A stretch of DNA of 64,000 nt from Vulcanimicrobiota bacterium (GTDB lineage: Bacteria > Vulcanimicrobiota > Xenobia > Xenobiales > JADMJV01): positions 192,001 through 256,000 of the forward strand of contig JBFWNU010000003.1 in NCBI GenBank assembly GCA_050250895.1, given 5' to 3'. Positions 1 through 64,000 of the stretch are shown piece by piece (the first letter of the stretch is position 1; each line of letters opens with the position of its first letter). The translations under genes and the position numbers were made by a program. The notes under the pieces are model-generated. The model saw only the letters and a program-made list of their open reading frames with translations. It did no database searches and was not told the origin of the DNA.

Positions 1-895
1 CCTTCACGTCCAGCAATCCGGGGTCGTATTCCGTTTTGAGGCTGGCCAGCCAGACGGTGCTAACCAGGCCCCAGGCCACGGGCACGATCAATGCGAGGCC
101 CAAGACCCGTCGCCACCAGGTCTCGCCCTGATAGAGTGCCCAGGACCGTTGGTGGGCGACCATCATCGCCAGGCTACAGCCAAGCAGCCCTGCGGCCCAG
201 CTTAAAGCCAGCAGACGCCCGTCGACTCTCAGAAAGACCTCGTCCAGGCTGTCGGCCCAGTTCCACAGGGTGAACTTTAACCCGAAACGCCAGTAGAGCT
301 GCCCGGCCGTCAAGGTCGCCAGGGACCAGAAGGTGGCCACTGCGGCCAGCATCACCGCTCGCAGTCTGACTCGGGTGCTCCGCAGGTCCCGCCGCCAACC
401 GCTCAACCACGGTCCGACCGCCAGCGCGAAGACCGTGGCGTTGACCAGGGCGAAGATGGCCGTGAAGGCCAACTGATTCGAACTGGCCACCTCGTCGCGG
501 AAGTATGGCCAGGCCAGCGGCAGGCTGGCACCGAAGCCGGCAAACCAGCCGTTGAGCGCCATCTGCATCAACCGCCGCCGAAACGGCTGGCGTTCCACCT
601 GGGGCTCGGTCTTGAGCCCCTTCTTGAGTTTGGCCAGCCACTTGTCCGACGGCTCATCCTCGGGCCTGGACTTCTGGCCGCCCAGGATCTGATCGAACCA
701 GGCCCAGAACTGGGTCGACGGCCCCACCTCGTCGAGGTGCTCGAACATCGTCTGGTAGACCCGGCGAGCTTCATCGAGGTCGCCTCCGGTATGCCGGTGG
801 GCCTGGTCGGCGGTGGCTTCCAGCAGTTGGTCGACCGAACCCGGCTCTTTGGCGGCCACCCAGCCCAGCAGCTGATCGGCTTCGCGGTCTTGCAT
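1..895 (-). CDS. Hypothetical membrane protein, runs off the left edge (partial)
   Basis: Hand-translated and not in the ORF track. ATG at 895 (MQDREADQLLGWVAAKEPG...), open to position 1, with several hydrophobic segments (AFTAIFALVNATVFALAV; LLALSWAAGLLG). Confidence 0.65.
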   Translation of the reverse strand, partial: MQDREADQLLGWVAAKEPGSVDQLLEATADQAHRHTGGDLDEARRVYQTMFEHLDEVGPSTQFWAWFDQILGGQKSRPEDEPSDKWLAKLKKGLKTEPQVERQPFRRRLMQMALNGWFAGFGASLPLAWPYFRDEVASSNQLAFTAIFALVNATVFALAVGPWLSGWRRDLRSTRVRLRAVMLAAVATFWSLATLTAGQLYWRFGLKFTLWNWADSLDEVFLRVDGRLLALSWAAGLLGCSLAMMVAHQRSWALYQGETWWRRVLGLALIVPVAWGLVSTVWLASLKTEYDPGLLDVK

Positions 896-970
896 CCGGG
901 CCTTTTCGCCAAAGACCTCTCGAAGTCATTGATCGCCAGGAGCAGCCTGGCCGAGCGGGAATGAGGGGGG

Positions 971-3247
971 ATGCGGTCGCGACTGGCCATCCCCGCGCTG
1001 GTATTGTGCGCGGGCTTTGCCGCCCTATCCTGGGAGGTCCTCTGGCAACTCGAGGCCTCACTGGCCCTGGGCGTGTCGGCCCTGGGCACGGCCATCACCC
1101 TGGCTACCACCATGGGCGGAATGTCGCTGGGCTCCCTGGCCATGGGTGCTTTTCTGCGTCACCGTCCCCCGACCCGACCGTTGCGGGTCTATGCGCTCCT
1201 CGAGGGCTGCATCGGAGTCTGCGGCCTGTTGCTCAAGCCGGGTTTTGCCCTGCTCGAACGCCTCGATTCGAGCTTTTACCTTTCTAGCCCGACCCTCACT
1301 CCCGCCCTGCATATGACCGGGATGGTCGTGGTGCTGGGGGTCCCGGCTATGGCCATGGGAGCCAGCGTGCCGGTCTTCGGTCTGGTGGCCGCCCGCTGCC
1401 AGACTTCGATCTCGCGGCTTTACGCGCTCAACACGGCCGGGGCGGCGGTGGGCTGCCTCGCGATCGCTCTGTTTCTCATTCGCAAGTTGGGGGTGAGCCA
1501 CTGCGCCTGGCTGGCTGCCTCGCTCAATCTGGGGGTGGCTGTGGTGGCTTTCTTCCTGCCCGAAGACGAGGCGGTCGAGAGCGAGACCTCTCTGGTTCGC
1601 CCCGCACCGCCCCCGGCGGCCGGTCTGATCGTGTTCCTGACCGGCTACGCCACCTTCGCCCTCGAAGTGGCCTGGTTCCGCTCGCTCCGCGCGGCCTTTC
1701 ACAGCACCACCGAGAGCTTCGCGATCATGCTGGCGGCTGTGCTCATCGCCCTGGCTCTGGCGGCCGTGCTGGTGCCCATCCTGCATCGGCGCATCCAACT
1801 GCCCCTGGTGTTGGCCCTGGCCGGGTTGGCCGTGCTGGTGGTCACTCCGCTGGTGGAACGCTTCGACCTGCTGCCCTCGGGGGGAGCTTACTGGTCGATG
1901 CTGGTCAGCTGGATGGGGCACTCCCTGCTGGTGTTGGGCACCCCGGTCTGCCTGCTGGGAATGGTCCTGCCCTGGGTGCTCGACGCCCAGACCACTCCGG
2001 CCGATTGGGCTCGCTGCTACGCCCTCAATACCTTCGGCGCTATTCTGGGAGCCATCTCGGCGGCCTGGCTGTGGCTGCCTCTGCTGGGATTCGCTCGCAC
2101 TGCCTGGCTGGTGGGTGGGCTGGTGAGTCTGGCGGGTTGCTGGTTGCTGGCCGGCAAACTGCGCATCCCGCTGGCCCTGATGACTCTGGGCGCCCTGGCC
2201 TGCGCCGCTCGTTTCGAATCCGGAGTCGGCCGCCAGCGCATCCAGGGCCATCTCTCGTTCAAGAATTACAAGGTGCTGGCCGCCCACGAGACGCCCGATT
2301 CGACCGTCTCCGCCGTCGAACTCAGCGATGGCGAGCGGGCCCTGGTCATCGACGGCTTCGAGGCGGCCGACGAGCGGCGCGAGATGTCCCACTACATGGA
2401 GTGGATGGGCCGCCTACCGATGATTCTCCATCCTCACCCCGAACGCTCGCTCATCATCTGCTTTGGCACCGGTCAAACCACCAATGGCGTGCGCCGCGAG
2501 GGGGACGGGAAGGTCGACGTGGTCGAACTTAATCGGGTGGTGCTCGAGATGGCTCCGCTTTTTACCGCCAACGAGGGGGTTTTGACCGACCCCCGCGTCA
2601 CCGCCCGGGCCATGGATGGGCGGGCCTGGCTGCGGCGCACCGACCAGACTTACGACGTGATTACCCTCGAGCCGATGCCGCCCAACTTTGCCGGCGTCAA
2701 CGCCCTCTATTCCCGCGAGTTTTACGCCCTGGCCCGCCAACGATTGGCGCCGGGAGGAGTGGTGGCCCAGTGGGTTCCTTTCCATCTGCTGGCGCCCTAT
2801 CACGCCACCTCCATCGCCCGTACCTTCCAGGATATCTTTCCCAACTCGGGCATGTGGATCGACCCGGTAGGCTTCACCGGCATTTTGGTCGGTTCGGTCG
2901 ACGGTCCGCCCATCGGTCAGCAGTGGCCGGGGCTGGGTCGTGACATCGCGCGCAGCCTCACCGACGCCGAGGTCGAGCAGGCCATGGTGCTCGGGCCCGA
3001 GGCCCTGCGTCGTTATGGCGCGCTGGGCGACGTGATCACCGACGACAATCAGCTGCTGGCCTACGGTGCCAGCACCCTGCTCAAGCAGAAGGTCGAGCAC
3101 CTGCACGAATCCAACCTGGCCCTGCTCCACTGGGCCTCGAGCGACCCTCCGCCGGCCAACTTCTCGTCGCGCCCCATCCTGGAGTTGCGCACGACCCTCA
3201 GGGCCCGCCAGATCGATCCCGCTCCCGCCCCCAGCCCGAAATTCTGA
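971..3247 (+). CDS. Multi-pass membrane domain fused to a spermidine-synthase-like SAM-binding domain
   Basis: About 12 TM segments with repeated LYALNT.GA motifs, then a C-terminal domain with ICFGTGQT, VDVVEL, DGRAWL, YDVITLEP and LYSREFY...LAPGGVVAQW. Confidence 0.85.
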   Translation: MRSRLAIPALVLCAGFAALSWEVLWQLEASLALGVSALGTAITLATTMGGMSLGSLAMGAFLRHRPPTRPLRVYALLEGCIGVCGLLLKPGFALLERLDSSFYLSSPTLTPALHMTGMVVVLGVPAMAMGASVPVFGLVAARCQTSISRLYALNTAGAAVGCLAIALFLIRKLGVSHCAWLAASLNLGVAVVAFFLPEDEAVESETSLVRPAPPPAAGLIVFLTGYATFALEVAWFRSLRAAFHSTTESFAIMLAAVLIALALAAVLVPILHRRIQLPLVLALAGLAVLVVTPLVERFDLLPSGGAYWSMLVSWMGHSLLVLGTPVCLLGMVLPWVLDAQTTPADWARCYALNTFGAILGAISAAWLWLPLLGFARTAWLVGGLVSLAGCWLLAGKLRIPLALMTLGALACAARFESGVGRQRIQGHLSFKNYKVLAAHETPDSTVSAVELSDGERALVIDGFEAADERREMSHYMEWMGRLPMILHPHPERSLIICFGTGQTTNGVRREGDGKVDVVELNRVVLEMAPLFTANEGVLTDPRVTARAMDGRAWLRRTDQTYDVITLEPMPPNFAGVNALYSREFYALARQRLAPGGVVAQWVPFHLLAPYHATSIARTFQDIFPNSGMWIDPVGFTGILVGSVDGPPIGQQWPGLGRDIARSLTDAEVEQAMVLGPEALRRYGALGDVITDDNQLLAYGASTLLKQKVEHLHESNLALLHWASSDPPPANFSSRPILELRTTLRARQIDPAPAPSPKF

Positions 3248-3300
3248 CACTTCTTACGCGAGCGCCAGGAGTCGGCGGGCCAAGTCGGTATTAGCCAGGC

Positions 3301-4083
3301 ATGAAAAAGCTTCTACCTCTTCTGCTTGCCCTGAGTCTGGGCGCCTCTGCCGACCACACCATCACCATGCGCACTACCTTCGCCGACCCGGCCGCGGGGG
3401 GCATGAAGATGACCTCGACCACCCGCACCAAGAACAAGCGCCAGCGCGTCGAGGATGTGACCGAGATGAGCGGCTTCAAGATGTCCAACATCCGGCTGGT
3501 CATGTGCGACCTCGAGCAAGAGGCGCAACTCGACCCCGACAACAAGATCTATACCGTCCGCAGCATGAATCCCCTCACCTACATGAATCCCGATCCCAAC
3601 AAGCAAACGCAGGTGAACAAAGGCACCGGCAAGATGTCGACCAACGTCAAGGTGCAGGACAAAGGGGTCGAGAAGGTGGCCCAGGTCAACGCTCACCACT
3701 GGATCGTCGACTCGCAGATGAAAGGCACCGGTTGCATCGGTAACTTCGATTACAAGAGCACCCGCGAGTTCTGGACCTCGGACCTGCCGTCGTTCTCCTG
3801 CCCCATCTACAACGGCTCCTGGACCAGCCAGACCATCAACGAGTGCAAGGTCACTAACGAGATGACCGGCGATGTGGCCAAGTTCATGGAGGCGATGTCC
3901 CACGAGGTGGTCAAAGAAATCATCTATGTCGACGGCAAGCCGAGCATGACCCGCGAGCTGGTCGACTTTTCCAAAGCCGCTCTCGAGGATTCGCTGTTTA
4001 GCCTCGACGGCTATCGCAAGGTGTCTGACGCCGAATTTCAGGCGGCTCAGCAGAAGAAGATGATGGAGATGTACCAGCGTTGA
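3301..4083 (+). CDS. Secreted hypothetical protein (DUF4412-like beta-rich fold possible)
   Basis: Signal peptide MKKLLPLLLALSLGASA; typical codon usage; ends in the DSLFSLDGYRKV motif. Confidence 0.7.
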   Translation: MKKLLPLLLALSLGASADHTITMRTTFADPAAGGMKMTSTTRTKNKRQRVEDVTEMSGFKMSNIRLVMCDLEQEAQLDPDNKIYTVRSMNPLTYMNPDPNKQTQVNKGTGKMSTNVKVQDKGVEKVAQVNAHHWIVDSQMKGTGCIGNFDYKSTREFWTSDLPSFSCPIYNGSWTSQTINECKVTNEMTGDVAKFMEAMSHEVVKEIIYVDGKPSMTRELVDFSKAALEDSLFSLDGYRKVSDAEFQAAQQKKMMEMYQR

Positions 4084-4568
4084 GGTGGCTCATCTGTATT
4101 CTCTTGGCGCTGGCCGCGCCGGGTTGGGCCCAACTGCGCGACCTGGACGGAGCGACCCATTCGGTGGCCGGGCTGGCCGCCGGGCAGAAAGCCACGGTGT
4201 TGGTGGTGTGGTGCAGTCGCTGTCACAGCTGCCGGGGCGTCGAGAACGATCTGGCCGCCTTCTCGCGCGACGGAGTCAGGCTGTTTGCGGTCGACCCGCA
4301 TCCAGCCGACGACGCCCAGCGAGTGCGCTCGTTTCTGGCCGAGCAGGGCCTGAGTCTCGAGGTCTTGCTCGACTCTGACCAGAGCTTTCTGCGCCAGTAT
4401 CAGATCGACCGCACCACCACCGCCCTGGTCTTCGACCAGACTGGAAAGCTTCGCTACTTCGGCCCCTTCCAAGACTATGCGGCGGAAGCCGTCGACGAGG
4501 TCCTGGGCGGGCAAGAGGTTACGGTGTCGACTCGTCCATTGCAGGGGTGCCCGATTCCTCGCCCTTAG
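4080..4568 (+). CDS. Exported thioredoxin-fold redoxin (TlpA/AhpC-TSA-like), copy 1
   Basis: Signal peptide, LRDLDG, WCSRCHSC (CxxC), LVFDQTGKLRYFG, C-terminal GCPI. Confidence 0.8.
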   Translation: MRWLICILLALAAPGWAQLRDLDGATHSVAGLAAGQKATVLVVWCSRCHSCRGVENDLAAFSRDGVRLFAVDPHPADDAQRVRSFLAEQGLSLEVLLDSDQSFLRQYQIDRTTTALVFDQTGKLRYFGPFQDYAAEAVDEVLGGQEVTVSTRPLQGCPIPRP

Positions 4569-4644
4569 GATAAGTGGACCCATTCGGGCCATTTCTAGGG
4601 CCATGCGCAGGAACCCCTCCGGACTGCGGGAAGAACGGTATTCG

Positions 4645-5805
4645 ATGAACTTCGTTTATCTGTCCCCCCATTTTCCCCCGAATTACCAGGCCTTTTGTAT
4701 CGAGCTGCGTTTGCAGGGGGCGAATGTGCTGGGTCTGGCCGAGGCTCCGTATGATTCTCTCTCGCCCCGTTTGCGCAACGTCTTGACCGAGTATTATCGG
4801 GTCGACGACATGCACGACTATGATCAGCTGGTGCGGGCGTTGGGCTATTTCACGCACCAGTACGGCAAAATCGACCGGCTCGAATCGCACGCCGAGTACT
4901 GGCTCGAGACCGAGGCCAGGCTGCGCACCGACTTCAACATCACCGGTCTGCGCGCCCACGACCTGCCCACCATGAAGCGCAAGTCGCTGATGAAGCAGAA
5001 GTTCATCGAGGCCGGCGTCGAGGTGGTTCGCGGCGAGGTCGCCCGCGATCGCAATCACGCCCTCAAGATCGCTAAGAAGCTGGGCTTTCCGCTGGTGGCC
5101 AAGCCCGACATCGGGGTGGGAGCGGCCGGAACTTTTCGTTTCGACGATGCCGACGCTTTGAGCGCGTTCTACGAGCAGAGCCATCCTCACGACTACATCC
5201 TCGAGCAATACATCGACGGCGTGTTGACCAGCTTCGATGGCCTGGTCGACCGCGATGGCAAGCCGGTGTTGCTGGCCTCGCACGTGTTCTCGGACGGAAT
5301 CATGGACGTGGTCAGCCAGGACCTCGACATGTTTTACTACTCCGAGCGCGAGCTGCCCCAGGACCTCGAGCAGGCCGGCCGGGCGGTGCTGGCCGCCTAT
5401 GGCCTGACCGAACGATTCTTCCATTTCGAGTTCATCCGTCGCCACAGCGACCAGAAGCTGGTCGGCCTCGAGGTCAACATGCGCCCGCCGGGAGGGTTGA
5501 CCACCGACATGTTCAACTTCGCCAACGACATCGATATCTATCGCCAGTGGGCCCGAGTGGTAGTGGGCAAGTCGTTCGAACCCGATCCGGCCCGGCCGTT
5601 TCATTGCTGCTACATCGGTCGCAAGGACAACCGCACCTACCGCCACGACCACGATCAGGTGTTGGCCCGGGCGGGCGACTTGCTGTGCCACGAGGAGCGG
5701 GTCCAATCGGTCTTTCGGGGGGCCATCGGGGATCACGGCTATCTGCTACGTTCACCCCAATTGAACGACTTGCTAGAGGTAGCCAACTACGCTTTGGAGA
5801 GCTAG
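4645..5805 (+). CDS. ATP-grasp domain protein, copy 1
   Basis: Start reassigned to MNFVYLSPHFPP. Motifs GFPLVAKPDIGVGAAGT, YILEQYIDG, FFHFEF, LEVNMRPPGG. Confidence 0.85.
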   Translation: MNFVYLSPHFPPNYQAFCIELRLQGANVLGLAEAPYDSLSPRLRNVLTEYYRVDDMHDYDQLVRALGYFTHQYGKIDRLESHAEYWLETEARLRTDFNITGLRAHDLPTMKRKSLMKQKFIEAGVEVVRGEVARDRNHALKIAKKLGFPLVAKPDIGVGAAGTFRFDDADALSAFYEQSHPHDYILEQYIDGVLTSFDGLVDRDGKPVLLASHVFSDGIMDVVSQDLDMFYYSERELPQDLEQAGRAVLAAYGLTERFFHFEFIRRHSDQKLVGLEVNMRPPGGLTTDMFNFANDIDIYRQWARVVVGKSFEPDPARPFHCCYIGRKDNRTYRHDHDQVLARAGDLLCHEERVQSVFRGAIGDHGYLLRSPQLNDLLEVANYALES

Positions 5806-6537
5806 ATGTACGAAACCCATCGCTGGTGGAGCCCCCACCTGGGGCAAGACATGGAATTTCGGGTCTACGGCCATGCTGGCAAGCCCGCCATCGTCTTCCC
5901 TTCGCAAGAGGGGCGTTTCTTCGAGTATCACGACTTCGGCATGGTCGAGGCGGTCAAGCCGTGGCTCGACCAGGGCCGGTTGCGCCTGGTCACGGTCGAT
6001 GGCATCGACGGCCAGAGCTGGCTTAACAACGACATTCATCCTCACCATCGCGCTTTGCGGGCTCACGCTTACGACGCCTACATCATGAACGAGATCGTGC
6101 CGTTCGTCGAAGCCATGGCTCCCGATCAGGGCATCATGCTCACGGGTTGCTCGATGGGTGGTTACCACTCGGCCAACGTCTTTTTCCGCCACCCCGGCCG
6201 CTTCGACACTTTGATCGCCATCAGCGGAGTCTATCGGCTGATGCTGTTCATTGGCGACTACATGGACGAGGAGGTCTACTTCCACGTGCCCCTGGCCTAC
6301 CTGCCCAACCTGCACGACCCGGCGGCGCTCGAGGCTATGCGCCGAGCCCGCATCGTGGTGGTGGTGGGTCAGGGAGCCTGGGAGCACGACATGGTCCACG
6401 ACACCCGCGCCCTCGAGCAGATCCTCCAGTCCAAGAACGTCCCGGCCCGCTTTGACTATTGGGGCCACGATGTCGACCACGACTGGCCCTGGTGGCGCAA
6501 GATGATGCCCCACTTCCTGACCGAACTGGGCATCTAA
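5806..6537 (+). CDS. Putative esterase, alpha/beta hydrolase, copy 1
   Basis: Nucleophile elbow GCSMGG; HDWPWW catalytic His region; starts immediately after the ATP-grasp stop. Confidence 0.85.
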   Translation: MYETHRWWSPHLGQDMEFRVYGHAGKPAIVFPSQEGRFFEYHDFGMVEAVKPWLDQGRLRLVTVDGIDGQSWLNNDIHPHHRALRAHAYDAYIMNEIVPFVEAMAPDQGIMLTGCSMGGYHSANVFFRHPGRFDTLIAISGVYRLMLFIGDYMDEEVYFHVPLAYLPNLHDPAALEAMRRARIVVVVGQGAWEHDMVHDTRALEQILQSKNVPARFDYWGHDVDHDWPWWRKMMPHFLTELGI

Positions 6538-6542
6538 CCCTG

Positions 6543-6563
6543 AGCGGCCTCTCTGGCCGCTTT
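6543..6563 (+). terminator. Hairpin after esterase, possible weak terminator (copy 1)
   Basis: AGCGGCC-tctct-GGCCGCT followed by TT, 5 bp after the stop codon. Confidence 0.4.
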
Positions 6564-6708
6564 CAACCTCGGCATGAGGCTGGGGTGTAAAGTACCGAGC
6601 TTCGGGTTCTGCCCGTGGCGCGGACGAGGTGGGACCGCAAACCATTGTCAATTTGCCTCTTTGGATATCAAGAAGATGTCATGTGAGGAGCGGTTTGTCC
6701 ACTTCGGA

Positions 6709-7263
6709 TTATTTGAAGGGCAATTGGATGCTGGTCGTGGTTTGCGACGTCTGGTCGCGGCTCTGGCCCGAAGCTCCGCGGATGGTGGTGCTGCCTTCGA
6801 TGGTGGCGGTCACCACCGTGTCGGACAGGCGGTCGACCTCGAAGCTGCTGATTTGCCGTCCCAGGATTCGCTGGGGCGCGGCGCCATAGACACTTTCCAG
6901 CACCAGCGTCTCGGGGCCGGCCACCTGACGGATGCGAAAGAGTTCATAAACGGGGCTGCGCGGATCGAAGGGAGTGGCCGGGTCCATCAGCTCGGCCGGG
7001 GCACAGAAGATGACCTCAGAAGCGGTAGCGCCTACTCCAGGAGCATAGATCGCGGTCTGGATTTCGCTGGGGGCGACCGCCGAGCGCAAGATCAGGCTGC
7101 TGCGTTTGGTGGCTTCGCGCAATTGGATCTCCATCTCGACTCGCTGCGTGCCCTGATGGCTGGAAGCGATGAAGCCTCTGAGGGCAAAGGCGAACATGGC
7201 TCCGATGATGCTCAAGAGAGCGACCGACACCAGCAGTTCAGCGATGGTAAAGCCTCGCCTCAT
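6709..7263 (-). CDS. Type IV pilin/pseudopilin (PulJ/PilW-like), copy 1
   Basis: Class III signal MRRG|FTIAELLVSVALLSII. Confidence 0.8.
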   Translation of the reverse strand: MRRGFTIAELLVSVALLSIIGAMFAFALRGFIASSHQGTQRVEMEIQLREATKRSSLILRSAVAPSEIQTAIYAPGVGATASEVIFCAPAELMDPATPFDPRSPVYELFRIRQVAGPETLVLESVYGAAPQRILGRQISSFEVDRLSDTVVTATIEGSTTIRGASGQSRDQTSQTTTSIQLPFK

Positions 7264-7682
7264 GGAGCCCGATGCAATCCTTTGAGAGTCACCCCGTGCT
7301 CGACGCCTTTACTTTCCCAATAGAGATTGACCGTGACTTCGAAGAGAAGATAGCCGTAGTTGGCGGGATTGGTGTCCTGTCGAACCATCTGGAGGTTGCG
7401 GGTGTAGCCGGTGCCGGCCGGAAAATTGGCCGTGAAGGGAGCGGCCTCGAGGGCCACGCGAGCGTTGATGGGGTCATTGATAGGAGCCACCTCGGGAAGG
7501 TTGCCGACCCGAACCAGATCGAGCACCTGTCGCGCCACACCCAGGGCTTCATCGGTCTTGGCCGCCTGCTGGGCGCCGCGAAAAGCCGAGATGATCACTC
7601 CCAGCAAAGCCAGCAGCACCAGGCCAAGCACGGCCACGGCCACGATGGTTTCGAGCAGACTCAGGCCACGCGGCGATTTCAC
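7260..7682 (-). CDS. Type IV pilin/pseudopilin (PilV/PulI-like), copy 1
   Basis: GTG start overlaps the upstream TGA; KSPRG|LSLLETIVAVAVLG. Confidence 0.8.
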   Translation of the reverse strand: MKSPRGLSLLETIVAVAVLGLVLLALLGVIISAFRGAQQAAKTDEALGVARQVLDLVRVGNLPEVAPINDPINARVALEAAPFTANFPAGTGYTRNLQMVRQDTNPANYGYLLFEVTVNLYWESKGVEHGVTLKGLHRAP

Positions 7683-9217
7683 AGCGGCGCCTCGTGCCAA
7701 TAGCGGATACTGAGGTCGCTGCCGGCCGTGGTGGGAAAGCGCGGCGGCGGTTCGTTAGCTAGCGTCGCATCATAGATGATGTTGGGCGTGCCGTAGCCGT
7801 TCAGGCCACCCATGCCGGCCAGGGTGGTCCCGTCCGCCGGATTGAACAGGTTGTAGTCGGGAGTGTGTCCGCTCGAGATGCCGCCATAGATGGCCATGCG
7901 TCCCGGGGCGCTGGTGGTGGCATTCTGCACCGAAAGCCGGTCGCGGGCCATGATGGTGGCATAGAGCGAGAGAGGATCGGTCGAGTTGCGAGGGATGAGA
8001 GCGGTGTTGCCGGTGATCTCGACCCGATTGGCCACGATGCCGAGTCGATCGCTGGTCGAGGTGGGCTTGCTGCCATCCGGGGTGTCGGCGCGCAAGATGT
8101 CGCCGGTGATGACGATGTTCTTCAGAGCGGCGTGGTCGACCGCCACCGTGTGGGCGTTCTTGTTGGTGCCCGAGAAGCTGGCGATGTTGCCGTTAGAGAA
8201 GATGACTCCGGTGCCCATCCCGGGCACGGTGACAGGCGCACCAGAAGGCGGAGTGACGATGCGCGTGCTCGAGACGGAGTCCTCTTCGACGGTGGTCGTC
8301 TGACCGGCCTGAACGATGGTGAGGACGAAGTTGCCCGAGCCGTTCACGTTCATGGTCATGGCATCGACATCGCCATCGATAAAGACTCCGCCGGCGGGGT
8401 TGACGGTCACACCGGCGGGAGGGGCCGGAGGCGGGTTGCCGCCCCAGGCGGCCGAGGCCTGGGCGATGGCGCTGGTGGGCATGGGAATGGGAGCAACGCC
8501 TGCTTGCACCTCGCTGAGGCCGCCGGTCACCAGGCGGTCGTACCCGTCCCCGTACGAATACGGCGCGTTGGAACTCGAGTAGTAGTGGATGCCATCGGGG
8601 CTGCTGGCATCTACGCCTGAGCTGGTGATCCGCCCATCGATGGCCGGTGTCGCCGGAGCAGGCCCGGTGAAATAGCTCTGACTGATGTACATCCGCAACA
8701 CGCCGTTGTGATGAACCGGGCCCTCGCTCTTCCAGCCCTGGCCGATGACGACATCCCAAAGCCCGCCCGAGGACAGGTCGGTGAATTCTCCGAACTCGGC
8801 GAAGCTCTGGCCGGCCTGGACCCAGGCCACGATCTGCCAGCGATCGCCGCCATCGCGCGAGGCCCGCGAGGTCAGGCGATAGAGACGAATGGTGTCGATG
8901 CCGTTGGGTGGCGTTTGGGGGTCGGCCTCGATCTGGCAAGACCAGTCCCAGTTGCCCAGGCTGCCGGTGCGCACCGGCGAGGGCGTGACCGTGTTGCACG
9001 GTTCGCCAGCGTTGGCCAGGGTGTGAGCGATCCAGGCCATCGAATCGCGCACGCCCGCATCGGCGGCCAGCGACGCCTCGGTGTCGATGCGATTCTTGGT
9101 GGCCGCCGCCAGGTCGGTGGGCACCACCAGCATGAAGCCCGCGGCCAGGCCCGTCAACAGGAGAACTCCCAGCAGCGCCACCATCATCGCGGCGCCTCGT
9201 CGTGAAATTGATACCAC
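7679..9217 (-). CDS. PilX-like pilus assembly protein with large beta-rich C-terminus, copy 1
   Basis: SRRGAAMMVALLGVLLL...ASLAADAGVRD PilX-type N-terminus; C-terminal YDATLANEPPPRFP. Start placed at GTG 9217. Confidence 0.75.
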   Translation of the reverse strand: MVSISRRGAAMMVALLGVLLLTGLAAGFMLVVPTDLAAATKNRIDTEASLAADAGVRDSMAWIAHTLANAGEPCNTVTPSPVRTGSLGNWDWSCQIEADPQTPPNGIDTIRLYRLTSRASRDGGDRWQIVAWVQAGQSFAEFGEFTDLSSGGLWDVVIGQGWKSEGPVHHNGVLRMYISQSYFTGPAPATPAIDGRITSSGVDASSPDGIHYYSSSNAPYSYGDGYDRLVTGGLSEVQAGVAPIPMPTSAIAQASAAWGGNPPPAPPAGVTVNPAGGVFIDGDVDAMTMNVNGSGNFVLTIVQAGQTTTVEEDSVSSTRIVTPPSGAPVTVPGMGTGVIFSNGNIASFSGTNKNAHTVAVDHAALKNIVITGDILRADTPDGSKPTSTSDRLGIVANRVEITGNTALIPRNSTDPLSLYATIMARDRLSVQNATTSAPGRMAIYGGISSGHTPDYNLFNPADGTTLAGMGGLNGYGTPNIIYDATLANEPPPRFPTTAGSDLSIRYWHEAPL

Positions 9218-9223
9218 CTGGGA

Positions 9224-9232
9224 ACTATAGCA
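9224..9232 (-). promoter_or_regulatory. Extended -10 element (TG-C-TATAGT) of the pilin operon, probably leaderless, copy 1
   Basis: TGCTATAGT lies 6 nt before GTG 9217, with no Shine-Dalgarno in between. Confidence 0.5.
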
Positions 9233-9237
9233 CATTC

Positions 9238-9817
9238 GTGCGACCTCGAGCAAGAGGCGCAACTCGACCCCGACAACAAGATCTATACCGTCCGCAGCAT
9301 GAATCCCCTCACCTACATGAATCCCGATCCCAACAAGCAAACGCAGGTGAACAAAGGCACCGGCAAGATGTCGACCAACGTCAAGGTGCAGGACAAAGGG
9401 GTCGAGAAGGTGGCCCAGGTCAACGCTCACCACTGGATCGTCGACTCGCAGATGAAAGGCACCGGTTGCATCGGTAACTTCGATTACAAGAGCACCCGCG
9501 AGTTCTGGACCTCGGACCTGCCGTCGTTCTCCTGCCCCATCTACAACGGCTCCTGGACCAGCCAGACCATCAACGAGTGCAAGGTCACTAACGAGATGAC
9601 CGGCGATGTGGCCAAGTTCATGGAGGCGATGTCCCACGAGGTGGTCAAAGAAATCATCTATGTCGACGGCAAGCCGAGCATGACCCGCGAGCTGGTCGAC
9701 TTTTCCAAAGCCGCTCTCGAGGATTCGCTGTTTAGCCTCGACGGCTATCGCAAGGTGTCTGACGCCGAATTTCAGGCGGCTCAGCAGAAGAAGATGATGG
9801 AGATGTACCAGCGTTGA
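9238..9817 (+). pseudogene. 5'-truncated second copy of the 3301..4083 gene
   Basis: The duplication begins inside codon 68 of that gene, so the signal peptide and start are lost. An in-frame ATG at 9299 remains. Confidence 0.85.
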
Positions 9818-10302
9818 GGTGGCTCATCTGTATTCTCTTGGCGCTGGCCGCGCCGGGTTGGGCCCAACTGCGCGACCTGGACGGAGCGACCCATTCGGTG
9901 GCCGGGCTGGCCGCCGGGCAGAAAGCCACGGTGTTGGTGGTGTGGTGCAGTCGCTGTCACAGCTGCCGGGGCGTCGAGAACGATCTGGCCGCCTTCTCGC
10001 GCGACGGAGTCAGGCTGTTTGCGGTCGACCCGCATCCAGCCGACGACGCCCAGCGAGTGCGCTCGTTTCTGGCCGAGCAGGGCCTGAGTCTCGAGGTCTT
10101 GCTCGACTCTGACCAGAGCTTTCTGCGCCAGTATCAGATCGACCGCACCACCACCGCCCTGGTCTTCGACCAGACTGGAAAGCTTCGCTACTTCGGCCCC
10201 TTCCAAGACTATGCGGCGGAAGCCGTCGACGAGGTCCTGGGCGGGCAAGAGGTTACGGTGTCGACTCGTCCATTGCAGGGGTGCCCGATTCCTCGCCCTT
10301 AG
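9814..10302 (+). CDS. Exported thioredoxin-fold redoxin, copy 2
   Basis: Same translation as 4080..4568. Confidence 0.8.
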   Translation: MRWLICILLALAAPGWAQLRDLDGATHSVAGLAAGQKATVLVVWCSRCHSCRGVENDLAAFSRDGVRLFAVDPHPADDAQRVRSFLAEQGLSLEVLLDSDQSFLRQYQIDRTTTALVFDQTGKLRYFGPFQDYAAEAVDEVLGGQEVTVSTRPLQGCPIPRP

Positions 10303-10378
10303 GATAAGTGGACCCATTCGGGCCATTTCTAGGGCCATGCGCAGGAACCCCTCCGGACTGCGGGAAGAACGGTATTCG

Positions 10379-11539
10379 ATGAACTTCGTTTATCTGTCCC
10401 CCCATTTTCCCCCGAATTACCAGGCCTTTTGTATCGAGCTGCGTTTGCAGGGGGCGAATGTGCTGGGTCTGGCCGAGGCTCCGTATGATTCTCTCTCGCC
10501 CCGTTTGCGCAACGTCTTGACCGAGTATTATCGGGTCGACGACATGCACGACTATGATCAGCTGGTGCGGGCGTTGGGCTATTTCACGCACCAGTACGGC
10601 AAAATCGACCGGCTCGAATCGCACGCCGAGTACTGGCTCGAGACCGAGGCCAGGCTGCGCACCGACTTCAACATCACCGGTCTGCGCGCCCACGACCTGC
10701 CCACCATGAAGCGCAAGTCGCTGATGAAGCAGAAGTTCATCGAGGCCGGCGTCGAGGTGGTTCGCGGCGAGGTCGCCCGCGATCGCAATCACGCCCTCAA
10801 GATCGCTAAGAAGCTGGGCTTTCCGCTGGTGGCCAAGCCCGACATCGGGGTGGGAGCGGCCGGAACTTTTCGTTTCGACGATGCCGACGCTTTGAGCGCG
10901 TTCTACGAGCAGAGCCATCCTCACGACTACATCCTCGAGCAATACATCGACGGCGTGTTGACCAGCTTCGATGGCCTGGTCGACCGCGATGGCAAGCCGG
11001 TGTTGCTGGCCTCGCACGTGTTCTCGGACGGAATCATGGACGTGGTCAGCCAGGACCTCGACATGTTTTACTACTCCGAGCGCGAGCTGCCCCAGGACCT
11101 CGAGCAGGCCGGCCGGGCGGTGCTGGCCGCCTATGGCCTGACCGAACGATTCTTCCATTTCGAGTTCATCCGTCGCCACAGCGACCAGAAGCTGGTCGGC
11201 CTCGAGGTCAACATGCGCCCGCCGGGAGGGTTGACCACCGACATGTTCAACTTCGCCAACGACATCGATATCTATCGCCAGTGGGCCCGAGTGGTAGTGG
11301 GCAAGTCGTTCGAACCCGATCCGGCCCGGCCGTTTCATTGCTGCTACATCGGTCGCAAGGACAACCGCACCTACCGCCACGACCACGATCAGGTGTTGGC
11401 CCGGGCGGGCGACTTGCTGTGCCACGAGGAGCGGGTCCAATCGGTCTTTCGGGGGGCCATCGGGGATCACGGCTATCTGCTACGTTCACCCCAATTGAAC
11501 GACTTGCTAGAGGTAGCCAACTACGCTTTGGAGAGCTAG
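10379..11539 (+). CDS. ATP-grasp domain protein, copy 2
   Basis: Same translation as 4645..5805. Confidence 0.85.
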   Translation: MNFVYLSPHFPPNYQAFCIELRLQGANVLGLAEAPYDSLSPRLRNVLTEYYRVDDMHDYDQLVRALGYFTHQYGKIDRLESHAEYWLETEARLRTDFNITGLRAHDLPTMKRKSLMKQKFIEAGVEVVRGEVARDRNHALKIAKKLGFPLVAKPDIGVGAAGTFRFDDADALSAFYEQSHPHDYILEQYIDGVLTSFDGLVDRDGKPVLLASHVFSDGIMDVVSQDLDMFYYSERELPQDLEQAGRAVLAAYGLTERFFHFEFIRRHSDQKLVGLEVNMRPPGGLTTDMFNFANDIDIYRQWARVVVGKSFEPDPARPFHCCYIGRKDNRTYRHDHDQVLARAGDLLCHEERVQSVFRGAIGDHGYLLRSPQLNDLLEVANYALES

Positions 11540-12271
11540 ATGTACGAAACCCATCGCTGGTGGAGCCCCCACCTGGGGCAAGACATGGAATTTCGGGTCT
11601 ACGGCCATGCTGGCAAGCCCGCCATCGTCTTCCCTTCGCAAGAGGGGCGTTTCTTCGAGTATCACGACTTCGGCATGGTCGAGGCGGTCAAGCCGTGGCT
11701 CGACCAGGGCCGGTTGCGCCTGGTCACGGTCGATGGCATCGACGGCCAGAGCTGGCTTAACAACGACATTCATCCTCACCATCGCGCTTTGCGGGCTCAC
11801 GCTTACGACGCCTACATCATGAACGAGATCGTGCCGTTCGTCGAAGCCATGGCTCCCGATCAGGGCATCATGCTCACGGGTTGCTCGATGGGTGGTTACC
11901 ACTCGGCCAACGTCTTTTTCCGCCACCCCGGCCGCTTCGACACTTTGATCGCCATCAGCGGAGTCTATCGGCTGATGCTGTTCATTGGCGACTACATGGA
12001 CGAGGAGGTCTACTTCCACGTGCCCCTGGCCTACCTGCCCAACCTGCACGACCCGGCGGCGCTCGAGGCTATGCGCCGAGCCCGCATCGTGGTGGTGGTG
12101 GGTCAGGGAGCCTGGGAGCACGACATGGTCCACGACACCCGCGCCCTCGAGCAGATCCTCCAGTCCAAGAACGTCCCGGCCCGCTTTGACTATTGGGGCC
12201 ACGATGTCGACCACGACTGGCCCTGGTGGCGCAAGATGATGCCCCACTTCCTGACCGAACTGGGCATCTAA
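11540..12271 (+). CDS. Putative esterase, copy 2
   Basis: Same translation as 5806..6537. Confidence 0.85.
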   Translation: MYETHRWWSPHLGQDMEFRVYGHAGKPAIVFPSQEGRFFEYHDFGMVEAVKPWLDQGRLRLVTVDGIDGQSWLNNDIHPHHRALRAHAYDAYIMNEIVPFVEAMAPDQGIMLTGCSMGGYHSANVFFRHPGRFDTLIAISGVYRLMLFIGDYMDEEVYFHVPLAYLPNLHDPAALEAMRRARIVVVVGQGAWEHDMVHDTRALEQILQSKNVPARFDYWGHDVDHDWPWWRKMMPHFLTELGI

Positions 12272-12276
12272 CCCTG

Positions 12277-12297
12277 AGCGGCCTCTCTGGCCGCTTT
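12277..12297 (+). terminator. Hairpin after esterase (copy 2)
   Basis: Same as 6543..6563. Confidence 0.4.
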
Positions 12298-12442
12298 CAA
12301 CCTCGGCATGAGGCTGGGGTGTAAAGTACCGAGCTTCGGGTTCTGCCCGTGGCGCGGACGAGGTGGGACCGCAAACCATTGTCAATTTGCCTCTTTGGAT
12401 ATCAAGAAGATGTCATGTGAGGAGCGGTTTGTCCACTTCGGA

Positions 12443-12997
12443 TTATTTGAAGGGCAATTGGATGCTGGTCGTGGTTTGCGACGTCTGGTCGCGGCTCTGG
12501 CCCGAAGCTCCGCGGATGGTGGTGCTGCCTTCGATGGTGGCGGTCACCACCGTGTCGGACAGGCGGTCGACCTCGAAGCTGCTGATTTGCCGTCCCAGGA
12601 TTCGCTGGGGCGCGGCGCCATAGACACTTTCCAGCACCAGCGTCTCGGGGCCGGCCACCTGACGGATGCGAAAGAGTTCATAAACGGGGCTGCGCGGATC
12701 GAAGGGAGTGGCCGGGTCCATCAGCTCGGCCGGGGCACAGAAGATGACCTCAGAAGCGGTAGCGCCTACTCCAGGAGCATAGATCGCGGTCTGGATTTCG
12801 CTGGGGGCGACCGCCGAGCGCAAGATCAGGCTGCTGCGTTTGGTGGCTTCGCGCAATTGGATCTCCATCTCGACTCGCTGCGTGCCCTGATGGCTGGAAG
12901 CGATGAAGCCTCTGAGGGCAAAGGCGAACATGGCTCCGATGATGCTCAAGAGAGCGACCGACACCAGCAGTTCAGCGATGGTAAAGCCTCGCCTCAT
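12443..12997 (-). CDS. Type IV pilin/pseudopilin, copy 2
   Basis: Same translation as 6709..7263. Confidence 0.8.
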   Translation of the reverse strand: MRRGFTIAELLVSVALLSIIGAMFAFALRGFIASSHQGTQRVEMEIQLREATKRSSLILRSAVAPSEIQTAIYAPGVGATASEVIFCAPAELMDPATPFDPRSPVYELFRIRQVAGPETLVLESVYGAAPQRILGRQISSFEVDRLSDTVVTATIEGSTTIRGASGQSRDQTSQTTTSIQLPFK

Positions 12998-13416
12998 GGA
13001 GCCCGATGCAATCCTTTGAGAGTCACCCCGTGCTCGACGCCTTTACTTTCCCAATAGAGATTGACCGTGACTTCGAAGAGAAGATAGCCGTAGTTGGCGG
13101 GATTGGTGTCCTGTCGAACCATCTGGAGGTTGCGGGTGTAGCCGGTGCCGGCCGGAAAATTGGCCGTGAAGGGAGCGGCCTCGAGGGCCACGCGAGCGTT
13201 GATGGGGTCATTGATAGGAGCCACCTCGGGAAGGTTGCCGACCCGAACCAGATCGAGCACCTGTCGCGCCACACCCAGGGCTTCATCGGTCTTGGCCGCC
13301 TGCTGGGCGCCGCGAAAAGCCGAGATGATCACTCCCAGCAAAGCCAGCAGCACCAGGCCAAGCACGGCCACGGCCACGATGGTTTCGAGCAGACTCAGGC
13401 CACGCGGCGATTTCAC
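12994..13416 (-). CDS. Type IV pilin/pseudopilin, copy 2
   Basis: Same as 7260..7682. Confidence 0.8.
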   Translation of the reverse strand: MKSPRGLSLLETIVAVAVLGLVLLALLGVIISAFRGAQQAAKTDEALGVARQVLDLVRVGNLPEVAPINDPINARVALEAAPFTANFPAGTGYTRNLQMVRQDTNPANYGYLLFEVTVNLYWESKGVEHGVTLKGLHRAP

Positions 13417-14951
13417 AGCGGCGCCTCGTGCCAATAGCGGATACTGAGGTCGCTGCCGGCCGTGGTGGGAAAGCGCGGCGGCGGTTCGTTAGCTAGCGTC
13501 GCATCATAGATGATGTTGGGCGTGCCGTAGCCGTTCAGGCCACCCATGCCGGCCAGGGTGGTCCCGTCCGCCGGATTGAACAGGTTGTAGTCGGGAGTGT
13601 GTCCGCTCGAGATGCCGCCATAGATGGCCATGCGTCCCGGGGCGCTGGTGGTGGCATTCTGCACCGAAAGCCGGTCGCGGGCCATGATGGTGGCATAGAG
13701 CGAGAGAGGATCGGTCGAGTTGCGAGGGATGAGAGCGGTGTTGCCGGTGATCTCGACCCGATTGGCCACGATGCCGAGTCGATCGCTGGTCGAGGTGGGC
13801 TTGCTGCCATCCGGGGTGTCGGCGCGCAAGATGTCGCCGGTGATGACGATGTTCTTCAGAGCGGCGTGGTCGACCGCCACCGTGTGGGCGTTCTTGTTGG
13901 TGCCCGAGAAGCTGGCGATGTTGCCGTTAGAGAAGATGACTCCGGTGCCCATCCCGGGCACGGTGACAGGCGCACCAGAAGGCGGAGTGACGATGCGCGT
14001 GCTCGAGACGGAGTCCTCTTCGACGGTGGTCGTCTGACCGGCCTGAACGATGGTGAGGACGAAGTTGCCCGAGCCGTTCACGTTCATGGTCATGGCATCG
14101 ACATCGCCATCGATAAAGACTCCGCCGGCGGGGTTGACGGTCACACCGGCGGGAGGGGCCGGAGGCGGGTTGCCGCCCCAGGCGGCCGAGGCCTGGGCGA
14201 TGGCGCTGGTGGGCATGGGAATGGGAGCAACGCCTGCTTGCACCTCGCTGAGGCCGCCGGTCACCAGGCGGTCGTACCCGTCCCCGTACGAATACGGCGC
14301 GTTGGAACTCGAGTAGTAGTGGATGCCATCGGGGCTGCTGGCATCTACGCCTGAGCTGGTGATCCGCCCATCGATGGCCGGTGTCGCCGGAGCAGGCCCG
14401 GTGAAATAGCTCTGACTGATGTACATCCGCAACACGCCGTTGTGATGAACCGGGCCCTCGCTCTTCCAGCCCTGGCCGATGACGACATCCCAAAGCCCGC
14501 CCGAGGACAGGTCGGTGAATTCTCCGAACTCGGCGAAGCTCTGGCCGGCCTGGACCCAGGCCACGATCTGCCAGCGATCGCCGCCATCGCGCGAGGCCCG
14601 CGAGGTCAGGCGATAGAGACGAATGGTGTCGATGCCGTTGGGTGGCGTTTGGGGGTCGGCCTCGATCTGGCAAGACCAGTCCCAGTTGCCCAGGCTGCCG
14701 GTGCGCACCGGCGAGGGCGTGACCGTGTTGCACGGTTCGCCAGCGTTGGCCAGGGTGTGAGCGATCCAGGCCATCGAATCGCGCACGCCCGCATCGGCGG
14801 CCAGCGACGCCTCGGTGTCGATGCGATTCTTGGTGGCCGCCGCCAGGTCGGTGGGCACCACCAGCATGAAGCCCGCGGCCAGGCCCGTCAACAGGAGAAC
14901 TCCCAGCAGCGCCACCATCATCGCGGCGCCTCGTCGTGAAATTGATACCAC
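13413..14951 (-). CDS. PilX-like protein, copy 2 (native upstream context)
   Basis: Same as 7679..9217. Confidence 0.75.
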   Translation of the reverse strand: MVSISRRGAAMMVALLGVLLLTGLAAGFMLVVPTDLAAATKNRIDTEASLAADAGVRDSMAWIAHTLANAGEPCNTVTPSPVRTGSLGNWDWSCQIEADPQTPPNGIDTIRLYRLTSRASRDGGDRWQIVAWVQAGQSFAEFGEFTDLSSGGLWDVVIGQGWKSEGPVHHNGVLRMYISQSYFTGPAPATPAIDGRITSSGVDASSPDGIHYYSSSNAPYSYGDGYDRLVTGGLSEVQAGVAPIPMPTSAIAQASAAWGGNPPPAPPAGVTVNPAGGVFIDGDVDAMTMNVNGSGNFVLTIVQAGQTTTVEEDSVSSTRIVTPPSGAPVTVPGMGTGVIFSNGNIASFSGTNKNAHTVAVDHAALKNIVITGDILRADTPDGSKPTSTSDRLGIVANRVEITGNTALIPRNSTDPLSLYATIMARDRLSVQNATTSAPGRMAIYGGISSGHTPDYNLFNPADGTTLAGMGGLNGYGTPNIIYDATLANEPPPRFPTTAGSDLSIRYWHEAPL

Positions 14952-14957
14952 CTGGGA

Positions 14958-14966
14958 ACTATAGCA
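14958..14966 (-). promoter_or_regulatory. Extended -10 of pilin operon, copy 2
   Basis: TGCTATAGT 6 nt before GTG 14951. Confidence 0.5.
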
Positions 14967-15007
14967 CATTCTCACGGTAGATGTCGGGGTCGTGAGCGAG
15001 AAGTGTC

Positions 15008-16966
15008 TCAGCGCAGACTTCGCTCCAGGTCGCGGCGGGGGATGAAGTCGACCACCTCGAGCTGTCCCTGCTCGAGCATGGGGCGCACCAACAAGCGGTG
15101 GTTGCGTCCGATTCTGAGCGAGCGCAAATCCGGCCGCAGCTTGAGACTCTTCATCTGGCTCAAGACCGACACCGAACCGGCACATAGCTCGCCCAGTCTC
15201 ATCAGGGCTTTGCGGCGCAGCTCCTCGTCGCAGCTTTGAAAGGCCTTCATTCCCCGAGGACTAAACAGCGGCAGTAGAGGTGGCCAGCTGATCGCTGGCG
15301 CGTCCTCTTCCAGCGAGTCCTCGACGGCACGAGCTACGGCGGGATCGGGTGAGGGCTGAGAGCTTGCCACCACTCTCGCTTGTTCACGCAATCTCTTCCT
15401 CTCGGCGTTGCCCTCATGAAGCAAGCCTTTCAACTCCCTGACCCGCTCGCGCAGACGAATTGCTTCGGGGTCGTCTATCACCCGGGTAACTACTTCTGGC
15501 TGGCGGGCTAATTCTCGCTCGAGTTGCTTTTGTTTTGCGGCCAGCTCCGCTCGAAGTTTCTGGGCTGCTTGTTTAGCTTGGGCTAACTCCGCTTGCAGCT
15601 GTTCGGTCGCGCGCGCCTGCTCTTCCGAGTGGGAATCATCTTCTTGGACTGTCTCTAGCCCTCGGTCCAGCTGGGCGTCAAGGATGTCTTCGGCCAGGTC
15701 CCCAGGCGGTAAATTCAAACGGTCACGAGCCATCTCGATCTGATCTACCAGTCCGATAGAGTCGAGATCTCTCCCCATAATCAGGCCCCGGGCCAAGAGG
15801 ATGCCGAGGGCTGGATATTTCTTGAGGATGACGTAGGTCAGATCGACCAGATCAGGCGTGTAGTCGCGAGCCAGAAGCTCGCCCAGCAGCTGCTCCAACT
15901 TGTCGAGGATGGGGGAATCGGTCTCGACCATCTCGAGTTCGAAGAGCTGGTCGGGCAAGACCTCGTCGCACTTTTCCATCTGGATTCGGGCCCGCTCGTA
16001 TTCCCCGGCCCGCAACAGCTGATCGACGAAGTCGAGACGGTGCCCAGGGTCACTCATGGGGCGTTCCAGGAACTCTTCGAGCGCCTGCTCAGCCGCCTCC
16101 CAGAGTCGATGGTCTTGCAGTCTGTGCCATACGAGCAGTAGCTGATGGTCGTCTTCAATCCTGGTAAAGTCGAGCTTGCAAAGCTCTCGAATCGGCAGGT
16201 CCGCCAGGTCGTGCGAGTCCAATAGGGCGGGGTCATTGCTCGGGATCATGCTGGTTGCGGAGGCCTCGTCCTCGTCGAGACAGCATTTCTTGTATTTCTT
16301 GCCACTTCCACAGTGGCACGGGTCGTTACGGCCGACCTTCTTGGTGCTGCGCCGCACGGTGAAGCCGCTGGCGATTCTCATCAGCCGTTGCGGAAGCCGG
16401 TCCAGCACCGACTGGTGGAGAGGCTCGAGCAGCCGTCGGCCAAACCGCTCCGCCTGGGCCGAGCCGACCAGCCCGACCCAGCGCGAGGCAACTTCGTTTA
16501 GATGTTCGTCGTCGAGCCGCCGGGCGGCGATGCCGATGACCATGCCTGCCTCCATCGCCAGCGGCTTGCGACTGAGTTGTCGCAGCAGTTGTACGAGACG
16601 CCTGGGAGGAGACGGCCCCTCTAGAAGCTCCGTGCAAATCAAGAGGCAAAGGGCCTCTCTCTCGTGGCTCAGAGTGCCTCCCTCGACGGCGTCGAGCAAA
16701 GCCTCCAGTTTGTTGCCGTCGGTGCAACCCAGAATGTTGAAGATGCTCTGTGGCTCTTCGAGGAAGGTGAGCCCGGGCACTACCAGCGAGACATCGAGCC
16801 GATGACCGGCCTGGGCGGCGGCCATCACTAGCGCTTCGACCGATTCCCCCCGGTCGATCAGCGCCTTGACCAGGGGCTCGAGCGGGCCCTCGAGGGCCTG
16901 GGCCAGGTTTTCAATTTCTGGCCTGGTGAGTGCGGTGGACCTGATTTTCTCTAATAGAGGCTCCAT
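15008..16966 (-). CDS. SEC-C metal-binding motif protein with coiled coil and RelE/ParE-like C-terminal domain
   Basis: KVGRNDPCHCGSGKKYKKCC (SEC-C); Q/E/A coiled coil; C-terminal MKSLKLRPDLRSLRIGRNHRLLV...LEVVDFIPRRDL. Confidence 0.75.
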   Translation of the reverse strand: MEPLLEKIRSTALTRPEIENLAQALEGPLEPLVKALIDRGESVEALVMAAAQAGHRLDVSLVVPGLTFLEEPQSIFNILGCTDGNKLEALLDAVEGGTLSHEREALCLLICTELLEGPSPPRRLVQLLRQLSRKPLAMEAGMVIGIAARRLDDEHLNEVASRWVGLVGSAQAERFGRRLLEPLHQSVLDRLPQRLMRIASGFTVRRSTKKVGRNDPCHCGSGKKYKKCCLDEDEASATSMIPSNDPALLDSHDLADLPIRELCKLDFTRIEDDHQLLLVWHRLQDHRLWEAAEQALEEFLERPMSDPGHRLDFVDQLLRAGEYERARIQMEKCDEVLPDQLFELEMVETDSPILDKLEQLLGELLARDYTPDLVDLTYVILKKYPALGILLARGLIMGRDLDSIGLVDQIEMARDRLNLPPGDLAEDILDAQLDRGLETVQEDDSHSEEQARATEQLQAELAQAKQAAQKLRAELAAKQKQLERELARQPEVVTRVIDDPEAIRLRERVRELKGLLHEGNAERKRLREQARVVASSQPSPDPAVARAVEDSLEEDAPAISWPPLLPLFSPRGMKAFQSCDEELRRKALMRLGELCAGSVSVLSQMKSLKLRPDLRSLRIGRNHRLLVRPMLEQGQLEVVDFIPRRDLERSLR

Positions 16967-16972
16967 CTGACG

Positions 16973-17674
16973 TTATTCCTTCAGGTTCGTCTTTTCTTGG
17001 GCGGGCGGACCCGGCACTCGCGGCCGAGGCAACCCGCGCAGCGTGGTCGCCCCCCGATTGGGCGGCGCCACCCACTTTCCCTTGCGAAAGACGTTCCACA
17101 GGCCCCCGGGAGTGTTCTGGCCTTCGGTTGCGGGTTCCGTCGGGTTCGAAAAGAGGCGGCCGTCGACATCGGGGAATTGGCCGGGAAAGTAGACGAAGTC
17201 GGGGCTGGCGATGACGGTGACCTGGAACCGCTGGCTAAAGGCGCGCCCGATGCCTTCAGCCATCGATGGATCGACCAGCCCGCTATGGTCATACCAGCCG
17301 GTCTGGCAGCCATAGAAAAAGACCATCGCCTCGGGGTGGAGCGCGCGCTCGAAGTTGGGCAACCAGTCTGGGTCAGGCTGTTGGCCCGACTTGTCGGTCA
17401 GGCGCCACTGGTCGTTGCGATACCAGAGCACGTTCTCGAGGTGCCCATCGGCAAACTCGTCAATGCTCTGGTAGAGTCGGCTGCCGTCGCCCGAGAACTC
17501 GAGCAACCGAATCGAGGCCGGCTCGGCGGTCTTGAGAAAGGCGACGAACTCGGTGGTGGTCTCGAACACCAGACTGCCGTTGACGCGCAGTCCGCTATCG
17601 GCGGCCAGAGCCGGGGCGAGCAGGCCCAGCAGAAGCACTACCAGCCAATTCAGGGAACGCGCACTCAGAATCAT
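16973..17674 (-). CDS. Secreted hypothetical protein
   Basis: Signal peptide ending in ALA; FFYGCQTG is weakly reminiscent of DUF4347-type domains. Confidence 0.6.
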   Translation of the reverse strand: MILSARSLNWLVVLLLGLLAPALAADSGLRVNGSLVFETTTEFVAFLKTAEPASIRLLEFSGDGSRLYQSIDEFADGHLENVLWYRNDQWRLTDKSGQQPDPDWLPNFERALHPEAMVFFYGCQTGWYDHSGLVDPSMAEGIGRAFSQRFQVTVIASPDFVYFPGQFPDVDGRLFSNPTEPATEGQNTPGGLWNVFRKGKWVAPPNRGATTLRGLPRPRVPGPPAQEKTNLKE

Positions 17675-17737
17675 CGCCCTTTGGTGTAGCGCGGCCGAGC
17701 GTGGAAGCTCACTGCGTAGCCTCCGATCAACAGGTAG

Positions 17738-17983
17738 TCAACCTTTTCTTGGGCGAATACCGATAGGAGAGCCTTGAAGTCTTGGTGCAGGTTCATCTCC
17801 TCTCTTGAGGCTCCAAGCCTCCATGGCCATCTCCCAGACGGCATCAAATCGAGCCGAGGGTGAGGCTGATCGCCAGAACTTCAGGTCCTCGTCGAGTAGC
17901 GCGGAGTGAGTCTGGACCCTGGCTCCCCGCCACGCCTGCCGGCGATGGGCTGCCCGCTCTTCGAAACCCGATTGCATACTCAT
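17738..17983 (-). CDS. Small hypothetical protein, possibly antitoxin-like
   Basis: 81 aa, DLKFWRSASPSARFDAVWEM; co-oriented in the minus-strand gene run. Confidence 0.5.
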   Translation of the reverse strand: MSMQSGFEERAAHRRQAWRGARVQTHSALLDEDLKFWRSASPSARFDAVWEMAMEAWSLKRGDEPAPRLQGSPIGIRPRKG

Positions 17984-18023
17984 CTGGTTCGACGAGAGCC
18001 ACCGGAAACCTGGGGCCCTCTCA

Positions 18024-18626
18024 TCACAGCAGACCCATGGCCAGGGCCCGGGTCACCACCTGGGTGCGATTGTCGGCTTCCAGCTTGGTCATCAGCGAAG
18101 ACACGTGGAACTTGATGGTGCGTTCGACCACCGAGAGGCGGGCTGCGATCTCTTTGTTAGAGAGCCCTTCGGCCAGAAGGTCGAGCACCTCACGCTCGCG
18201 CAGCGACAGGCTCGGTCCTCGGGCCAGGCGGGTGGCCACCCGACCGGCCAGGCGCGAGTCGAGAAAGCTGTCTCCCTGGGCCACCGCCCGCACGGCGGCC
18301 ACAATTTCGGCGCTGGCCACACCTTTGAGCAGATAGCCGCGAGCGCCGGCGCGCAAAGCTTCGAGAATCTCGTGGTCGCGGTCGTAGGCGGTCAGAATGA
18401 CCACCCCGGCTCGCTCGGCAAATTCGGGCACGACCGACAAACCCGAGCCGTCGGGCAACTCCAGGTCGAGCAACACCACCGCGGGACGAGCCTGGTCAAA
18501 GCGCAGGCGAGCCTCGGCCAGCGAGGCCACTCCGGCCACCACCTCGAGGTCGGCTTGATCACCCAGCACGGTGGCCAATCCATCGCGCACGATGGGATGG
18601 TCGTCGACCAGCATCACCCGAATCAC
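18024..18626 (-). CDS. NarL/LuxR-family response regulator
   Basis: IRVMLVDDHPIVRDGL, LLDLELPDGSG; HTH LSLREREVL...GLSNKEIA...TIKFHVS. Confidence 0.93.
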   Translation of the reverse strand: MIRVMLVDDHPIVRDGLATVLGDQADLEVVAGVASLAEARLRFDQARPAVVLLDLELPDGSGLSVVPEFAERAGVVILTAYDRDHEILEALRAGARGYLLKGVASAEIVAAVRAVAQGDSFLDSRLAGRVATRLARGPSLSLREREVLDLLAEGLSNKEIAARLSVVERTIKFHVSSLMTKLEADNRTQVVTRALAMGLL

Positions 18627-19663
18627 AGCCTCACCACCACCCGGGTTCCGTTTTGACGGCGGATTTCGAGGCTGCCGCCGAGCAATCGGGCCCGTTCACT
18701 CATCCCGATCAAGCCATAGCGACCCGGCTCGACCTGATCCAGGTCAAAGCCCCGGCCGTTGTCGGTGATCTCGAGGCCGTTGGGAGCCAGGCGAAGTTGC
18801 ACCCGGGTGGCCCCGGCGTGGCGCTCGACATTGACCAGAGCCTCGCCAGCGATGGCCAGCAACTCTTGCTCTTGCTGGGGGCTCCAACCGGCCGCCTGGC
18901 ACTCGAGATCCACCGGAATGCCGGTGCGGTGGGTGAAGGCGCGGGCCAGAGTGGCCAGGGCCTCGGGCAGGGGAAGCTCGCCGCGCAGGTTGGTCATCGA
19001 CTGGCGGGCGCGCTCGAGACCGCGGCGAGTCTGCTGTAGGGCTCGCTCGGTGCGCTCGCGAGCAAGTTCGGGGCGGGCCAGAGCCGACTCGAGTCCCAGG
19101 GCGATGGCGGTCAGGTCTTGCACCAGGCCGTCGTGCATCTCGCGAGCCAGGCGGGTGCGCTCGGTCTCGCGGGCGAGTCGCCGCTCGTCTTCGGCCAGGC
19201 GGGCCCGCTCGACCGCCACCCCCATCTGATGGGCGGCCACGGCCAGCAGGCTCAACTGGTGCTCATCCAGGTGGCGCCAGTCGCAGCTGGCGATGTTGAG
19301 CACACCGAGCTTGCGCCCGGCGAAGGCGAGCGTGAGCGAGGCATGGTGGCCGGCCGGCTCACCGGCCGCGGCCAGGCGGCTGCAGGGAATGACCTGGCCC
19401 CGGCTTGACAACTCGCCTTGCCGGTAGGCGTCGAGACAGCGGCAGCTCTTGCCGACCATGCGCACCGGCTCGCGCAACACTTCGGGCAGGCGGTGGGAGG
19501 CAGCCAGAAAGAAGCCGTCGCCTTCGGTCAGCCACACCCAGCCGGCCTCGAGCCCCAGCAGGTCGGCGGTTAGCGCCAGTGCGTCGGTCAGGGCTCGAGA
19601 GAGGTCGGGAGTGCGATTGAGCACTTCGGCGATCTGTTCGAGCAACTCGAGCTCTCGGGCCAT
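18623..19663 (-). CDS. GAF-domain sensor histidine kinase (HisKA_3 type)
   Basis: ERTRLAREMHDGLVQ, EALVNVERHA, ITDNGRGFD, YGLIGMSERA. Confidence 0.9.
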   Translation of the reverse strand: MARELELLEQIAEVLNRTPDLSRALTDALALTADLLGLEAGWVWLTEGDGFFLAASHRLPEVLREPVRMVGKSCRCLDAYRQGELSSRGQVIPCSRLAAAGEPAGHHASLTLAFAGRKLGVLNIASCDWRHLDEHQLSLLAVAAHQMGVAVERARLAEDERRLARETERTRLAREMHDGLVQDLTAIALGLESALARPELARERTERALQQTRRGLERARQSMTNLRGELPLPEALATLARAFTHRTGIPVDLECQAAGWSPQQEQELLAIAGEALVNVERHAGATRVQLRLAPNGLEITDNGRGFDLDQVEPGRYGLIGMSERARLLGGSLEIRRQNGTRVVVRL

Positions 19664-19665
19664 GG

Positions 19666-20505
19666 CTAGTGCTTGTAGGCCTTGACCCGGTCGATTCCGG
19701 CTTGCAGGTCGTCGTCAAGGTCAGAATAGGCGAGCAGCTTGGCGGGATAGAAGACGCCCGCGAATTCGGCCAGGGCGCGGGCGGCCAGATCGACCCCCTT
19801 TTCATGGGCGACTTGCAGCTTGTGCTTGAACTGCTCAGCCAGGCGACGTCTTTCGGCTCGCTCGGCCGCTGACTCCGTGGACCAGGCGATAGCCCGGTCG
19901 AGAAACTGGGGCAGGTCATCGAAGCTGCCCAGCGATAACCAGCGACTGGCCAGCAGCTCGCCTTGCAGATTGTAGAAGTTGAGTTGAGGAGCCCGGATTA
20001 CGAAGGGCTCCCACAGTTCGGGCCCGACCCGACGGCAGCGAAAGGCCGCGCTGGCCTTACGCCGAAAGTCGGGTCGTTCAAGTTCGCGCTCGGCTTCGGC
20101 CGGAAGTTTCTCGTCAGCAAAAAGCGCCATCACGGGCAGACCTTCTCCGGCATCCTCATTGTAGAGGGGCGGCTGACCGAGCAAGGGCTCGATGGCTTCC
20201 GTCGGTGGGGGATCAGGAATGGCCCGCAGGCGGGTCCGCTCGCTGGCTTTCAGACCGGCGAGGGGATCTACGGACTGCTCCATCAGCTGGCGGTATTCTT
20301 TCACCCAGCCAGGTGGCTCGACCTCGAACTCTTGCTCGGCGTAGGCACGGGACCATTCGGCCGGTTCGTCGTCGGCCTCCTCGAAGCACAGATGGAGCGA
20401 CAGTTGCCCCTCGGTGGTGAACTCGAGGGCGACCCCGGTGGGCCGGCCCTCGGTCTGGGCCACGATCCGTTCAACAAACTGCATCGTTTCGGCTAGCGAG
20501 GTCAC
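19666..20505 (-). CDS. Hypothetical protein
   Basis: 279-aa ORF filling the gap between the MFS gene and the kinase; no motif recognised. Confidence 0.6.
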   Translation of the reverse strand: MTSLAETMQFVERIVAQTEGRPTGVALEFTTEGQLSLHLCFEEADDEPAEWSRAYAEQEFEVEPPGWVKEYRQLMEQSVDPLAGLKASERTRLRAIPDPPPTEAIEPLLGQPPLYNEDAGEGLPVMALFADEKLPAEAERELERPDFRRKASAAFRCRRVGPELWEPFVIRAPQLNFYNLQGELLASRWLSLGSFDDLPQFLDRAIAWSTESAAERAERRRLAEQFKHKLQVAHEKGVDLAARALAEFAGVFYPAKLLAYSDLDDDLQAGIDRVKAYKH

Positions 20506-20543
20506 AGAGGGATCTTCGCAGGCGGCGAGCTTGCGCCTCTTTG

Positions 20544-21740
20544 CTAGGACCGGCGGCGCAGAGTCAGGTGGCCGAAGGCGGCCGAGAACAGGCAGGCGAG
20601 GCCTCCGAGCACGATGGGCAGGCGTCCTCCGGTCAGGTCGCCGATCCAGCCAATCAGCGGTCCACCGATGACCTTGCTAGCGCCGATGATGACGGTTTGA
20701 ATCGAGAGCACCCGGCCGTGCATCGCAGGTTCGCTCTCGACCTGCACCAGGGCGGTCGTCGAAGTGATGTAGACGATATGAGCCAGGCCTACCACGAAGG
20801 CCGCGGCGGCCGCGCTGGCCACGCTTGGGGTGGCGGCCAGGATGAGCATGCTCACTCCGAAGGCGGTGGCTCCCCACAGGATCTGATTCATGCCCACCAG
20901 GTTGCGATAGGCGACCACCAGCGCGCCCACCACCGCACCCAGGCTGAAGACGGTGTAGAGCAGGGTGAAGACGGTGTCGGCGGTGTGCAAGCTGTCGGTC
21001 ACGAAGAGCGGCAGACTAACGCTGAAGTTATAGGCCATGACCCCGATGGCCAGCAACATCGCAAAGTTGACCCACAAGCGGGGATGGGCACCCAGGTAGC
21101 GCAGCCCTTCGAGCACGCTGCCTTCGGTCTTGTCGCTGGTCGGTCCCCGGTGGAGTTCCTCAGGGCGCATCATCCCCAGGCAGACCAGCACGGCCACATA
21201 GCTGGTGGCGTCGATGACGAAGCTCCAGCCAAATCCCACCGTGGTCACCAGCAACCCGGCCAGGGCCGGACCGAAAGCGCGCGACAGGTTGACGATCAGG
21301 CTGTAGAGCACGACCGCGTTGGGGATGTCCTCTTTGGGGACCATCTCGGTCACAAACGAGCGCCGCAGCGGATTGTCGAAGGCCAGTAGAGCGCCTCCCA
21401 CCAGGGTGAGGGCGTAAAGGGCGGCCAGCGGTGGTCGCGGCATGAAGGCCAGGGCGGCCAGGCCGAACGACTGCAGCATCTCGAGGGCCTGGGTCAGGAT
21501 GAGCAGATAGCGCTTGTCGACCCGGTCGGCAATGGCTCCGGCCCAGGCCGAGAGCACCAGCACTGGCCCGAACTCGCAGGCGGTCACCAGCCCCAAATGC
21601 AGGCCGCTGCCGGTGAGCTTGAGCACGAGCAGAACGAGAGCGACCCGGGTCAGCCAGTTGCCGGTGTTGGAGATAGACTGGCCGATGAAGAAGAGCCGAT
21701 AGTTCCGGCTGCGCAGGGATAGAAAGGTCTGCCTCAGCAT
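20544..21740 (-). CDS. MFS transporter
   Basis: LRSRNYRLFFIGQSISNTGNW, GAIADRVDKR, about 12 TM segments. Confidence 0.92.
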   Translation of the reverse strand: MLRQTFLSLRSRNYRLFFIGQSISNTGNWLTRVALVLLVLKLTGSGLHLGLVTACEFGPVLVLSAWAGAIADRVDKRYLLILTQALEMLQSFGLAALAFMPRPPLAALYALTLVGGALLAFDNPLRRSFVTEMVPKEDIPNAVVLYSLIVNLSRAFGPALAGLLVTTVGFGWSFVIDATSYVAVLVCLGMMRPEELHRGPTSDKTEGSVLEGLRYLGAHPRLWVNFAMLLAIGVMAYNFSVSLPLFVTDSLHTADTVFTLLYTVFSLGAVVGALVVAYRNLVGMNQILWGATAFGVSMLILAATPSVASAAAAAFVVGLAHIVYITSTTALVQVESEPAMHGRVLSIQTVIIGASKVIGGPLIGWIGDLTGGRLPIVLGGLACLFSAAFGHLTLRRRS

Positions 21741-21815
21741 CGATGTTGGTTCAACCCACCGGGTTCGTGTGGTGTTCCCATAGTGGTAATATTTCTTGGT
21801 GTGTGCTAAGTTGGT

Positions 21816-22430
21816 GTGGTGGAATATGAAAGCTTACGCGCGTGTGCCCTGGCAGGTGCCCTTACCGAGGACGATTGGCGATCCATTCGCAGGCAGGCTC
21901 GCCAGGGTGACGTTGGGGCCGAGTTTCTCCTGGGCTTTGCCGACGTTTCGCCGAGAACGCGCCGCAAGTGGCTGACTCGGGCCGCCGACCACGGCCACGC
22001 CGAGGCCTTCTTTCTCTTGCATGGTGGCTATCCTATTCACAACGCGGGCGGCTGGCTCGAGCGCTCGGCCGAGCGAGGTTGCGCCGAGGCCCAATCCGCG
22101 CTCGGGTGCTATTACGCCTGGGAGCCGAATCGCGATGAGGTGAAAATGCGTTATTGGTATGGCCAGGCCGCTCTCCAGGGTGGTGGAGTGGCGATGTATG
22201 AATTTGGCTTTAGCCTGTTGCTGGGCGAAGGTGGGCCGGCCGACCCCGAGGGCGCGGTGGCCTGGCTCGAAAAGGCCGCCGCCACCGATGCTCACACGGC
22301 AGAAGAGGCGCGGGGCTTGTTGGGTGATGTGCTCAGCGACGGCCTTTACGGTGTCGCTCGCGACCCTGAGCGGGCGGAGTATTGGAGAGCCCCTCACTTC
22401 CGGCCGGAAGTGGTGAGCAAGTGGGGATAG
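21816..22430 (+). CDS. Sel1-like repeat protein
   Basis: WLTRAADHGHAEA, WLERSAERGCAEAQSALG, WYGQAALQG, AVAWLEKAA. Confidence 0.8.
   Translation: MVEYESLRACALAGALTEDDWRSIRRQARQGDVGAEFLLGFADVSPRTRRKWLTRAADHGHAEAFFLLHGGYPIHNAGGWLERSAERGCAEAQSALGCYYAWEPNRDEVKMRYWYGQAALQGGGVAMYEFGFSLLLGEGGPADPEGAVAWLEKAAATDAHTAEEARGLLGDVLSDGLYGVARDPERAEYWRAPHFRPEVVSKWG
22396..22411. repeat. Perfect 16-bp palindrome ACTTCCGGCCGGAAGT (GGCC type)
   Basis: Read directly; extends to 18 bp as CACTTCCGGCCGGAAGTG. Confidence 0.9.
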
Positions 22431-22612
22431 ACTCTGGCGAAAAGGCGGGCGGCTAGAACTTGCTCGAGGCTGAGATGGGGATGGGCGCGCTGAAACGATG
22501 GCCAGTCGCCCCGGACTTCCCTGTCCCACTGCACCACCTGGGCAACATCCGTGCCCCCTCAGTTCACCAGTCGGGGGCGGGGCGGGTTGTCGGAGAGCAC
22601 GATTCCCAGGCA

Positions 22613-22628
22613 CGTTCCGGCCGGAAGT
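22613..22628. repeat. GGCC-type palindrome variant CGTTCCGGCCGGAAGT
   Basis: 14/16 match, intergenic. Confidence 0.8.
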
Positions 22629-22681
22629 GCGACTCGCGGCGGGAGCGCCCCCCGGTCGTGCGGGGCCCTGGAGACAAGGCT

Positions 22682-22996
22682 CTAGTTATCGTACCAGGGA
22701 ACGTAGGGCTGGATGAGGGTCAGTTCTGCGATCACTCCTTTCTCTTCGCTCACGTGGAGTTCGAAAGGCCACACTTTGTAATACCCGTCATCGGCGGGGC
22801 CGAGGTGAGCTGAGATTCGCACGACCGGGTCGCCGAGCGCCGCGATGAGTTGACCATCCAGATACAGTCGCTGGCCGGTGATGCGCGGGTTGAAAGGGTG
22901 CCGATGCCACTCGGCCCCGGCGGCGTCAATTTCTTGCTCGGAGTTGGCTGGAGTGACTCCGTTGATGGTTAGCTCTCGACGGGGATATTCGACCAT
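22682..22996 (-). CDS. Hypothetical protein
   Basis: 104 aa with globular composition, lying between two palindrome copies. Confidence 0.5.
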   Translation of the reverse strand: MVEYPRRELTINGVTPANSEQEIDAAGAEWHRHPFNPRITGQRLYLDGQLIAALGDPVVRISAHLGPADDGYYKVWPFELHVSEEKGVIAELTLIQPYVPWYDN

Positions 22997-23011
22997 CGGC
23001 AGCCCGCGGGA

Positions 23012-23027
23012 AGTTCCGGCCGGAAGT
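23012..23027. repeat. GGCC-type palindrome variant AGTTCCGGCCGGAAGT
   Basis: 15/16 match, about 55 bp upstream of the HNH gene -10 box. Confidence 0.85.
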
Positions 23028-23078
23028 CCAAAAAGTGAGATTTTACGCCATTTTCGCTTGTTGTTTGGGGTTGAAAAA

Positions 23079-23087
23079 TGCTAAAAT
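23079..23087 (+). promoter_or_regulatory. Extended -10 (TG-C-TAAAAT) for HNH gene 1
   Basis: AT-rich patch; GGAGG RBS precedes ATG 23123. Confidence 0.55.
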
Positions 23088-23122
23088 ATTGGTATTCCCC
23101 CGAACCACTCCCTGGAGGTCCT

Positions 23123-24445
23123 ATGTCTCTTTCCACGCTTGTTTCCAGCCTGCGTCAACTCGGCCCCGAGCTGCTGCATCAGTGCAACCAGGCCGTCCGC
23201 CACGAACTAGCTCGCAGCGAGTGGACCATGGCCGCCCACCTGCTGGCCACCGAACGGACCGGACTGCATCGCAAGAAGGGTTATGGCGACGTGCTCGGCT
23301 ATGCCGAGAAGTTGCTCGACCTGCCACGCTACAAGGCCTGCGAGTTGCTGCGGGTGGCGCGAGCGTTCGAGCTCATGCCTGACCTCTCCGAGGCCTTTCG
23401 CACGGGCGAAATCGGCTGGACCAAGGTGCGCGAGATCACGCGAGTGGCCACTCCCAAGACCGAAGCGACCTGGCTTGAACGGGCTCGCCAGCACGACGCC
23501 GACACAGTGGCCCGCATGGTCTCGGTGTCGCCCACCGAGTATAAGCGGGGCAAGGCGCTCGAAGCCGCACGAGAAGCTGGGCAGAGTGTGCCCGAGCAGG
23601 CAAACGCGCCCGAGGTGATCCCGCAGCTGATCAACCTGACGCTGCGGTTTACGCCCGAGCAGTATGCGGTCTTCGAACAGGCTATCAGCCTGGCCCGAGC
23701 CCGGGCGGGCAAGCGGCTCAGCCGAGAGGTCGCTCTGGTGGCTCTGTCAGAAGCGACCCTGGCGCAGGCCGACAGTCGCAGCCAGGTTAGACATCAGGTG
23801 CTGATCCAGCTCGATCCGTTGAGCGGCAAGGGTTTCTACGACACCGAACGCGGGCCACTGCCGGCCCCGCAGCGAGTGGTCGACGAGGCGCTGGCCTCGG
23901 GACCGGCCGTGGTCGAGGGTGAGCAACTTGAACCCCCGCTGCCGGTGAAAACCGGGCCTCGCCAGGCGATCCCGGTGAAGGAATACCGGGTGGTGTTCGC
24001 CCGGGCCCGGGGGCGGTGCGAGAATTGTGGGTGCAAAGGCGGACCGCTGCATGTCCACCATGTTCGCCCGCGCTCTCGGGGCGGTGGCAACCGGGCATGC
24101 GAATTGAGGTTGCTGTGTCCTGGTTGTCATCGGGCCAGTCACGACCACGACTTCGCCACCGACGCCGGCTGGCGGGCGGCCAGAGAGGCGGCCACTTCCG
24201 GCCGGAAGTCAGGGCCGGCCGCGCAGCAAGTGGAGGTCACCGAATTCGTGCCAGAGATAGCCATGCTCGATGGCGGAGGCGTAGTCGCGAGCCAGTCGCT
24301 CGCGGCCGGCTATGGCCTCGAGCATGGCCAGGTGGCTGGCTTTGGGCTCGTGAAAGCCGGTGAGCAGGTCGTCGACCACGGCCAGGGGGCGGTCGGGAGT
24401 GATGACCAGCTCGGTCCAGCCGCTCGGGGGGCCGGCGTGGGCTGA
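23123..24445 (+). CDS. DUF222-like domain plus HNH endonuclease-like protein (paralogue 1)
   Basis: Start moved to MSLSTL (GGAGG RBS, matches paralogue 2). AFRTGEIGWTKVREITRV; CENC...HVHHVRPRSRGGGN...LLCPGCH. The last ~78 codons are antisense to the QueA-like gene. Confidence 0.85.
   Translation: MSLSTLVSSLRQLGPELLHQCNQAVRHELARSEWTMAAHLLATERTGLHRKKGYGDVLGYAEKLLDLPRYKACELLRVARAFELMPDLSEAFRTGEIGWTKVREITRVATPKTEATWLERARQHDADTVARMVSVSPTEYKRGKALEAAREAGQSVPEQANAPEVIPQLINLTLRFTPEQYAVFEQAISLARARAGKRLSREVALVALSEATLAQADSRSQVRHQVLIQLDPLSGKGFYDTERGPLPAPQRVVDEALASGPAVVEGEQLEPPLPVKTGPRQAIPVKEYRVVFARARGRCENCGCKGGPLHVHHVRPRSRGGGNRACELRLLCPGCHRASHDHDFATDAGWRAAREAATSGRKSGPAAQQVEVTEFVPEIAMLDGGGVVASQSLAAGYGLEHGQVAGFGLVKAGEQVVDHGQGAVGSDDQLGPAARGAGVG
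24194..24209. repeat. Perfect GGCC-type palindrome at the end of the HNH homology region
   Basis: ACTTCCGGCCGGAAGT; its last base overlaps the QueA-like stop codon (24209..24211). Confidence 0.9.
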
Positions 24446-25117
24446 CTCGAGGGCTCGCACCACGGTGGTTCCGACCGCGATGACGCGGCGGGCTCGGCGG
24501 GCAGCCTGCAGGGTGCGTTCGGGGACGGAGTAGTATTCGGGATAGGGCGGCTCGGGGTTCTCGAGCGAAGACACGCCGGTGTGAAGGGTGATGGGGCTCA
24601 GGGCTACGCCCTTTAGCACCAGCCGGGCCAGCAAAGCGGGAGTGAAGGCGCGGCCGGCCGAGGGCATTTCGGCCGAGCCGGGATGGCGGGCGAAGACCGT
24701 CTGGTAGTAATCGAGGGGCCAGTCGCCTTCGAGGTAGGCGTAGCGAATGGGACGTCCCCAGCGGTGCAGGTAGTCCAGGTCGACGCCTACGCGGGCTAGC
24801 TGCAGGCGCTGCGAGCCGCGGTAGGGACCGAGCAGTTCGAGGGTGGTGTGGGGCAGGGAGTGGTCGGGGCCGCGGGGCTCGACCACCCACAGGTCGGGGG
24901 CCAGCTGGGCCGAGAAGTGGATCTGGCCGACCGCGGCCGGGAGGGTGGCCGAGTCGTTGTAGACGATCAGGTCGCCGGGTTCGAGCACCTCGGGTAGGTC
25001 GCGAAAGAGCAGATGGCGTCCGTCAGCTAGCAAGCGCACCTGGTCGCGAGCCAGGCCGCGGGCTTCGGGGGGCTGGCGGGCCTCGAGGCGGGTGGGCAGT
25101 TGGAAGTCGAGCGTCAT
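24209..25117 (-). CDS. QueA-family SAM:tRNA ribosyltransferase-isomerase-like protein
   Basis: LEPGDLIVYNDSATLPA, YQTVFARHPGSAEMPSAGRAFT, ITLHTG, AVGTTVVRALES, YLWHEFGDLHL. A divergent subgroup, so no symbol is given. Confidence 0.85.
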   Translation of the reverse strand: MTLDFQLPTRLEARQPPEARGLARDQVRLLADGRHLLFRDLPEVLEPGDLIVYNDSATLPAAVGQIHFSAQLAPDLWVVEPRGPDHSLPHTTLELLGPYRGSQRLQLARVGVDLDYLHRWGRPIRYAYLEGDWPLDYYQTVFARHPGSAEMPSAGRAFTPALLARLVLKGVALSPITLHTGVSSLENPEPPYPEYYSVPERTLQAARRARRVIAVGTTVVRALESAHAGPPSGWTELVITPDRPLAVVDDLLTGFHEPKASHLAMLEAIAGRERLARDYASAIEHGYLWHEFGDLHLLRGRP

Positions 25118-25794
25118 CGCAGCACCGCCTGAGCCTCGAGACGAAGTTGGTCGGGACGCTCGGTGATCAGCTGCAAGAAGAAGGGAGCCACGCTCTCGGG
25201 CGAGGGCAGGTGGGACAGGTCGACTCCGGGCTCGGCCTCTTGATGCATCTGGGTGTTCATGTCGCCCGGGTCGACCAGGTAGAAGCGCAGGCGTGGGTGC
25301 TCGGCTGCCAGGGTGCGGGTCAGATGCTCGAGGGCGGCTTTGCTTGCTCCGTAGCCGCCCCAGCCGGGGTAGGCGTTGACGGCCGCGTCCGAGGTCAGGT
25401 TGATGACCAGGGCCCCGTCGGGGAGAGCCTCGAGGAGGAGCTGGGTCAGGTGGAGAGGAGCTAGAAGGTTGACGCGCAGGACCTCTTCTAAACGCTGCCA
25501 GGGATAGTCGGCCAGGGCTGGCATGGGACTCGGGCCCACGGTGGATGCATTGTGGATGAGCACGTCCACGCGGCCGAGGCGGTCCTTGACCACGGCCGCG
25601 ATTTCTTCGGCCGATTGGCTGACGTCGGCGGCGACGGTGGTGACGGTGGGGCCCATGGCGCGGGCGGCCTCAGAGAGGGCGTCGCCGTGGCGGGCCACCA
25701 GCACCAGATTGGCTCCGCGTTCGGCCAGCAGACGGGCGACGGCCAGACCCAGGCCGCGGGATGCTCCGGTTATTACGACATTCAGATTGTTCAT
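25114..25794 (-). CDS. SDR-family oxidoreductase
   Basis: ITGASRGLG, YGASK, VDPGDMNT. Confidence 0.92.
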   Translation of the reverse strand: MNNLNVVITGASRGLGLAVARLLAERGANLVLVARHGDALSEAARAMGPTVTTVAADVSQSAEEIAAVVKDRLGRVDVLIHNASTVGPSPMPALADYPWQRLEEVLRVNLLAPLHLTQLLLEALPDGALVINLTSDAAVNAYPGWGGYGASKAALEHLTRTLAAEHPRLRFYLVDPGDMNTQMHQEAEPGVDLSHLPSPESVAPFFLQLITERPDQLRLEAQAVLR

Positions 25795-25920
25795 GATTCA
25801 CCTCTTTCATCCCCATCGTGCCAGCTGTGGCCGAGCTGGACTTCGGCCCGAGGGGAAGGGAAGAACCTGTCCTTTGGATCAGGTGAGAGGTCGGGGCGGT
25901 CCGGGGAGGAAGCTCTTCAG

Positions 25921-26619
25921 ATGAGAGAACCGCTCTTGGACATCGTGGGGCTCTTGTTGGCCCCGATGCTGGTTCCGCAGGCTCTCTGTGTGCGCTCTAC
26001 CATCGAGGTCTTGCCCGAGCCGCCCGGACCGCGTTTTGGCAGAGTAGGGGAGGGTCCCGAGCTGCGCCTCTTGGTGCTCGGCGACTCGGCCGCCGCCGGG
26101 GTGGGGGCGGCTCACCAGGACGAGGCCTTGCTGGGCCAGTTGCTGAGTCGTTTGCAGGGCCGCTATACGGTGGATTATCGCCTGCTGGCCGTGAGCGGAG
26201 CGACCACTATCGACCTGAGCGAATGGCTGCTGCGCGAGCGCCCCTGGCCGGCCGACCTGGTGGTGACCTCGCTGGGAGTCAACGAGGTGACTCGGGGCCG
26301 TCGGCTCAAGACCTGGTCCAGCCGGCAGCGGACTCTGGTCGAATTGTTACGGCGGCAGTTCTCGGCCCGCCACATCGTGCTGTCGTCGGTGCCCCCGATG
26401 GGCGACTTCGTGGGCATCCCCCAGCCCCTTCGTTGGTATCTCGGCCAGCGGGCCCGGCTGCTGGACCAGGCGCTCAAGGAGCTGCCGCACTGCCAGGTGG
26501 TGGGGGTCGACGGATGCCTTTCGCCCATGCTGGCCAAAGACGGTTTTCACCCTGGCCCGGACATCTATCGTGCCTGGGCCGAGCGCATCCTCACCCAGAC
26601 AGGAGAACTCCTATGTTAG
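25921..26619 (+). CDS. SGNH/GDSL hydrolase
   Basis: LGDSAAAGVG, SLGVNE, DGFHP. Start reassigned to ATG 25921. Confidence 0.88.
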   Translation: MREPLLDIVGLLLAPMLVPQALCVRSTIEVLPEPPGPRFGRVGEGPELRLLVLGDSAAAGVGAAHQDEALLGQLLSRLQGRYTVDYRLLAVSGATTIDLSEWLLRERPWPADLVVTSLGVNEVTRGRRLKTWSSRQRTLVELLRRQFSARHIVLSSVPPMGDFVGIPQPLRWYLGQRARLLDQALKELPHCQVVGVDGCLSPMLAKDGFHPGPDIYRAWAERILTQTGELLC

Positions 26620-27404
26620 ACGCCTACTTCCGGCGCATCAACTACGCCGGTCCCCGGCAGACGACGGTCGAAACTCTCGAGGCCGTTCACCTGGCACACG
26701 CCTCGACCATCCCCTTCGAGAATCTCGAAGTGCTGATGGATCGCACCCCGAACCTCGAACTCGATGGCATCGTGGCCAAGTTGGTCGAGGCTCGCCGGGG
26801 CGGCTACTGCTTCGAGCATAATACTCTGCTGGCCGCGGTCTTGCGTCAGCTCGGTTTCAAGGTGACCGAGTTGGGAGCGCGGGTGAGGTTGAGTGGCCGG
26901 CTACTGCCCCGCACGCACATGTGTCTTCTGGTTGAAGCCGAAGGACGCAGCTTTCTGGCCGATGTCGGTTTCGGAGCCGAACTGCTGTCGCCGGTGGCCT
27001 TGCGGGTGGGTTGCGAATCGACTCAGTTCGGACGCCGCTATCGGCTGATTCGCGAGGGCCAGCTGTGGGTTTTGCAGCGGCTCGAGCCCGAACCGGGTGA
27101 CCTTTATGCTTTCACCCTCGAGCCGCAGCACCCGGTCGACTTCGTCATGGCCAACCACTTTACGGCCACCCATCCCAGCTCCATTTTTCGCCACGTGTTG
27201 ACGGTCCAACGGCCTCATCCCGAGGTGCGTTACAACCTGCATAATGACGTCTTCCGCGTGCATCAAGACGGTCAAACCGAGACCCGCCCGGTGCGCGACG
27301 CAGCCGAGTTCGGTCGCCTGCTCGAGGACTTCTTTGGGATTCGTCCCGAAGCTGCCATGATCTCTGTCTACGAGCGATTTAGAACGACGAGTCAGGACCC
27401 TTGA
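26613..27404 (+). CDS. Arylamine N-acetyltransferase family protein
   Basis: IPFENL, RRGGYCFEHN, THM, LADVGFG (Cys-His-Asp triad). AGGAG RBS before ATG 26613. Confidence 0.92.
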   Translation: MLDAYFRRINYAGPRQTTVETLEAVHLAHASTIPFENLEVLMDRTPNLELDGIVAKLVEARRGGYCFEHNTLLAAVLRQLGFKVTELGARVRLSGRLLPRTHMCLLVEAEGRSFLADVGFGAELLSPVALRVGCESTQFGRRYRLIREGQLWVLQRLEPEPGDLYAFTLEPQHPVDFVMANHFTATHPSSIFRHVLTVQRPHPEVRYNLHNDVFRVHQDGQTETRPVRDAAEFGRLLEDFFGIRPEAAMISVYERFRTTSQDP

Positions 27405-27948
27405 GAAACTCTTGCTCTTCGTCGCTTGAGGTGCGCCCGAGGATGTCGTTGCGGTGGGGATAGCGACCGAAACGCTTGATGATGGCGTAGTGTTTCCAGG
27501 CGAATTCCAGGTAGTTTCGCAAAGGTCCGCGCTGGTCTGGCGGGGCGGTAAGCACCAGGCCGGCATAGTGCGAGAGGCTCAGGTCCTGCATTTCGAGCGA
27601 CTCGCTGTGCTCGAGGGGTAGATAGAAGAAGGCTCGCTGGTGGGGACCCAACTCGTGATCTGCCTTTTGCTGCAGTCCCCCGAGCACCAGGGCCAGGGCC
27701 TTTTCGTCGTAGGCGAAGGCGCGAGCCTGGCCGCGATAGAGGTTGCGCGGAAACTGGTCAAGCGTCAGCACCAGGGCCAGACGACCCTGGGGAGTCACGG
27801 CCCAGCCGTCGTGAGCACCCTCGTGGACTTGCTCGAGCAGGGCGGCAAAGCGCGACCGGATCAGTTCGTCGACCTCGTCCCCTCCGCGAAACCATTGCGA
27901 TGGCTCGAGCTCTTCGAACCAGAATTTAATCACATCTTGCGGTTGCAT
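27379..27948 (-). CDS. DUF924 family protein
   Basis: LDQFPRNLYRG, FFYLPLEHSE, IIKRFGRYPHRNDILGR. Confidence 0.9.
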   Translation of the reverse strand: MQPQDVIKFWFEELEPSQWFRGGDEVDELIRSRFAALLEQVHEGAHDGWAVTPQGRLALVLTLDQFPRNLYRGQARAFAYDEKALALVLGGLQQKADHELGPHQRAFFYLPLEHSESLEMQDLSLSHYAGLVLTAPPDQRGPLRNYLEFAWKHYAIIKRFGRYPHRNDILGRTSSDEEQEFLKGPDSSF

Positions 27949-28065
27949 CCTGCCTCGTTCGACATCCTGGGCGGGCTACCTCGGCGGCCTGTTCATACCA
28001 GGGCAACATGCGAGCGAACCGGTGGTGCTTAGATAGCGGCGCGCGCGGAGTGGAAGGAACATCCT

Positions 28066-28938
28066 GTGATCCAACCCCTCATCGGGGCCATTCCTCTCAA
28101 GGCGGCCCGCCCCCGGCCCGAGGCCGCCGCGGCGGCTCTCGATAGTTTCAGCCCCAGCTCGACCCCGTGGGCCCCGCTCAAGCCTCGCTTCGCCTCGTTC
28201 TCGCAGCTGCCACCGTTTAATCAGCGCCGGAACGCGACCTGGAGTTCGGTGATGACCGACATCGCCCAGCACGAGGCTCCCGACGACAATAATCCTTACG
28301 ACGACCTGATCACCAAAGGGCACGAGACCACCCACGGTATCAACTCCTGGCTGCGCAACAACGTCGACCCGCCCGGACCGGTCAGCTGGCGACCCAAAGC
28401 TGGTTTCTACTTGCTCGAGAATCGCTCGGCCGTACTTTATGAGCCCGACTTCAAGAAGCACCAGGTCATCCCTTACGTGCCCACCAGCCTGCGCGAATCG
28501 CGCTACGACCACTATGTGGCCGGGCAGCCTGCCTGGGACGACCATCCTCTCTACATCTGGGACGAGTGGACCGCCTACATTAACGGCACTACCGTCGGCC
28601 TCGACCAGCTCGACGAGAACAAGTGGACCCAGGGCCGCCGCATCGCCTCGCTGGGCCCCCTCGAGTTCACCGTTTACTCGCTGGCGGTGGCCCAGGCCAC
28701 GGCTGAACTCGACCCCAGCAGCTGGGCCAACGACCCTCAACTCAAGTCCTTGCTGGCCTTCAATTGCGAGCGGTCCATGCAGGTCGCGCAGGCAGCCCAG
28801 GCTACACCTGAATTGAGCCATCCGCGCTTTGACGGTTACCTCGAGAAGTTCCGCACCTCGCCCGACGCTTCGGGCTTACGGCGCTTTGCGCGGGCCGAAC
28901 TCGGCGAGGAGTGGTGTCGCCAGGTATTCGGGTTCTAG
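28066..28938 (+). CDS. Hypothetical protein (HExxH motif)
   Basis: 290 aa; P/A-rich leader ending DSFSPSS; GHETTHG and a downstream DEWTAY. Confidence 0.65.
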   Translation: MIQPLIGAIPLKAARPRPEAAAAALDSFSPSSTPWAPLKPRFASFSQLPPFNQRRNATWSSVMTDIAQHEAPDDNNPYDDLITKGHETTHGINSWLRNNVDPPGPVSWRPKAGFYLLENRSAVLYEPDFKKHQVIPYVPTSLRESRYDHYVAGQPAWDDHPLYIWDEWTAYINGTTVGLDQLDENKWTQGRRIASLGPLEFTVYSLAVAQATAELDPSSWANDPQLKSLLAFNCERSMQVAQAAQATPELSHPRFDGYLEKFRTSPDASGLRRFARAELGEEWCRQVFGF

Positions 28939-28996
28939 TTCATCCGCCCAAGCAGGTCATGCAGCACCAGTACTCGTTGGCGAAGACACATCTGGG

Positions 28997-30148
28997 TTAG
29001 ACCCAGCTGTAGGCGTATTCCTCCACCTCGAAGTCGACCGCGTTCTTGGCCACCTTCAGGGGGCGGAACGTGTCGACCATGACGGCCAGCTCTTCGGTGT
29101 CTTCCTTGCCGATGGAGGCCTCGGTGGCGCCCGGTTGGGGGCCGTGAGGCAAGCCGGAGGGGTGCAGGGTCCAGTCGTACTTGTCCACTCCGCGCCGGCT
29201 CATGAAGTCGCCGTCGACATAGTAGAGCACCTCGTCGGAGTTGACGTTGCTATGGGCGTAGGGGGCCGGAATGGCCAGAGGGTGGTAATCGAACTTGCGC
29301 GGGCAGAACGAGCAGACCACGAAGTTGTGCGCCTGGAAGGTCTGGTGCACCGGCGGGGGCTGGTGGACGCGTCCGGTAATGGGCTCGAATTCGTGGATGT
29401 TGAACGTCCAGGGGTAGAGATAGCCGTCCCAGCCGACCACGTCGAGGGGATGGTGGGCCATGATGTGGCGGTGCAGCTCGTCGCGGGCCTTGACTCGCAC
29501 CTCGAACTCGCCCTGCTCGTCGAAGGTCTCGAGTTCGGTGGGAGTCTTGAGGTCGCGCTCGCAGAAAGGAGCGTGCTCGAGCAGCTGGCCGTGCTGATTA
29601 CGATAGCGACGGGGCGGCTCGAATTGGCTGGGAGCTTCGATCACGAAGAAGCGGCCTTCGCCTCCGTCGAGCTTCATCTGCCAGGTGACCCCGAAGGGAA
29701 TGACCACATAGTCGCCGGGCCGGAAAGGCAGCTTGCCGAACTGGGTGCGTAGATGGCCGGTGCCCTCGTGGCAATACCAGACCTCATAGGCCTGGCCGTT
29801 GCGATAGAAATACTCCATGTCAGAGCTGGGCCGCGAGATGGCCAGGGTCACATCATCGTTGCCCAGCAAGACACGCTTGCTTTCGAGGGCGTCACCCCCT
29901 TTGGGAAACTCGCGGGTGCGGAATTGGCGAGCCCGCAGGGGCCCGTAGTCGAGAAACTCTTCGCGGGCGCTGCCCAGGCTTTCGACCTTGCGCACGGCGG
30001 TCGGGTGATGGTGGTGGTAGAGGATCGATTGGATCCCTGAGAACCCTTCCATCCCCATGACCTCTTCGCGGAAGAGTTCACCGTTGGGGCGACGGAACTG
30101 GATGTGGCGTTTTGACGGAATTTCTCCGAGTCGGGCATAGAACGGCAT
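28997..30148 (-). CDS. hmgA: Homogentisate 1,2-dioxygenase
   Basis: HPLDVVGWDG, HQPPPVHQTF, PYAHSNVNSDEVLYY, HPSGLPHGP, ELAVMVDTF. Confidence 0.92.
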   Translation of the reverse strand: MPFYARLGEIPSKRHIQFRRPNGELFREEVMGMEGFSGIQSILYHHHHPTAVRKVESLGSAREEFLDYGPLRARQFRTREFPKGGDALESKRVLLGNDDVTLAISRPSSDMEYFYRNGQAYEVWYCHEGTGHLRTQFGKLPFRPGDYVVIPFGVTWQMKLDGGEGRFFVIEAPSQFEPPRRYRNQHGQLLEHAPFCERDLKTPTELETFDEQGEFEVRVKARDELHRHIMAHHPLDVVGWDGYLYPWTFNIHEFEPITGRVHQPPPVHQTFQAHNFVVCSFCPRKFDYHPLAIPAPYAHSNVNSDEVLYYVDGDFMSRRGVDKYDWTLHPSGLPHGPQPGATEASIGKEDTEELAVMVDTFRPLKVAKNAVDFEVEEYAYSWV

Positions 30149-30291
30149 GGCACAGGGCATTTTCGCGGGCCATCCAGTTGCTCCTACCTGGACGGATGTT
30201 CACATTCGCGTAATTACGTTCCTCTAAATTTTGGCGCATAGTGGTGGAGAACATATTGCGACCTCGAGATCGCACCGGAGGGATTAAGAAA

Positions 30292-32157
30292 ATGTTGACT
30301 AGCGTCACCGCCAACAATTACCGATACACTCAACACCGCGCCGCTTCCAAACCGGCCGCCAACAAGCCTCAGCAAACGCCGGCTGAGCTTGCCGAGCAAC
30401 TGCGTCAGACCGGCGAAGCCGAGAAGGCCCGCGGCCAGCAGTTGAAAGAGGAGGGAGCTGCTCAGAAAGAGCAGGGCTTCCAACAGATTGGCGAGGGCGC
30501 TCAGAAAGTTGCCACCGGCCAACAGAACGTCGAAACCGGCAACCAGACCATCGCCTCCGGACAGGCCAAGCAGACCGAAGGCCGCGCGGCCGTCGAAGCT
30601 GGCACCGCCCAGGAAAACGCCGGCACCGCCCAGGAGAACGCCAGTCTGGCTGCCTACCAAGCCCAGCTCGAGGCCGCCCGCGCCGGTCAAGGCAAAGTCG
30701 GTGAAGGTCTCGGCACCATCGCCCAGGGTCTCGAAGCCGAGCAGGCTGGCACCCAGGTCGAGCGCGAAGGCACCGAAGCCTTCCAGGCTGGTCTCGAAGT
30801 TTCGGCCACCGCCCGCGAGGCCATCGGCCAGGGCCGCGACCAGCTGGCCGCCGGGATGGCCGCCGAGGCTGAATCCGCCGCCGCCACCAACGCTGGCATC
30901 GCCGAGTTCCGCGGTGGTATGGAAGACACCCAGGCCGGCCGCGACCGTCTGCGCCACGGCCAGGATCACATTCGCACCGCTGGCACTCTGACCGAGCAGG
31001 CTGGCGAAGCCCAGAGCCGCTCCGAGGGTTATGCCGAGCGTGCCGCCCACCACGAAGGCGAAGCCGCCGCCAAGGCTGCTGAAGCCATTGTCGACCGCGC
31101 CGCCGCCACCGAGAATCAGGAGTCCGGCAACGTCCGTCAGGCCGAAAGTGCCGTCGAGCGGGCGCAGTCCGAGACCGACGCCGCCATGGCCGCGCTGCTG
31201 GCCGCTAAAGCCGAGATCGACAACTCCACCGGCGCTGCTCTGCTCGACATCCCCAGTTTCCACGAAGAAGGTCGCCGCAACGTGGCCGAAGGCACCATCG
31301 CTCAGAACGACTCGGTAGCTAACCGCGAAAGTTCCACCGAGCACGCCACCATGAGTTCGAGCCTGGCCCAGGCTGCCCAGCGTCACTTTGACCTGGCCAC
31401 CACCGCCAACGATCGCGCCGCCCGTCTCGACAGCGAAGCCGCCAACCTCAACGAGATGGCTGCTGGTGATCGCGAGCGCTCCACCGAGTTTGCCGCTAAC
31501 GCCGCCGAACTGCGCGAGCAGGCCGCCCACCACACCGAGCACGGCAACCACGCCATCGAAGAAGGCACCCAGATGCGCGACACCGGTCTGGGCCGTCTGG
31601 CCGCTGGCGAAGCCGCCGTCTCTGCCGGTCTTCTCGGCGAAGAAGCAGCCGCGGGCACCCAGGCCGAAGGCCTGGCCACCATCGCCGCTGGCAACGAAAT
31701 TCAGGCCGGGTCCTTCCAGGCCCGTCAGGAAGCCCTGGCCCAGATGCAGAACGGCGCCAGCCAGATCGAAGCCGGCATCGAACTGCAGACCCAGGGTCTG
31801 GCCAAAGTCGGCGAAGGCGCTGGCGAAGTGGCCGCCACTGTCGGTCCTCGTCAAGAAGCCCTCGGCTCGATGAACGAAGGCGACGCCGCTGCCCGCGCCG
31901 GTTTCGACCAGCAGGCCGCCGGCCTCGAGAACATCAACACCGGCAACCTGGAAGAGATCTCCGGTCGGGTTCAGGTTCGCGAAGGCAACGCCTCGATTCA
32001 GTCCGGTCTCACCGAAGTCGAGCAGGGCGTCAACAACGCCCGCTCCGGCGACGAGAAAGAGAACGCCGGTCAGGTCATCGAGAACAAAGGCGACCGCTAC
32101 CAGGAGCTGGCCGAGCAGGCCGCTCAGATCCCCTTCCACGTGGCCGGCCAGAAGTAA
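30292..32157 (+). CDS. Long A/Q/E-rich Gly-heptad helical protein (paralogue A)
   Basis: 621 aa from ATG 30292, Gly about every 7 residues over long stretches, strongly biased codons, followed by a terminator. Confidence 0.8.
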   Translation: MLTSVTANNYRYTQHRAASKPAANKPQQTPAELAEQLRQTGEAEKARGQQLKEEGAAQKEQGFQQIGEGAQKVATGQQNVETGNQTIASGQAKQTEGRAAVEAGTAQENAGTAQENASLAAYQAQLEAARAGQGKVGEGLGTIAQGLEAEQAGTQVEREGTEAFQAGLEVSATAREAIGQGRDQLAAGMAAEAESAAATNAGIAEFRGGMEDTQAGRDRLRHGQDHIRTAGTLTEQAGEAQSRSEGYAERAAHHEGEAAAKAAEAIVDRAAATENQESGNVRQAESAVERAQSETDAAMAALLAAKAEIDNSTGAALLDIPSFHEEGRRNVAEGTIAQNDSVANRESSTEHATMSSSLAQAAQRHFDLATTANDRAARLDSEAANLNEMAAGDRERSTEFAANAAELREQAAHHTEHGNHAIEEGTQMRDTGLGRLAAGEAAVSAGLLGEEAAAGTQAEGLATIAAGNEIQAGSFQARQEALAQMQNGASQIEAGIELQTQGLAKVGEGAGEVAATVGPRQEALGSMNEGDAAARAGFDQQAAGLENINTGNLEEISGRVQVREGNASIQSGLTEVEQGVNNARSGDEKENAGQVIENKGDRYQELAEQAAQIPFHVAGQK

Positions 32158-32177
32158 CTCCGAGCCCGCAATCGAAG

Positions 32178-32206
32178 AAGCCGCCGAGTCACTCGGCGGC
32201 TTTTTT
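32178..32206 (+). terminator. Rho-independent terminator
   Basis: AAGCCGCCGAGT-C-ACTCGGCGGCTT followed by a T run. Confidence 0.85.
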
Positions 32207-32280
32207 CATTCCCTGGCGATGACGTGCGTCAATGCCCGGGTGCTCTCTCGCGGCTAGGATCGACTCAGGAGGCGACCAAC

Positions 32281-32538
32281 ATGGCGACCAAACAGATGAA
32301 GTTTGAACTCGATCAATGGCTGGACCAGGCCTTTCGCGGGCAGGTGCCCGATCATCTGGCCCTGCTGGCCCACCGTCGGCAGACCGACGCCACCGTCTTT
32401 CGGGAACTCGTGACTCAGGTGCCCGAGGACCATCGTGACGTGCTCGAGCATGTCTTCGAGCTGCAGCGAGCTGATACCGAAATGGTGTTGACGGTGGTGG
32501 AGGAACTCTTCCGTCGGCATCTCGAGCACCACCCCTAG
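32281..32538 (+). CDS. Small hypothetical protein
   Basis: AGGAGG RBS before ATG 32281; 85 aa, helical. Confidence 0.6.
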   Translation: MATKQMKFELDQWLDQAFRGQVPDHLALLAHRRQTDATVFRELVTQVPEDHRDVLEHVFELQRADTEMVLTVVEELFRRHLEHHP

Positions 32539-35454
32539 CTAGCGGCCCCTGGTGACGACGAAGGGGCCGGCCAGGGCGGCCGCGATCGAGGGTCCGTGCT
32601 CTTGGCGCAATCTGGTGAGCCACTGGCGTTGGACTTGATTGAGCGCCTCGGTCGGGTCTTTGTCGTTCATGCCGCGATAGAAATCGAGCATGAAATCGGC
32701 CGTCTCCTGGTCGGCCACCGGCCACAGGGTGAAAACCAGATTATCGCAGCCCGACTGCAGAAAGCCCCGGCGAAGGCCCAGTACTCCTTCGCCCTTGCGG
32801 GCTTCGCCCAGGCCGGTATCGCAGGCCGAGAGCACCACCACCCTGGTGCCCTCGAGATCGAGAGCCGAGACCTCCTGGGCTGTTAGCACGCCGTCTGTCT
32901 CGGGGGCCGGAAAGACCCCGTTCTGCCAGTCGTCGAGGGTCGATTCGGCCCCGGCCAGGGCCAGGCCGCTGCGGGTCATGGGGTTCTCGCCATAGCGACT
33001 GGATAAGAAGAATCCGTGGGTAGCCAGATGGAGAATTCCAGGAGAGTGAAGGCCGGCCACGGTCTTCTCTTGAGCCTTTTCGTCTAGCACCAGGCGAGCC
33101 TGGGGGAGCACTTTCTGCAGGGCCTGGCACTCGGCTCCACTGCCGGGTAGGGGCGCCAGCGAGATAGCGTGGCTGCCAGTCGAACGGGTCGCTCCAGGCC
33201 GGCGATAATCGGGGGCTCCAAGCAAGAACGGCGTTTCGCCGGGCCGGGTCTCGGCGCTCTCGACCAGGTCGCGGCCGCTGGAGAGGTAGGTCAGGTCGTA
33301 TCGCTCCGAGAGAAACTGCGCGTCGGGGCTGACCAGGGTGGCGAACGAGACGAAGTTGAGTTCGCCGTCAGGGCTGAGGTAGAGGTGCTTGACCTCGGTC
33401 GGCAAGACTTCTTGCACCGGAGCCCAGACGGTGTCGTAGGCCGTACGCAGTTCACCCGCTTCCGGGGCTTGAGCCAGACTGGGCCGGGTGGCCCGGCTCG
33501 AGCGACCGCCCATGCGCATTCGCTGACGGTAGCCGCGAATCACGCTCTCCACCTCGCGCGCCTCGCCCAGTTCGACCCAGCGGGTCGACTCGCGCGTCAC
33601 TACCAGCGCGCCGTAGCGCTTCTCGCTGCGATTGTTGCCGAAGTAGTAACCGTGATAAAGAAACTCCACTAGAGCTGTGTCGGGCGGCAGAGCCTGGCGC
33701 ACCTGGTCGGGAGTCACGGTGAAGGCCGCCCGGCTTCGGGGCGCCCCCACCAGCCGGGCCAGTTGCGCTTGGGCCTGGTCGAACTGCTCTTGCAGTTGCT
33801 GCCTTTCCTCGTCGCTTCGCTTGCCCAGCATTTCTTGCTTGAGCCGCTTGAGCATGGTCAGCAGGGCCTGGGCCTCGGGAGCGCTTGCGGCCTGGGCCAG
33901 CCGATAGTCCTCGGCAATCGAGTCGAGCACGACCCCTTTGAAACGCAGGGCCGTCTGTAGCAACTCCTCCGGCTGCTCGAGCGAAGCCAAGAGACCGTAG
34001 GGCACCAGCTTCTCGCGAAAGGCCAGGCGTTGGCGCTCTGAGGTAAAGCTAAACACCTCTTGGAGACGCTCGAAGAGTGCCCTGTCGGCTTTCAAGGCAT
34101 ACTCCTTCGCATTTTCGCGATCACCCTGGTCAATGGCCAGATAAGCCAGGTTATTGTAGGTGATAGAGCGCGTCTCGCTGTCGCCTTCGGCCAGCGCCTG
34201 CTCGAAGTGGCGCTGAGCTTTGTCATACTCGCCGATCTGCTGGTAGGCCGAAGCCAGGTTGCCCTCGGCCGTGGCCCGCGCCTTCTCGGCTTTGAACAGA
34301 GGTAGGGCCTCCTCTAGCCAGGCGACAGCCTCCTTTCCCTTGTTGTTCTCGAGCAGTTCGACCGACAGGTTGCTCAGGGCCTCGGCCGTTTCAACCGGGT
34401 CCAGCCCGGCCGTCGCGCGGGTGCGCTTGAGGGCCTCCCGCAGCAGCTTCTCGGCCTCGTCATGCCGGCCCAGGCTGCTGTAGGCCTGGGCCAGATTGGT
34501 GAGGCTGGTGCAGGTCAGAGGATGGTTGGGGCCCAGCGTCTTTTCGTGAATAGCGTTGGCCTGGCGAAAATAGGTCACCGCCTGCTCGGCGTCGCCGATC
34601 TGGCGATAGAGCAATCCCATGTCGTTGAGGGGATTGGCCAGGTCTGGGTGATCGGGAGCCGCTTCGCGGAACAGGTCCAGCGCTTTGCGGTAGATGGCCT
34701 CGGCTCTGGCGAATTCCATGCGGTTGAGGTACAACCCGGCCTGCATTCGCATGGCCCGCGACAAGAGCCTGAGATCCGGCTCGGGATCGGTCTCGTAAAA
34801 GCGCACCGCCTCGCCAAAGAGTTCCTCGGCCCGGTCGGTCTCGCCCACCGCCTCTAGAAGCTGGGCCAACGATTGCTGGGCCCGCACCCGGGCGTTGGAG
34901 CCAAAGCCTAGCTTGTGGATGGCTTCTTCTAGCATGGGTCGGGCCTCGGCGTGGCGCCCCTGTCGAGTCAAAACATTGGCCAGACCCACCATGATGTCGA
35001 TGGTCTCGGGCTGGTAATGATCCGGGTCAAGACCCTCATAGACCTCGAAGGCCTTGCGAAAAGCTTGTTCGGCTTCGGGATAGAGGGCTCGGTGATTGAG
35101 ACACAGGGCCAGGTTCTTGCGCACGTTGGCGGTATACTGGTGGTCCGGACCCAGGCGCGGCGCCTCGATATAGATCTTGAGGGCCTTGCGAAAGCCCAGT
35201 TCGGCTCGAAAGTCGTCGCCCAGGTCCATCTGCAGCAGAGCCTGGTTGTTGGTGGTCACGCCCACGGCCATGATGTCTCCGCTGGCTTCGGCCGCTTTGA
35301 CCGCCTGGTCGGCGACCGCGAGGGCCTCTCGATAAAGCCCATCCTGGCGCAAGGTGGCCACCTGTTTGGACAACTCGCGCCAATCGGTCTGGGCCCAGAC
35401 AGGCAGGGTTAGCAGGCAGAACAGAAGCAGTCTTTTCACCCATCGCCATTCCAC
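32539..35454 (-). CDS. Secreted TPR-repeat plus CHAT (caspase-fold) protease
   Basis: Signal peptide; TPRs (LGPNHPLTCTSLTNLA); LSPDGELNFVSF, HLATHGFF, VLSACDTG (His/Cys dyad intact). Confidence 0.9.
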   Translation of the reverse strand: MEWRWVKRLLLFCLLTLPVWAQTDWRELSKQVATLRQDGLYREALAVADQAVKAAEASGDIMAVGVTTNNQALLQMDLGDDFRAELGFRKALKIYIEAPRLGPDHQYTANVRKNLALCLNHRALYPEAEQAFRKAFEVYEGLDPDHYQPETIDIMVGLANVLTRQGRHAEARPMLEEAIHKLGFGSNARVRAQQSLAQLLEAVGETDRAEELFGEAVRFYETDPEPDLRLLSRAMRMQAGLYLNRMEFARAEAIYRKALDLFREAAPDHPDLANPLNDMGLLYRQIGDAEQAVTYFRQANAIHEKTLGPNHPLTCTSLTNLAQAYSSLGRHDEAEKLLREALKRTRATAGLDPVETAEALSNLSVELLENNKGKEAVAWLEEALPLFKAEKARATAEGNLASAYQQIGEYDKAQRHFEQALAEGDSETRSITYNNLAYLAIDQGDRENAKEYALKADRALFERLQEVFSFTSERQRLAFREKLVPYGLLASLEQPEELLQTALRFKGVVLDSIAEDYRLAQAASAPEAQALLTMLKRLKQEMLGKRSDEERQQLQEQFDQAQAQLARLVGAPRSRAAFTVTPDQVRQALPPDTALVEFLYHGYYFGNNRSEKRYGALVVTRESTRWVELGEAREVESVIRGYRQRMRMGGRSSRATRPSLAQAPEAGELRTAYDTVWAPVQEVLPTEVKHLYLSPDGELNFVSFATLVSPDAQFLSERYDLTYLSSGRDLVESAETRPGETPFLLGAPDYRRPGATRSTGSHAISLAPLPGSGAECQALQKVLPQARLVLDEKAQEKTVAGLHSPGILHLATHGFFLSSRYGENPMTRSGLALAGAESTLDDWQNGVFPAPETDGVLTAQEVSALDLEGTRVVVLSACDTGLGEARKGEGVLGLRRGFLQSGCDNLVFTLWPVADQETADFMLDFYRGMNDKDPTEALNQVQRQWLTRLRQEHGPSIAAALAGPFVVTRGR

Positions 35455-35573
35455 GTTGGGTCAGCCCGGGCCTCGGCCAGACGACAACCGGTCGACGCAA
35501 TGTTCTTGCCGGCGGGGTCGGTTCCCCGTCAACGCCAATACCAGGGTTTTGGGCCGGCTCGGTAAAACCTGAT

Positions 35574-36083
35574 GTGGTCGTGCGCGTAACCCTCGTCGAA
35601 ATCATCTCGGCCCTGTCGTTGCTGGCGGTAGGGGCTGCCATGCTGGCCCCTCGCCCCGGTCCGGCCGATGCTCACCAGCGCGAAGCGGCCGAGTGTCGTC
35701 GCCACATCAGCCAGCTGGACTCGGCCCTGTCCCAGTATGCCAGCGACCACGACGGCGACTATCCGGGCAAGCTCGATGGGTTGACCCCCGAGTATCTCAA
35801 GACTCTGCCCACCTGCCCCCAGACCCTCAAAGGCTATGACTACGAGGTGACCGCCTCGCCCGGGGCGGCCGGCCGGGTCATGCCCCACTACCACGAGCCT
35901 CCGACGGTCGATCTGTCCCCGGCCTTGAAGGCCTACGTCGACCGCGAAGGCCACTATCCCGCCAGCCTCGGTGAGATTCCCGACCTGCCCACTTGCCCGC
36001 TGGGCTCGCCCTTCTACTACGAGGTCTATAACGGCACCTACACCCTCAAATGCAAAGGCAAACACCCGGACCCGACCCTGTAG
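35574..36083 (+). CDS. Pilin/GspG-like small protein
   Basis: RVTLVEIISALSLLAV N-terminus; two YP..L....LPTCP modules. Confidence 0.6.
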   Translation: MVVRVTLVEIISALSLLAVGAAMLAPRPGPADAHQREAAECRRHISQLDSALSQYASDHDGDYPGKLDGLTPEYLKTLPTCPQTLKGYDYEVTASPGAAGRVMPHYHEPPTVDLSPALKAYVDREGHYPASLGEIPDLPTCPLGSPFYYEVYNGTYTLKCKGKHPDPTL

Positions 36084-36087
36084 TAGG

Positions 36088-38953
36088 CCGACTTCGGCGC
36101 GAGCCGCCAAGCTTAGACTGACTTCCAGGCTGGAAGTACTCGCTCGCCGCGGCGGACCGAAGGCTCAGCAGGTGTCGCCCAGCGCCGCGAGGGCTGGCAA
36201 AGCAGGCTGCAGTCGGCCGATGCCTCCGTTGCGTGCCGAGACTCCAGGCGGCGCCCCGCTTGGACTGACTTCCAGCTGGAAGTAGCCGCTCGCTCGCCGC
36301 GGCGGACCGAGGCTCGGCAGGTGTCGCCCAACGCCGTGAGGCTGTCTGGCAGAGCAGGCTGCATCCCGACTTCGGCGCGAGCCGCCAAGCTTAGACTGAC
36401 TTCCAGCTGGAAGTAGCCGTCGCCGCCGGCGGACCGAGGCTCAGCAGGTGTCGCCCAGCGCCGTGCGGGCTGGCAAAGCAGGCTGCATCCCGACTTCGGC
36501 GCGAGCCGCCAAGCTTAGATTGACTTCCAGCTGGAAGTACTCGCTCGCCGCGGCGGACCGAGGCTCGGCAGGTGTCGCCCAGCGCCGTGAGGGCTGGCAA
36601 AGCTGGCTGCAGTCGGCCGATGCTTCCGTCGCGAGCCGCCAGCCGCTCGCCGCCGCGGCGGACCGAGGCTCGGCAGGTGTCGCCCAACGCCGTGAGGCTG
36701 TCTCGCAAAGCTGGCTGCAGTCGGCCGATGCCTCCGTTGCGTGCCGAGACTCCAGGCGGCGCCAAGCTTAGATTGACTTCCAGCTGGAAGTAGCCGCTCG
36801 CCGCCGGCGGACCAGGGCTCGGCAGGTGTCGCCCCGCGCCGTGACGGATGGCATCTCGACTTCGGCGCGAGCCGCCAAGCTTAGACTGACTTCCAGCTGG
36901 AAGTAGCCGCTCGCTCGCCGCGGCGGACCGAGGCTCGGCAGGTGTCGCCCAACGCCGTGAGGCTGTCTGGCAGAGCAGGCTGCATCCCGACTTCGGCGCG
37001 AGCCGCCAGCTTAGACTGATTTCCAGCTGGAAGTACTCGCTCGCCGCGGCAGACCAAGGCTCAGCAGGTGTCGCTCTGCGCCGTGCGGGCTGGCAGAGCA
37101 GTTCTGCATCCCGACTTCGGCGCGAGCCGCCAAGCTTAGATTGACTTCCAGCTGGAAGTAGCCGCTCGCCGCTGGCGGACCAGGGCTCAGCAGGTGTCGC
37201 TCAGCGCCGTCTGTCTGGCAAAGCTGGCTGCAGTCGGCCGATGCTTCCGTCGCGAGCCGCCAAGCTTAGACTGACTTCCAGCTGGAAGTAGCCGCTCGCC
37301 GCCGCGGCGGACCAGGGCTCAGCAGGTGTCGCCCAGCGCCGTGAGGGCTGGCAAAGCTGGTTGCAGTCGGCCGATGCTTCCGTCGCGAGCCGCCAGCCGC
37401 TCGCCGCCGCGGCGGACCGAGGCTCGGCAGGTGTCGCCCAACGCCGTGAGGCTGTCTCGCAAAGCTGGCTGCAGTCGGCCGATGCCTCCGTTGCGTGCCG
37501 AGACTCCAGGCGGCGCCAAGCTTAGATTGACTTCCAGCTGGAAGTAGCCGCTCGCCGCCGGCGGACCAGGGCTCGGCAGGTGTCGCCCCGCGCCGTGACG
37601 GATGGCATCTCGACTTCGGCGCGAGCCGCCAAGCTTAGATTGACTTCCAGCTGGAAGTACTCGCTCGCCGCGGCGGACCGAGGCTCGGCAGGTGTCGCCC
37701 AACGCCGTGAGGGCTGGCAAAGCTGGCTGCAGTCGGCCGATGCTTCCGTCGCGAGCCGCGAGATGCCAAGCCCCGCCCGCTTAGACTGACTTCCAGCTGG
37801 AAGTAGCCGCTCGCCGCCGGCGGACCAGGGCTCAGCAGGTGTCGCCCAGCGCCGTGAGGGCTGGCATCCCGACTTCGGCGCGAGCCGCCAAGCTTAGACT
37901 GACTTCCAGGCTGGAAGTACTCGCTCGCCGCGGCGGACCGAAGGCTCAGCAGGTGTCGCCCAGCGCCGCGAGGGCTGGCAAAGCAGGCTGCAGTCGGCCG
38001 ATGCCTCCGTTGCGTGCCGAGACTCCAGGCGGCGCCCCGCTTGGACTGACTTCCAGCTGGAAGTAGCCGCTCGCTCGCCGCGGCGGACCGAGGCTCGGCA
38101 GGTGTCGCCCAACGCCGTGAGGCTGTCTGGCAGAGCAGGCTGCATCCCGACTTCGGCGCGAGCCGCCAAGCTTAGACTGACTTCCAGCTGGAAGTAGCCG
38201 TCGCCGCCGGCGGACCGAGGCTCAGCAGGTGTCGCCCAGCGCCGTGCGGGCTGGCAAAGCAGGCTGCAGTCGGCCGATGCCTCCGTTGCGTGCCGCGAGA
38301 TGCCAAGCCCCGCCCGCTTAGATTGACTTCCAGCTGGAAATACTCGCTCGCCGCGGCGGTCCGAGGCTCAGCAGGTGTCGCCCAGCGCCGTGCGGGCTGG
38401 CAAAGCTGGCTGCAGTCGGCCGATGCTTCCGTCGCGAGCCGCGAAATGCCAAGCCCCGCCCGCTTAGACTGACTTCCAGCTGGAAGTAGCCGCTCGCCGC
38501 CGGCGGACCAGCGCTCGGCAGGTGTCGCCCAGCGCCGTGAGGGCTGGCAGAGCAGGCTGCATCCCGACTTCGGCGCGAGCCGCCAAGCTTAGACTGACTT
38601 CCAGCTGGAAGTAGCCGTCGCCGCCGGCGGACCGAGGCTCAGCAGGTGTCGCCCAGCGCCGTGCGGGCTGGCAAAGCAGGCTGCATCCCGACTTCGGCGC
38701 GAGCCGCCAAGCTTAGATTGACTTCCAGCTGGAAGTACTCGCTCGCCGCGGCGGACCGAGGCTCGGCAGGTGTCGCCCAGCGCCGTGAGGGCTGGCAAAG
38801 CTGGCTGCAGTCGGCCGATGCTTCCGTCGCGAGCCGCCAGCCGCTCGCCGCCGCGGCGGACCGAGGCTCGGCAGGTGTCGCCCAACGCCGTGAGGCTGTC
38901 TGGCAAAGCAGGCTGCAGTCGGCCGATGCTTCCGTTGCGGGCCGCGAGATGCC
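36088..38953. repeat. Array of about 22 mosaic direct repeats (113-147 bp) built around ACTTCCAGCTGGAAGT
   Basis: Cores counted by eye at 36121*, 36268, 36399, 36523, 36776, 36889, 37019*, 37144, 37274, 37530, 37643, 37789, 37902*, 38049, 38180, 38326*, 38472, 38597, 38721 (* = 1-nt variant). Three core-less units at ~36641, 37395, 38839. Confidence 0.96.
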
Positions 38954-39164
38954 GGTTCAAATGTTTTGGTATCCTAACATTTGCAAGGTGGAGGCGTTGA
39001 CTTCGAAGACCCGCCTGCCTGAACCAGGGCCCCCGGTCCTCAATAAGCGCTCTCTGGCATCCCCGCGCCAAATAGACTTGGAGAGTCATTTTCTACCCGA
39101 AACCCCTCCTCGTAGCCGTCTGTGAGTTGCGCCTCAAAGCCTGTAACCAAGCTGTTTTTCTGCG

Positions 39165-39193
39165 TTGATCCGGGTGGTCTTCTTGAGTAAAAT
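39165..39193 (+). promoter_or_regulatory. Sigma70-type promoter of HNH gene 2
   Basis: TTGATC-N17-TAAAAT; GGAGG RBS before ATG 39233. Confidence 0.6.
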
Positions 39194-39232
39194 AGGATCA
39201 TCCCTTGATTCTTCTTCTACTCGGAGGTCGGC

Positions 39233-40444
39233 ATGTCTTCAACTTTATCGGCACTTTCCCAGTCATTGCAACAACTTACTCACCAGGAACTACACCAGAG
39301 AAACTGCCAGACCAGCAAACGCTCCTTTGGCTGCGAATGGGACCTGGCCGCTCACCTGTTGGCCACCGAACGCAACGGGCTCTATCGACACATGGGCAGC
39401 GGCAGTGTGGTCGGCTACGCTGTGACCCACCTGAAGTTGCATCCTCAAAAGGCCGGCGAACTTCTGAGTTTAGCCAGGGTCTTCGAGCAACTCCCATTGA
39501 TCTCGGAAGCCTTTCGCGAGGGGAAGCTCTGCTGGAGCAAGGCCCGTGCTCTTAAGCGGATCACCACCCCCGAGAACGAGGCCGAGATGCTCGAGTTTGC
39601 CTTGAACAACAAGGCCCAGGCAGTCGAGCGCGCCGTGGCTCTGACTCCCACCCAGCATAAGCGTGGCCAGGCTTTGAAAGCGTCGCTCGAGGCTCGCCAG
39701 AGTCAGCCCGAACTCACCCAGGTCGAGCAACCCACAAAATCCGAGTCGGTGGCTTTACCGACCCCGGTTCCCGCGGTGCCCAAGTTGAGACAGGTCGTCT
39801 TGCTGATGACCCCCGAGCAGTATGCCGTCTACGAGCAAGCAAAGAGAATGGTCGAGGCCCGCCAGGGTAAGCGCGTCAGTAGAGAGACGGCGGTGACCGA
39901 GATGAGCAGGGCTTTACTCGGGTCGGCAGACAACCGCAGCAAAGTGCGACATCAGGTCATCGTGCACGTGAACGGTGAGACGGGCGAAGGCTTCTATGAT
40001 ACCGACCGGGGACTGTTGCCGGCCGAGGCCGAGGCCGTTGACGAGGCAATGAAGCAAACCGGCATCGTGGTGGCTTGTTCCCACAACACACTTCCAGCTG
40101 GAAGTAGCCGGTCGAAACTTCCGGCTGAAACTAGCCAGGCCGAACAGCTACCGCTACTGCCGAGTCAGCCCAAGGCCAGACCGGGTCTGCCGGTGGGGTT
40201 GGTGCGAGCGGTTTACGCCCGCGCTTTCGGTTGCTGTGAGCGATGCTCGTGCAGAGGCGGGAATTTGGTGATACACCACGTTCGTGCCTGGTCCGAAACC
40301 AGGCGACATCGGCTGGAAGACTTAGAGCTGCTATGTCCAAGTTGTCACGCCAGCGAGCACGAAGAAGACTTTGCGACTCGCACCGAGTGGAAAGCCGCCC
40401 GAGACGCCTCCGTTCGCCAACGCACCAGGTCACGCTCGCGGTGA
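39233..40444 (+). CDS. DUF222-like domain plus HNH endonuclease-like protein (paralogue 2)
   Basis: Colinear with paralogue 1 (AAHLLATER, TPEQYAV.EQA, VRHQV, GFYDT.RG). CERC...IHHVRAW...LLCPSCH. Confidence 0.87.
   Translation: MSSTLSALSQSLQQLTHQELHQRNCQTSKRSFGCEWDLAAHLLATERNGLYRHMGSGSVVGYAVTHLKLHPQKAGELLSLARVFEQLPLISEAFREGKLCWSKARALKRITTPENEAEMLEFALNNKAQAVERAVALTPTQHKRGQALKASLEARQSQPELTQVEQPTKSESVALPTPVPAVPKLRQVVLLMTPEQYAVYEQAKRMVEARQGKRVSRETAVTEMSRALLGSADNRSKVRHQVIVHVNGETGEGFYDTDRGLLPAEAEAVDEAMKQTGIVVACSHNTLPAGSSRSKLPAETSQAEQLPLLPSQPKARPGLPVGLVRAVYARAFGCCERCSCRGGNLVIHHVRAWSETRRHRLEDLELLCPSCHASEHEEDFATRTEWKAARDASVRQRTRSRSR
40090..40105. repeat. AGCT-type palindrome inside HNH gene 2
   Basis: ACTTCCAGCTGGAAGT followed by AGCCG as in the array units; a degenerate ACTTCCGGCTGAAACT follows at 40117. 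Confidence 0.9.
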
Positions 40445-40481
40445 GCGAAGGACCTCGCACCGGCGCTTCGAAATCAGCAGG

Positions 40482-40898
40482 ATGCGACTTCAGGGGATAC
40501 TGCTGATAGTGCTTGTGGCTGTGGGTTGCATGGGGAAGTCGCCGCCTCAGTTCTCGCACCAGCAGGTACGCGAGAATCTGGTAACGCGGATAGCCCAGGT
40601 AAAGGGCCTGATGGACGAGACCCCCGCGCTTGAGGCGCGCTTAGAGGCTCTGAAGAAAGAGGTTCCAGCCGAGCGCCGACCGACCCCCGAGCAAGTCCAG
40701 GCTCAGGAGCCGGACGACTACGAGCGCCGCTTTGGCCTGGGATATCCCTACGAACTCGACTGGCATCTCTATTCGCCCGCAGAGCAGAAAGAGCTAAGGC
40801 AGCTGCAAACCGACCTCGACCGACTGGGTCAGGAGTCCGAGCGCTTTTTCCAACTCGAGGCCGAACTCAAAGTGTGGGAGCAGGCGAAGCAGCCGTGA
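40482..40898 (+). CDS. Putative lipoprotein
   Basis: MRLQGILLIVLVAVGC lipobox-like; helical body. Confidence 0.6.
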   Translation: MRLQGILLIVLVAVGCMGKSPPQFSHQQVRENLVTRIAQVKGLMDETPALEARLEALKKEVPAERRPTPEQVQAQEPDDYERRFGLGYPYELDWHLYSPAEQKELRQLQTDLDRLGQESERFFQLEAELKVWEQAKQP

Positions 40899-41371
40899 GA
40901 AAGCTGGTCGAGCTGCTGGCAGTCTTGTTAGTGGTCGCGGTCGTGGTGTCGAGCGGTCGACCAGAGCGAGAAGAAGAGTATGTCATCCACTCGACCCCGT
41001 CGGTCAAAGTGATCGAGTTTCTGTCGGCCACTTATCCCGAGGTTCATTTCGCGCGGCACCCGAGCCGCCGGGGTCTGGTCGCCGTGGGTAGCCGTGAAGA
41101 GATCGCCAGGGTCCGCAGCACGCTTCACCAACTCGAGGTCCCCGAACCCCCGCCTCCCCCCGCCCGCGAGTTTCTGAGGGTGAAGCCCGGCGAGCTCGAG
41201 ACGACGAGGGAGCGCCTCCAGGCCGCCGTTCCCACCCTGAAAGTGAGGGTCGAGCCCCGCCTGAATTGTCTACTCCTGGAGGGGGAACCGGCGGATGTCA
41301 GGCGGGCCAGAGAGCTGGTGGACCTGTCCGGCCGGCCTGTGGAGCCTTCGCGCAGCAGCGCCGCTGACTGA
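40895..41371 (+). CDS. Membrane-anchored protein with two NolW/secretin-N-like modules
   Basis: GTGA overlap start; RGLVAVGSREEIARVRSTLHQLE and RLNCLLLEGEPADVRRARELV. Confidence 0.55.
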   Translation: MRKLVELLAVLLVVAVVVSSGRPEREEEYVIHSTPSVKVIEFLSATYPEVHFARHPSRRGLVAVGSREEIARVRSTLHQLEVPEPPPPPAREFLRVKPGELETTRERLQAAVPTLKVRVEPRLNCLLLEGEPADVRRARELVDLSGRPVEPSRSSAAD

Positions 41372-41391
41372 GTGGCTGGCCGTGGAGGCGC

Positions 41392-44289
41392 ATGAAACGA
41401 GGAAGGCGAAGTGAAATCGGCGTGCCTGATTCACCGCCTCTGAGAATACTGGTAGTAGAAGACCACGAGCCTTCTCTCAAGGCTCTCCGGCTTTCGCTTG
41501 AAGACTGGGGACACACTGTGCTGGCCATGGCCGACGGTAGCGCGGCCCTGGCGGCCCTCGAGCAAGACGCGAGATTTCAGTTGATGATCACCGATTGGCG
41601 ACTGCCGGGCCTCGACGGGCTGACCCTGTGCCGTCGAGTTCGGCAGATTTCGGGCCACTATATCCACGTGATCGTGATGACCGCGCGCAATGAGCGCTCG
41701 GACCGGGTCACGGCTCTGCAGGCCGGCGCCGACGCTTTTCTGGATAAGCCCCTCGACATGCAAGAGCTGCGCTCGCAGTTATTGGTGGCCAGCCGGATCA
41801 TCGACCTCGAGAACCGGCTCGGCCGCCAGGTGGAGGAATTACAGAAAGCCCACCGGGGGCTGACCGAGCAGAGCCAGATTAGCGAGACCCTGCGCAGCCT
41901 GGGCATCGAATTGGCCGCCGAGCTCGATCCAGACCGCCTGCTGCGCTCGGTGGTCGAGGCCGGACGTCGACTGACGAAAGCCGAACTGGTGGCCTTTGCC
42001 TACAGCGACCCAGATGACCCGCGCATCGTGGTGACGGCTCGGCCGCGGCCGTGCGAGCCGGAAGAGCTGCTGACCTATTCGCCCCCCGGGGCTGAGGTGA
42101 GCTTGCGGGTGGAAGACTTGTGGTCCAAAGATGAGAAGGCCCCGCTGCGGTCGTTTCTCAGCATGCCGGTGATGGCGGGGGCGGGCGATAGTCTGGGCAG
42201 CCTCTATTTCGGCCACCGTGAGCCGGGCGGTTTTTCCAACCGCGAAGTGCAACTGGCTCAGGGATTGGCGGCCCAGGCGGCGGTGGCCCTGGACAACGCC
42301 CGTTTGCATCTGCGTTCCCAGGTGAACCAGCGTCGCCTGGAAGAGAAGAACCAGGAACTCTCCAGCCGTTACGAGCAGCTGAACCTGTTGCGCCGCGAGG
42401 CTCAGGCCATCCAGCGAAAGCTCGAGAAGGTGCTCTCGGGCATTCAAGAAGCCTTTGTATTGCTGGATTCGAACTGCCGCTACGTCTATTTCAACCAGCC
42501 AGCCGCCGAAATGGCCGGGGCCACCGACGAGGATTTGGTGGGGCGCAGCTTCTGGGAGATGTTTCCCGACCTGGTGGGCACCCAGCTCGACAAGGCTCTC
42601 ACCACCGCCCGCGGGGATAGCGTGGTGCGCTTGGATGAGTATTATGCCAGTCGTGGACGCTGGTACGAGCATCGCGTGCATTCTTCTCGAGAGGGCTTGC
42701 TGTCAGTGTTTACCGCCGATATCACGGAAACGCGCAGGGCCGAATTGGCGGCTCGCAAGGCCGAACTCTGGCTGCAAGCGATCTTCGACCAATCGTCGGG
42801 CTTTTTCGCGATTCTTAGTCCCGACGGCCGGGTGCTGGTGGTCAATCAGGCTTCGCTGGATGTGGCCGGACTCGAGCGCGAAGAGGTGGTCGATCGGCCG
42901 GCCTGGGAGACCTGCTGGTGGGATGACCCCGCAGATCGCCAGGAGCTGCGCCGAGAGATCGCCGAGGCCGCCCAGGGCCAGGGGGTGGTCCGCGAGTGTA
43001 GTTATCAGGGCGCCGGCCAGGAGCGCCGTTTTCTCAACCGCTCCTTGACCCCCATTCGAGACGAGACCGGGCAAGTGATCTATGTCTTGCTCGAGGGTGT
43101 CGATATCACCGAGCAAAAGTCGGCTCAATCCGAGCTCGAGCGAGCTCGCGATCAGGCCCTGCTGGCCAATCGCATGAAGTCCGAATTTCTGGCCAATATG
43201 AGCCATGAGATTCGCACCCCGCTCAGCGGCATTCGCGGCATGACCGACTTTTTGCTCGACACCGAATTAGACCCCGAGCAGCGAGAATTTGCCGAGACCA
43301 TCTCGCAATGTGCCGAGGGCCTCTTAGCTGTGGTCAGCGATGTGCTCGACCTTTCGCGGATCGAGGCAGGCCAGCTCGAGCTTCGCGAGACCGCCTTCGC
43401 TTTGCGCGAGGTGGTCTCGAATGCGACTGGCATCTTCCGGTATCGGGCCGAAGAGAAGGGCGTCGAGCTGCATTGGCAGGTGGCCGAAGACCTCCCCGAG
43501 TTGCTCCACGGCGACCCGGACCGCTTGCGCCAGATCCTGGTGAACTTCATCAGCAACGCCACCAAGTTCACCGACGAAGGTGAGATTAGCGTGAGGGCCC
43601 TGGCTAGCCAGGACGGCCGGTTGCGGCTCGAGGTACAGGACACCGGTATCGGCATCTCCCAAGAGGCGGGGCGCCGGCTATTTCAGCCCTTCTCGCAGGT
43701 GGACAGTTCACCCAGTCGTCGTTACGGGGGAACGGGCCTGGGTCTATCGATCGTGCGCCGACTGGCTGTCTTGATGGGCGGCGAGGCCCACTTCGCCAGC
43801 GAGGTCGGAGCCGGCTCGACCTTTTGGTGTGACCTGCCTCTGCAGCCGGCCGAGGCACTGGCCGTTGGAGAGACGCCGCCATCCTGCAATGCCCTGGGCG
43901 AGCACGCCGCCGGTCTGCGGGTGCTGGTGGCCGAAGACAACCCCATCAACCGCAGGGTCGTCCTGCTACAGTTGCAGAAGATGGGAGTCGCCGCCGAAGC
44001 GGTCGCCAACGGCCGAGAGGCGATCGAGGCGGCTAAGCGCGAGCCGTTCGACCTGATCTTGATGGACTGCCAGATGCCCGAACTCGATGGCTACGAGGCC
44101 ACCCGTCGTCTAAGAGCCGCAGGCCATGACACGGTGGTGGTGGCCCTGACCGCCCATGCCCTCAAAGGGGAGCGTCAGAAGTGCCTGGCTGCGGGTATGA
44201 ACGATTTTCTAGCCAAGCCCACCTCGGCCATCGACCTCGAAGCCGCTCTCTATCGCTGGTGTGTCGAGCGGGTCACTGGCTGTCATTGA
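41392..44289 (+). CDS. Hybrid histidine kinase (REC-GAF-PAS-PAS-HisKA-HATPase-REC)
   Basis: [44 protein letters not shown]. Confidence 0.93.
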   Translation: MKRGRRSEIGVPDSPPLRILVVEDHEPSLKALRLSLEDWGHTVLAMADGSAALAALEQDARFQLMITDWRLPGLDGLTLCRRVRQISGHYIHVIVMTARNERSDRVTALQAGADAFLDKPLDMQELRSQLLVASRIIDLENRLGRQVEELQKAHRGLTEQSQISETLRSLGIELAAELDPDRLLRSVVEAGRRLTKAELVAFAYSDPDDPRIVVTARPRPCEPEELLTYSPPGAEVSLRVEDLWSKDEKAPLRSFLSMPVMAGAGDSLGSLYFGHREPGGFSNREVQLAQGLAAQAAVALDNARLHLRSQVNQRRLEEKNQELSSRYEQLNLLRREAQAIQRKLEKVLSGIQEAFVLLDSNCRYVYFNQPAAEMAGATDEDLVGRSFWEMFPDLVGTQLDKALTTARGDSVVRLDEYYASRGRWYEHRVHSSREGLLSVFTADITETRRAELAARKAELWLQAIFDQSSGFFAILSPDGRVLVVNQASLDVAGLEREEVVDRPAWETCWWDDPADRQELRREIAEAAQGQGVVRECSYQGAGQERRFLNRSLTPIRDETGQVIYVLLEGVDITEQKSAQSELERARDQALLANRMKSEFLANMSHEIRTPLSGIRGMTDFLLDTELDPEQREFAETISQCAEGLLAVVSDVLDLSRIEAGQLELRETAFALREVVSNATGIFRYRAEEKGVELHWQVAEDLPELLHGDPDRLRQILVNFISNATKFTDEGEISVRALASQDGRLRLEVQDTGIGISQEAGRRLFQPFSQVDSSPSRRYGGTGLGLSIVRRLAVLMGGEAHFASEVGAGSTFWCDLPLQPAEALAVGETPPSCNALGEHAAGLRVLVAEDNPINRRVVLLQLQKMGVAAEAVANGREAIEAAKREPFDLILMDCQMPELDGYEATRRLRAAGHDTVVVALTAHALKGERQKCLAAGMNDFLAKPTSAIDLEAALYRWCVERVTGCH

Positions 44290-44647
44290 GCAGCTTGGCC
44301 ACGTGACGCATGACGTCACCAGTGGCGTAGGGCTTGACGAAGTAGCCCGCAAAGTTGGGGAACTGGCGAGCGCGATCGAAGTCCTCGCGCGAACTCTTGG
44401 CCGTGAAGATGACCACGGGAACGTCACCGAGTTCGGGTGACTCGGCCATCAAACCGCAGATCTCCCAACCGTTCTTGCCAGGTAGCATGATATCGAGCAA
44501 AACCAGGTCGGGGGTCACCGCCTCGAGTTCCTCCACGGCTCGAAGGCCGTCAAAGACCGGCACCACTTCGTAGCCGGCTCGGTTGAGATTGTACTGGAGA
44601 ACTTCGTTGAGGGCCTCGTCATCTTCGACCACCATAATACGAGCCAT
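44273..44647 (-). CDS. Single-domain response regulator
   Basis: IMVVEDD, LVLLDIMLPG, YFVKPY. Confidence 0.9.
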   Translation of the reverse strand: MARIMVVEDDEALNEVLQYNLNRAGYEVVPVFDGLRAVEELEAVTPDLVLLDIMLPGKNGWEICGLMAESPELGDVPVVIFTAKSSREDFDRARQFPNFAGYFVKPYATGDVMRHVAKLLNDSQ

Positions 44648-44657
44648 AGGACTGACT

Positions 44658-46202
44658 TCAGGAGGCTGGGCCCGATTCCCTTCGCGCTCCCGGTCCCTCT
44701 ACTGGCAGTAGAATCCGAAAGGTCGTTCCCTCACCCAGGTTACTCTCCACTGCGATCTTGCCTCCGTGGACGCGCACGATCTGATGGACGATCGACAGCC
44801 CCAGGCCGGCCCCTCCGACCTTGACGTTGCGGGCGGCGTCAACTCGGTAGAAACGCTCGAAGAGATGGGGAAGATGTTCGGGGGCAATGCCCGGACCCTC
44901 GTCGGCCACCACGATCTCGACCCGGCTGCCTTGCTGGCTGATCATGACTCTCACGCATTTGTCGTCGGGAGTGTGGCGCAGGGCGTTGTCGACCAGATTG
45001 AGCAGCATCTGCACCAGGCGGTCACGGTCGGCGCGCAGGTTGGGCAAGCCCGGTTCGAGCCCGACCTCGACGGCCTTTTCGGGCCCCCGTCCTTGCCGCG
45101 CCGTCGAAACGGCCTCATCCACCACCTCGTGCAGGTCCACGTCGGACAGAGTCGAGGCCAGGTTTCCGCTCTCGATCTGGGCCAGGTCGAGCAACTGCGT
45201 GGCCAGGCGGGCCAGGCGATCAGTCTGAGTGATGATTCGGGGTAGGAAGCGCTGGTTCAGAGCGGGGTCCTCTTCGCCGTGGGTCACCATGGTTTCGGCC
45301 ATGCCTCGGATGGCAGCTAGCGGTGCCCGTAGCTCGTGAGAGACGTCTGAAACGTAGCGCCGGCGCAATCCTTCCAGCCCCTGCAGGCGCTCGGCCATGG
45401 CGTTGAGGGTGCGGGCCAGTTCTTCGACCTCGACCGTGCCCTCGACGGGGACGCGTTCTTCCAGGTCCCCTCGGGCCAGTTTCTGAGCCCCGCGATTGAG
45501 GGCTTCAACCGGTCTAGCCAGGTTGGTCGCCAGCCAAAAGGTCAGAGCCACGATCAACACCGCATAGGCGGTCACCCCGGCTATTAGCGAGCGCCGGATG
45601 CGGCGCACCTTTTCGAGCACCTGGCGCAAGGAATAGGACACGCGCACGGCCCCCACGATCTGGTCTCCGGAATGGACGGGAACGTTGACATACATCGTTT
45701 CTTCATAGTCGCGTTGAGGACTCTTCCAGGTGGTGGAATTGTCGTGGCCGTGGACGGCGTCCGCTAGACCGGGGGCCAGATCCTCGGTGACCGGGTGGCC
45801 GATGGCCAGGCTGGCAAAGCCCGCCGTGCCCGCCCGCACGATCCCCTTCTGGTCCGCGATGATGAGGCGAATGCCGGTGTGACGGTCCCAGCGGTCGACC
45901 ACCGTCTCGAGTTGCATGACGTCGGCACCGCCGGCGAGTAGGGGAACCACGTCTTCGGCGATCAAGAAGGCGTCAGAACGTAGCCGACCTTCGAGTTCCT
46001 GCAAGAAGAAGCCCCACAAGAGGGTGGCCAGCAGGGTCGAGAAGATCAGCAAGGGAATGCCGATGGCTAACAGACTGCTGCCGATCAGCTGCCAGCGTAT
46101 GGTTCGGAACGGGTTGCGCAACGGCCCTCCTGGCTCGGGTGGCAGGACATGTTCGCGCGGATGGTCGAAACTGAACTGTCCTTTAGATCTGAGCTTTCCC
46201 AC
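44658..46202 (-). CDS. Membrane sensor histidine kinase with HAMP
   Basis: Two TM segments, HAMP, VSHELRAPL, NLVDNALRH, FERFYRVD, GAGLGL. Exact start uncertain. Confidence 0.9.
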   Translation of the reverse strand: MGKLRSKGQFSFDHPREHVLPPEPGGPLRNPFRTIRWQLIGSSLLAIGIPLLIFSTLLATLLWGFFLQELEGRLRSDAFLIAEDVVPLLAGGADVMQLETVVDRWDRHTGIRLIIADQKGIVRAGTAGFASLAIGHPVTEDLAPGLADAVHGHDNSTTWKSPQRDYEETMYVNVPVHSGDQIVGAVRVSYSLRQVLEKVRRIRRSLIAGVTAYAVLIVALTFWLATNLARPVEALNRGAQKLARGDLEERVPVEGTVEVEELARTLNAMAERLQGLEGLRRRYVSDVSHELRAPLAAIRGMAETMVTHGEEDPALNQRFLPRIITQTDRLARLATQLLDLAQIESGNLASTLSDVDLHEVVDEAVSTARQGRGPEKAVEVGLEPGLPNLRADRDRLVQMLLNLVDNALRHTPDDKCVRVMISQQGSRVEIVVADEGPGIAPEHLPHLFERFYRVDAARNVKVGGAGLGLSIVHQIVRVHGGKIAVESNLGEGTTFRILLPVEGPGARRESGPAS

Positions 46203-46252
46203 CGTTCTGCTAGGAACGGTCAGCTCCTTTTTACCTACTAGGAGGATGCTAA

Positions 46253-52579
<6,327 letters not shown>

Positions 52580-52650
52580 CGCCGGGTGGGTGGGTTCGCC
52601 GAGAAGCAAGGATTAGAGGGGCGATTTCTGACAATAGGGAATCTCCTTTC

Positions 52651-54135
52651 ATGTTGCGTTCCAAATTGTTCCTGCTGATCGCTGTCTTGCTAGTCGGTAT
52701 GGCCGATGCCTACGAGACTGTAAGCGTTACTCCGGGGAGTGTAGAGGCCGAGAACATTCAGATGGCTATCGACTTCTTGCTCAGCGAACCCCAACTCGCC
52801 CCTTACGGCAAGCTTGCCCAAGCCCACCTGGCGGCGGGCAAGTATTACGTCAAGCGCAAAGAGCGCGGCGAAAGTGTGGATACCGAGACCAACAATTCGA
52901 GCAACGACACTTACGTGGATGGCGACTTGATTCCTCAGAAGAAGTTTGATCCAAGCAGCTGCTTTGATGACTACAATATCATCCGGCTGGCGGTGACCTT
53001 GATGCACGAGGCGATCCATACTCAGCAAGGCAAGTGGCAGAGGACTTTCTCGTGCATTTACAACGGGCTCTACATGGGACACGGCGCCGAGAGGATCTGC
53101 TGGGGCGAGACGCTTTTTCTTCTGGACCAGGTGATCAACGAGCACATGCTGCGGCGCAAGAAGCACGGCGCGACCCTTAAGGCGATGCGTAAGGAAATGG
53201 CCATGATCGACGTCAAGTTGTTTTTGCTGAGTTCTTACGAGAGTGAACACAAGAAGAACTATGGCAACCTCGGTCTGAGTTACATCTCCCTACCCTACGA
53301 CGACAAGCCTCCCGTGGATCCTTCGCCGGAAGACCCTATTCCACCGCTGGTTGACTATCTCGAGAAGGAGCGCAAAAAGCTCTACGAGCAGATCGTGGAC
53401 CTCAAAGAGAGGCAGTTGCAAGAAGAGAACCCTGGTCTCGAGTCCGGTCAGACCGAGAAATCGGACGACCCGCCAGCGCCGCCGAAAGAGTATGTGTTTG
53501 TTCCTCCAGGTCTGCAAGAGAAGGACTGTGAAATCGCGTGGACAGCCACCGGGGAACAAGCCGGCCACGTGCTGGATGTCACCCTCGAGAATAAGACCTC
53601 TCAGGAGTTTGACTTCCCGTTCATTCCCGGCATCGTGCTGGTGTGCGACGGTGCGTCACGGGTGGTAGTCTTGCGCAGTGAGCCCGTGACGCTGATTCCT
53701 GGCGCGACTGTCACTGCTTCCGTCGAAGGATTCTTGCTCGACGCGAATCCCGCCCCGTCGGGCTCCTCGGTCGACTACCGGGTCGGGAGCCTGTCCAGCT
53801 ATGGCGAACTTGGGCAAGTGGTGGCCCGCGGCCACGTCTTGATACCGGCCGATCGTTTGCCGGTGTCGGCTTATCGTCAAAGGGTACTGCGCGCGGCCGT
53901 GTTGACCTCGCTGGGTCGGTATAGCCGCGAGCAGGCCGAAAAGGAACTGGCGGTGGAACTCGGTCCGGAGTCTGCGGCCCGGGCGGTGGAGACCATGTGG
54001 AGCGACATCCATCGCGTCCTTGGCTTGCGCCCCGGCCAGGGACCGCGCCCCATAGAGAAAGGGACAGCCGGGATGGACCGGGAGGGAGACGACGGTGAAT
54101 TTCTCAAACCGCTTTGCCCGCCTGGTTCGCAATAG
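52651..54135 (+). CDS. Secreted hypothetical protein with HExxH motif
   Basis: Signal peptide; LAVTLMHEAIH followed by a downstream E (GAER); beta-rich C-terminal part. Confidence 0.65.
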   Translation: MLRSKLFLLIAVLLVGMADAYETVSVTPGSVEAENIQMAIDFLLSEPQLAPYGKLAQAHLAAGKYYVKRKERGESVDTETNNSSNDTYVDGDLIPQKKFDPSSCFDDYNIIRLAVTLMHEAIHTQQGKWQRTFSCIYNGLYMGHGAERICWGETLFLLDQVINEHMLRRKKHGATLKAMRKEMAMIDVKLFLLSSYESEHKKNYGNLGLSYISLPYDDKPPVDPSPEDPIPPLVDYLEKERKKLYEQIVDLKERQLQEENPGLESGQTEKSDDPPAPPKEYVFVPPGLQEKDCEIAWTATGEQAGHVLDVTLENKTSQEFDFPFIPGIVLVCDGASRVVVLRSEPVTLIPGATVTASVEGFLLDANPAPSGSSVDYRVGSLSSYGELGQVVARGHVLIPADRLPVSAYRQRVLRAAVLTSLGRYSREQAEKELAVELGPESAARAVETMWSDIHRVLGLRPGQGPRPIEKGTAGMDREGDDGEFLKPLCPPGSQ

Positions 54136-54427
54136 CCTGTTCGTTCTTTTGTTGCTGACTCTCGGGGCAGCCGCAGATCAGGCCACCGCCAAACTCAAGG
54201 TTGCTGGTATGAGCTGCGAGACGGGTTGCGTGCCCCACGTGAGAGAACTCCTCGGTCGATTGCCCGGAGTTGTTGAAGTGGTCGAGGTGAAGCTCGCCGG
54301 TCTCACTGCCACGGTGCGTTTTGACGATCGGATCACCTCCCCCGACCAGATTGCCAGAGGTCTTGAAGAAGCCAGCGCTCGGCGCTATCTAGCCAGGCCG
54401 CTGCCTCCAGGCGACCCGCCTGGCTAG
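54095..54427 (+). CDS. Exported heavy-metal-associated (HMA) domain protein
   Basis: LKVAGMSCETGC...LPGV...ATVRFD; signal peptide. Confidence 0.75.
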   Translation: MNFSNRFARLVRNSLFVLLLLTLGAAADQATAKLKVAGMSCETGCVPHVRELLGRLPGVVEVVEVKLAGLTATVRFDDRITSPDQIARGLEEASARRYLARPLPPGDPPG

Positions 54428-55810
54428 CTACGCCTGAGCCGAGACGGCGTCGAACTGCTGGCCGTTTTTCTCGGCCGTCTGGCGGATGAAGCTGGTAATG
54501 TGGGGGGCCACCTCCCGGCGCCACTTGCTGCCCGAGAAGATGCCGTAGTGGCCGGCCCCCTCCTGCAAATAGTGCTGATGCTGGTCGGGGGCCAGACCGC
54601 TGCAGAGCTGGTGGGCGGCGGTGGTCTGGCCGGGAGGCGAGATGTCGTCGCGCTCGCCTTCGACGGTGAGCAGGGCCGTCTTTCTGATGGCCGCGGGGTC
54701 GACCGGGGCGCCGAAGTGGGTCATCTGGCCTTTGGCTAGATCCTGGTCCTGAAAGACCTCTTGCACGGTCTCGAGATAGAAGCGGGCCGGCAGGTCGAGG
54801 ACGGCCAGGTATTCGTCGTAGAACTCTTCGGTCTTCTGGGCTCGGGCTTCGTTGCCGGTGGCCAGGTCTTTCCACAACTCGGCGTGCGAGCTGAGGTGGC
54901 GCGACGGGTTCATGCTCATGAACGCCGCTAGTTGCATAAAGCCCGGGTAGACTTTGCGGCCGGCCCCGGCATAGCCGCCGGGGACGACTCCGATCAGGTT
55001 CTGCTCGAAGAACTCGATGGGCTTGGATTGGGCGAATTCGGTCACTTCGCTGGCGGCGGCGCGGCTGTCGACGGGGCCCCCCATCAAGGTCAGGCTGGCC
55101 GGCTGGTGGGGAGAGTTCTCCTGGGCCAGGCGGGCCACCGCCGCCAGGGTGGGCACGGTGGGCTGGCAAACGGCCAGGACGTTGGCTCCCGGGCCCAGGT
55201 CGCCGATAAACTCCTTGACATAACTGATATAGTCGTCGACTCCGAAGTCGCCTTCGGCCAGGGGAACGTCCCGGGCATTCTTCCAGTCGGTGATGTAGAC
55301 ATCGTGATTGGGAAGCAGCTCTTCGACGGTCGAACGCAAGAGAGTTGCGTAGTGACCGGAGAGAGGAGCCACCAACAGCAGCTTGGGGTCGTTTCGCTGG
55401 GTGTCACGCTGGAAATGGAGCAAGCGTCCGAAGGCTTTGTCAGTAACGACCTCTTCGCGCACGGCCACGGTCTCGCCCCCGATGGTGGTCTGCTCGAGGC
55501 CGAAGCTCGGCTTGTCGTAGTCTTTGGCGACGCGATCGCAGAGCTGGCGCGAGGCGTCGAGCATGGCCGTGCCGGGAAAGCCCCAGAAGGAGGCCACGGC
55601 CGATTGCATCGAGAGGCCGGCCGCCAGGCTCGAGAACCACATTTTCTGGCCCAGTCGTCCGGCTTCGTGAGCTTGATAAAGCCAGGGATTGCAGCCGCTG
55701 TTGGCCTGGCTGAAGCGGTCGGATTCGGGCGCGGCCTGAGCCGGACCCTGCGAGGCACGGGCTATCCGGGGCGGCGTATAGGTTTTGCTCACGAGTGGAC
55801 GGATCATCAT
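54428..55810 (-). CDS. phaZ: Polyhydroxyalkanoate depolymerase, intracellular type
   Basis: VAPLSGHYATLLR, DVYITDW, AVCQP, RKVYPGFMQL, TVEGERDDIS, GHYGIFSG. Start ATG 55810 after GAGGAG. Confidence 0.9.
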   Translation of the reverse strand: MMIRPLVSKTYTPPRIARASQGPAQAAPESDRFSQANSGCNPWLYQAHEAGRLGQKMWFSSLAAGLSMQSAVASFWGFPGTAMLDASRQLCDRVAKDYDKPSFGLEQTTIGGETVAVREEVVTDKAFGRLLHFQRDTQRNDPKLLLVAPLSGHYATLLRSTVEELLPNHDVYITDWKNARDVPLAEGDFGVDDYISYVKEFIGDLGPGANVLAVCQPTVPTLAAVARLAQENSPHQPASLTLMGGPVDSRAAASEVTEFAQSKPIEFFEQNLIGVVPGGYAGAGRKVYPGFMQLAAFMSMNPSRHLSSHAELWKDLATGNEARAQKTEEFYDEYLAVLDLPARFYLETVQEVFQDQDLAKGQMTHFGAPVDPAAIRKTALLTVEGERDDISPPGQTTAAHQLCSGLAPDQHQHYLQEGAGHYGIFSGSKWRREVAPHITSFIRQTAEKNGQQFDAVSAQA

Positions 55811-55900
55811 TCTCTCCTCGTGAGGTGAGCGTTGGAACCTCTCCCAGTGTGTCAGAACGGCCTGAAAGGAAGCTGAAGGCGCCGGTCGAACGCCGCTCGG

Positions 55901-57301
55901 ATGCACGAAGCGGTGGAAGGACTGTTCGTCCAGGGCGCCCTGGCCGAGGTGTGGGACCACTGCCGGCAGGAGAACATCGAACTGGCTTTGGTGGGGGGGG
56001 CGGTGCGAGACCGCCTGTTGGGCACCCCTACCAAGGATCTCGACCTGGTAGTCGAGCGCGATGCGTTTGCTCTGGCTAAACGCTTTGCCGATCAGCTTGG
56101 GGCGACCTTCGTACCGCTCGATCCCGAGCGCGAAATCGCCAGGCTGGCCCTAAAGGATGGCACCTGGCTTGACTTTGCCCTGCTGGTGGGCGACCGGCTC
56201 GAAGACGACCTGGCTAATCGCGATTTCACCATCAACGCCATGGCCATCCACCCGGACCGGGGCCTGGTCGACCCTCTAGGCGGGGCCGCCGATTTGGAGG
56301 AGGGGAGGCTGCGCTTGTGCGGCCCTGACACCCTGGTCAACGATCCGCTGCGCTGTTTGCGGGCGATTCGCATGCTGGCCCGCTATCCGTTCGAGCCGGC
56401 CGAAGGGCTGCTCGACGAGGTGCGGCGCGCCGTTCCCTGGCTTTCGCGGGTGAGCAGGGAGCGGGTGCGAGACGAGCTGTTCTTCATTCTCGAGGCCGGC
56501 GTCTCGCGGGTGCTCGACGCGATGGAGTATACGAATCTGTTGCTCTGGCTGTTCCCCGAGCTGGAAGACTGCCAGGGTTGCGAGCAGAACCACTTTCACC
56601 ATCTCGACGTTTTGGACCATACCCTGCTGGTGGTGCGTCATCTCGAGGCTCTCTCGAGCGAGGGTCTCGAGCTGCGGGTGGGTGAGCATCTAGCCAGGAG
56701 ACTGGTGCCTAACCGCTCGCGCTTCGCTTTGCTGAAGTTCTGTGCGTTCTTGCATGACCTGGGCAAACCGGCCACCCGATCGGTGGGCCACTCGGGGCGC
56801 ATCCATTTTCGCGGCCACGACCTGGTGGGAGCCGAGATGGCTGCGCAAGTGGCCGAGCGCTTCATGCTCAGTCGCCAGGAGATCCGCTACGTCGAGAAGC
56901 TGGTGCGCTTGCATCTCAAGCCGGTGGTCATGCCGGCTCGCGGGGCTGACGACCGCCAGTTGCACCGCTTCTTCCGCGAGGCCGGGGAAATGGCTCCCGA
57001 CCTGCTGGTGCATTCGCGCGCCGACGTGCTGGCCACCCGCGGGCCGGCCCAGTCCGACTGGCTGCTCGAGAGCCATCGCCTGTTCATGGAGTTGATGCTC
57101 GACGATTTCTTCGCGCAGGGTCCGTTGAGCGCTCCTCCGATGCCCTTGACCGGTGACGACCTGCTGGGACTGGGCTTAAAGCCTGGCTCCTGGATCGGCG
57201 CCCTGCTGGCGCAACTGCGAGAAGACGCGGTCGAGCACGATCTGTCTGACCGCGAGACCGCTTTGGCCTGGGCTCGACGGCTGGCTGAAAAGCTGTTGTG
57301 A
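55901..57301 (+). CDS. CCA-adding/poly(A) polymerase family nucleotidyltransferase with HD domain
   Basis: LVGGAVRD..DLDL, RDFTINAMA, DPLRCLRAIR, VSRERV, FLHDLGK. Confidence 0.88.
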   Translation: MHEAVEGLFVQGALAEVWDHCRQENIELALVGGAVRDRLLGTPTKDLDLVVERDAFALAKRFADQLGATFVPLDPEREIARLALKDGTWLDFALLVGDRLEDDLANRDFTINAMAIHPDRGLVDPLGGAADLEEGRLRLCGPDTLVNDPLRCLRAIRMLARYPFEPAEGLLDEVRRAVPWLSRVSRERVRDELFFILEAGVSRVLDAMEYTNLLLWLFPELEDCQGCEQNHFHHLDVLDHTLLVVRHLEALSSEGLELRVGEHLARRLVPNRSRFALLKFCAFLHDLGKPATRSVGHSGRIHFRGHDLVGAEMAAQVAERFMLSRQEIRYVEKLVRLHLKPVVMPARGADDRQLHRFFREAGEMAPDLLVHSRADVLATRGPAQSDWLLESHRLFMELMLDDFFAQGPLSAPPMPLTGDDLLGLGLKPGSWIGALLAQLREDAVEHDLSDRETALAWARRLAEKLL

Positions 57302-57348
57302 CGGTCGGCATCGTCGCCAGGGCCGCCGCGAGTCGACACTGGGAGTGC

Positions 57349-59253
57349 CTAGCTGCGGTCGGCTAGCTCGAGATAGCCCTCGCCTTTGCCCTGCAGGGCT
57401 TGACCGGCTTCGATCATCTCCTGGCCCCCGCGGATGAGGCGATTGGCCTCTTGCTCGAGGAATTGAGCCTGCTGCTTGGCCTGATCGGCGGCGGCGCCCT
57501 GGTTGGCCGCTTCTTCGATGGCGGTGCGGGCCCGCAGCAGCATCTTCTGGCCGCGGTTCTGCTGGCGCAGGCCTTCCATCTCCATTTGACGGCCCCGGTT
57601 GAAGTCGACCAGTCCCTGGCCCACCCTGGCCACGCCCTGGCCGGCCACCTGAAAGCCGTTCTCGAGCCATTCGATGCCTTTGGCTTCTTGCTGATGGGCG
57701 CGGTGCTCGCGCTCCCGGGCCTGATCGAACTTGGCCAGGTTCTCGCGTTGGCCCTGGTGGATGGCGTCTTCGGCCAGAAAAGCTTCTTGCAGCTGGTCCA
57801 GGCTGCCCTGCTGGTGGCGGCCGGCCCGGTCTTCGCGCCCGCGGGCCCGGTCGAACGCGCCCAGGGCCCCGGTCTCGAGCTCGCGGCCTTCGGCCTCTTG
57901 GCTAAATCCCGACCCGATGGTGGTCTGGCCCGCTTGAATCAGCTGGGTGCCCGAGGCCACTAGCGGCAGGCCGGTCTGCTGGTGCTGCTGAGCCTGGGCC
58001 TGGGCGCGGGCGGCCAACTGGCCGTTGTGCTCGGCTTGTTCGCCGTGTTGGGCCGAGCGCGTGCGCTCGGAGCGGGCTAGCTCGGATTGGCGCGAGGCCT
58101 CGCCCGAAAGCTCGGCGGCCCGGGCCCGCAGCTGCTCGGCTTGAGCCCGCTTGGACTCGGCTTCGTCGCGCACGCGGAGGTGTTCGGCGAAGGTCTCTTT
58201 CGATTGCTCGCGTAACCCGTTGCCGTAGGCGACTTCACGGTGGCCCATCTGCTCGAGCTGTTGGCCCGTGCAGAAGTGGAAGGGGCAGGTCTGCATGTGG
58301 CGGCCCCAGCAGATGTCGGTGTGGCCCTTTTGAATCCAGTAGTTGCCCTGGCGGTCCTGCTGCTGCGAGTCGGCCAGGAGCTGGGCGGCCTGCTGGGTGA
58401 GCGGACCCACCTGGCCGTCGAGTTCGCGAGCTGCCTGTTCGAGCATCGAAGCCCGGGCGCGAGCGGCCATCGCCTGCAGGTCGCGCACGCCGGCCGAGGC
58501 CGACAGACGCACCGAGTTCAGCTGATGGCGGGTGGCCAATTGCGAGAACTCCTGGGCCGAAGCGGCCGAGAGGGCGGCCTGGTCGAGGTGCTGGGTGCCT
58601 TCGCCCACCTGGACCTGCCCCTGACCTAGTTGCTGGCGTCCCTGGTCTTTAAGGCTCGAGGCTTCGCTTTCGAGGGCGCGCCCGCGACCATAGTCGGCCA
58701 TGGCCTGGTGCTGAGCCTGCTCTGCTCGGCCTTCGATATTGAGGGCGCGCTCGAGATTCTGGCGAGCCCGGTCTTTGTTGGCCTCGATGGAGCCTTCTTG
58801 TTGGCTGGCCTGCTGATAGCGCTCGAGCTGCTTTTGCTGGCGCGCTTCGGCAGCTTGGCCCTGGGCCAGGCCGCGCGCCACCTGACGAGCGCCTTTGCCT
58901 TTGAGGTCGAGTCCCAGGCGCTGCTGGTCATAGCCGGCCTTGATGGTGTCGAGGCCGTCGCCGGCCTGGCCGAAGCCGCGCTCGAAAAGCTCGCGACCTT
59001 CGCGCAGGTGGCTGCTGCCACGGCGCTCTTTGGCCCTGGCTTTCGAGAGGTCTTGTTGGGCCTGGGCTTTGTCGGCGTCGGCCTGATGGCTTTGCTCGGC
59101 CGCTTGCTCGGCCTTTTCTGAACCGGTGGCCTGTTGCTGGCGCCCCTGCTCTTGCAGAGCCTGGCCGCGCTCGAGTTCGCGCTGGCCTTGCTCACGCAGA
59201 CGGCTGCGCAGACGCTCGACGGGACCCATATTTGTTTGACCCAGTGTGACCAT
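57349..59253 (-). CDS. Long Q/A/R-rich Gly-heptad helical protein (paralogue B)
   Basis: 634 aa; both termini align with 30292..32157; central Cys/His-containing segment. Confidence 0.78.
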   Translation of the reverse strand: MVTLGQTNMGPVERLRSRLREQGQRELERGQALQEQGRQQQATGSEKAEQAAEQSHQADADKAQAQQDLSKARAKERRGSSHLREGRELFERGFGQAGDGLDTIKAGYDQQRLGLDLKGKGARQVARGLAQGQAAEARQQKQLERYQQASQQEGSIEANKDRARQNLERALNIEGRAEQAQHQAMADYGRGRALESEASSLKDQGRQQLGQGQVQVGEGTQHLDQAALSAASAQEFSQLATRHQLNSVRLSASAGVRDLQAMAARARASMLEQAARELDGQVGPLTQQAAQLLADSQQQDRQGNYWIQKGHTDICWGRHMQTCPFHFCTGQQLEQMGHREVAYGNGLREQSKETFAEHLRVRDEAESKRAQAEQLRARAAELSGEASRQSELARSERTRSAQHGEQAEHNGQLAARAQAQAQQHQQTGLPLVASGTQLIQAGQTTIGSGFSQEAEGRELETGALGAFDRARGREDRAGRHQQGSLDQLQEAFLAEDAIHQGQRENLAKFDQAREREHRAHQQEAKGIEWLENGFQVAGQGVARVGQGLVDFNRGRQMEMEGLRQQNRGQKMLLRARTAIEEAANQGAAADQAKQQAQFLEQEANRLIRGGQEMIEAGQALQGKGEGYLELADRS

Positions 59254-59376
59254 GACAGATCGTATCAGGCTTAGATTAGCATCCCCGGCCGGCCAGGACT
59301 TTGCGTTTTTGTTACAAGGGCGAGCGAGAACGAACTTCCGCTAGGAGCGCCCGCGGGCGGGGCGAAAGAGGGGGCC

Positions 59377-60501
59377 ATGTGTCGATTGGTGCTGCTATTG
59401 CTGCTGTTGAGCCAGATAGTGCTGGCCGACGAGGCCGACAACCCCGACATTCGCGTGGCTCTGCTAGCCGAGGTGCCCCAGGCCACTCTCATCGGTCGGG
59501 GCGGGCTGACGGTCAAGTCGACCAGCGCCCAGGTGCTGGCCAAACTGCCCGAGCGCGTGCAATTGAGCGCCAATTCCGGTCAGGTGAGCCTGGCCGGCAA
59601 GAAGGTTGGCCCCGAGGTGCTGGTGGTCCCGCGCCAGGGGGTGGTGGTGGTCGCCGACAAGCCTTACCGCGGCTACCTCAGGGTGGTGGCCAGTGGGGGT
59701 GGGCTGACGGTCATCAACGTGTTGCCCCTCGAGACCTACCTCAACAGCGTGCTGGGGGGCGAGGTCAACGCCAGCTGGCCAGCCGAGACGCTCAAGGCCT
59801 GTGCCGTGGCCTCACGGACTTATGCCTACTTCATGATGAGCCGCTCGCGCGACCGGGCCTTTGACGTGGTGGCCAGCGTCATGGACCAGGTCTATCCCGG
59901 GGTGGGGGGCGAGGCACCCTCCATCAGCGTCGCCGTGGCCGCCACCCGGGGACGCATTCTGGCCAACGGCAGGGGCCAGGTGTTGAAATCCTACTTCAGC
60001 TCTTGTTGCGGAGGACACACGGCCGATTCGGCCACCGTTTTCGGCGAGAAGGTACCCCATCTCAAGGGAGTCGAGGATCCGTTCTGCCTGGGCGCCCCCA
60101 ACTCGACCTGGACCGAAATCTTCTCGGTGGAGGACATCCGCCAGGCGCTGGCGCGAGTGGGTAAGAAACTCGACCGCATCACCAGCCTCAAGGTCGAGGC
60201 CTACGACGAATCGGGTCGTATCAAGACGCTGGTGGCCCAGGATGCCAGGGGTGGCAAGGGCGTGCTCAAAGGCAGCGAGTTGCGCAAGCTGCTGGGCTTT
60301 ACCCGCCTCAAAGGCACCCGCTGCCAGGTCGAAGCCGTGGGCGATCCGCCCCAGAGCGTGCGCTTTCAAGGGGGCGGCTTTGGCCACGGAGTCGGCATGT
60401 GCCAGTGGGGAGCCCACGAGATGGGAGTCCAGGGTTTTAGCTATAAAGAGATTCTGGGCCACTACTACGTCGGGGCCTACCTCAAGAAGCTGGGGACTTA
60501 G
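59377..60501 (+). CDS. SpoIID/LytB domain lytic transglycosylase-like protein
   Basis: INVLPLETYL..V..GE, ETLKACAVASRTYA, QVYPG, SSCCGGHT, GFGHGVGMCQWGA. Confidence 0.9.
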   Translation: MCRLVLLLLLLSQIVLADEADNPDIRVALLAEVPQATLIGRGGLTVKSTSAQVLAKLPERVQLSANSGQVSLAGKKVGPEVLVVPRQGVVVVADKPYRGYLRVVASGGGLTVINVLPLETYLNSVLGGEVNASWPAETLKACAVASRTYAYFMMSRSRDRAFDVVASVMDQVYPGVGGEAPSISVAVAATRGRILANGRGQVLKSYFSSCCGGHTADSATVFGEKVPHLKGVEDPFCLGAPNSTWTEIFSVEDIRQALARVGKKLDRITSLKVEAYDESGRIKTLVAQDARGGKGVLKGSELRKLLGFTRLKGTRCQVEAVGDPPQSVRFQGGGFGHGVGMCQWGAHEMGVQGFSYKEILGHYYVGAYLKKLGT

Positions 60502-61577
60502 AACGATTCGGCCATGGCCGGTAGGGTCGAGGCCCAGAGTGCTTCTCCGAGACCGAGTCGGCGCGGGGTGAGGTAGCCTGAATAGAGGGCCGCCAGTTGA
60601 CCGATAGAAAGCGGGTGTTGGCCACTGCCGCCGGGCTCGAGCCGGCCCACTCCGTCTTCGATACTCAGCCGGTAAGGTCCGGCGTTCTCTTCGAAGATCG
60701 AATCGCTCAGCCGCAGCTCGGCCTCGAGCCTGGCCTGGACGGGGAAGGGGCGGGCGGCGAAGGCGGCCACCGGGTCGACCAGGCGCAACATCCAGGTGTG
60801 GGGGATCGAGATGGCGCAAGATTGCTCGGGCAGAGCGTCGACGATAGGGTCGGGCAGACCGCCCCACCAGCGCAGGTTGCGCCCCAGCGAGCGATGGTTG
60901 CCGAGAAAGGCGATGAGGGCGTCGCGGGCGGTGTCGGTGTGAACGGCGTAATCGTGCAGGGTGAGATCGTGGTAGCCCTCGCTGAGAGCGGTCTGGCTGA
61001 CCAGGAAATAGCCGGTGGGCTGGTCTTCCACGATGAGATAGGCCCGCGGTCGAGGGCCTCGGTGGGGCTCGAGCAACCGGCTCCACATTTGCTGGCCGCG
61101 CACCAGGTAGCCGTCGCGCTGGCTAGCCCAGCGGTCATACAGCGGCGCCAGTGCGGCGGGTCCGGCCAGCTCGAGGCTGGCTTTAGCTCGCGGGGTCGGA
61201 AGGCTGGCCAGGGGCAGCTCGAACTGATAGCGCACTCCGGCCCGCTCGTAGCCGGCTTTGCGATAGACCGGCTCGGTGGCGGGATAAAGGGTCGACAGGC
61301 TCAGGCCGCGGTCGCGTTCCTTGCGCAACATCTGGGCCAGCAGCCGGGAGGCCAGGCCCCGGCCCCGATGTTGGGGGGCGATAGCCACCCCGGCCACTCC
61401 CCCGCCGGCTACGGCCCCCCCGCGCCACCAGTGGCCTGTCTCGAACACTCCCAGCAAGCCCTGGTCGTCGACATAGTGAAGCCCGTCGGGCCCGAGCAGG
61501 GCCAACCACTCGAGGGCCCCCTCGACCGGCATGGCAAAGGCAAGAGAGAGAATTTCGGCGGCCTGGGCGCGGTGCAT
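60498..61577 (-). CDS. Eis-like GNAT acetyltransferase
   Basis: VAGVAIAPQHRGRGLA, STLYPATEPVYRKAGY, WMLRLVD, SCP2-like tail. Confidence 0.88.
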   Translation of the reverse strand: MHRAQAAEILSLAFAMPVEGALEWLALLGPDGLHYVDDQGLLGVFETGHWWRGGAVAGGGVAGVAIAPQHRGRGLASRLLAQMLRKERDRGLSLSTLYPATEPVYRKAGYERAGVRYQFELPLASLPTPRAKASLELAGPAALAPLYDRWASQRDGYLVRGQQMWSRLLEPHRGPRPRAYLIVEDQPTGYFLVSQTALSEGYHDLTLHDYAVHTDTARDALIAFLGNHRSLGRNLRWWGGLPDPIVDALPEQSCAISIPHTWMLRLVDPVAAFAARPFPVQARLEAELRLSDSIFEENAGPYRLSIEDGVGRLEPGGSGQHPLSIGQLAALYSGYLTPRRLGLGEALWASTLPAMAESF

Positions 61578-61638
61578 GGGCGCAGCTTTCCTCCTCGGGC
61601 CGGAAGGCCCCTACCTCAGGGCATGCGAAGAGGCGCCC

Positions 61639-61842
61639 ATGGAAGTCAAGTGGGATGTCCACAACGGACGTACGATTCTCAACGGACAGTCGGGCAACTA
61701 TGTGTGCCCGCACGAGGTGCCCATCGGCAACGACATGGGCATCATCTATCGCATCTATGTTCAGGGCCAGTCGCGCGAGACGCGCAAGACCGAAGAGGTG
61801 GCCAAGAAGCGCCTAGTCGAGCTGGTAGAGCGACTGGGCTAG
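61639..61842 (+). CDS. Small hypothetical protein
   Basis: GAGG before ATG 61639; 67 aa with typical codon usage. Confidence 0.55.
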   Translation: MEVKWDVHNGRTILNGQSGNYVCPHEVPIGNDMGIIYRIYVQGQSRETRKTEEVAKKRLVELVERLG

Positions 61843-63705
61843 GGCCACCACCGCTTCGGCCGTAAAGCCGTAGTCGCGCATCAACTCTTCGCCCCGCCCC
61901 GAGGCGCCGAAGCGCTCGAGCGAGAGCACGGCCCCGCGGCCGCCGACTAACTCATGCCAGCCCAGGCGCGAGGCCGCCTCGACGGCTATCCGCAGGGGCG
62001 GTCCCAGCACCTGGTCGCGATAGCTCTGGGGCTGGGCGAAGAAGAGCTCCCAACAGGGCAGGCTGACCACCTGAGTGGGTACACCCGCTTGTTCGAGGGC
62101 CTGGCGGGCCTCGAGACACAGGTGAACCTCGGAGCCGCTGGCCAACAGGCACACCGCCGGCTGGCTAGAGGCCTCGCTGACCACATAACCACCCCGAGCA
62201 AGTTGCGGCGCGACGCCGAGGCCGGGAAGGGTCTGGCGACTGAGCACCAGCACGCTGGGGCCGGTCTGGTGCGCCAGAGCCTGAGACCACGCCTGCGTTG
62301 TCTCGTTGCCATCGGCGGGGCGGATCACCTGGCAATTTGGCAAGGCCCGCAGGGCGGCCAATTGCTCTACCGGCTGGTGAGTGGGTCCGTCCTCACCCAG
62401 GGCCAGGCTGTCGTGACTGAATACGAAGAGGCTGGGCAGCCCGGCCAGGGCGGCCAGGCGAATGGCCGGCTTCATGTAGTCGGAGAAGGCGAAATAGGTC
62501 GAGCAAAAGGCGCGCAGCCCCCCGTGGGCCACCAGACCGTTGGTGATGGCCGCCATGGCCTGCTCGCGCACTCCAAAGCGCAGATTGCGGCCGCTGCGGT
62601 TGGTGCGGCTAAAGTCGCCGTGACCGGTCAGATAAGTGTTGGTCGAGCCGGCCAGGTCGGCTGAGCCTCCCACCAGGTTGGGACAGACCTCGGCCAACCA
62701 CTGCAAGACCTGGCCCGAGGCCACCCGGGTGGCGATGGGCTGCTCGAAGTGGGGGCCGGCCTCGGGTAGTCGATCGTAGGATGCCCAGGGCTGCCAGTGG
62801 CGATAAAGATCCTGGCCCACCCGCCTTTGCTCGACGGCCAGTTCGGCTAGAGCCGCCGCGATCTCGAAGCTCTGATCGGGGTCCAGGCCCAGCACTTCTT
62901 TGGTGGCCCGGATCTCGGCCGAGCTAAAGGGCGGGCTGTGAGCTTCGGGCCGCCCCTGCATGCCCGGCGACGGAAAGCCGATGGTGGTGCGGACCCGGAT
63001 CAGGCTGGGACGGCGATCGCGTTGGGCCAGACCGACCGCCTTCTCGAGCCCGGCCAGGTCTTCGCCGTCGGCCTCGAGCACGTGCCAGCCGTAGGCCTGA
63101 TAGCGCAGAGTCACGTCTTCGGAAAAGCACAGTTCGAGCGGACCGTCGATGGTGACCTGGTTCGAGTCGTAAAAGACGATGAGTTTGCCCAGACCGAGAT
63201 GACCGGCCAGCGAACTGGCTTCGGAGGTGATCCCCTCCATCAGGTCCCCGTCTGAGGCCAGCACATAAGTGTAGTGATCGACCCGCCGGCCGAAGCGAGC
63301 CGCCAGCATACATTCGGCGATGGCCATCCCCACGGCCGCAGCCAGACCCTGGCCCAGCGGCCCGGTCGAGAAGTCGACCCCGGGGGTGACCCAGCTCTCG
63401 GGATGACCGGGAGTCTTGCTGCCGGGCTGCCGAAATTGCTTGAGGTCCTCGAGGCTCAAGGCGTAGCCGGTCAGATGCAGCAGGCCATAGAGCAGCACAC
63501 AGGCGTGCCCGTTGGAGAGGACGAAACGGTCGCGGTCGGGCCAGTCGGGATGTTCGGGCGAATGCTTGAGCAAGCGCGAATAGAGCAGCCACCCCAACGG
63601 CGCGCAGGCCAGGGCCGTGCCCGAGTGCCCACTGTCGGCGCTGCGAGGCATATCCAGCGCCAGACCCCGCAGGGTGGCGATAGCCAGACGATCGAGTTCG
63701 GTCAT
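61813..63705 (-). CDS. tkt: Transketolase
   Basis: DRFVLSNGH, TPGHPE, TGPLGQG, DGDLMEG, FGVREQAM, GEDGPTHQP. Confidence 0.95.
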   Translation of the reverse strand: MTELDRLAIATLRGLALDMPRSADSGHSGTALACAPLGWLLYSRLLKHSPEHPDWPDRDRFVLSNGHACVLLYGLLHLTGYALSLEDLKQFRQPGSKTPGHPESWVTPGVDFSTGPLGQGLAAAVGMAIAECMLAARFGRRVDHYTYVLASDGDLMEGITSEASSLAGHLGLGKLIVFYDSNQVTIDGPLELCFSEDVTLRYQAYGWHVLEADGEDLAGLEKAVGLAQRDRRPSLIRVRTTIGFPSPGMQGRPEAHSPPFSSAEIRATKEVLGLDPDQSFEIAAALAELAVEQRRVGQDLYRHWQPWASYDRLPEAGPHFEQPIATRVASGQVLQWLAEVCPNLVGGSADLAGSTNTYLTGHGDFSRTNRSGRNLRFGVREQAMAAITNGLVAHGGLRAFCSTYFAFSDYMKPAIRLAALAGLPSLFVFSHDSLALGEDGPTHQPVEQLAALRALPNCQVIRPADGNETTQAWSQALAHQTGPSVLVLSRQTLPGLGVAPQLARGGYVVSEASSQPAVCLLASGSEVHLCLEARQALEQAGVPTQVVSLPCWELFFAQPQSYRDQVLGPPLRIAVEAASRLGWHELVGGRGAVLSLERFGASGRGEELMRDYGFTAEAVVALAQSLYQLD

Positions 63706-64000
63706 GCCAGCCTGGCTCGCACTTCCATCAAGGCAAAGCCCAACAGATTTTGGCCCCGCCAGCGAGCCGGCTCGGCTGCGTCGGGATGATCGGCCGGAAG
63801 ACCAATGCCCCAGATCCGATCGCGGGGGCTGGCCTCGACCAGGATGCGCTGGCCAGTGGCCATCAGAAATTGGGTCAGGTCGGGCTGACTCGAAAACTTG
63901 GCCAGATTGCCGCGCACCACGATGTCGAAACGGTGGGCCTGCCAGGTGGCCTCGTCGAATTCGGCCACCTGGGCTCCCAGGCTCTTGGCCCGATGAGGAT
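63702..64000 (-). CDS. NADAR (YbiA/DUF1768) family protein, start beyond the right edge
   Basis: LVEASPRDRIWGIG...WRGQNLLGFALMEVR. Confidence 0.88.
   Translation of the reverse strand, partial: PHRAKSLGAQVAEFDEATWQAHRFDIVVRGNLAKFSSQPDLTQFLMATGQRILVEASPRDRIWGIGLPADHPDAAEPARWRGQNLLGFALMEVRARLA

Follow-up and report, generated by a model that had tools for sequence, protein, structure and literature searches.

What gave rise to a 2.9-kb run of tandem repeats directly upstream of a gene for an HNH protein, and does the protein have anything to do with the repeats? The window, by which we mean the whole stretch of DNA that was analyzed (64,000 nucleotides, 64 kb), holds two DUF222-HNH paralogues lying 16 kb apart, here called gene 1 and gene 2, and the protein P0020, recorded on a contig of the same length as that of the window, is a candidate third copy. 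The array precedes gene 2. The coordinates of the array, of both genes and of the palindromes that accompany them are collected in Table 1.

Table 1. Features of the array and of the two HNH loci (positions in the window)
Feature	Position	Strand	Basis or remark
Gene-1 variant palindrome ACTTCCGGCCGGAAGT	22396..22411	.	~725 bp upstream of gene 1 ATG
Gene-1 variant core TTCCGGCCGGAA	22615..22626	.	~508 bp upstream of gene 1 ATG
Gene-1 variant core TTCCGGCCGGAA	23014..23025	.	~109 bp upstream of gene 1 ATG
HNH gene 1	23123..24445	+	Paralogue of gene 2 (45% identity, 395 aa aligned)
Gene-1 variant palindrome	24194..24209	.	C-terminal end of gene 1, encodes TSGRK
Upstream ORF, 169 aa	35574..36083	+	Stop codon inside first partial array unit
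Non-coding tandem array	36078..38953	+	nhmmer unit profile, core pattern, Tandem Repeats Finder
400-bp block	36088-36487 = 37869-38268	+	Exact repeat
First exact ACTTCCAGCTGGAAGT copy	36268..36283	.	Motif scan
358-bp block	36346-36703 = 38544-38901	+	Exact repeat
Representative 124-nt unit	36444..36567	+	Core/unit alignment
Short 105-nt unit	36568..36672; repeated at 37322-37426 and 38766-38870	+	Unit alignment
278-bp block	36608-36885 = 37362-37639	+	Exact repeat
Unique 279-bp leader, array to HNH start	38954..39232	+	Without similarity to array unit
Sigma-70-like promoter match (TTGATC, 17 nt, TAAAAT)	39165..39193	+	Consensus match only
HNH gene 2, 403 aa	39233..40444	+	Pfam
Internal array-palindrome copy plus 9 flanking bases	40090..40114	+	24/25 identical to array units
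In-frame 27-nt tandem duplication (LPAGSSRSK / LPAETSQAE)	40090..40144	+	21-aa gap in gene 1 there

Anatomy of the array

An nhmmer profile of the repeat unit found 21 full and 2 partial copies between 36078 and 38948, all 23 of them on the plus strand. An invariant core, GCAGGTGTCGC, is found at 22 places from 36168 to 38871, and the 19-mer core pattern has 22 matches, all within the array, against 0.19 expected. The preliminary description, which had seen a 2.9-kb array of about 22 units in the same orientation, was therefore accurate in this respect. The units are 105 to 149 nt long, run head to tail in a single orientation and comprise 17 distinct sequences; core-to-core spacings (105 to 149 nt) are mostly not multiples of 3, and Tandem Repeats Finder reported periods of 124 and 366. 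Within a unit the order is the core GCAGGTGTCGC, a tail, a head CGACTTCGGCGCGAGCCGCC, AAGCTTAGAYTG, a palindrome, a GC-rich segment and GGACCGAGGCTCR.

The DNA between the cores had been described as a shuffle of a few alternative modules. It is indeed repeated and not unique, and the 22 units align as a single unit of about 130 nt with a few alternative indels (mean column identity of 71%). The mosaic appearance of the array comes from indel variants of this one unit and from blocks of 400, 358 and 278 bp that are duplicated exactly. The shortest unit lacks exactly 28 nt, made up of AAGCTTAGAYTG and the palindrome, and because its three occurrences all fall inside duplicated blocks, it probably records one event. 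By inspection, the microhomology at this deletion amounts to 1 nt, which was too little for us to retain it as evidence of end joining. The putative repair scars in the array are single events copied by block duplication, and the 28-nt difference could equally be an insertion. The copy number of the array rests on one assembly, which also holds a perfect 5734-bp tandem duplication.

Among the open reading frames (ORFs) in the array, a spurious one on the minus strand (37319-37720) has no homologue, and 9 distinct array ORFs are absent from the protein collection, results that bear on this array alone. Being head-to-tail and non-coding, with most periods not multiples of 3 and with exact block duplications, the array has the build of a minisatellite. 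A CRISPR array was rejected, as the preliminary description had already done when it noted that cas genes were missing: the DNA between the cores is repeated too, the units can be aligned over their whole length, and no cas-like domain was detected with Pfam in the 50 ORFs scanned.

On its left side, the array begins with a partial unit that overlaps the stop codon of an upstream ORF whose N-terminus weakly resembles pseudopilins (TIGR01710, 21 bits where the cutoff is 88.85). On its right side, a unique leader with a small inverted repeat (38958-38983) separates the array from gene 2. The sole sigma-70-like match lies about 40 bp before the ATG at 39233 and 212 bp downstream of the array end at 38953, in agreement with the gap of about 210 bp that had been claimed between array and promoter. 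About 430 bp separate this promoter-like site from the last array palindrome, a long distance for an operator.

The palindrome at the two HNH loci

A perfect 16-bp palindrome, ACTTCCAGCTGGAAGT, is carried by 19 of the 22 array units and missing from three. The 19 copies start at 36121, 36268, 36399, 36523, 36776, 36889, 37019, 37144, 37274, 37530, 37643, 37789, 37902, 38049, 38180, 38326, 38472, 38597, and 38721; those at 36121 and 37902 have a 1-nt G inserted at the center, and those at 37019 and 38326 have one mismatch each. When up to two mismatches were allowed, the 16-mer had 20 matches against 0.01 expected, 17 of which lie in the array, 1 at 40090 and 2 in the form of the gene-1 variant. 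Neither palindrome variant has an exact match beyond the two HNH loci in the 64 kb.

The match at 40090 lies within gene 2. Here the 16-mer and 5 to 9 flanking bases are common to the array and the gene, and this is the unit profile's only match outside the array (40090-40125, E = 8.5e-4). Translated, the internal copy reads LPAGSSRS, in the linker that precedes the HNH domain, with LPAGS as the contribution of the 16-mer. Of the 14 gene-2 clade proteins, 11 have LPAGS exactly, and the remaining 3 have one-residue variants; because the palindrome encodes a conserved peptide here, part of its conservation may be at the protein level.

The HNH domain of gene 2 (PF01844, aa 335-377) scored 34.6 bits and that of gene 1 32.6 bits, both against a cutoff of 21.4. 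DUF222 (PF02720) was matched in gene 2 at aa 23-154 with 21.0 bits, below its cutoff of 24.4; the domain is annotated (precomputed) in the close relatives P0009, P0011, and P0012, and the N-terminal 280 residues retrieved nothing but DUF222-like hypothetical clusters from the ESM Atlas. PADLOC gave no match for gene 2. Gene 1 has a variant core of its own, TTCCGGCCGGAA, four copies of which bracket it (22398, 22615, 23014, and 24196), and its ORF extends past the aligned end (~24206) into queA antisense. In an alignment of the two leaders, the ribosome-binding site and start were the only common parts. We find no terminal repeats, because the array unit aligned to the DNA downstream of gene 2 scores 23 at best and the null maximum is 26.

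Palindromes across the DUF222-HNH family

The family is large, with 3617 clusters at 50% identity (E ≤ 1e-3). By a search of genome contigs with the HNH alignment, we obtained 50 homologue loci from four other phyla; these are distant, partial matches of 23-57% identity, and the Vulcanimicrobiota relatives that are 76-84% identical are not among them. A perfect 12-mer palindrome occurs at least twice in 26 of the 50 gene windows, of which about 18 belong to one Gemmatimonadota clade and so are not independent, compared with 2 of 231 control windows; a repeated palindrome is absent from 24 of the 50 loci. Together with the 16-mer and its flank in gene 2 and the fourfold variant at gene 1, this excess supports the link between array and nuclease that had been proposed earlier.

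At least eight different palindromes are represented, at loci of Gemmatimonadota, Actinomycetota, Gammaproteobacteria, and Myxococcota. The type of palindrome tracks the gene copy and not the host genome, as seen for locus L010 versus L017, L019, and L024, for L015 versus L025, and for gene 1 versus gene 2. Upstream and internal sites co-vary, with TTTCCGCGGAAA at both in L015, and in 16 Gemmatimonadota loci VPAGT is encoded with ACGTTCCCGCGGGAACGT or the 16-nt core of it. Beyond the palindrome core, the copies at one locus have little in common, and their flanks differ (8 of 16 listed loci compared). Judging from these comparisons, lineages carry their own perfect palindromes of 12-22 bp, placed upstream and also inside the gene or at its 3' end.

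One Palauibacter genome contains three copies (L017, L019, and L024) that are 92-99% identical over about 1435-1470 bp and have unrelated flanks beyond. This repeat starts at or just before the upstream palindrome and ends near the stop codon; these alignments indicate that in multicopy genomes a repeated element of about 1.45 kb has the upstream palindrome at its left edge. In the plasmid collection, tblastn returned two weak partial matches for P0001 and one for the L043 ORF.

Upstream palindromes usually number 1-3 per locus versus 19 in the window array. Two are found in L002, L008, L023, and L037, and three in L006 (~53 bp apart) and at gene 1 of the window. A comparable non-coding array was found at none of the 50 distant loci, and the amplification is for that reason unique so far. 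These loci hold six tandem repeats of at least 200 bp, each with a period divisible by 3, and none of the six adjoins the gene with three or more copies.

Origin of the array and comparison with known systems

We give a probability of about 0.5 to the reading that the array arose when the palindrome-bearing DNA in front of a REP13E12-type DUF222-HNH gene was locally amplified to an extreme degree, in which the palindrome would be the site of the HNH protein and breaks and recombination would remodel the array. The HNH protein itself would recognize the palindrome, probably in the form of a symmetric dimer. Once it had bound or cut these sites, unequal recombination among adjacent units would expand and reshuffle the array, and this would explain the exact blocks of 278-400 bp. 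The same model would explain the unit that is missing its palindrome module and the 1-nt insertion at the palindrome center. The array should soak up HNH protein as a side effect, and we would regard it as something that the element's activity produces in passing, not as a device with a selected function. This nuclease-site explanation does not cover the core GCAGGTGTCGC, which is the best-conserved part of the unit (22 of 22 units) and ranks above the palindrome (19 of 22).

Homing endonucleases and HNH-type restriction enzymes are selfish nucleases with long specific sites. The symmetric sites of the window would fit a dimeric enzyme of this kind. The window differs in that the presumed site is found in the nuclease's own gene and next to it, and the Pfam scan of 50 ORFs turned up no intron, intein or methyltransferase partner. 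More tentatively, and with some doubt, the DUF222-HNH genes at large, the mycobacterial REP13E12 repeats among them, may be widespread selfish site-specific nuclease elements whose site is the lineage palindrome in their own coding sequence and at the element edge, where breaks would spread the element or convert paralogues. The 19-site array might then be the first nuclease-built "site farm," serving as landing pad and sink.

The closest named relative is REP13E12, a mycobacterial family that one report links to HNH/DUF222 (PMC10589994). Its function is given as undefined in a 2026 preprint, which places it among the most frequent sites of gene conversion (PMC13061034). The window genes share its HNH domain, a candidate DUF222 just below cutoff accompanies it in gene 2, and like REP13E12 the family seen here is multicopy, with a repeat of about 1.4-1.5 kb. 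The window proteins are distant, with 24-49% identity to the more distant half of alignment A3. Within the literature text available, the original 1999 description aside, the REP13E12 family is not reported to have cognate palindromes or an array of sites.

Selection could instead have kept the array as a decoy or regulatory platform, a multi-site sink or operator bank that would titrate the HNH protein without cutting and thereby restrain a self-damaging nuclease or autoregulate its gene, like the iterons of plasmid initiators. Nineteen sites directly upstream of gene 2 and in its orientation agree with such a role, a further site within the gene would permit looping, and upstream sites occur family-wide. 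We nevertheless consider it unlikely, given that the nearest palindrome is ~430 bp from the promoter-like site, that three units have lost the palindrome, that the block duplications resemble neutral turnover, and that no such bank exists at any of the 50 homologue loci. Plasmid iteron and centromere arrays consist of tandem units, each with one protein-sized symmetric site, adjoining the gene of the presumed binder. The window array shares the tandem one-site units beside a presumed binding-protein gene, but its units are long (105-149 nt) and indel-variable and come without replication or partition genes. By this analogy, titration of the HNH protein is a possible role of the array.

Less probable still is a neutral minisatellite that came to lie beside the HNH gene by chance, through slippage or unequal crossing-over at the end of the upstream gene, with the nuclease unrelated. 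MIRU-like VNTR minisatellites are intergenic head-to-tail repeats of about 100 nt in one orientation that vary by gain and loss of units. The window array has the same head-to-tail layout, and its units add a perfect palindrome common to the adjacent gene. Homology in the first unit extends into the upstream ORF's stop codon, as duplication in place would have it, and the exact block duplications and the failure to find a promoter, terminator or RNA family also suit a chance minisatellite. Against it, the 16-mer and its flank recur in the adjacent gene, with only the gene-1 variant elsewhere in the window, and the paralogue and distant homologues show the same pairing of gene and palindrome.

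We rate no higher the chance of an assembly artefact, in which the unit is real and the copy number inflated or the order wrong. The exact internal duplicates (400, 358, and 278 bp) and the perfect 5734-bp tandem duplication elsewhere in the window would be in keeping with misassembly, as would the source, which the names of homologues indicate to be a metagenome-assembled genome. However, the array contains 17 distinct unit sequences with ordered, interpretable variants, and the window's protein is recorded on an 861-kb contig.

The gene-palindrome pairing also recalls REP/BIME elements, in which the RAYT gene is flanked by its own class of short palindromes, of a type that co-varies with the gene lineage. 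The window shares this pairing and the local clusters built from few alternative modules; its protein, however, is an HNH nuclease and not a Y1/HUH transposase, and its palindromes are perfect. REP/BIME with RAYT was rejected, given palindromes at only the two HNH loci in the 64 kb, all 23 units on the plus strand, and no Y1 (IS200/IS605-type) transposase Pfam domain in the 50 ORFs. What the preliminary description called BIME-like is an analogy only: every unit points the same way, the motif is not scattered over the 64 kb, and there is no RAYT gene.

That the array encodes structured RNA units (guide-like, omega-RNA-like or small-RNA) serving the HNH nuclease seems highly improbable. The best-scoring relatives of the window HNH domain are those of IscB and Cas9 (26.9 and 48.1 bits with the NCBIfam IscB model; PDB IscB chains at E = 2.9e-9), and a long hairpin can be drawn for the unit, with 86.7% of cells paired. 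The cutoff of the IscB model (NF040563), however, is 175 bits, which is far from reached, and the HNH part alone matches; no RuvC or PLMP domain was detected, so that only the HNH module is common to both, and no omega-RNA/HEARO match was found. An IscB with omega-RNA was rejected on these scores and because nothing in Rfam reached the gathering threshold; with the limit set to E ≤ 1, positions 35900-40600 gave one chance-level match, to another family. RNAalifold showed compensatory change in 0 of 18 pairs, shuffled sequences were paired at 86.4% (175 of 500 shuffles reach the observed value), and fold z-scores of the units ranged from -1.70 to +1.39. Furthermore, there are no promoter- or terminator-like sites inside the units, and indels within the proposed stem vary unit length. 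The earlier claim of a long stem survives in that flank-to-flank pairing appears in the minimum-energy fold of 16 of 19 units, but the stem is not stabler than folds with shuffled flanks (z of +0.14 to +1.23 in 18 units and -1.07 in one), and the suggested repeat-unit RNA found no backing in the Rfam, RNAalifold or shuffling results.

Finally, the preliminary description had also mentioned a centromere- or iteron-like platform. That such an array helps a mobile replicon to partition or replicate is scarcely credible: tandem units each with a 16-bp perfect palindrome do resemble plasmid centromeres, but none of the 50 ORFs scanned has a domain of ParA, ParB, Rep or a relaxase, the cumulative GC skew climbs steadily and does not turn at the array, and the neighboring genes are chromosomal housekeeping and signaling genes.

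If the link to the nuclease is false, the array is an ordinary bacterial minisatellite. The lineage-specific palindrome that travels with each gene copy nonetheless yields a concrete and cheap hypothesis for the DUF222-HNH family, namely that the protein binds or cuts the palindrome. The array would then offer a natural high-copy substrate for the protein, and may be a case of a nuclease shaping the tandem DNA beside its own gene.

A single-unit tandem array and its variation

The array directly upstream of gene 2, a DUF222-HNH gene, is a genuine feature of this assembly: it does not code for protein and consists of copies of a single unit. Inspection of 35800-39400 placed the start of the dense repeat 4 bases past the stop codon of an ORF (35574-36083). 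An invariant 11-mer, GCAGGTGTCGC, occurs 22 times in the array at spacings of 105, 112, 114, 116, 124, 126, 127, 132, 146, 147 and 149 nt, most of which are not multiples of three, so no reading frame runs on through the array and the repeat is non-coding. The 19-nt core pattern had 22 matches, all within the array, against 0.19 expected, and a 16-bp perfect palindrome, ACTTCCAGCTGGAAGT, was matched 20 times with up to 2 mismatches against 0.01 expected. The array holds 17 of these 20 palindrome matches and two further units carry the palindrome with one additional G at its centre, which places it in 19 of the 22 units. In the array, the unit profile found copies from 36078 to 38948, the first partial one overlapping the stop codon of the upstream ORF, and Tandem Repeats Finder gave periods of 124 and 366. 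With 22 cores and every profile copy on the plus strand, the same-orientation array reported in the preliminary description is confirmed.

Features of the window
Feature	Position	Strand	Details
Tandem array	36078-38953	+	21 complete + 2 partial units, profile search
Gene 2	39233-40444	+	403 aa; HNH 34.6 bits, cutoff 21.4
Gene 1, paralogue of gene 2	23123-24445	+	45% identity over 395 aa; 16 kb away
queA	24209-25117	-	convergent with gene 1
Sigma-70-like match	39165-39193
Palindrome copy inside gene 2	40090-40114
Inverted repeat (AAATGTT, 10 nt, AACATTT)	38958-38983		A+T-rich; surroundings 69% G+C
Tandem duplication	3504-9237 = 9238-14971		perfect, 5734 bp
CHAT-protease protein	32539-35454	opposite strand	971 aa, many TPR repeats
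Hybrid histidine kinase	46253-52579		2108 aa; 11 tandem HAMP domains
276-nt repeat encoding the HAMP domains	46687-49666		10.8 copies, 68-85% between-copy identity

The DNA between the cores had been read as a shuffle of a few modules. It is indeed repeated rather than unique, but the alignment of the 22 units resolves it into one unit of ~130 nt with a few alternative indels (two variants of the head, two forms of a 17-18-nt insert and a 13-nt deletion in three units), together with block duplications. Seventeen of the 22 unit sequences are distinct, mean column identity is 71%, and a 28-nt segment comprising AAGCTTAGAYTG and the palindrome is absent from three identical 105-nt units. The longest exact block duplication spans 400 bp (36088-36487 = 37869-38268), and others span 358 bp and 278 bp. 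Indels and block duplications of this kind are the pattern of an array growing and shrinking by unequal recombination. An assembler could instead have produced the block duplications, and the same window also contains a perfect 5734-bp tandem duplication, which is either a very recent event or an assembly artefact. Within the duplicated segment lie an ATP-grasp gene and several ORFs without a Pfam match, each present twice. A small inverted repeat directly follows the last array unit.

The DUF222-HNH genes and their palindromes

The DUF222 match in gene 2 falls below threshold (21.0 bits vs 24.4). Its HNH domain most closely resembles the HNH domains of IscB, McrA, group II intron maturases and Cas9; no solved relative was found for the first ~300 residues. 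Homologues 76-84% identical to gene 2 are named as proteins of Vulcanimicrobiota (Eremiobacterota) MAGs, often two or three per contig, and the wider family comprises 3617 clusters at E<=1e-3. Other ORFs around the array encode a CHAT-TPR protein, a weakly pseudopilin-like protein, a Secretin_N protein and histidine kinases. The array and gene 2 (~4.4 kb) are flanked, within 35574-41371, by two ORFs of the same strand, the weakly pseudopilin-like one and a small Secretin_N one, and look as if inserted into a secretion/pilus gene cluster. The CHAT-protease gene lies just upstream of the ORF adjoining the array.

A link between the array and the nuclease, already suggested in the preliminary description, is supported and sharpened by the copy inside gene 2, by the variant at gene 1 and by palindromes at distant relatives. 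The sole unit-profile match outside the array (E 8.5e-4) is the palindrome with nine more bases inside gene 2, 24/25 identical to the array. The motif that it specifies, LPAGS, falls in the variable linker preceding the HNH domain and is exact in 11 of 14 gene-2-type proteins and altered by one residue in the remaining three. Around gene 1 lie four copies of a variant peculiar to it, TTCCGGCCGGAA (22398, 22615, 23014 and 24196), and neither this variant nor that of gene 2 has an exact match elsewhere in the 64 kb. In 24194-24445, the gene 1 ORF has no stop where homology ends (~24206) and continues 237 nt further, antisense to the 3' end of queA; a palindrome lies exactly at the junction of the two genes.

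A profile search of genome contigs yielded 50 distant loci (L-numbers) in Gemmatimonadota, Actinomycetota, Gammaproteobacteria and Myxococcota, with homologues 23-57% identical over partial matches. Of the 50 gene windows (2.5 kb), 26 contain a perfect 12-mer palindrome two or more times, compared with 2 of 231 control windows taken from these loci, with ~18 of the 26 positives in one Gemmatimonadota clade and hence fewer independent cases. The other 24 loci, some on truncated contigs, have no repeated palindrome. There are at least eight different palindromes: TTCCCGCGGGAA, TTTCCGCGGAAA, TCTCCGCGGAGA, ACTCCGCGGAGT, CCTCAGCTGAGG, ACCCACGTGGGT, CCCCACGTGGGG and the window's two. Palindrome type tracks the gene copy rather than the host, as seen in L010 vs L017/L019/L024 within one genome, L015 vs L025 within another, and gene 1 vs gene 2. 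Upstream and internal palindromes co-vary among the distant loci: in 16 Gemmatimonadota loci VPAGT is encoded by ACGTTCCCGCGGGAACGT or its 16-nt core and the same palindrome lies upstream, and L015 encodes VSAET by CGTTTCCGCGGAAACG, a variant also present upstream. This motif aligns with LPAGS of gene 2 (MAFFT). In the eight loci compared, of 16 listed, copies within a locus have the palindrome core and little else in common, with differing flanks. The array palindrome is a member of a gene-specific palindrome class that accompanies DUF222-HNH genes.

Most loci have one upstream site; L002, L008, L023 and L037 have two, and L006 (~53 bp apart) and gene 1 have three. At L006 (1315-1431), upstream of a Granulosicoccaceae homologue, the core CCTCAGCTGAGG occurs twice with one degenerate copy, and this trio is the window's array in miniature. 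A long non-coding array is absent from all 50 distant loci. L010 (around 10578 and 9684) combines a perfect upstream TTTCCGCGGAAA with a hybrid internal site, whose left half matches one variant and whose right half matches another (TTCCCG + CGGAAA); the other variant is found in three more copies in that genome. Inverted repeats of 330-420 bp flank the HNH gene in two Myxococcota loci, with complementarity of up to 94-96% in L003 (9160-9582 with 11348-11811) and 74-91% in L038 (9329-9668 with 11330-11774), and each locus also has two copies of a 24-40-bp palindrome at the 3' end of the gene.

L017, L019 and L024, which are copies within a single genome, are 92-99% identical over ~1435-1470 bp. 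Their similarity starts at the upstream palindrome or ~20 nt before it and stops near the stop codon, and the outer flanks are unrelated, which makes the palindrome the left edge of a ~1.45-kb repeated element. The Gemmatimonadota palindrome also occurs on its own, with ~20 nt of conserved left flank and roughly 9 kb from the HNH gene (L021, 19636-19670; L016, near 756), and such solo copies might represent unoccupied targets or leftovers of element ends.

RNA and known repeat systems as alternatives

The possibility that the units act as an RNA is unsupported as far as the data allow. The long stem of the preliminary description, with the palindrome at its tip, is recovered by minimum-energy folding in 16 of 19 units, but it gains no extra stability over shuffled flanks (z +0.14 to +1.23 in 18 units, -1.07 in one) and pairs no better than shuffles (86.7% of cells vs 86.4%, with 175 of 500 shuffles reaching the observed value); one pair only is altered on both sides. 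Fold z-scores of six units ranged from -1.70 to +1.39, and RNAalifold retained three small local hairpins with compensatory changes in 0 of 18 pairs. Rfam gave no family at gathering thresholds across the window and a single chance-level match at E<=1 in 35900-40600. No promoter- or terminator-like sites were found within units.

The pairing of gene and palindrome works like that of REP sequences with their RAYT genes, and the array resembles an iteron/centromere bank or a minisatellite. A scan of 50 ORFs across the window found no cas, par, rep or transposase domain, in agreement with the reported absence of cas genes. The centromere- or iteron-like and BIME-like options raised earlier were set aside, the former for want of par/rep domains among these ORFs and the latter, with BIME/RAYT membership, because all units lie on the plus strand and no transposase domain was seen among the ORFs. 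CRISPR was rejected on the repeated inter-core DNA and the lack of cas domains in the scanned ORFs, and IscB/omega-RNA because similarity is confined to the HNH module (IscB model 26.9 bits vs cutoff 175) and Rfam gave no match at gathering thresholds.

Gene 2 belongs with the REP13E12 / DUF222-HNH repeats, whose function PMC13061034 describes as undefined and whose loci it describes as gene-conversion hot spots; PMC10589994 and PMC3592412 mention the DUF222/HNH domain pairing and no more. Searches of the literature outside subscription journals turned up no description of cognate palindromes or of site arrays for these repeats, and the novelty claimed for both extends no further than these searches.

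Palindromes as putative recognition sites

We infer from these sequence patterns that the palindrome may be the recognition site of the encoded HNH protein, and its perfect symmetry suggests a dimer. The upstream site would then have been amplified to 19 copies through unequal recombination, for which breaks at the palindrome sites may have been the driver. Units that lack the palindrome module and nothing else, a palindrome with 1 nt inserted at its centre and the hybrid internal site of L010 are compatible with such breaks; they are few, non-independent and open to other readings. Recognition and amplification together leave the invariant core GCAGGTGTCGC without explanation. If the palindrome is indeed bound in this way, the array would necessarily compete for the HNH protein.
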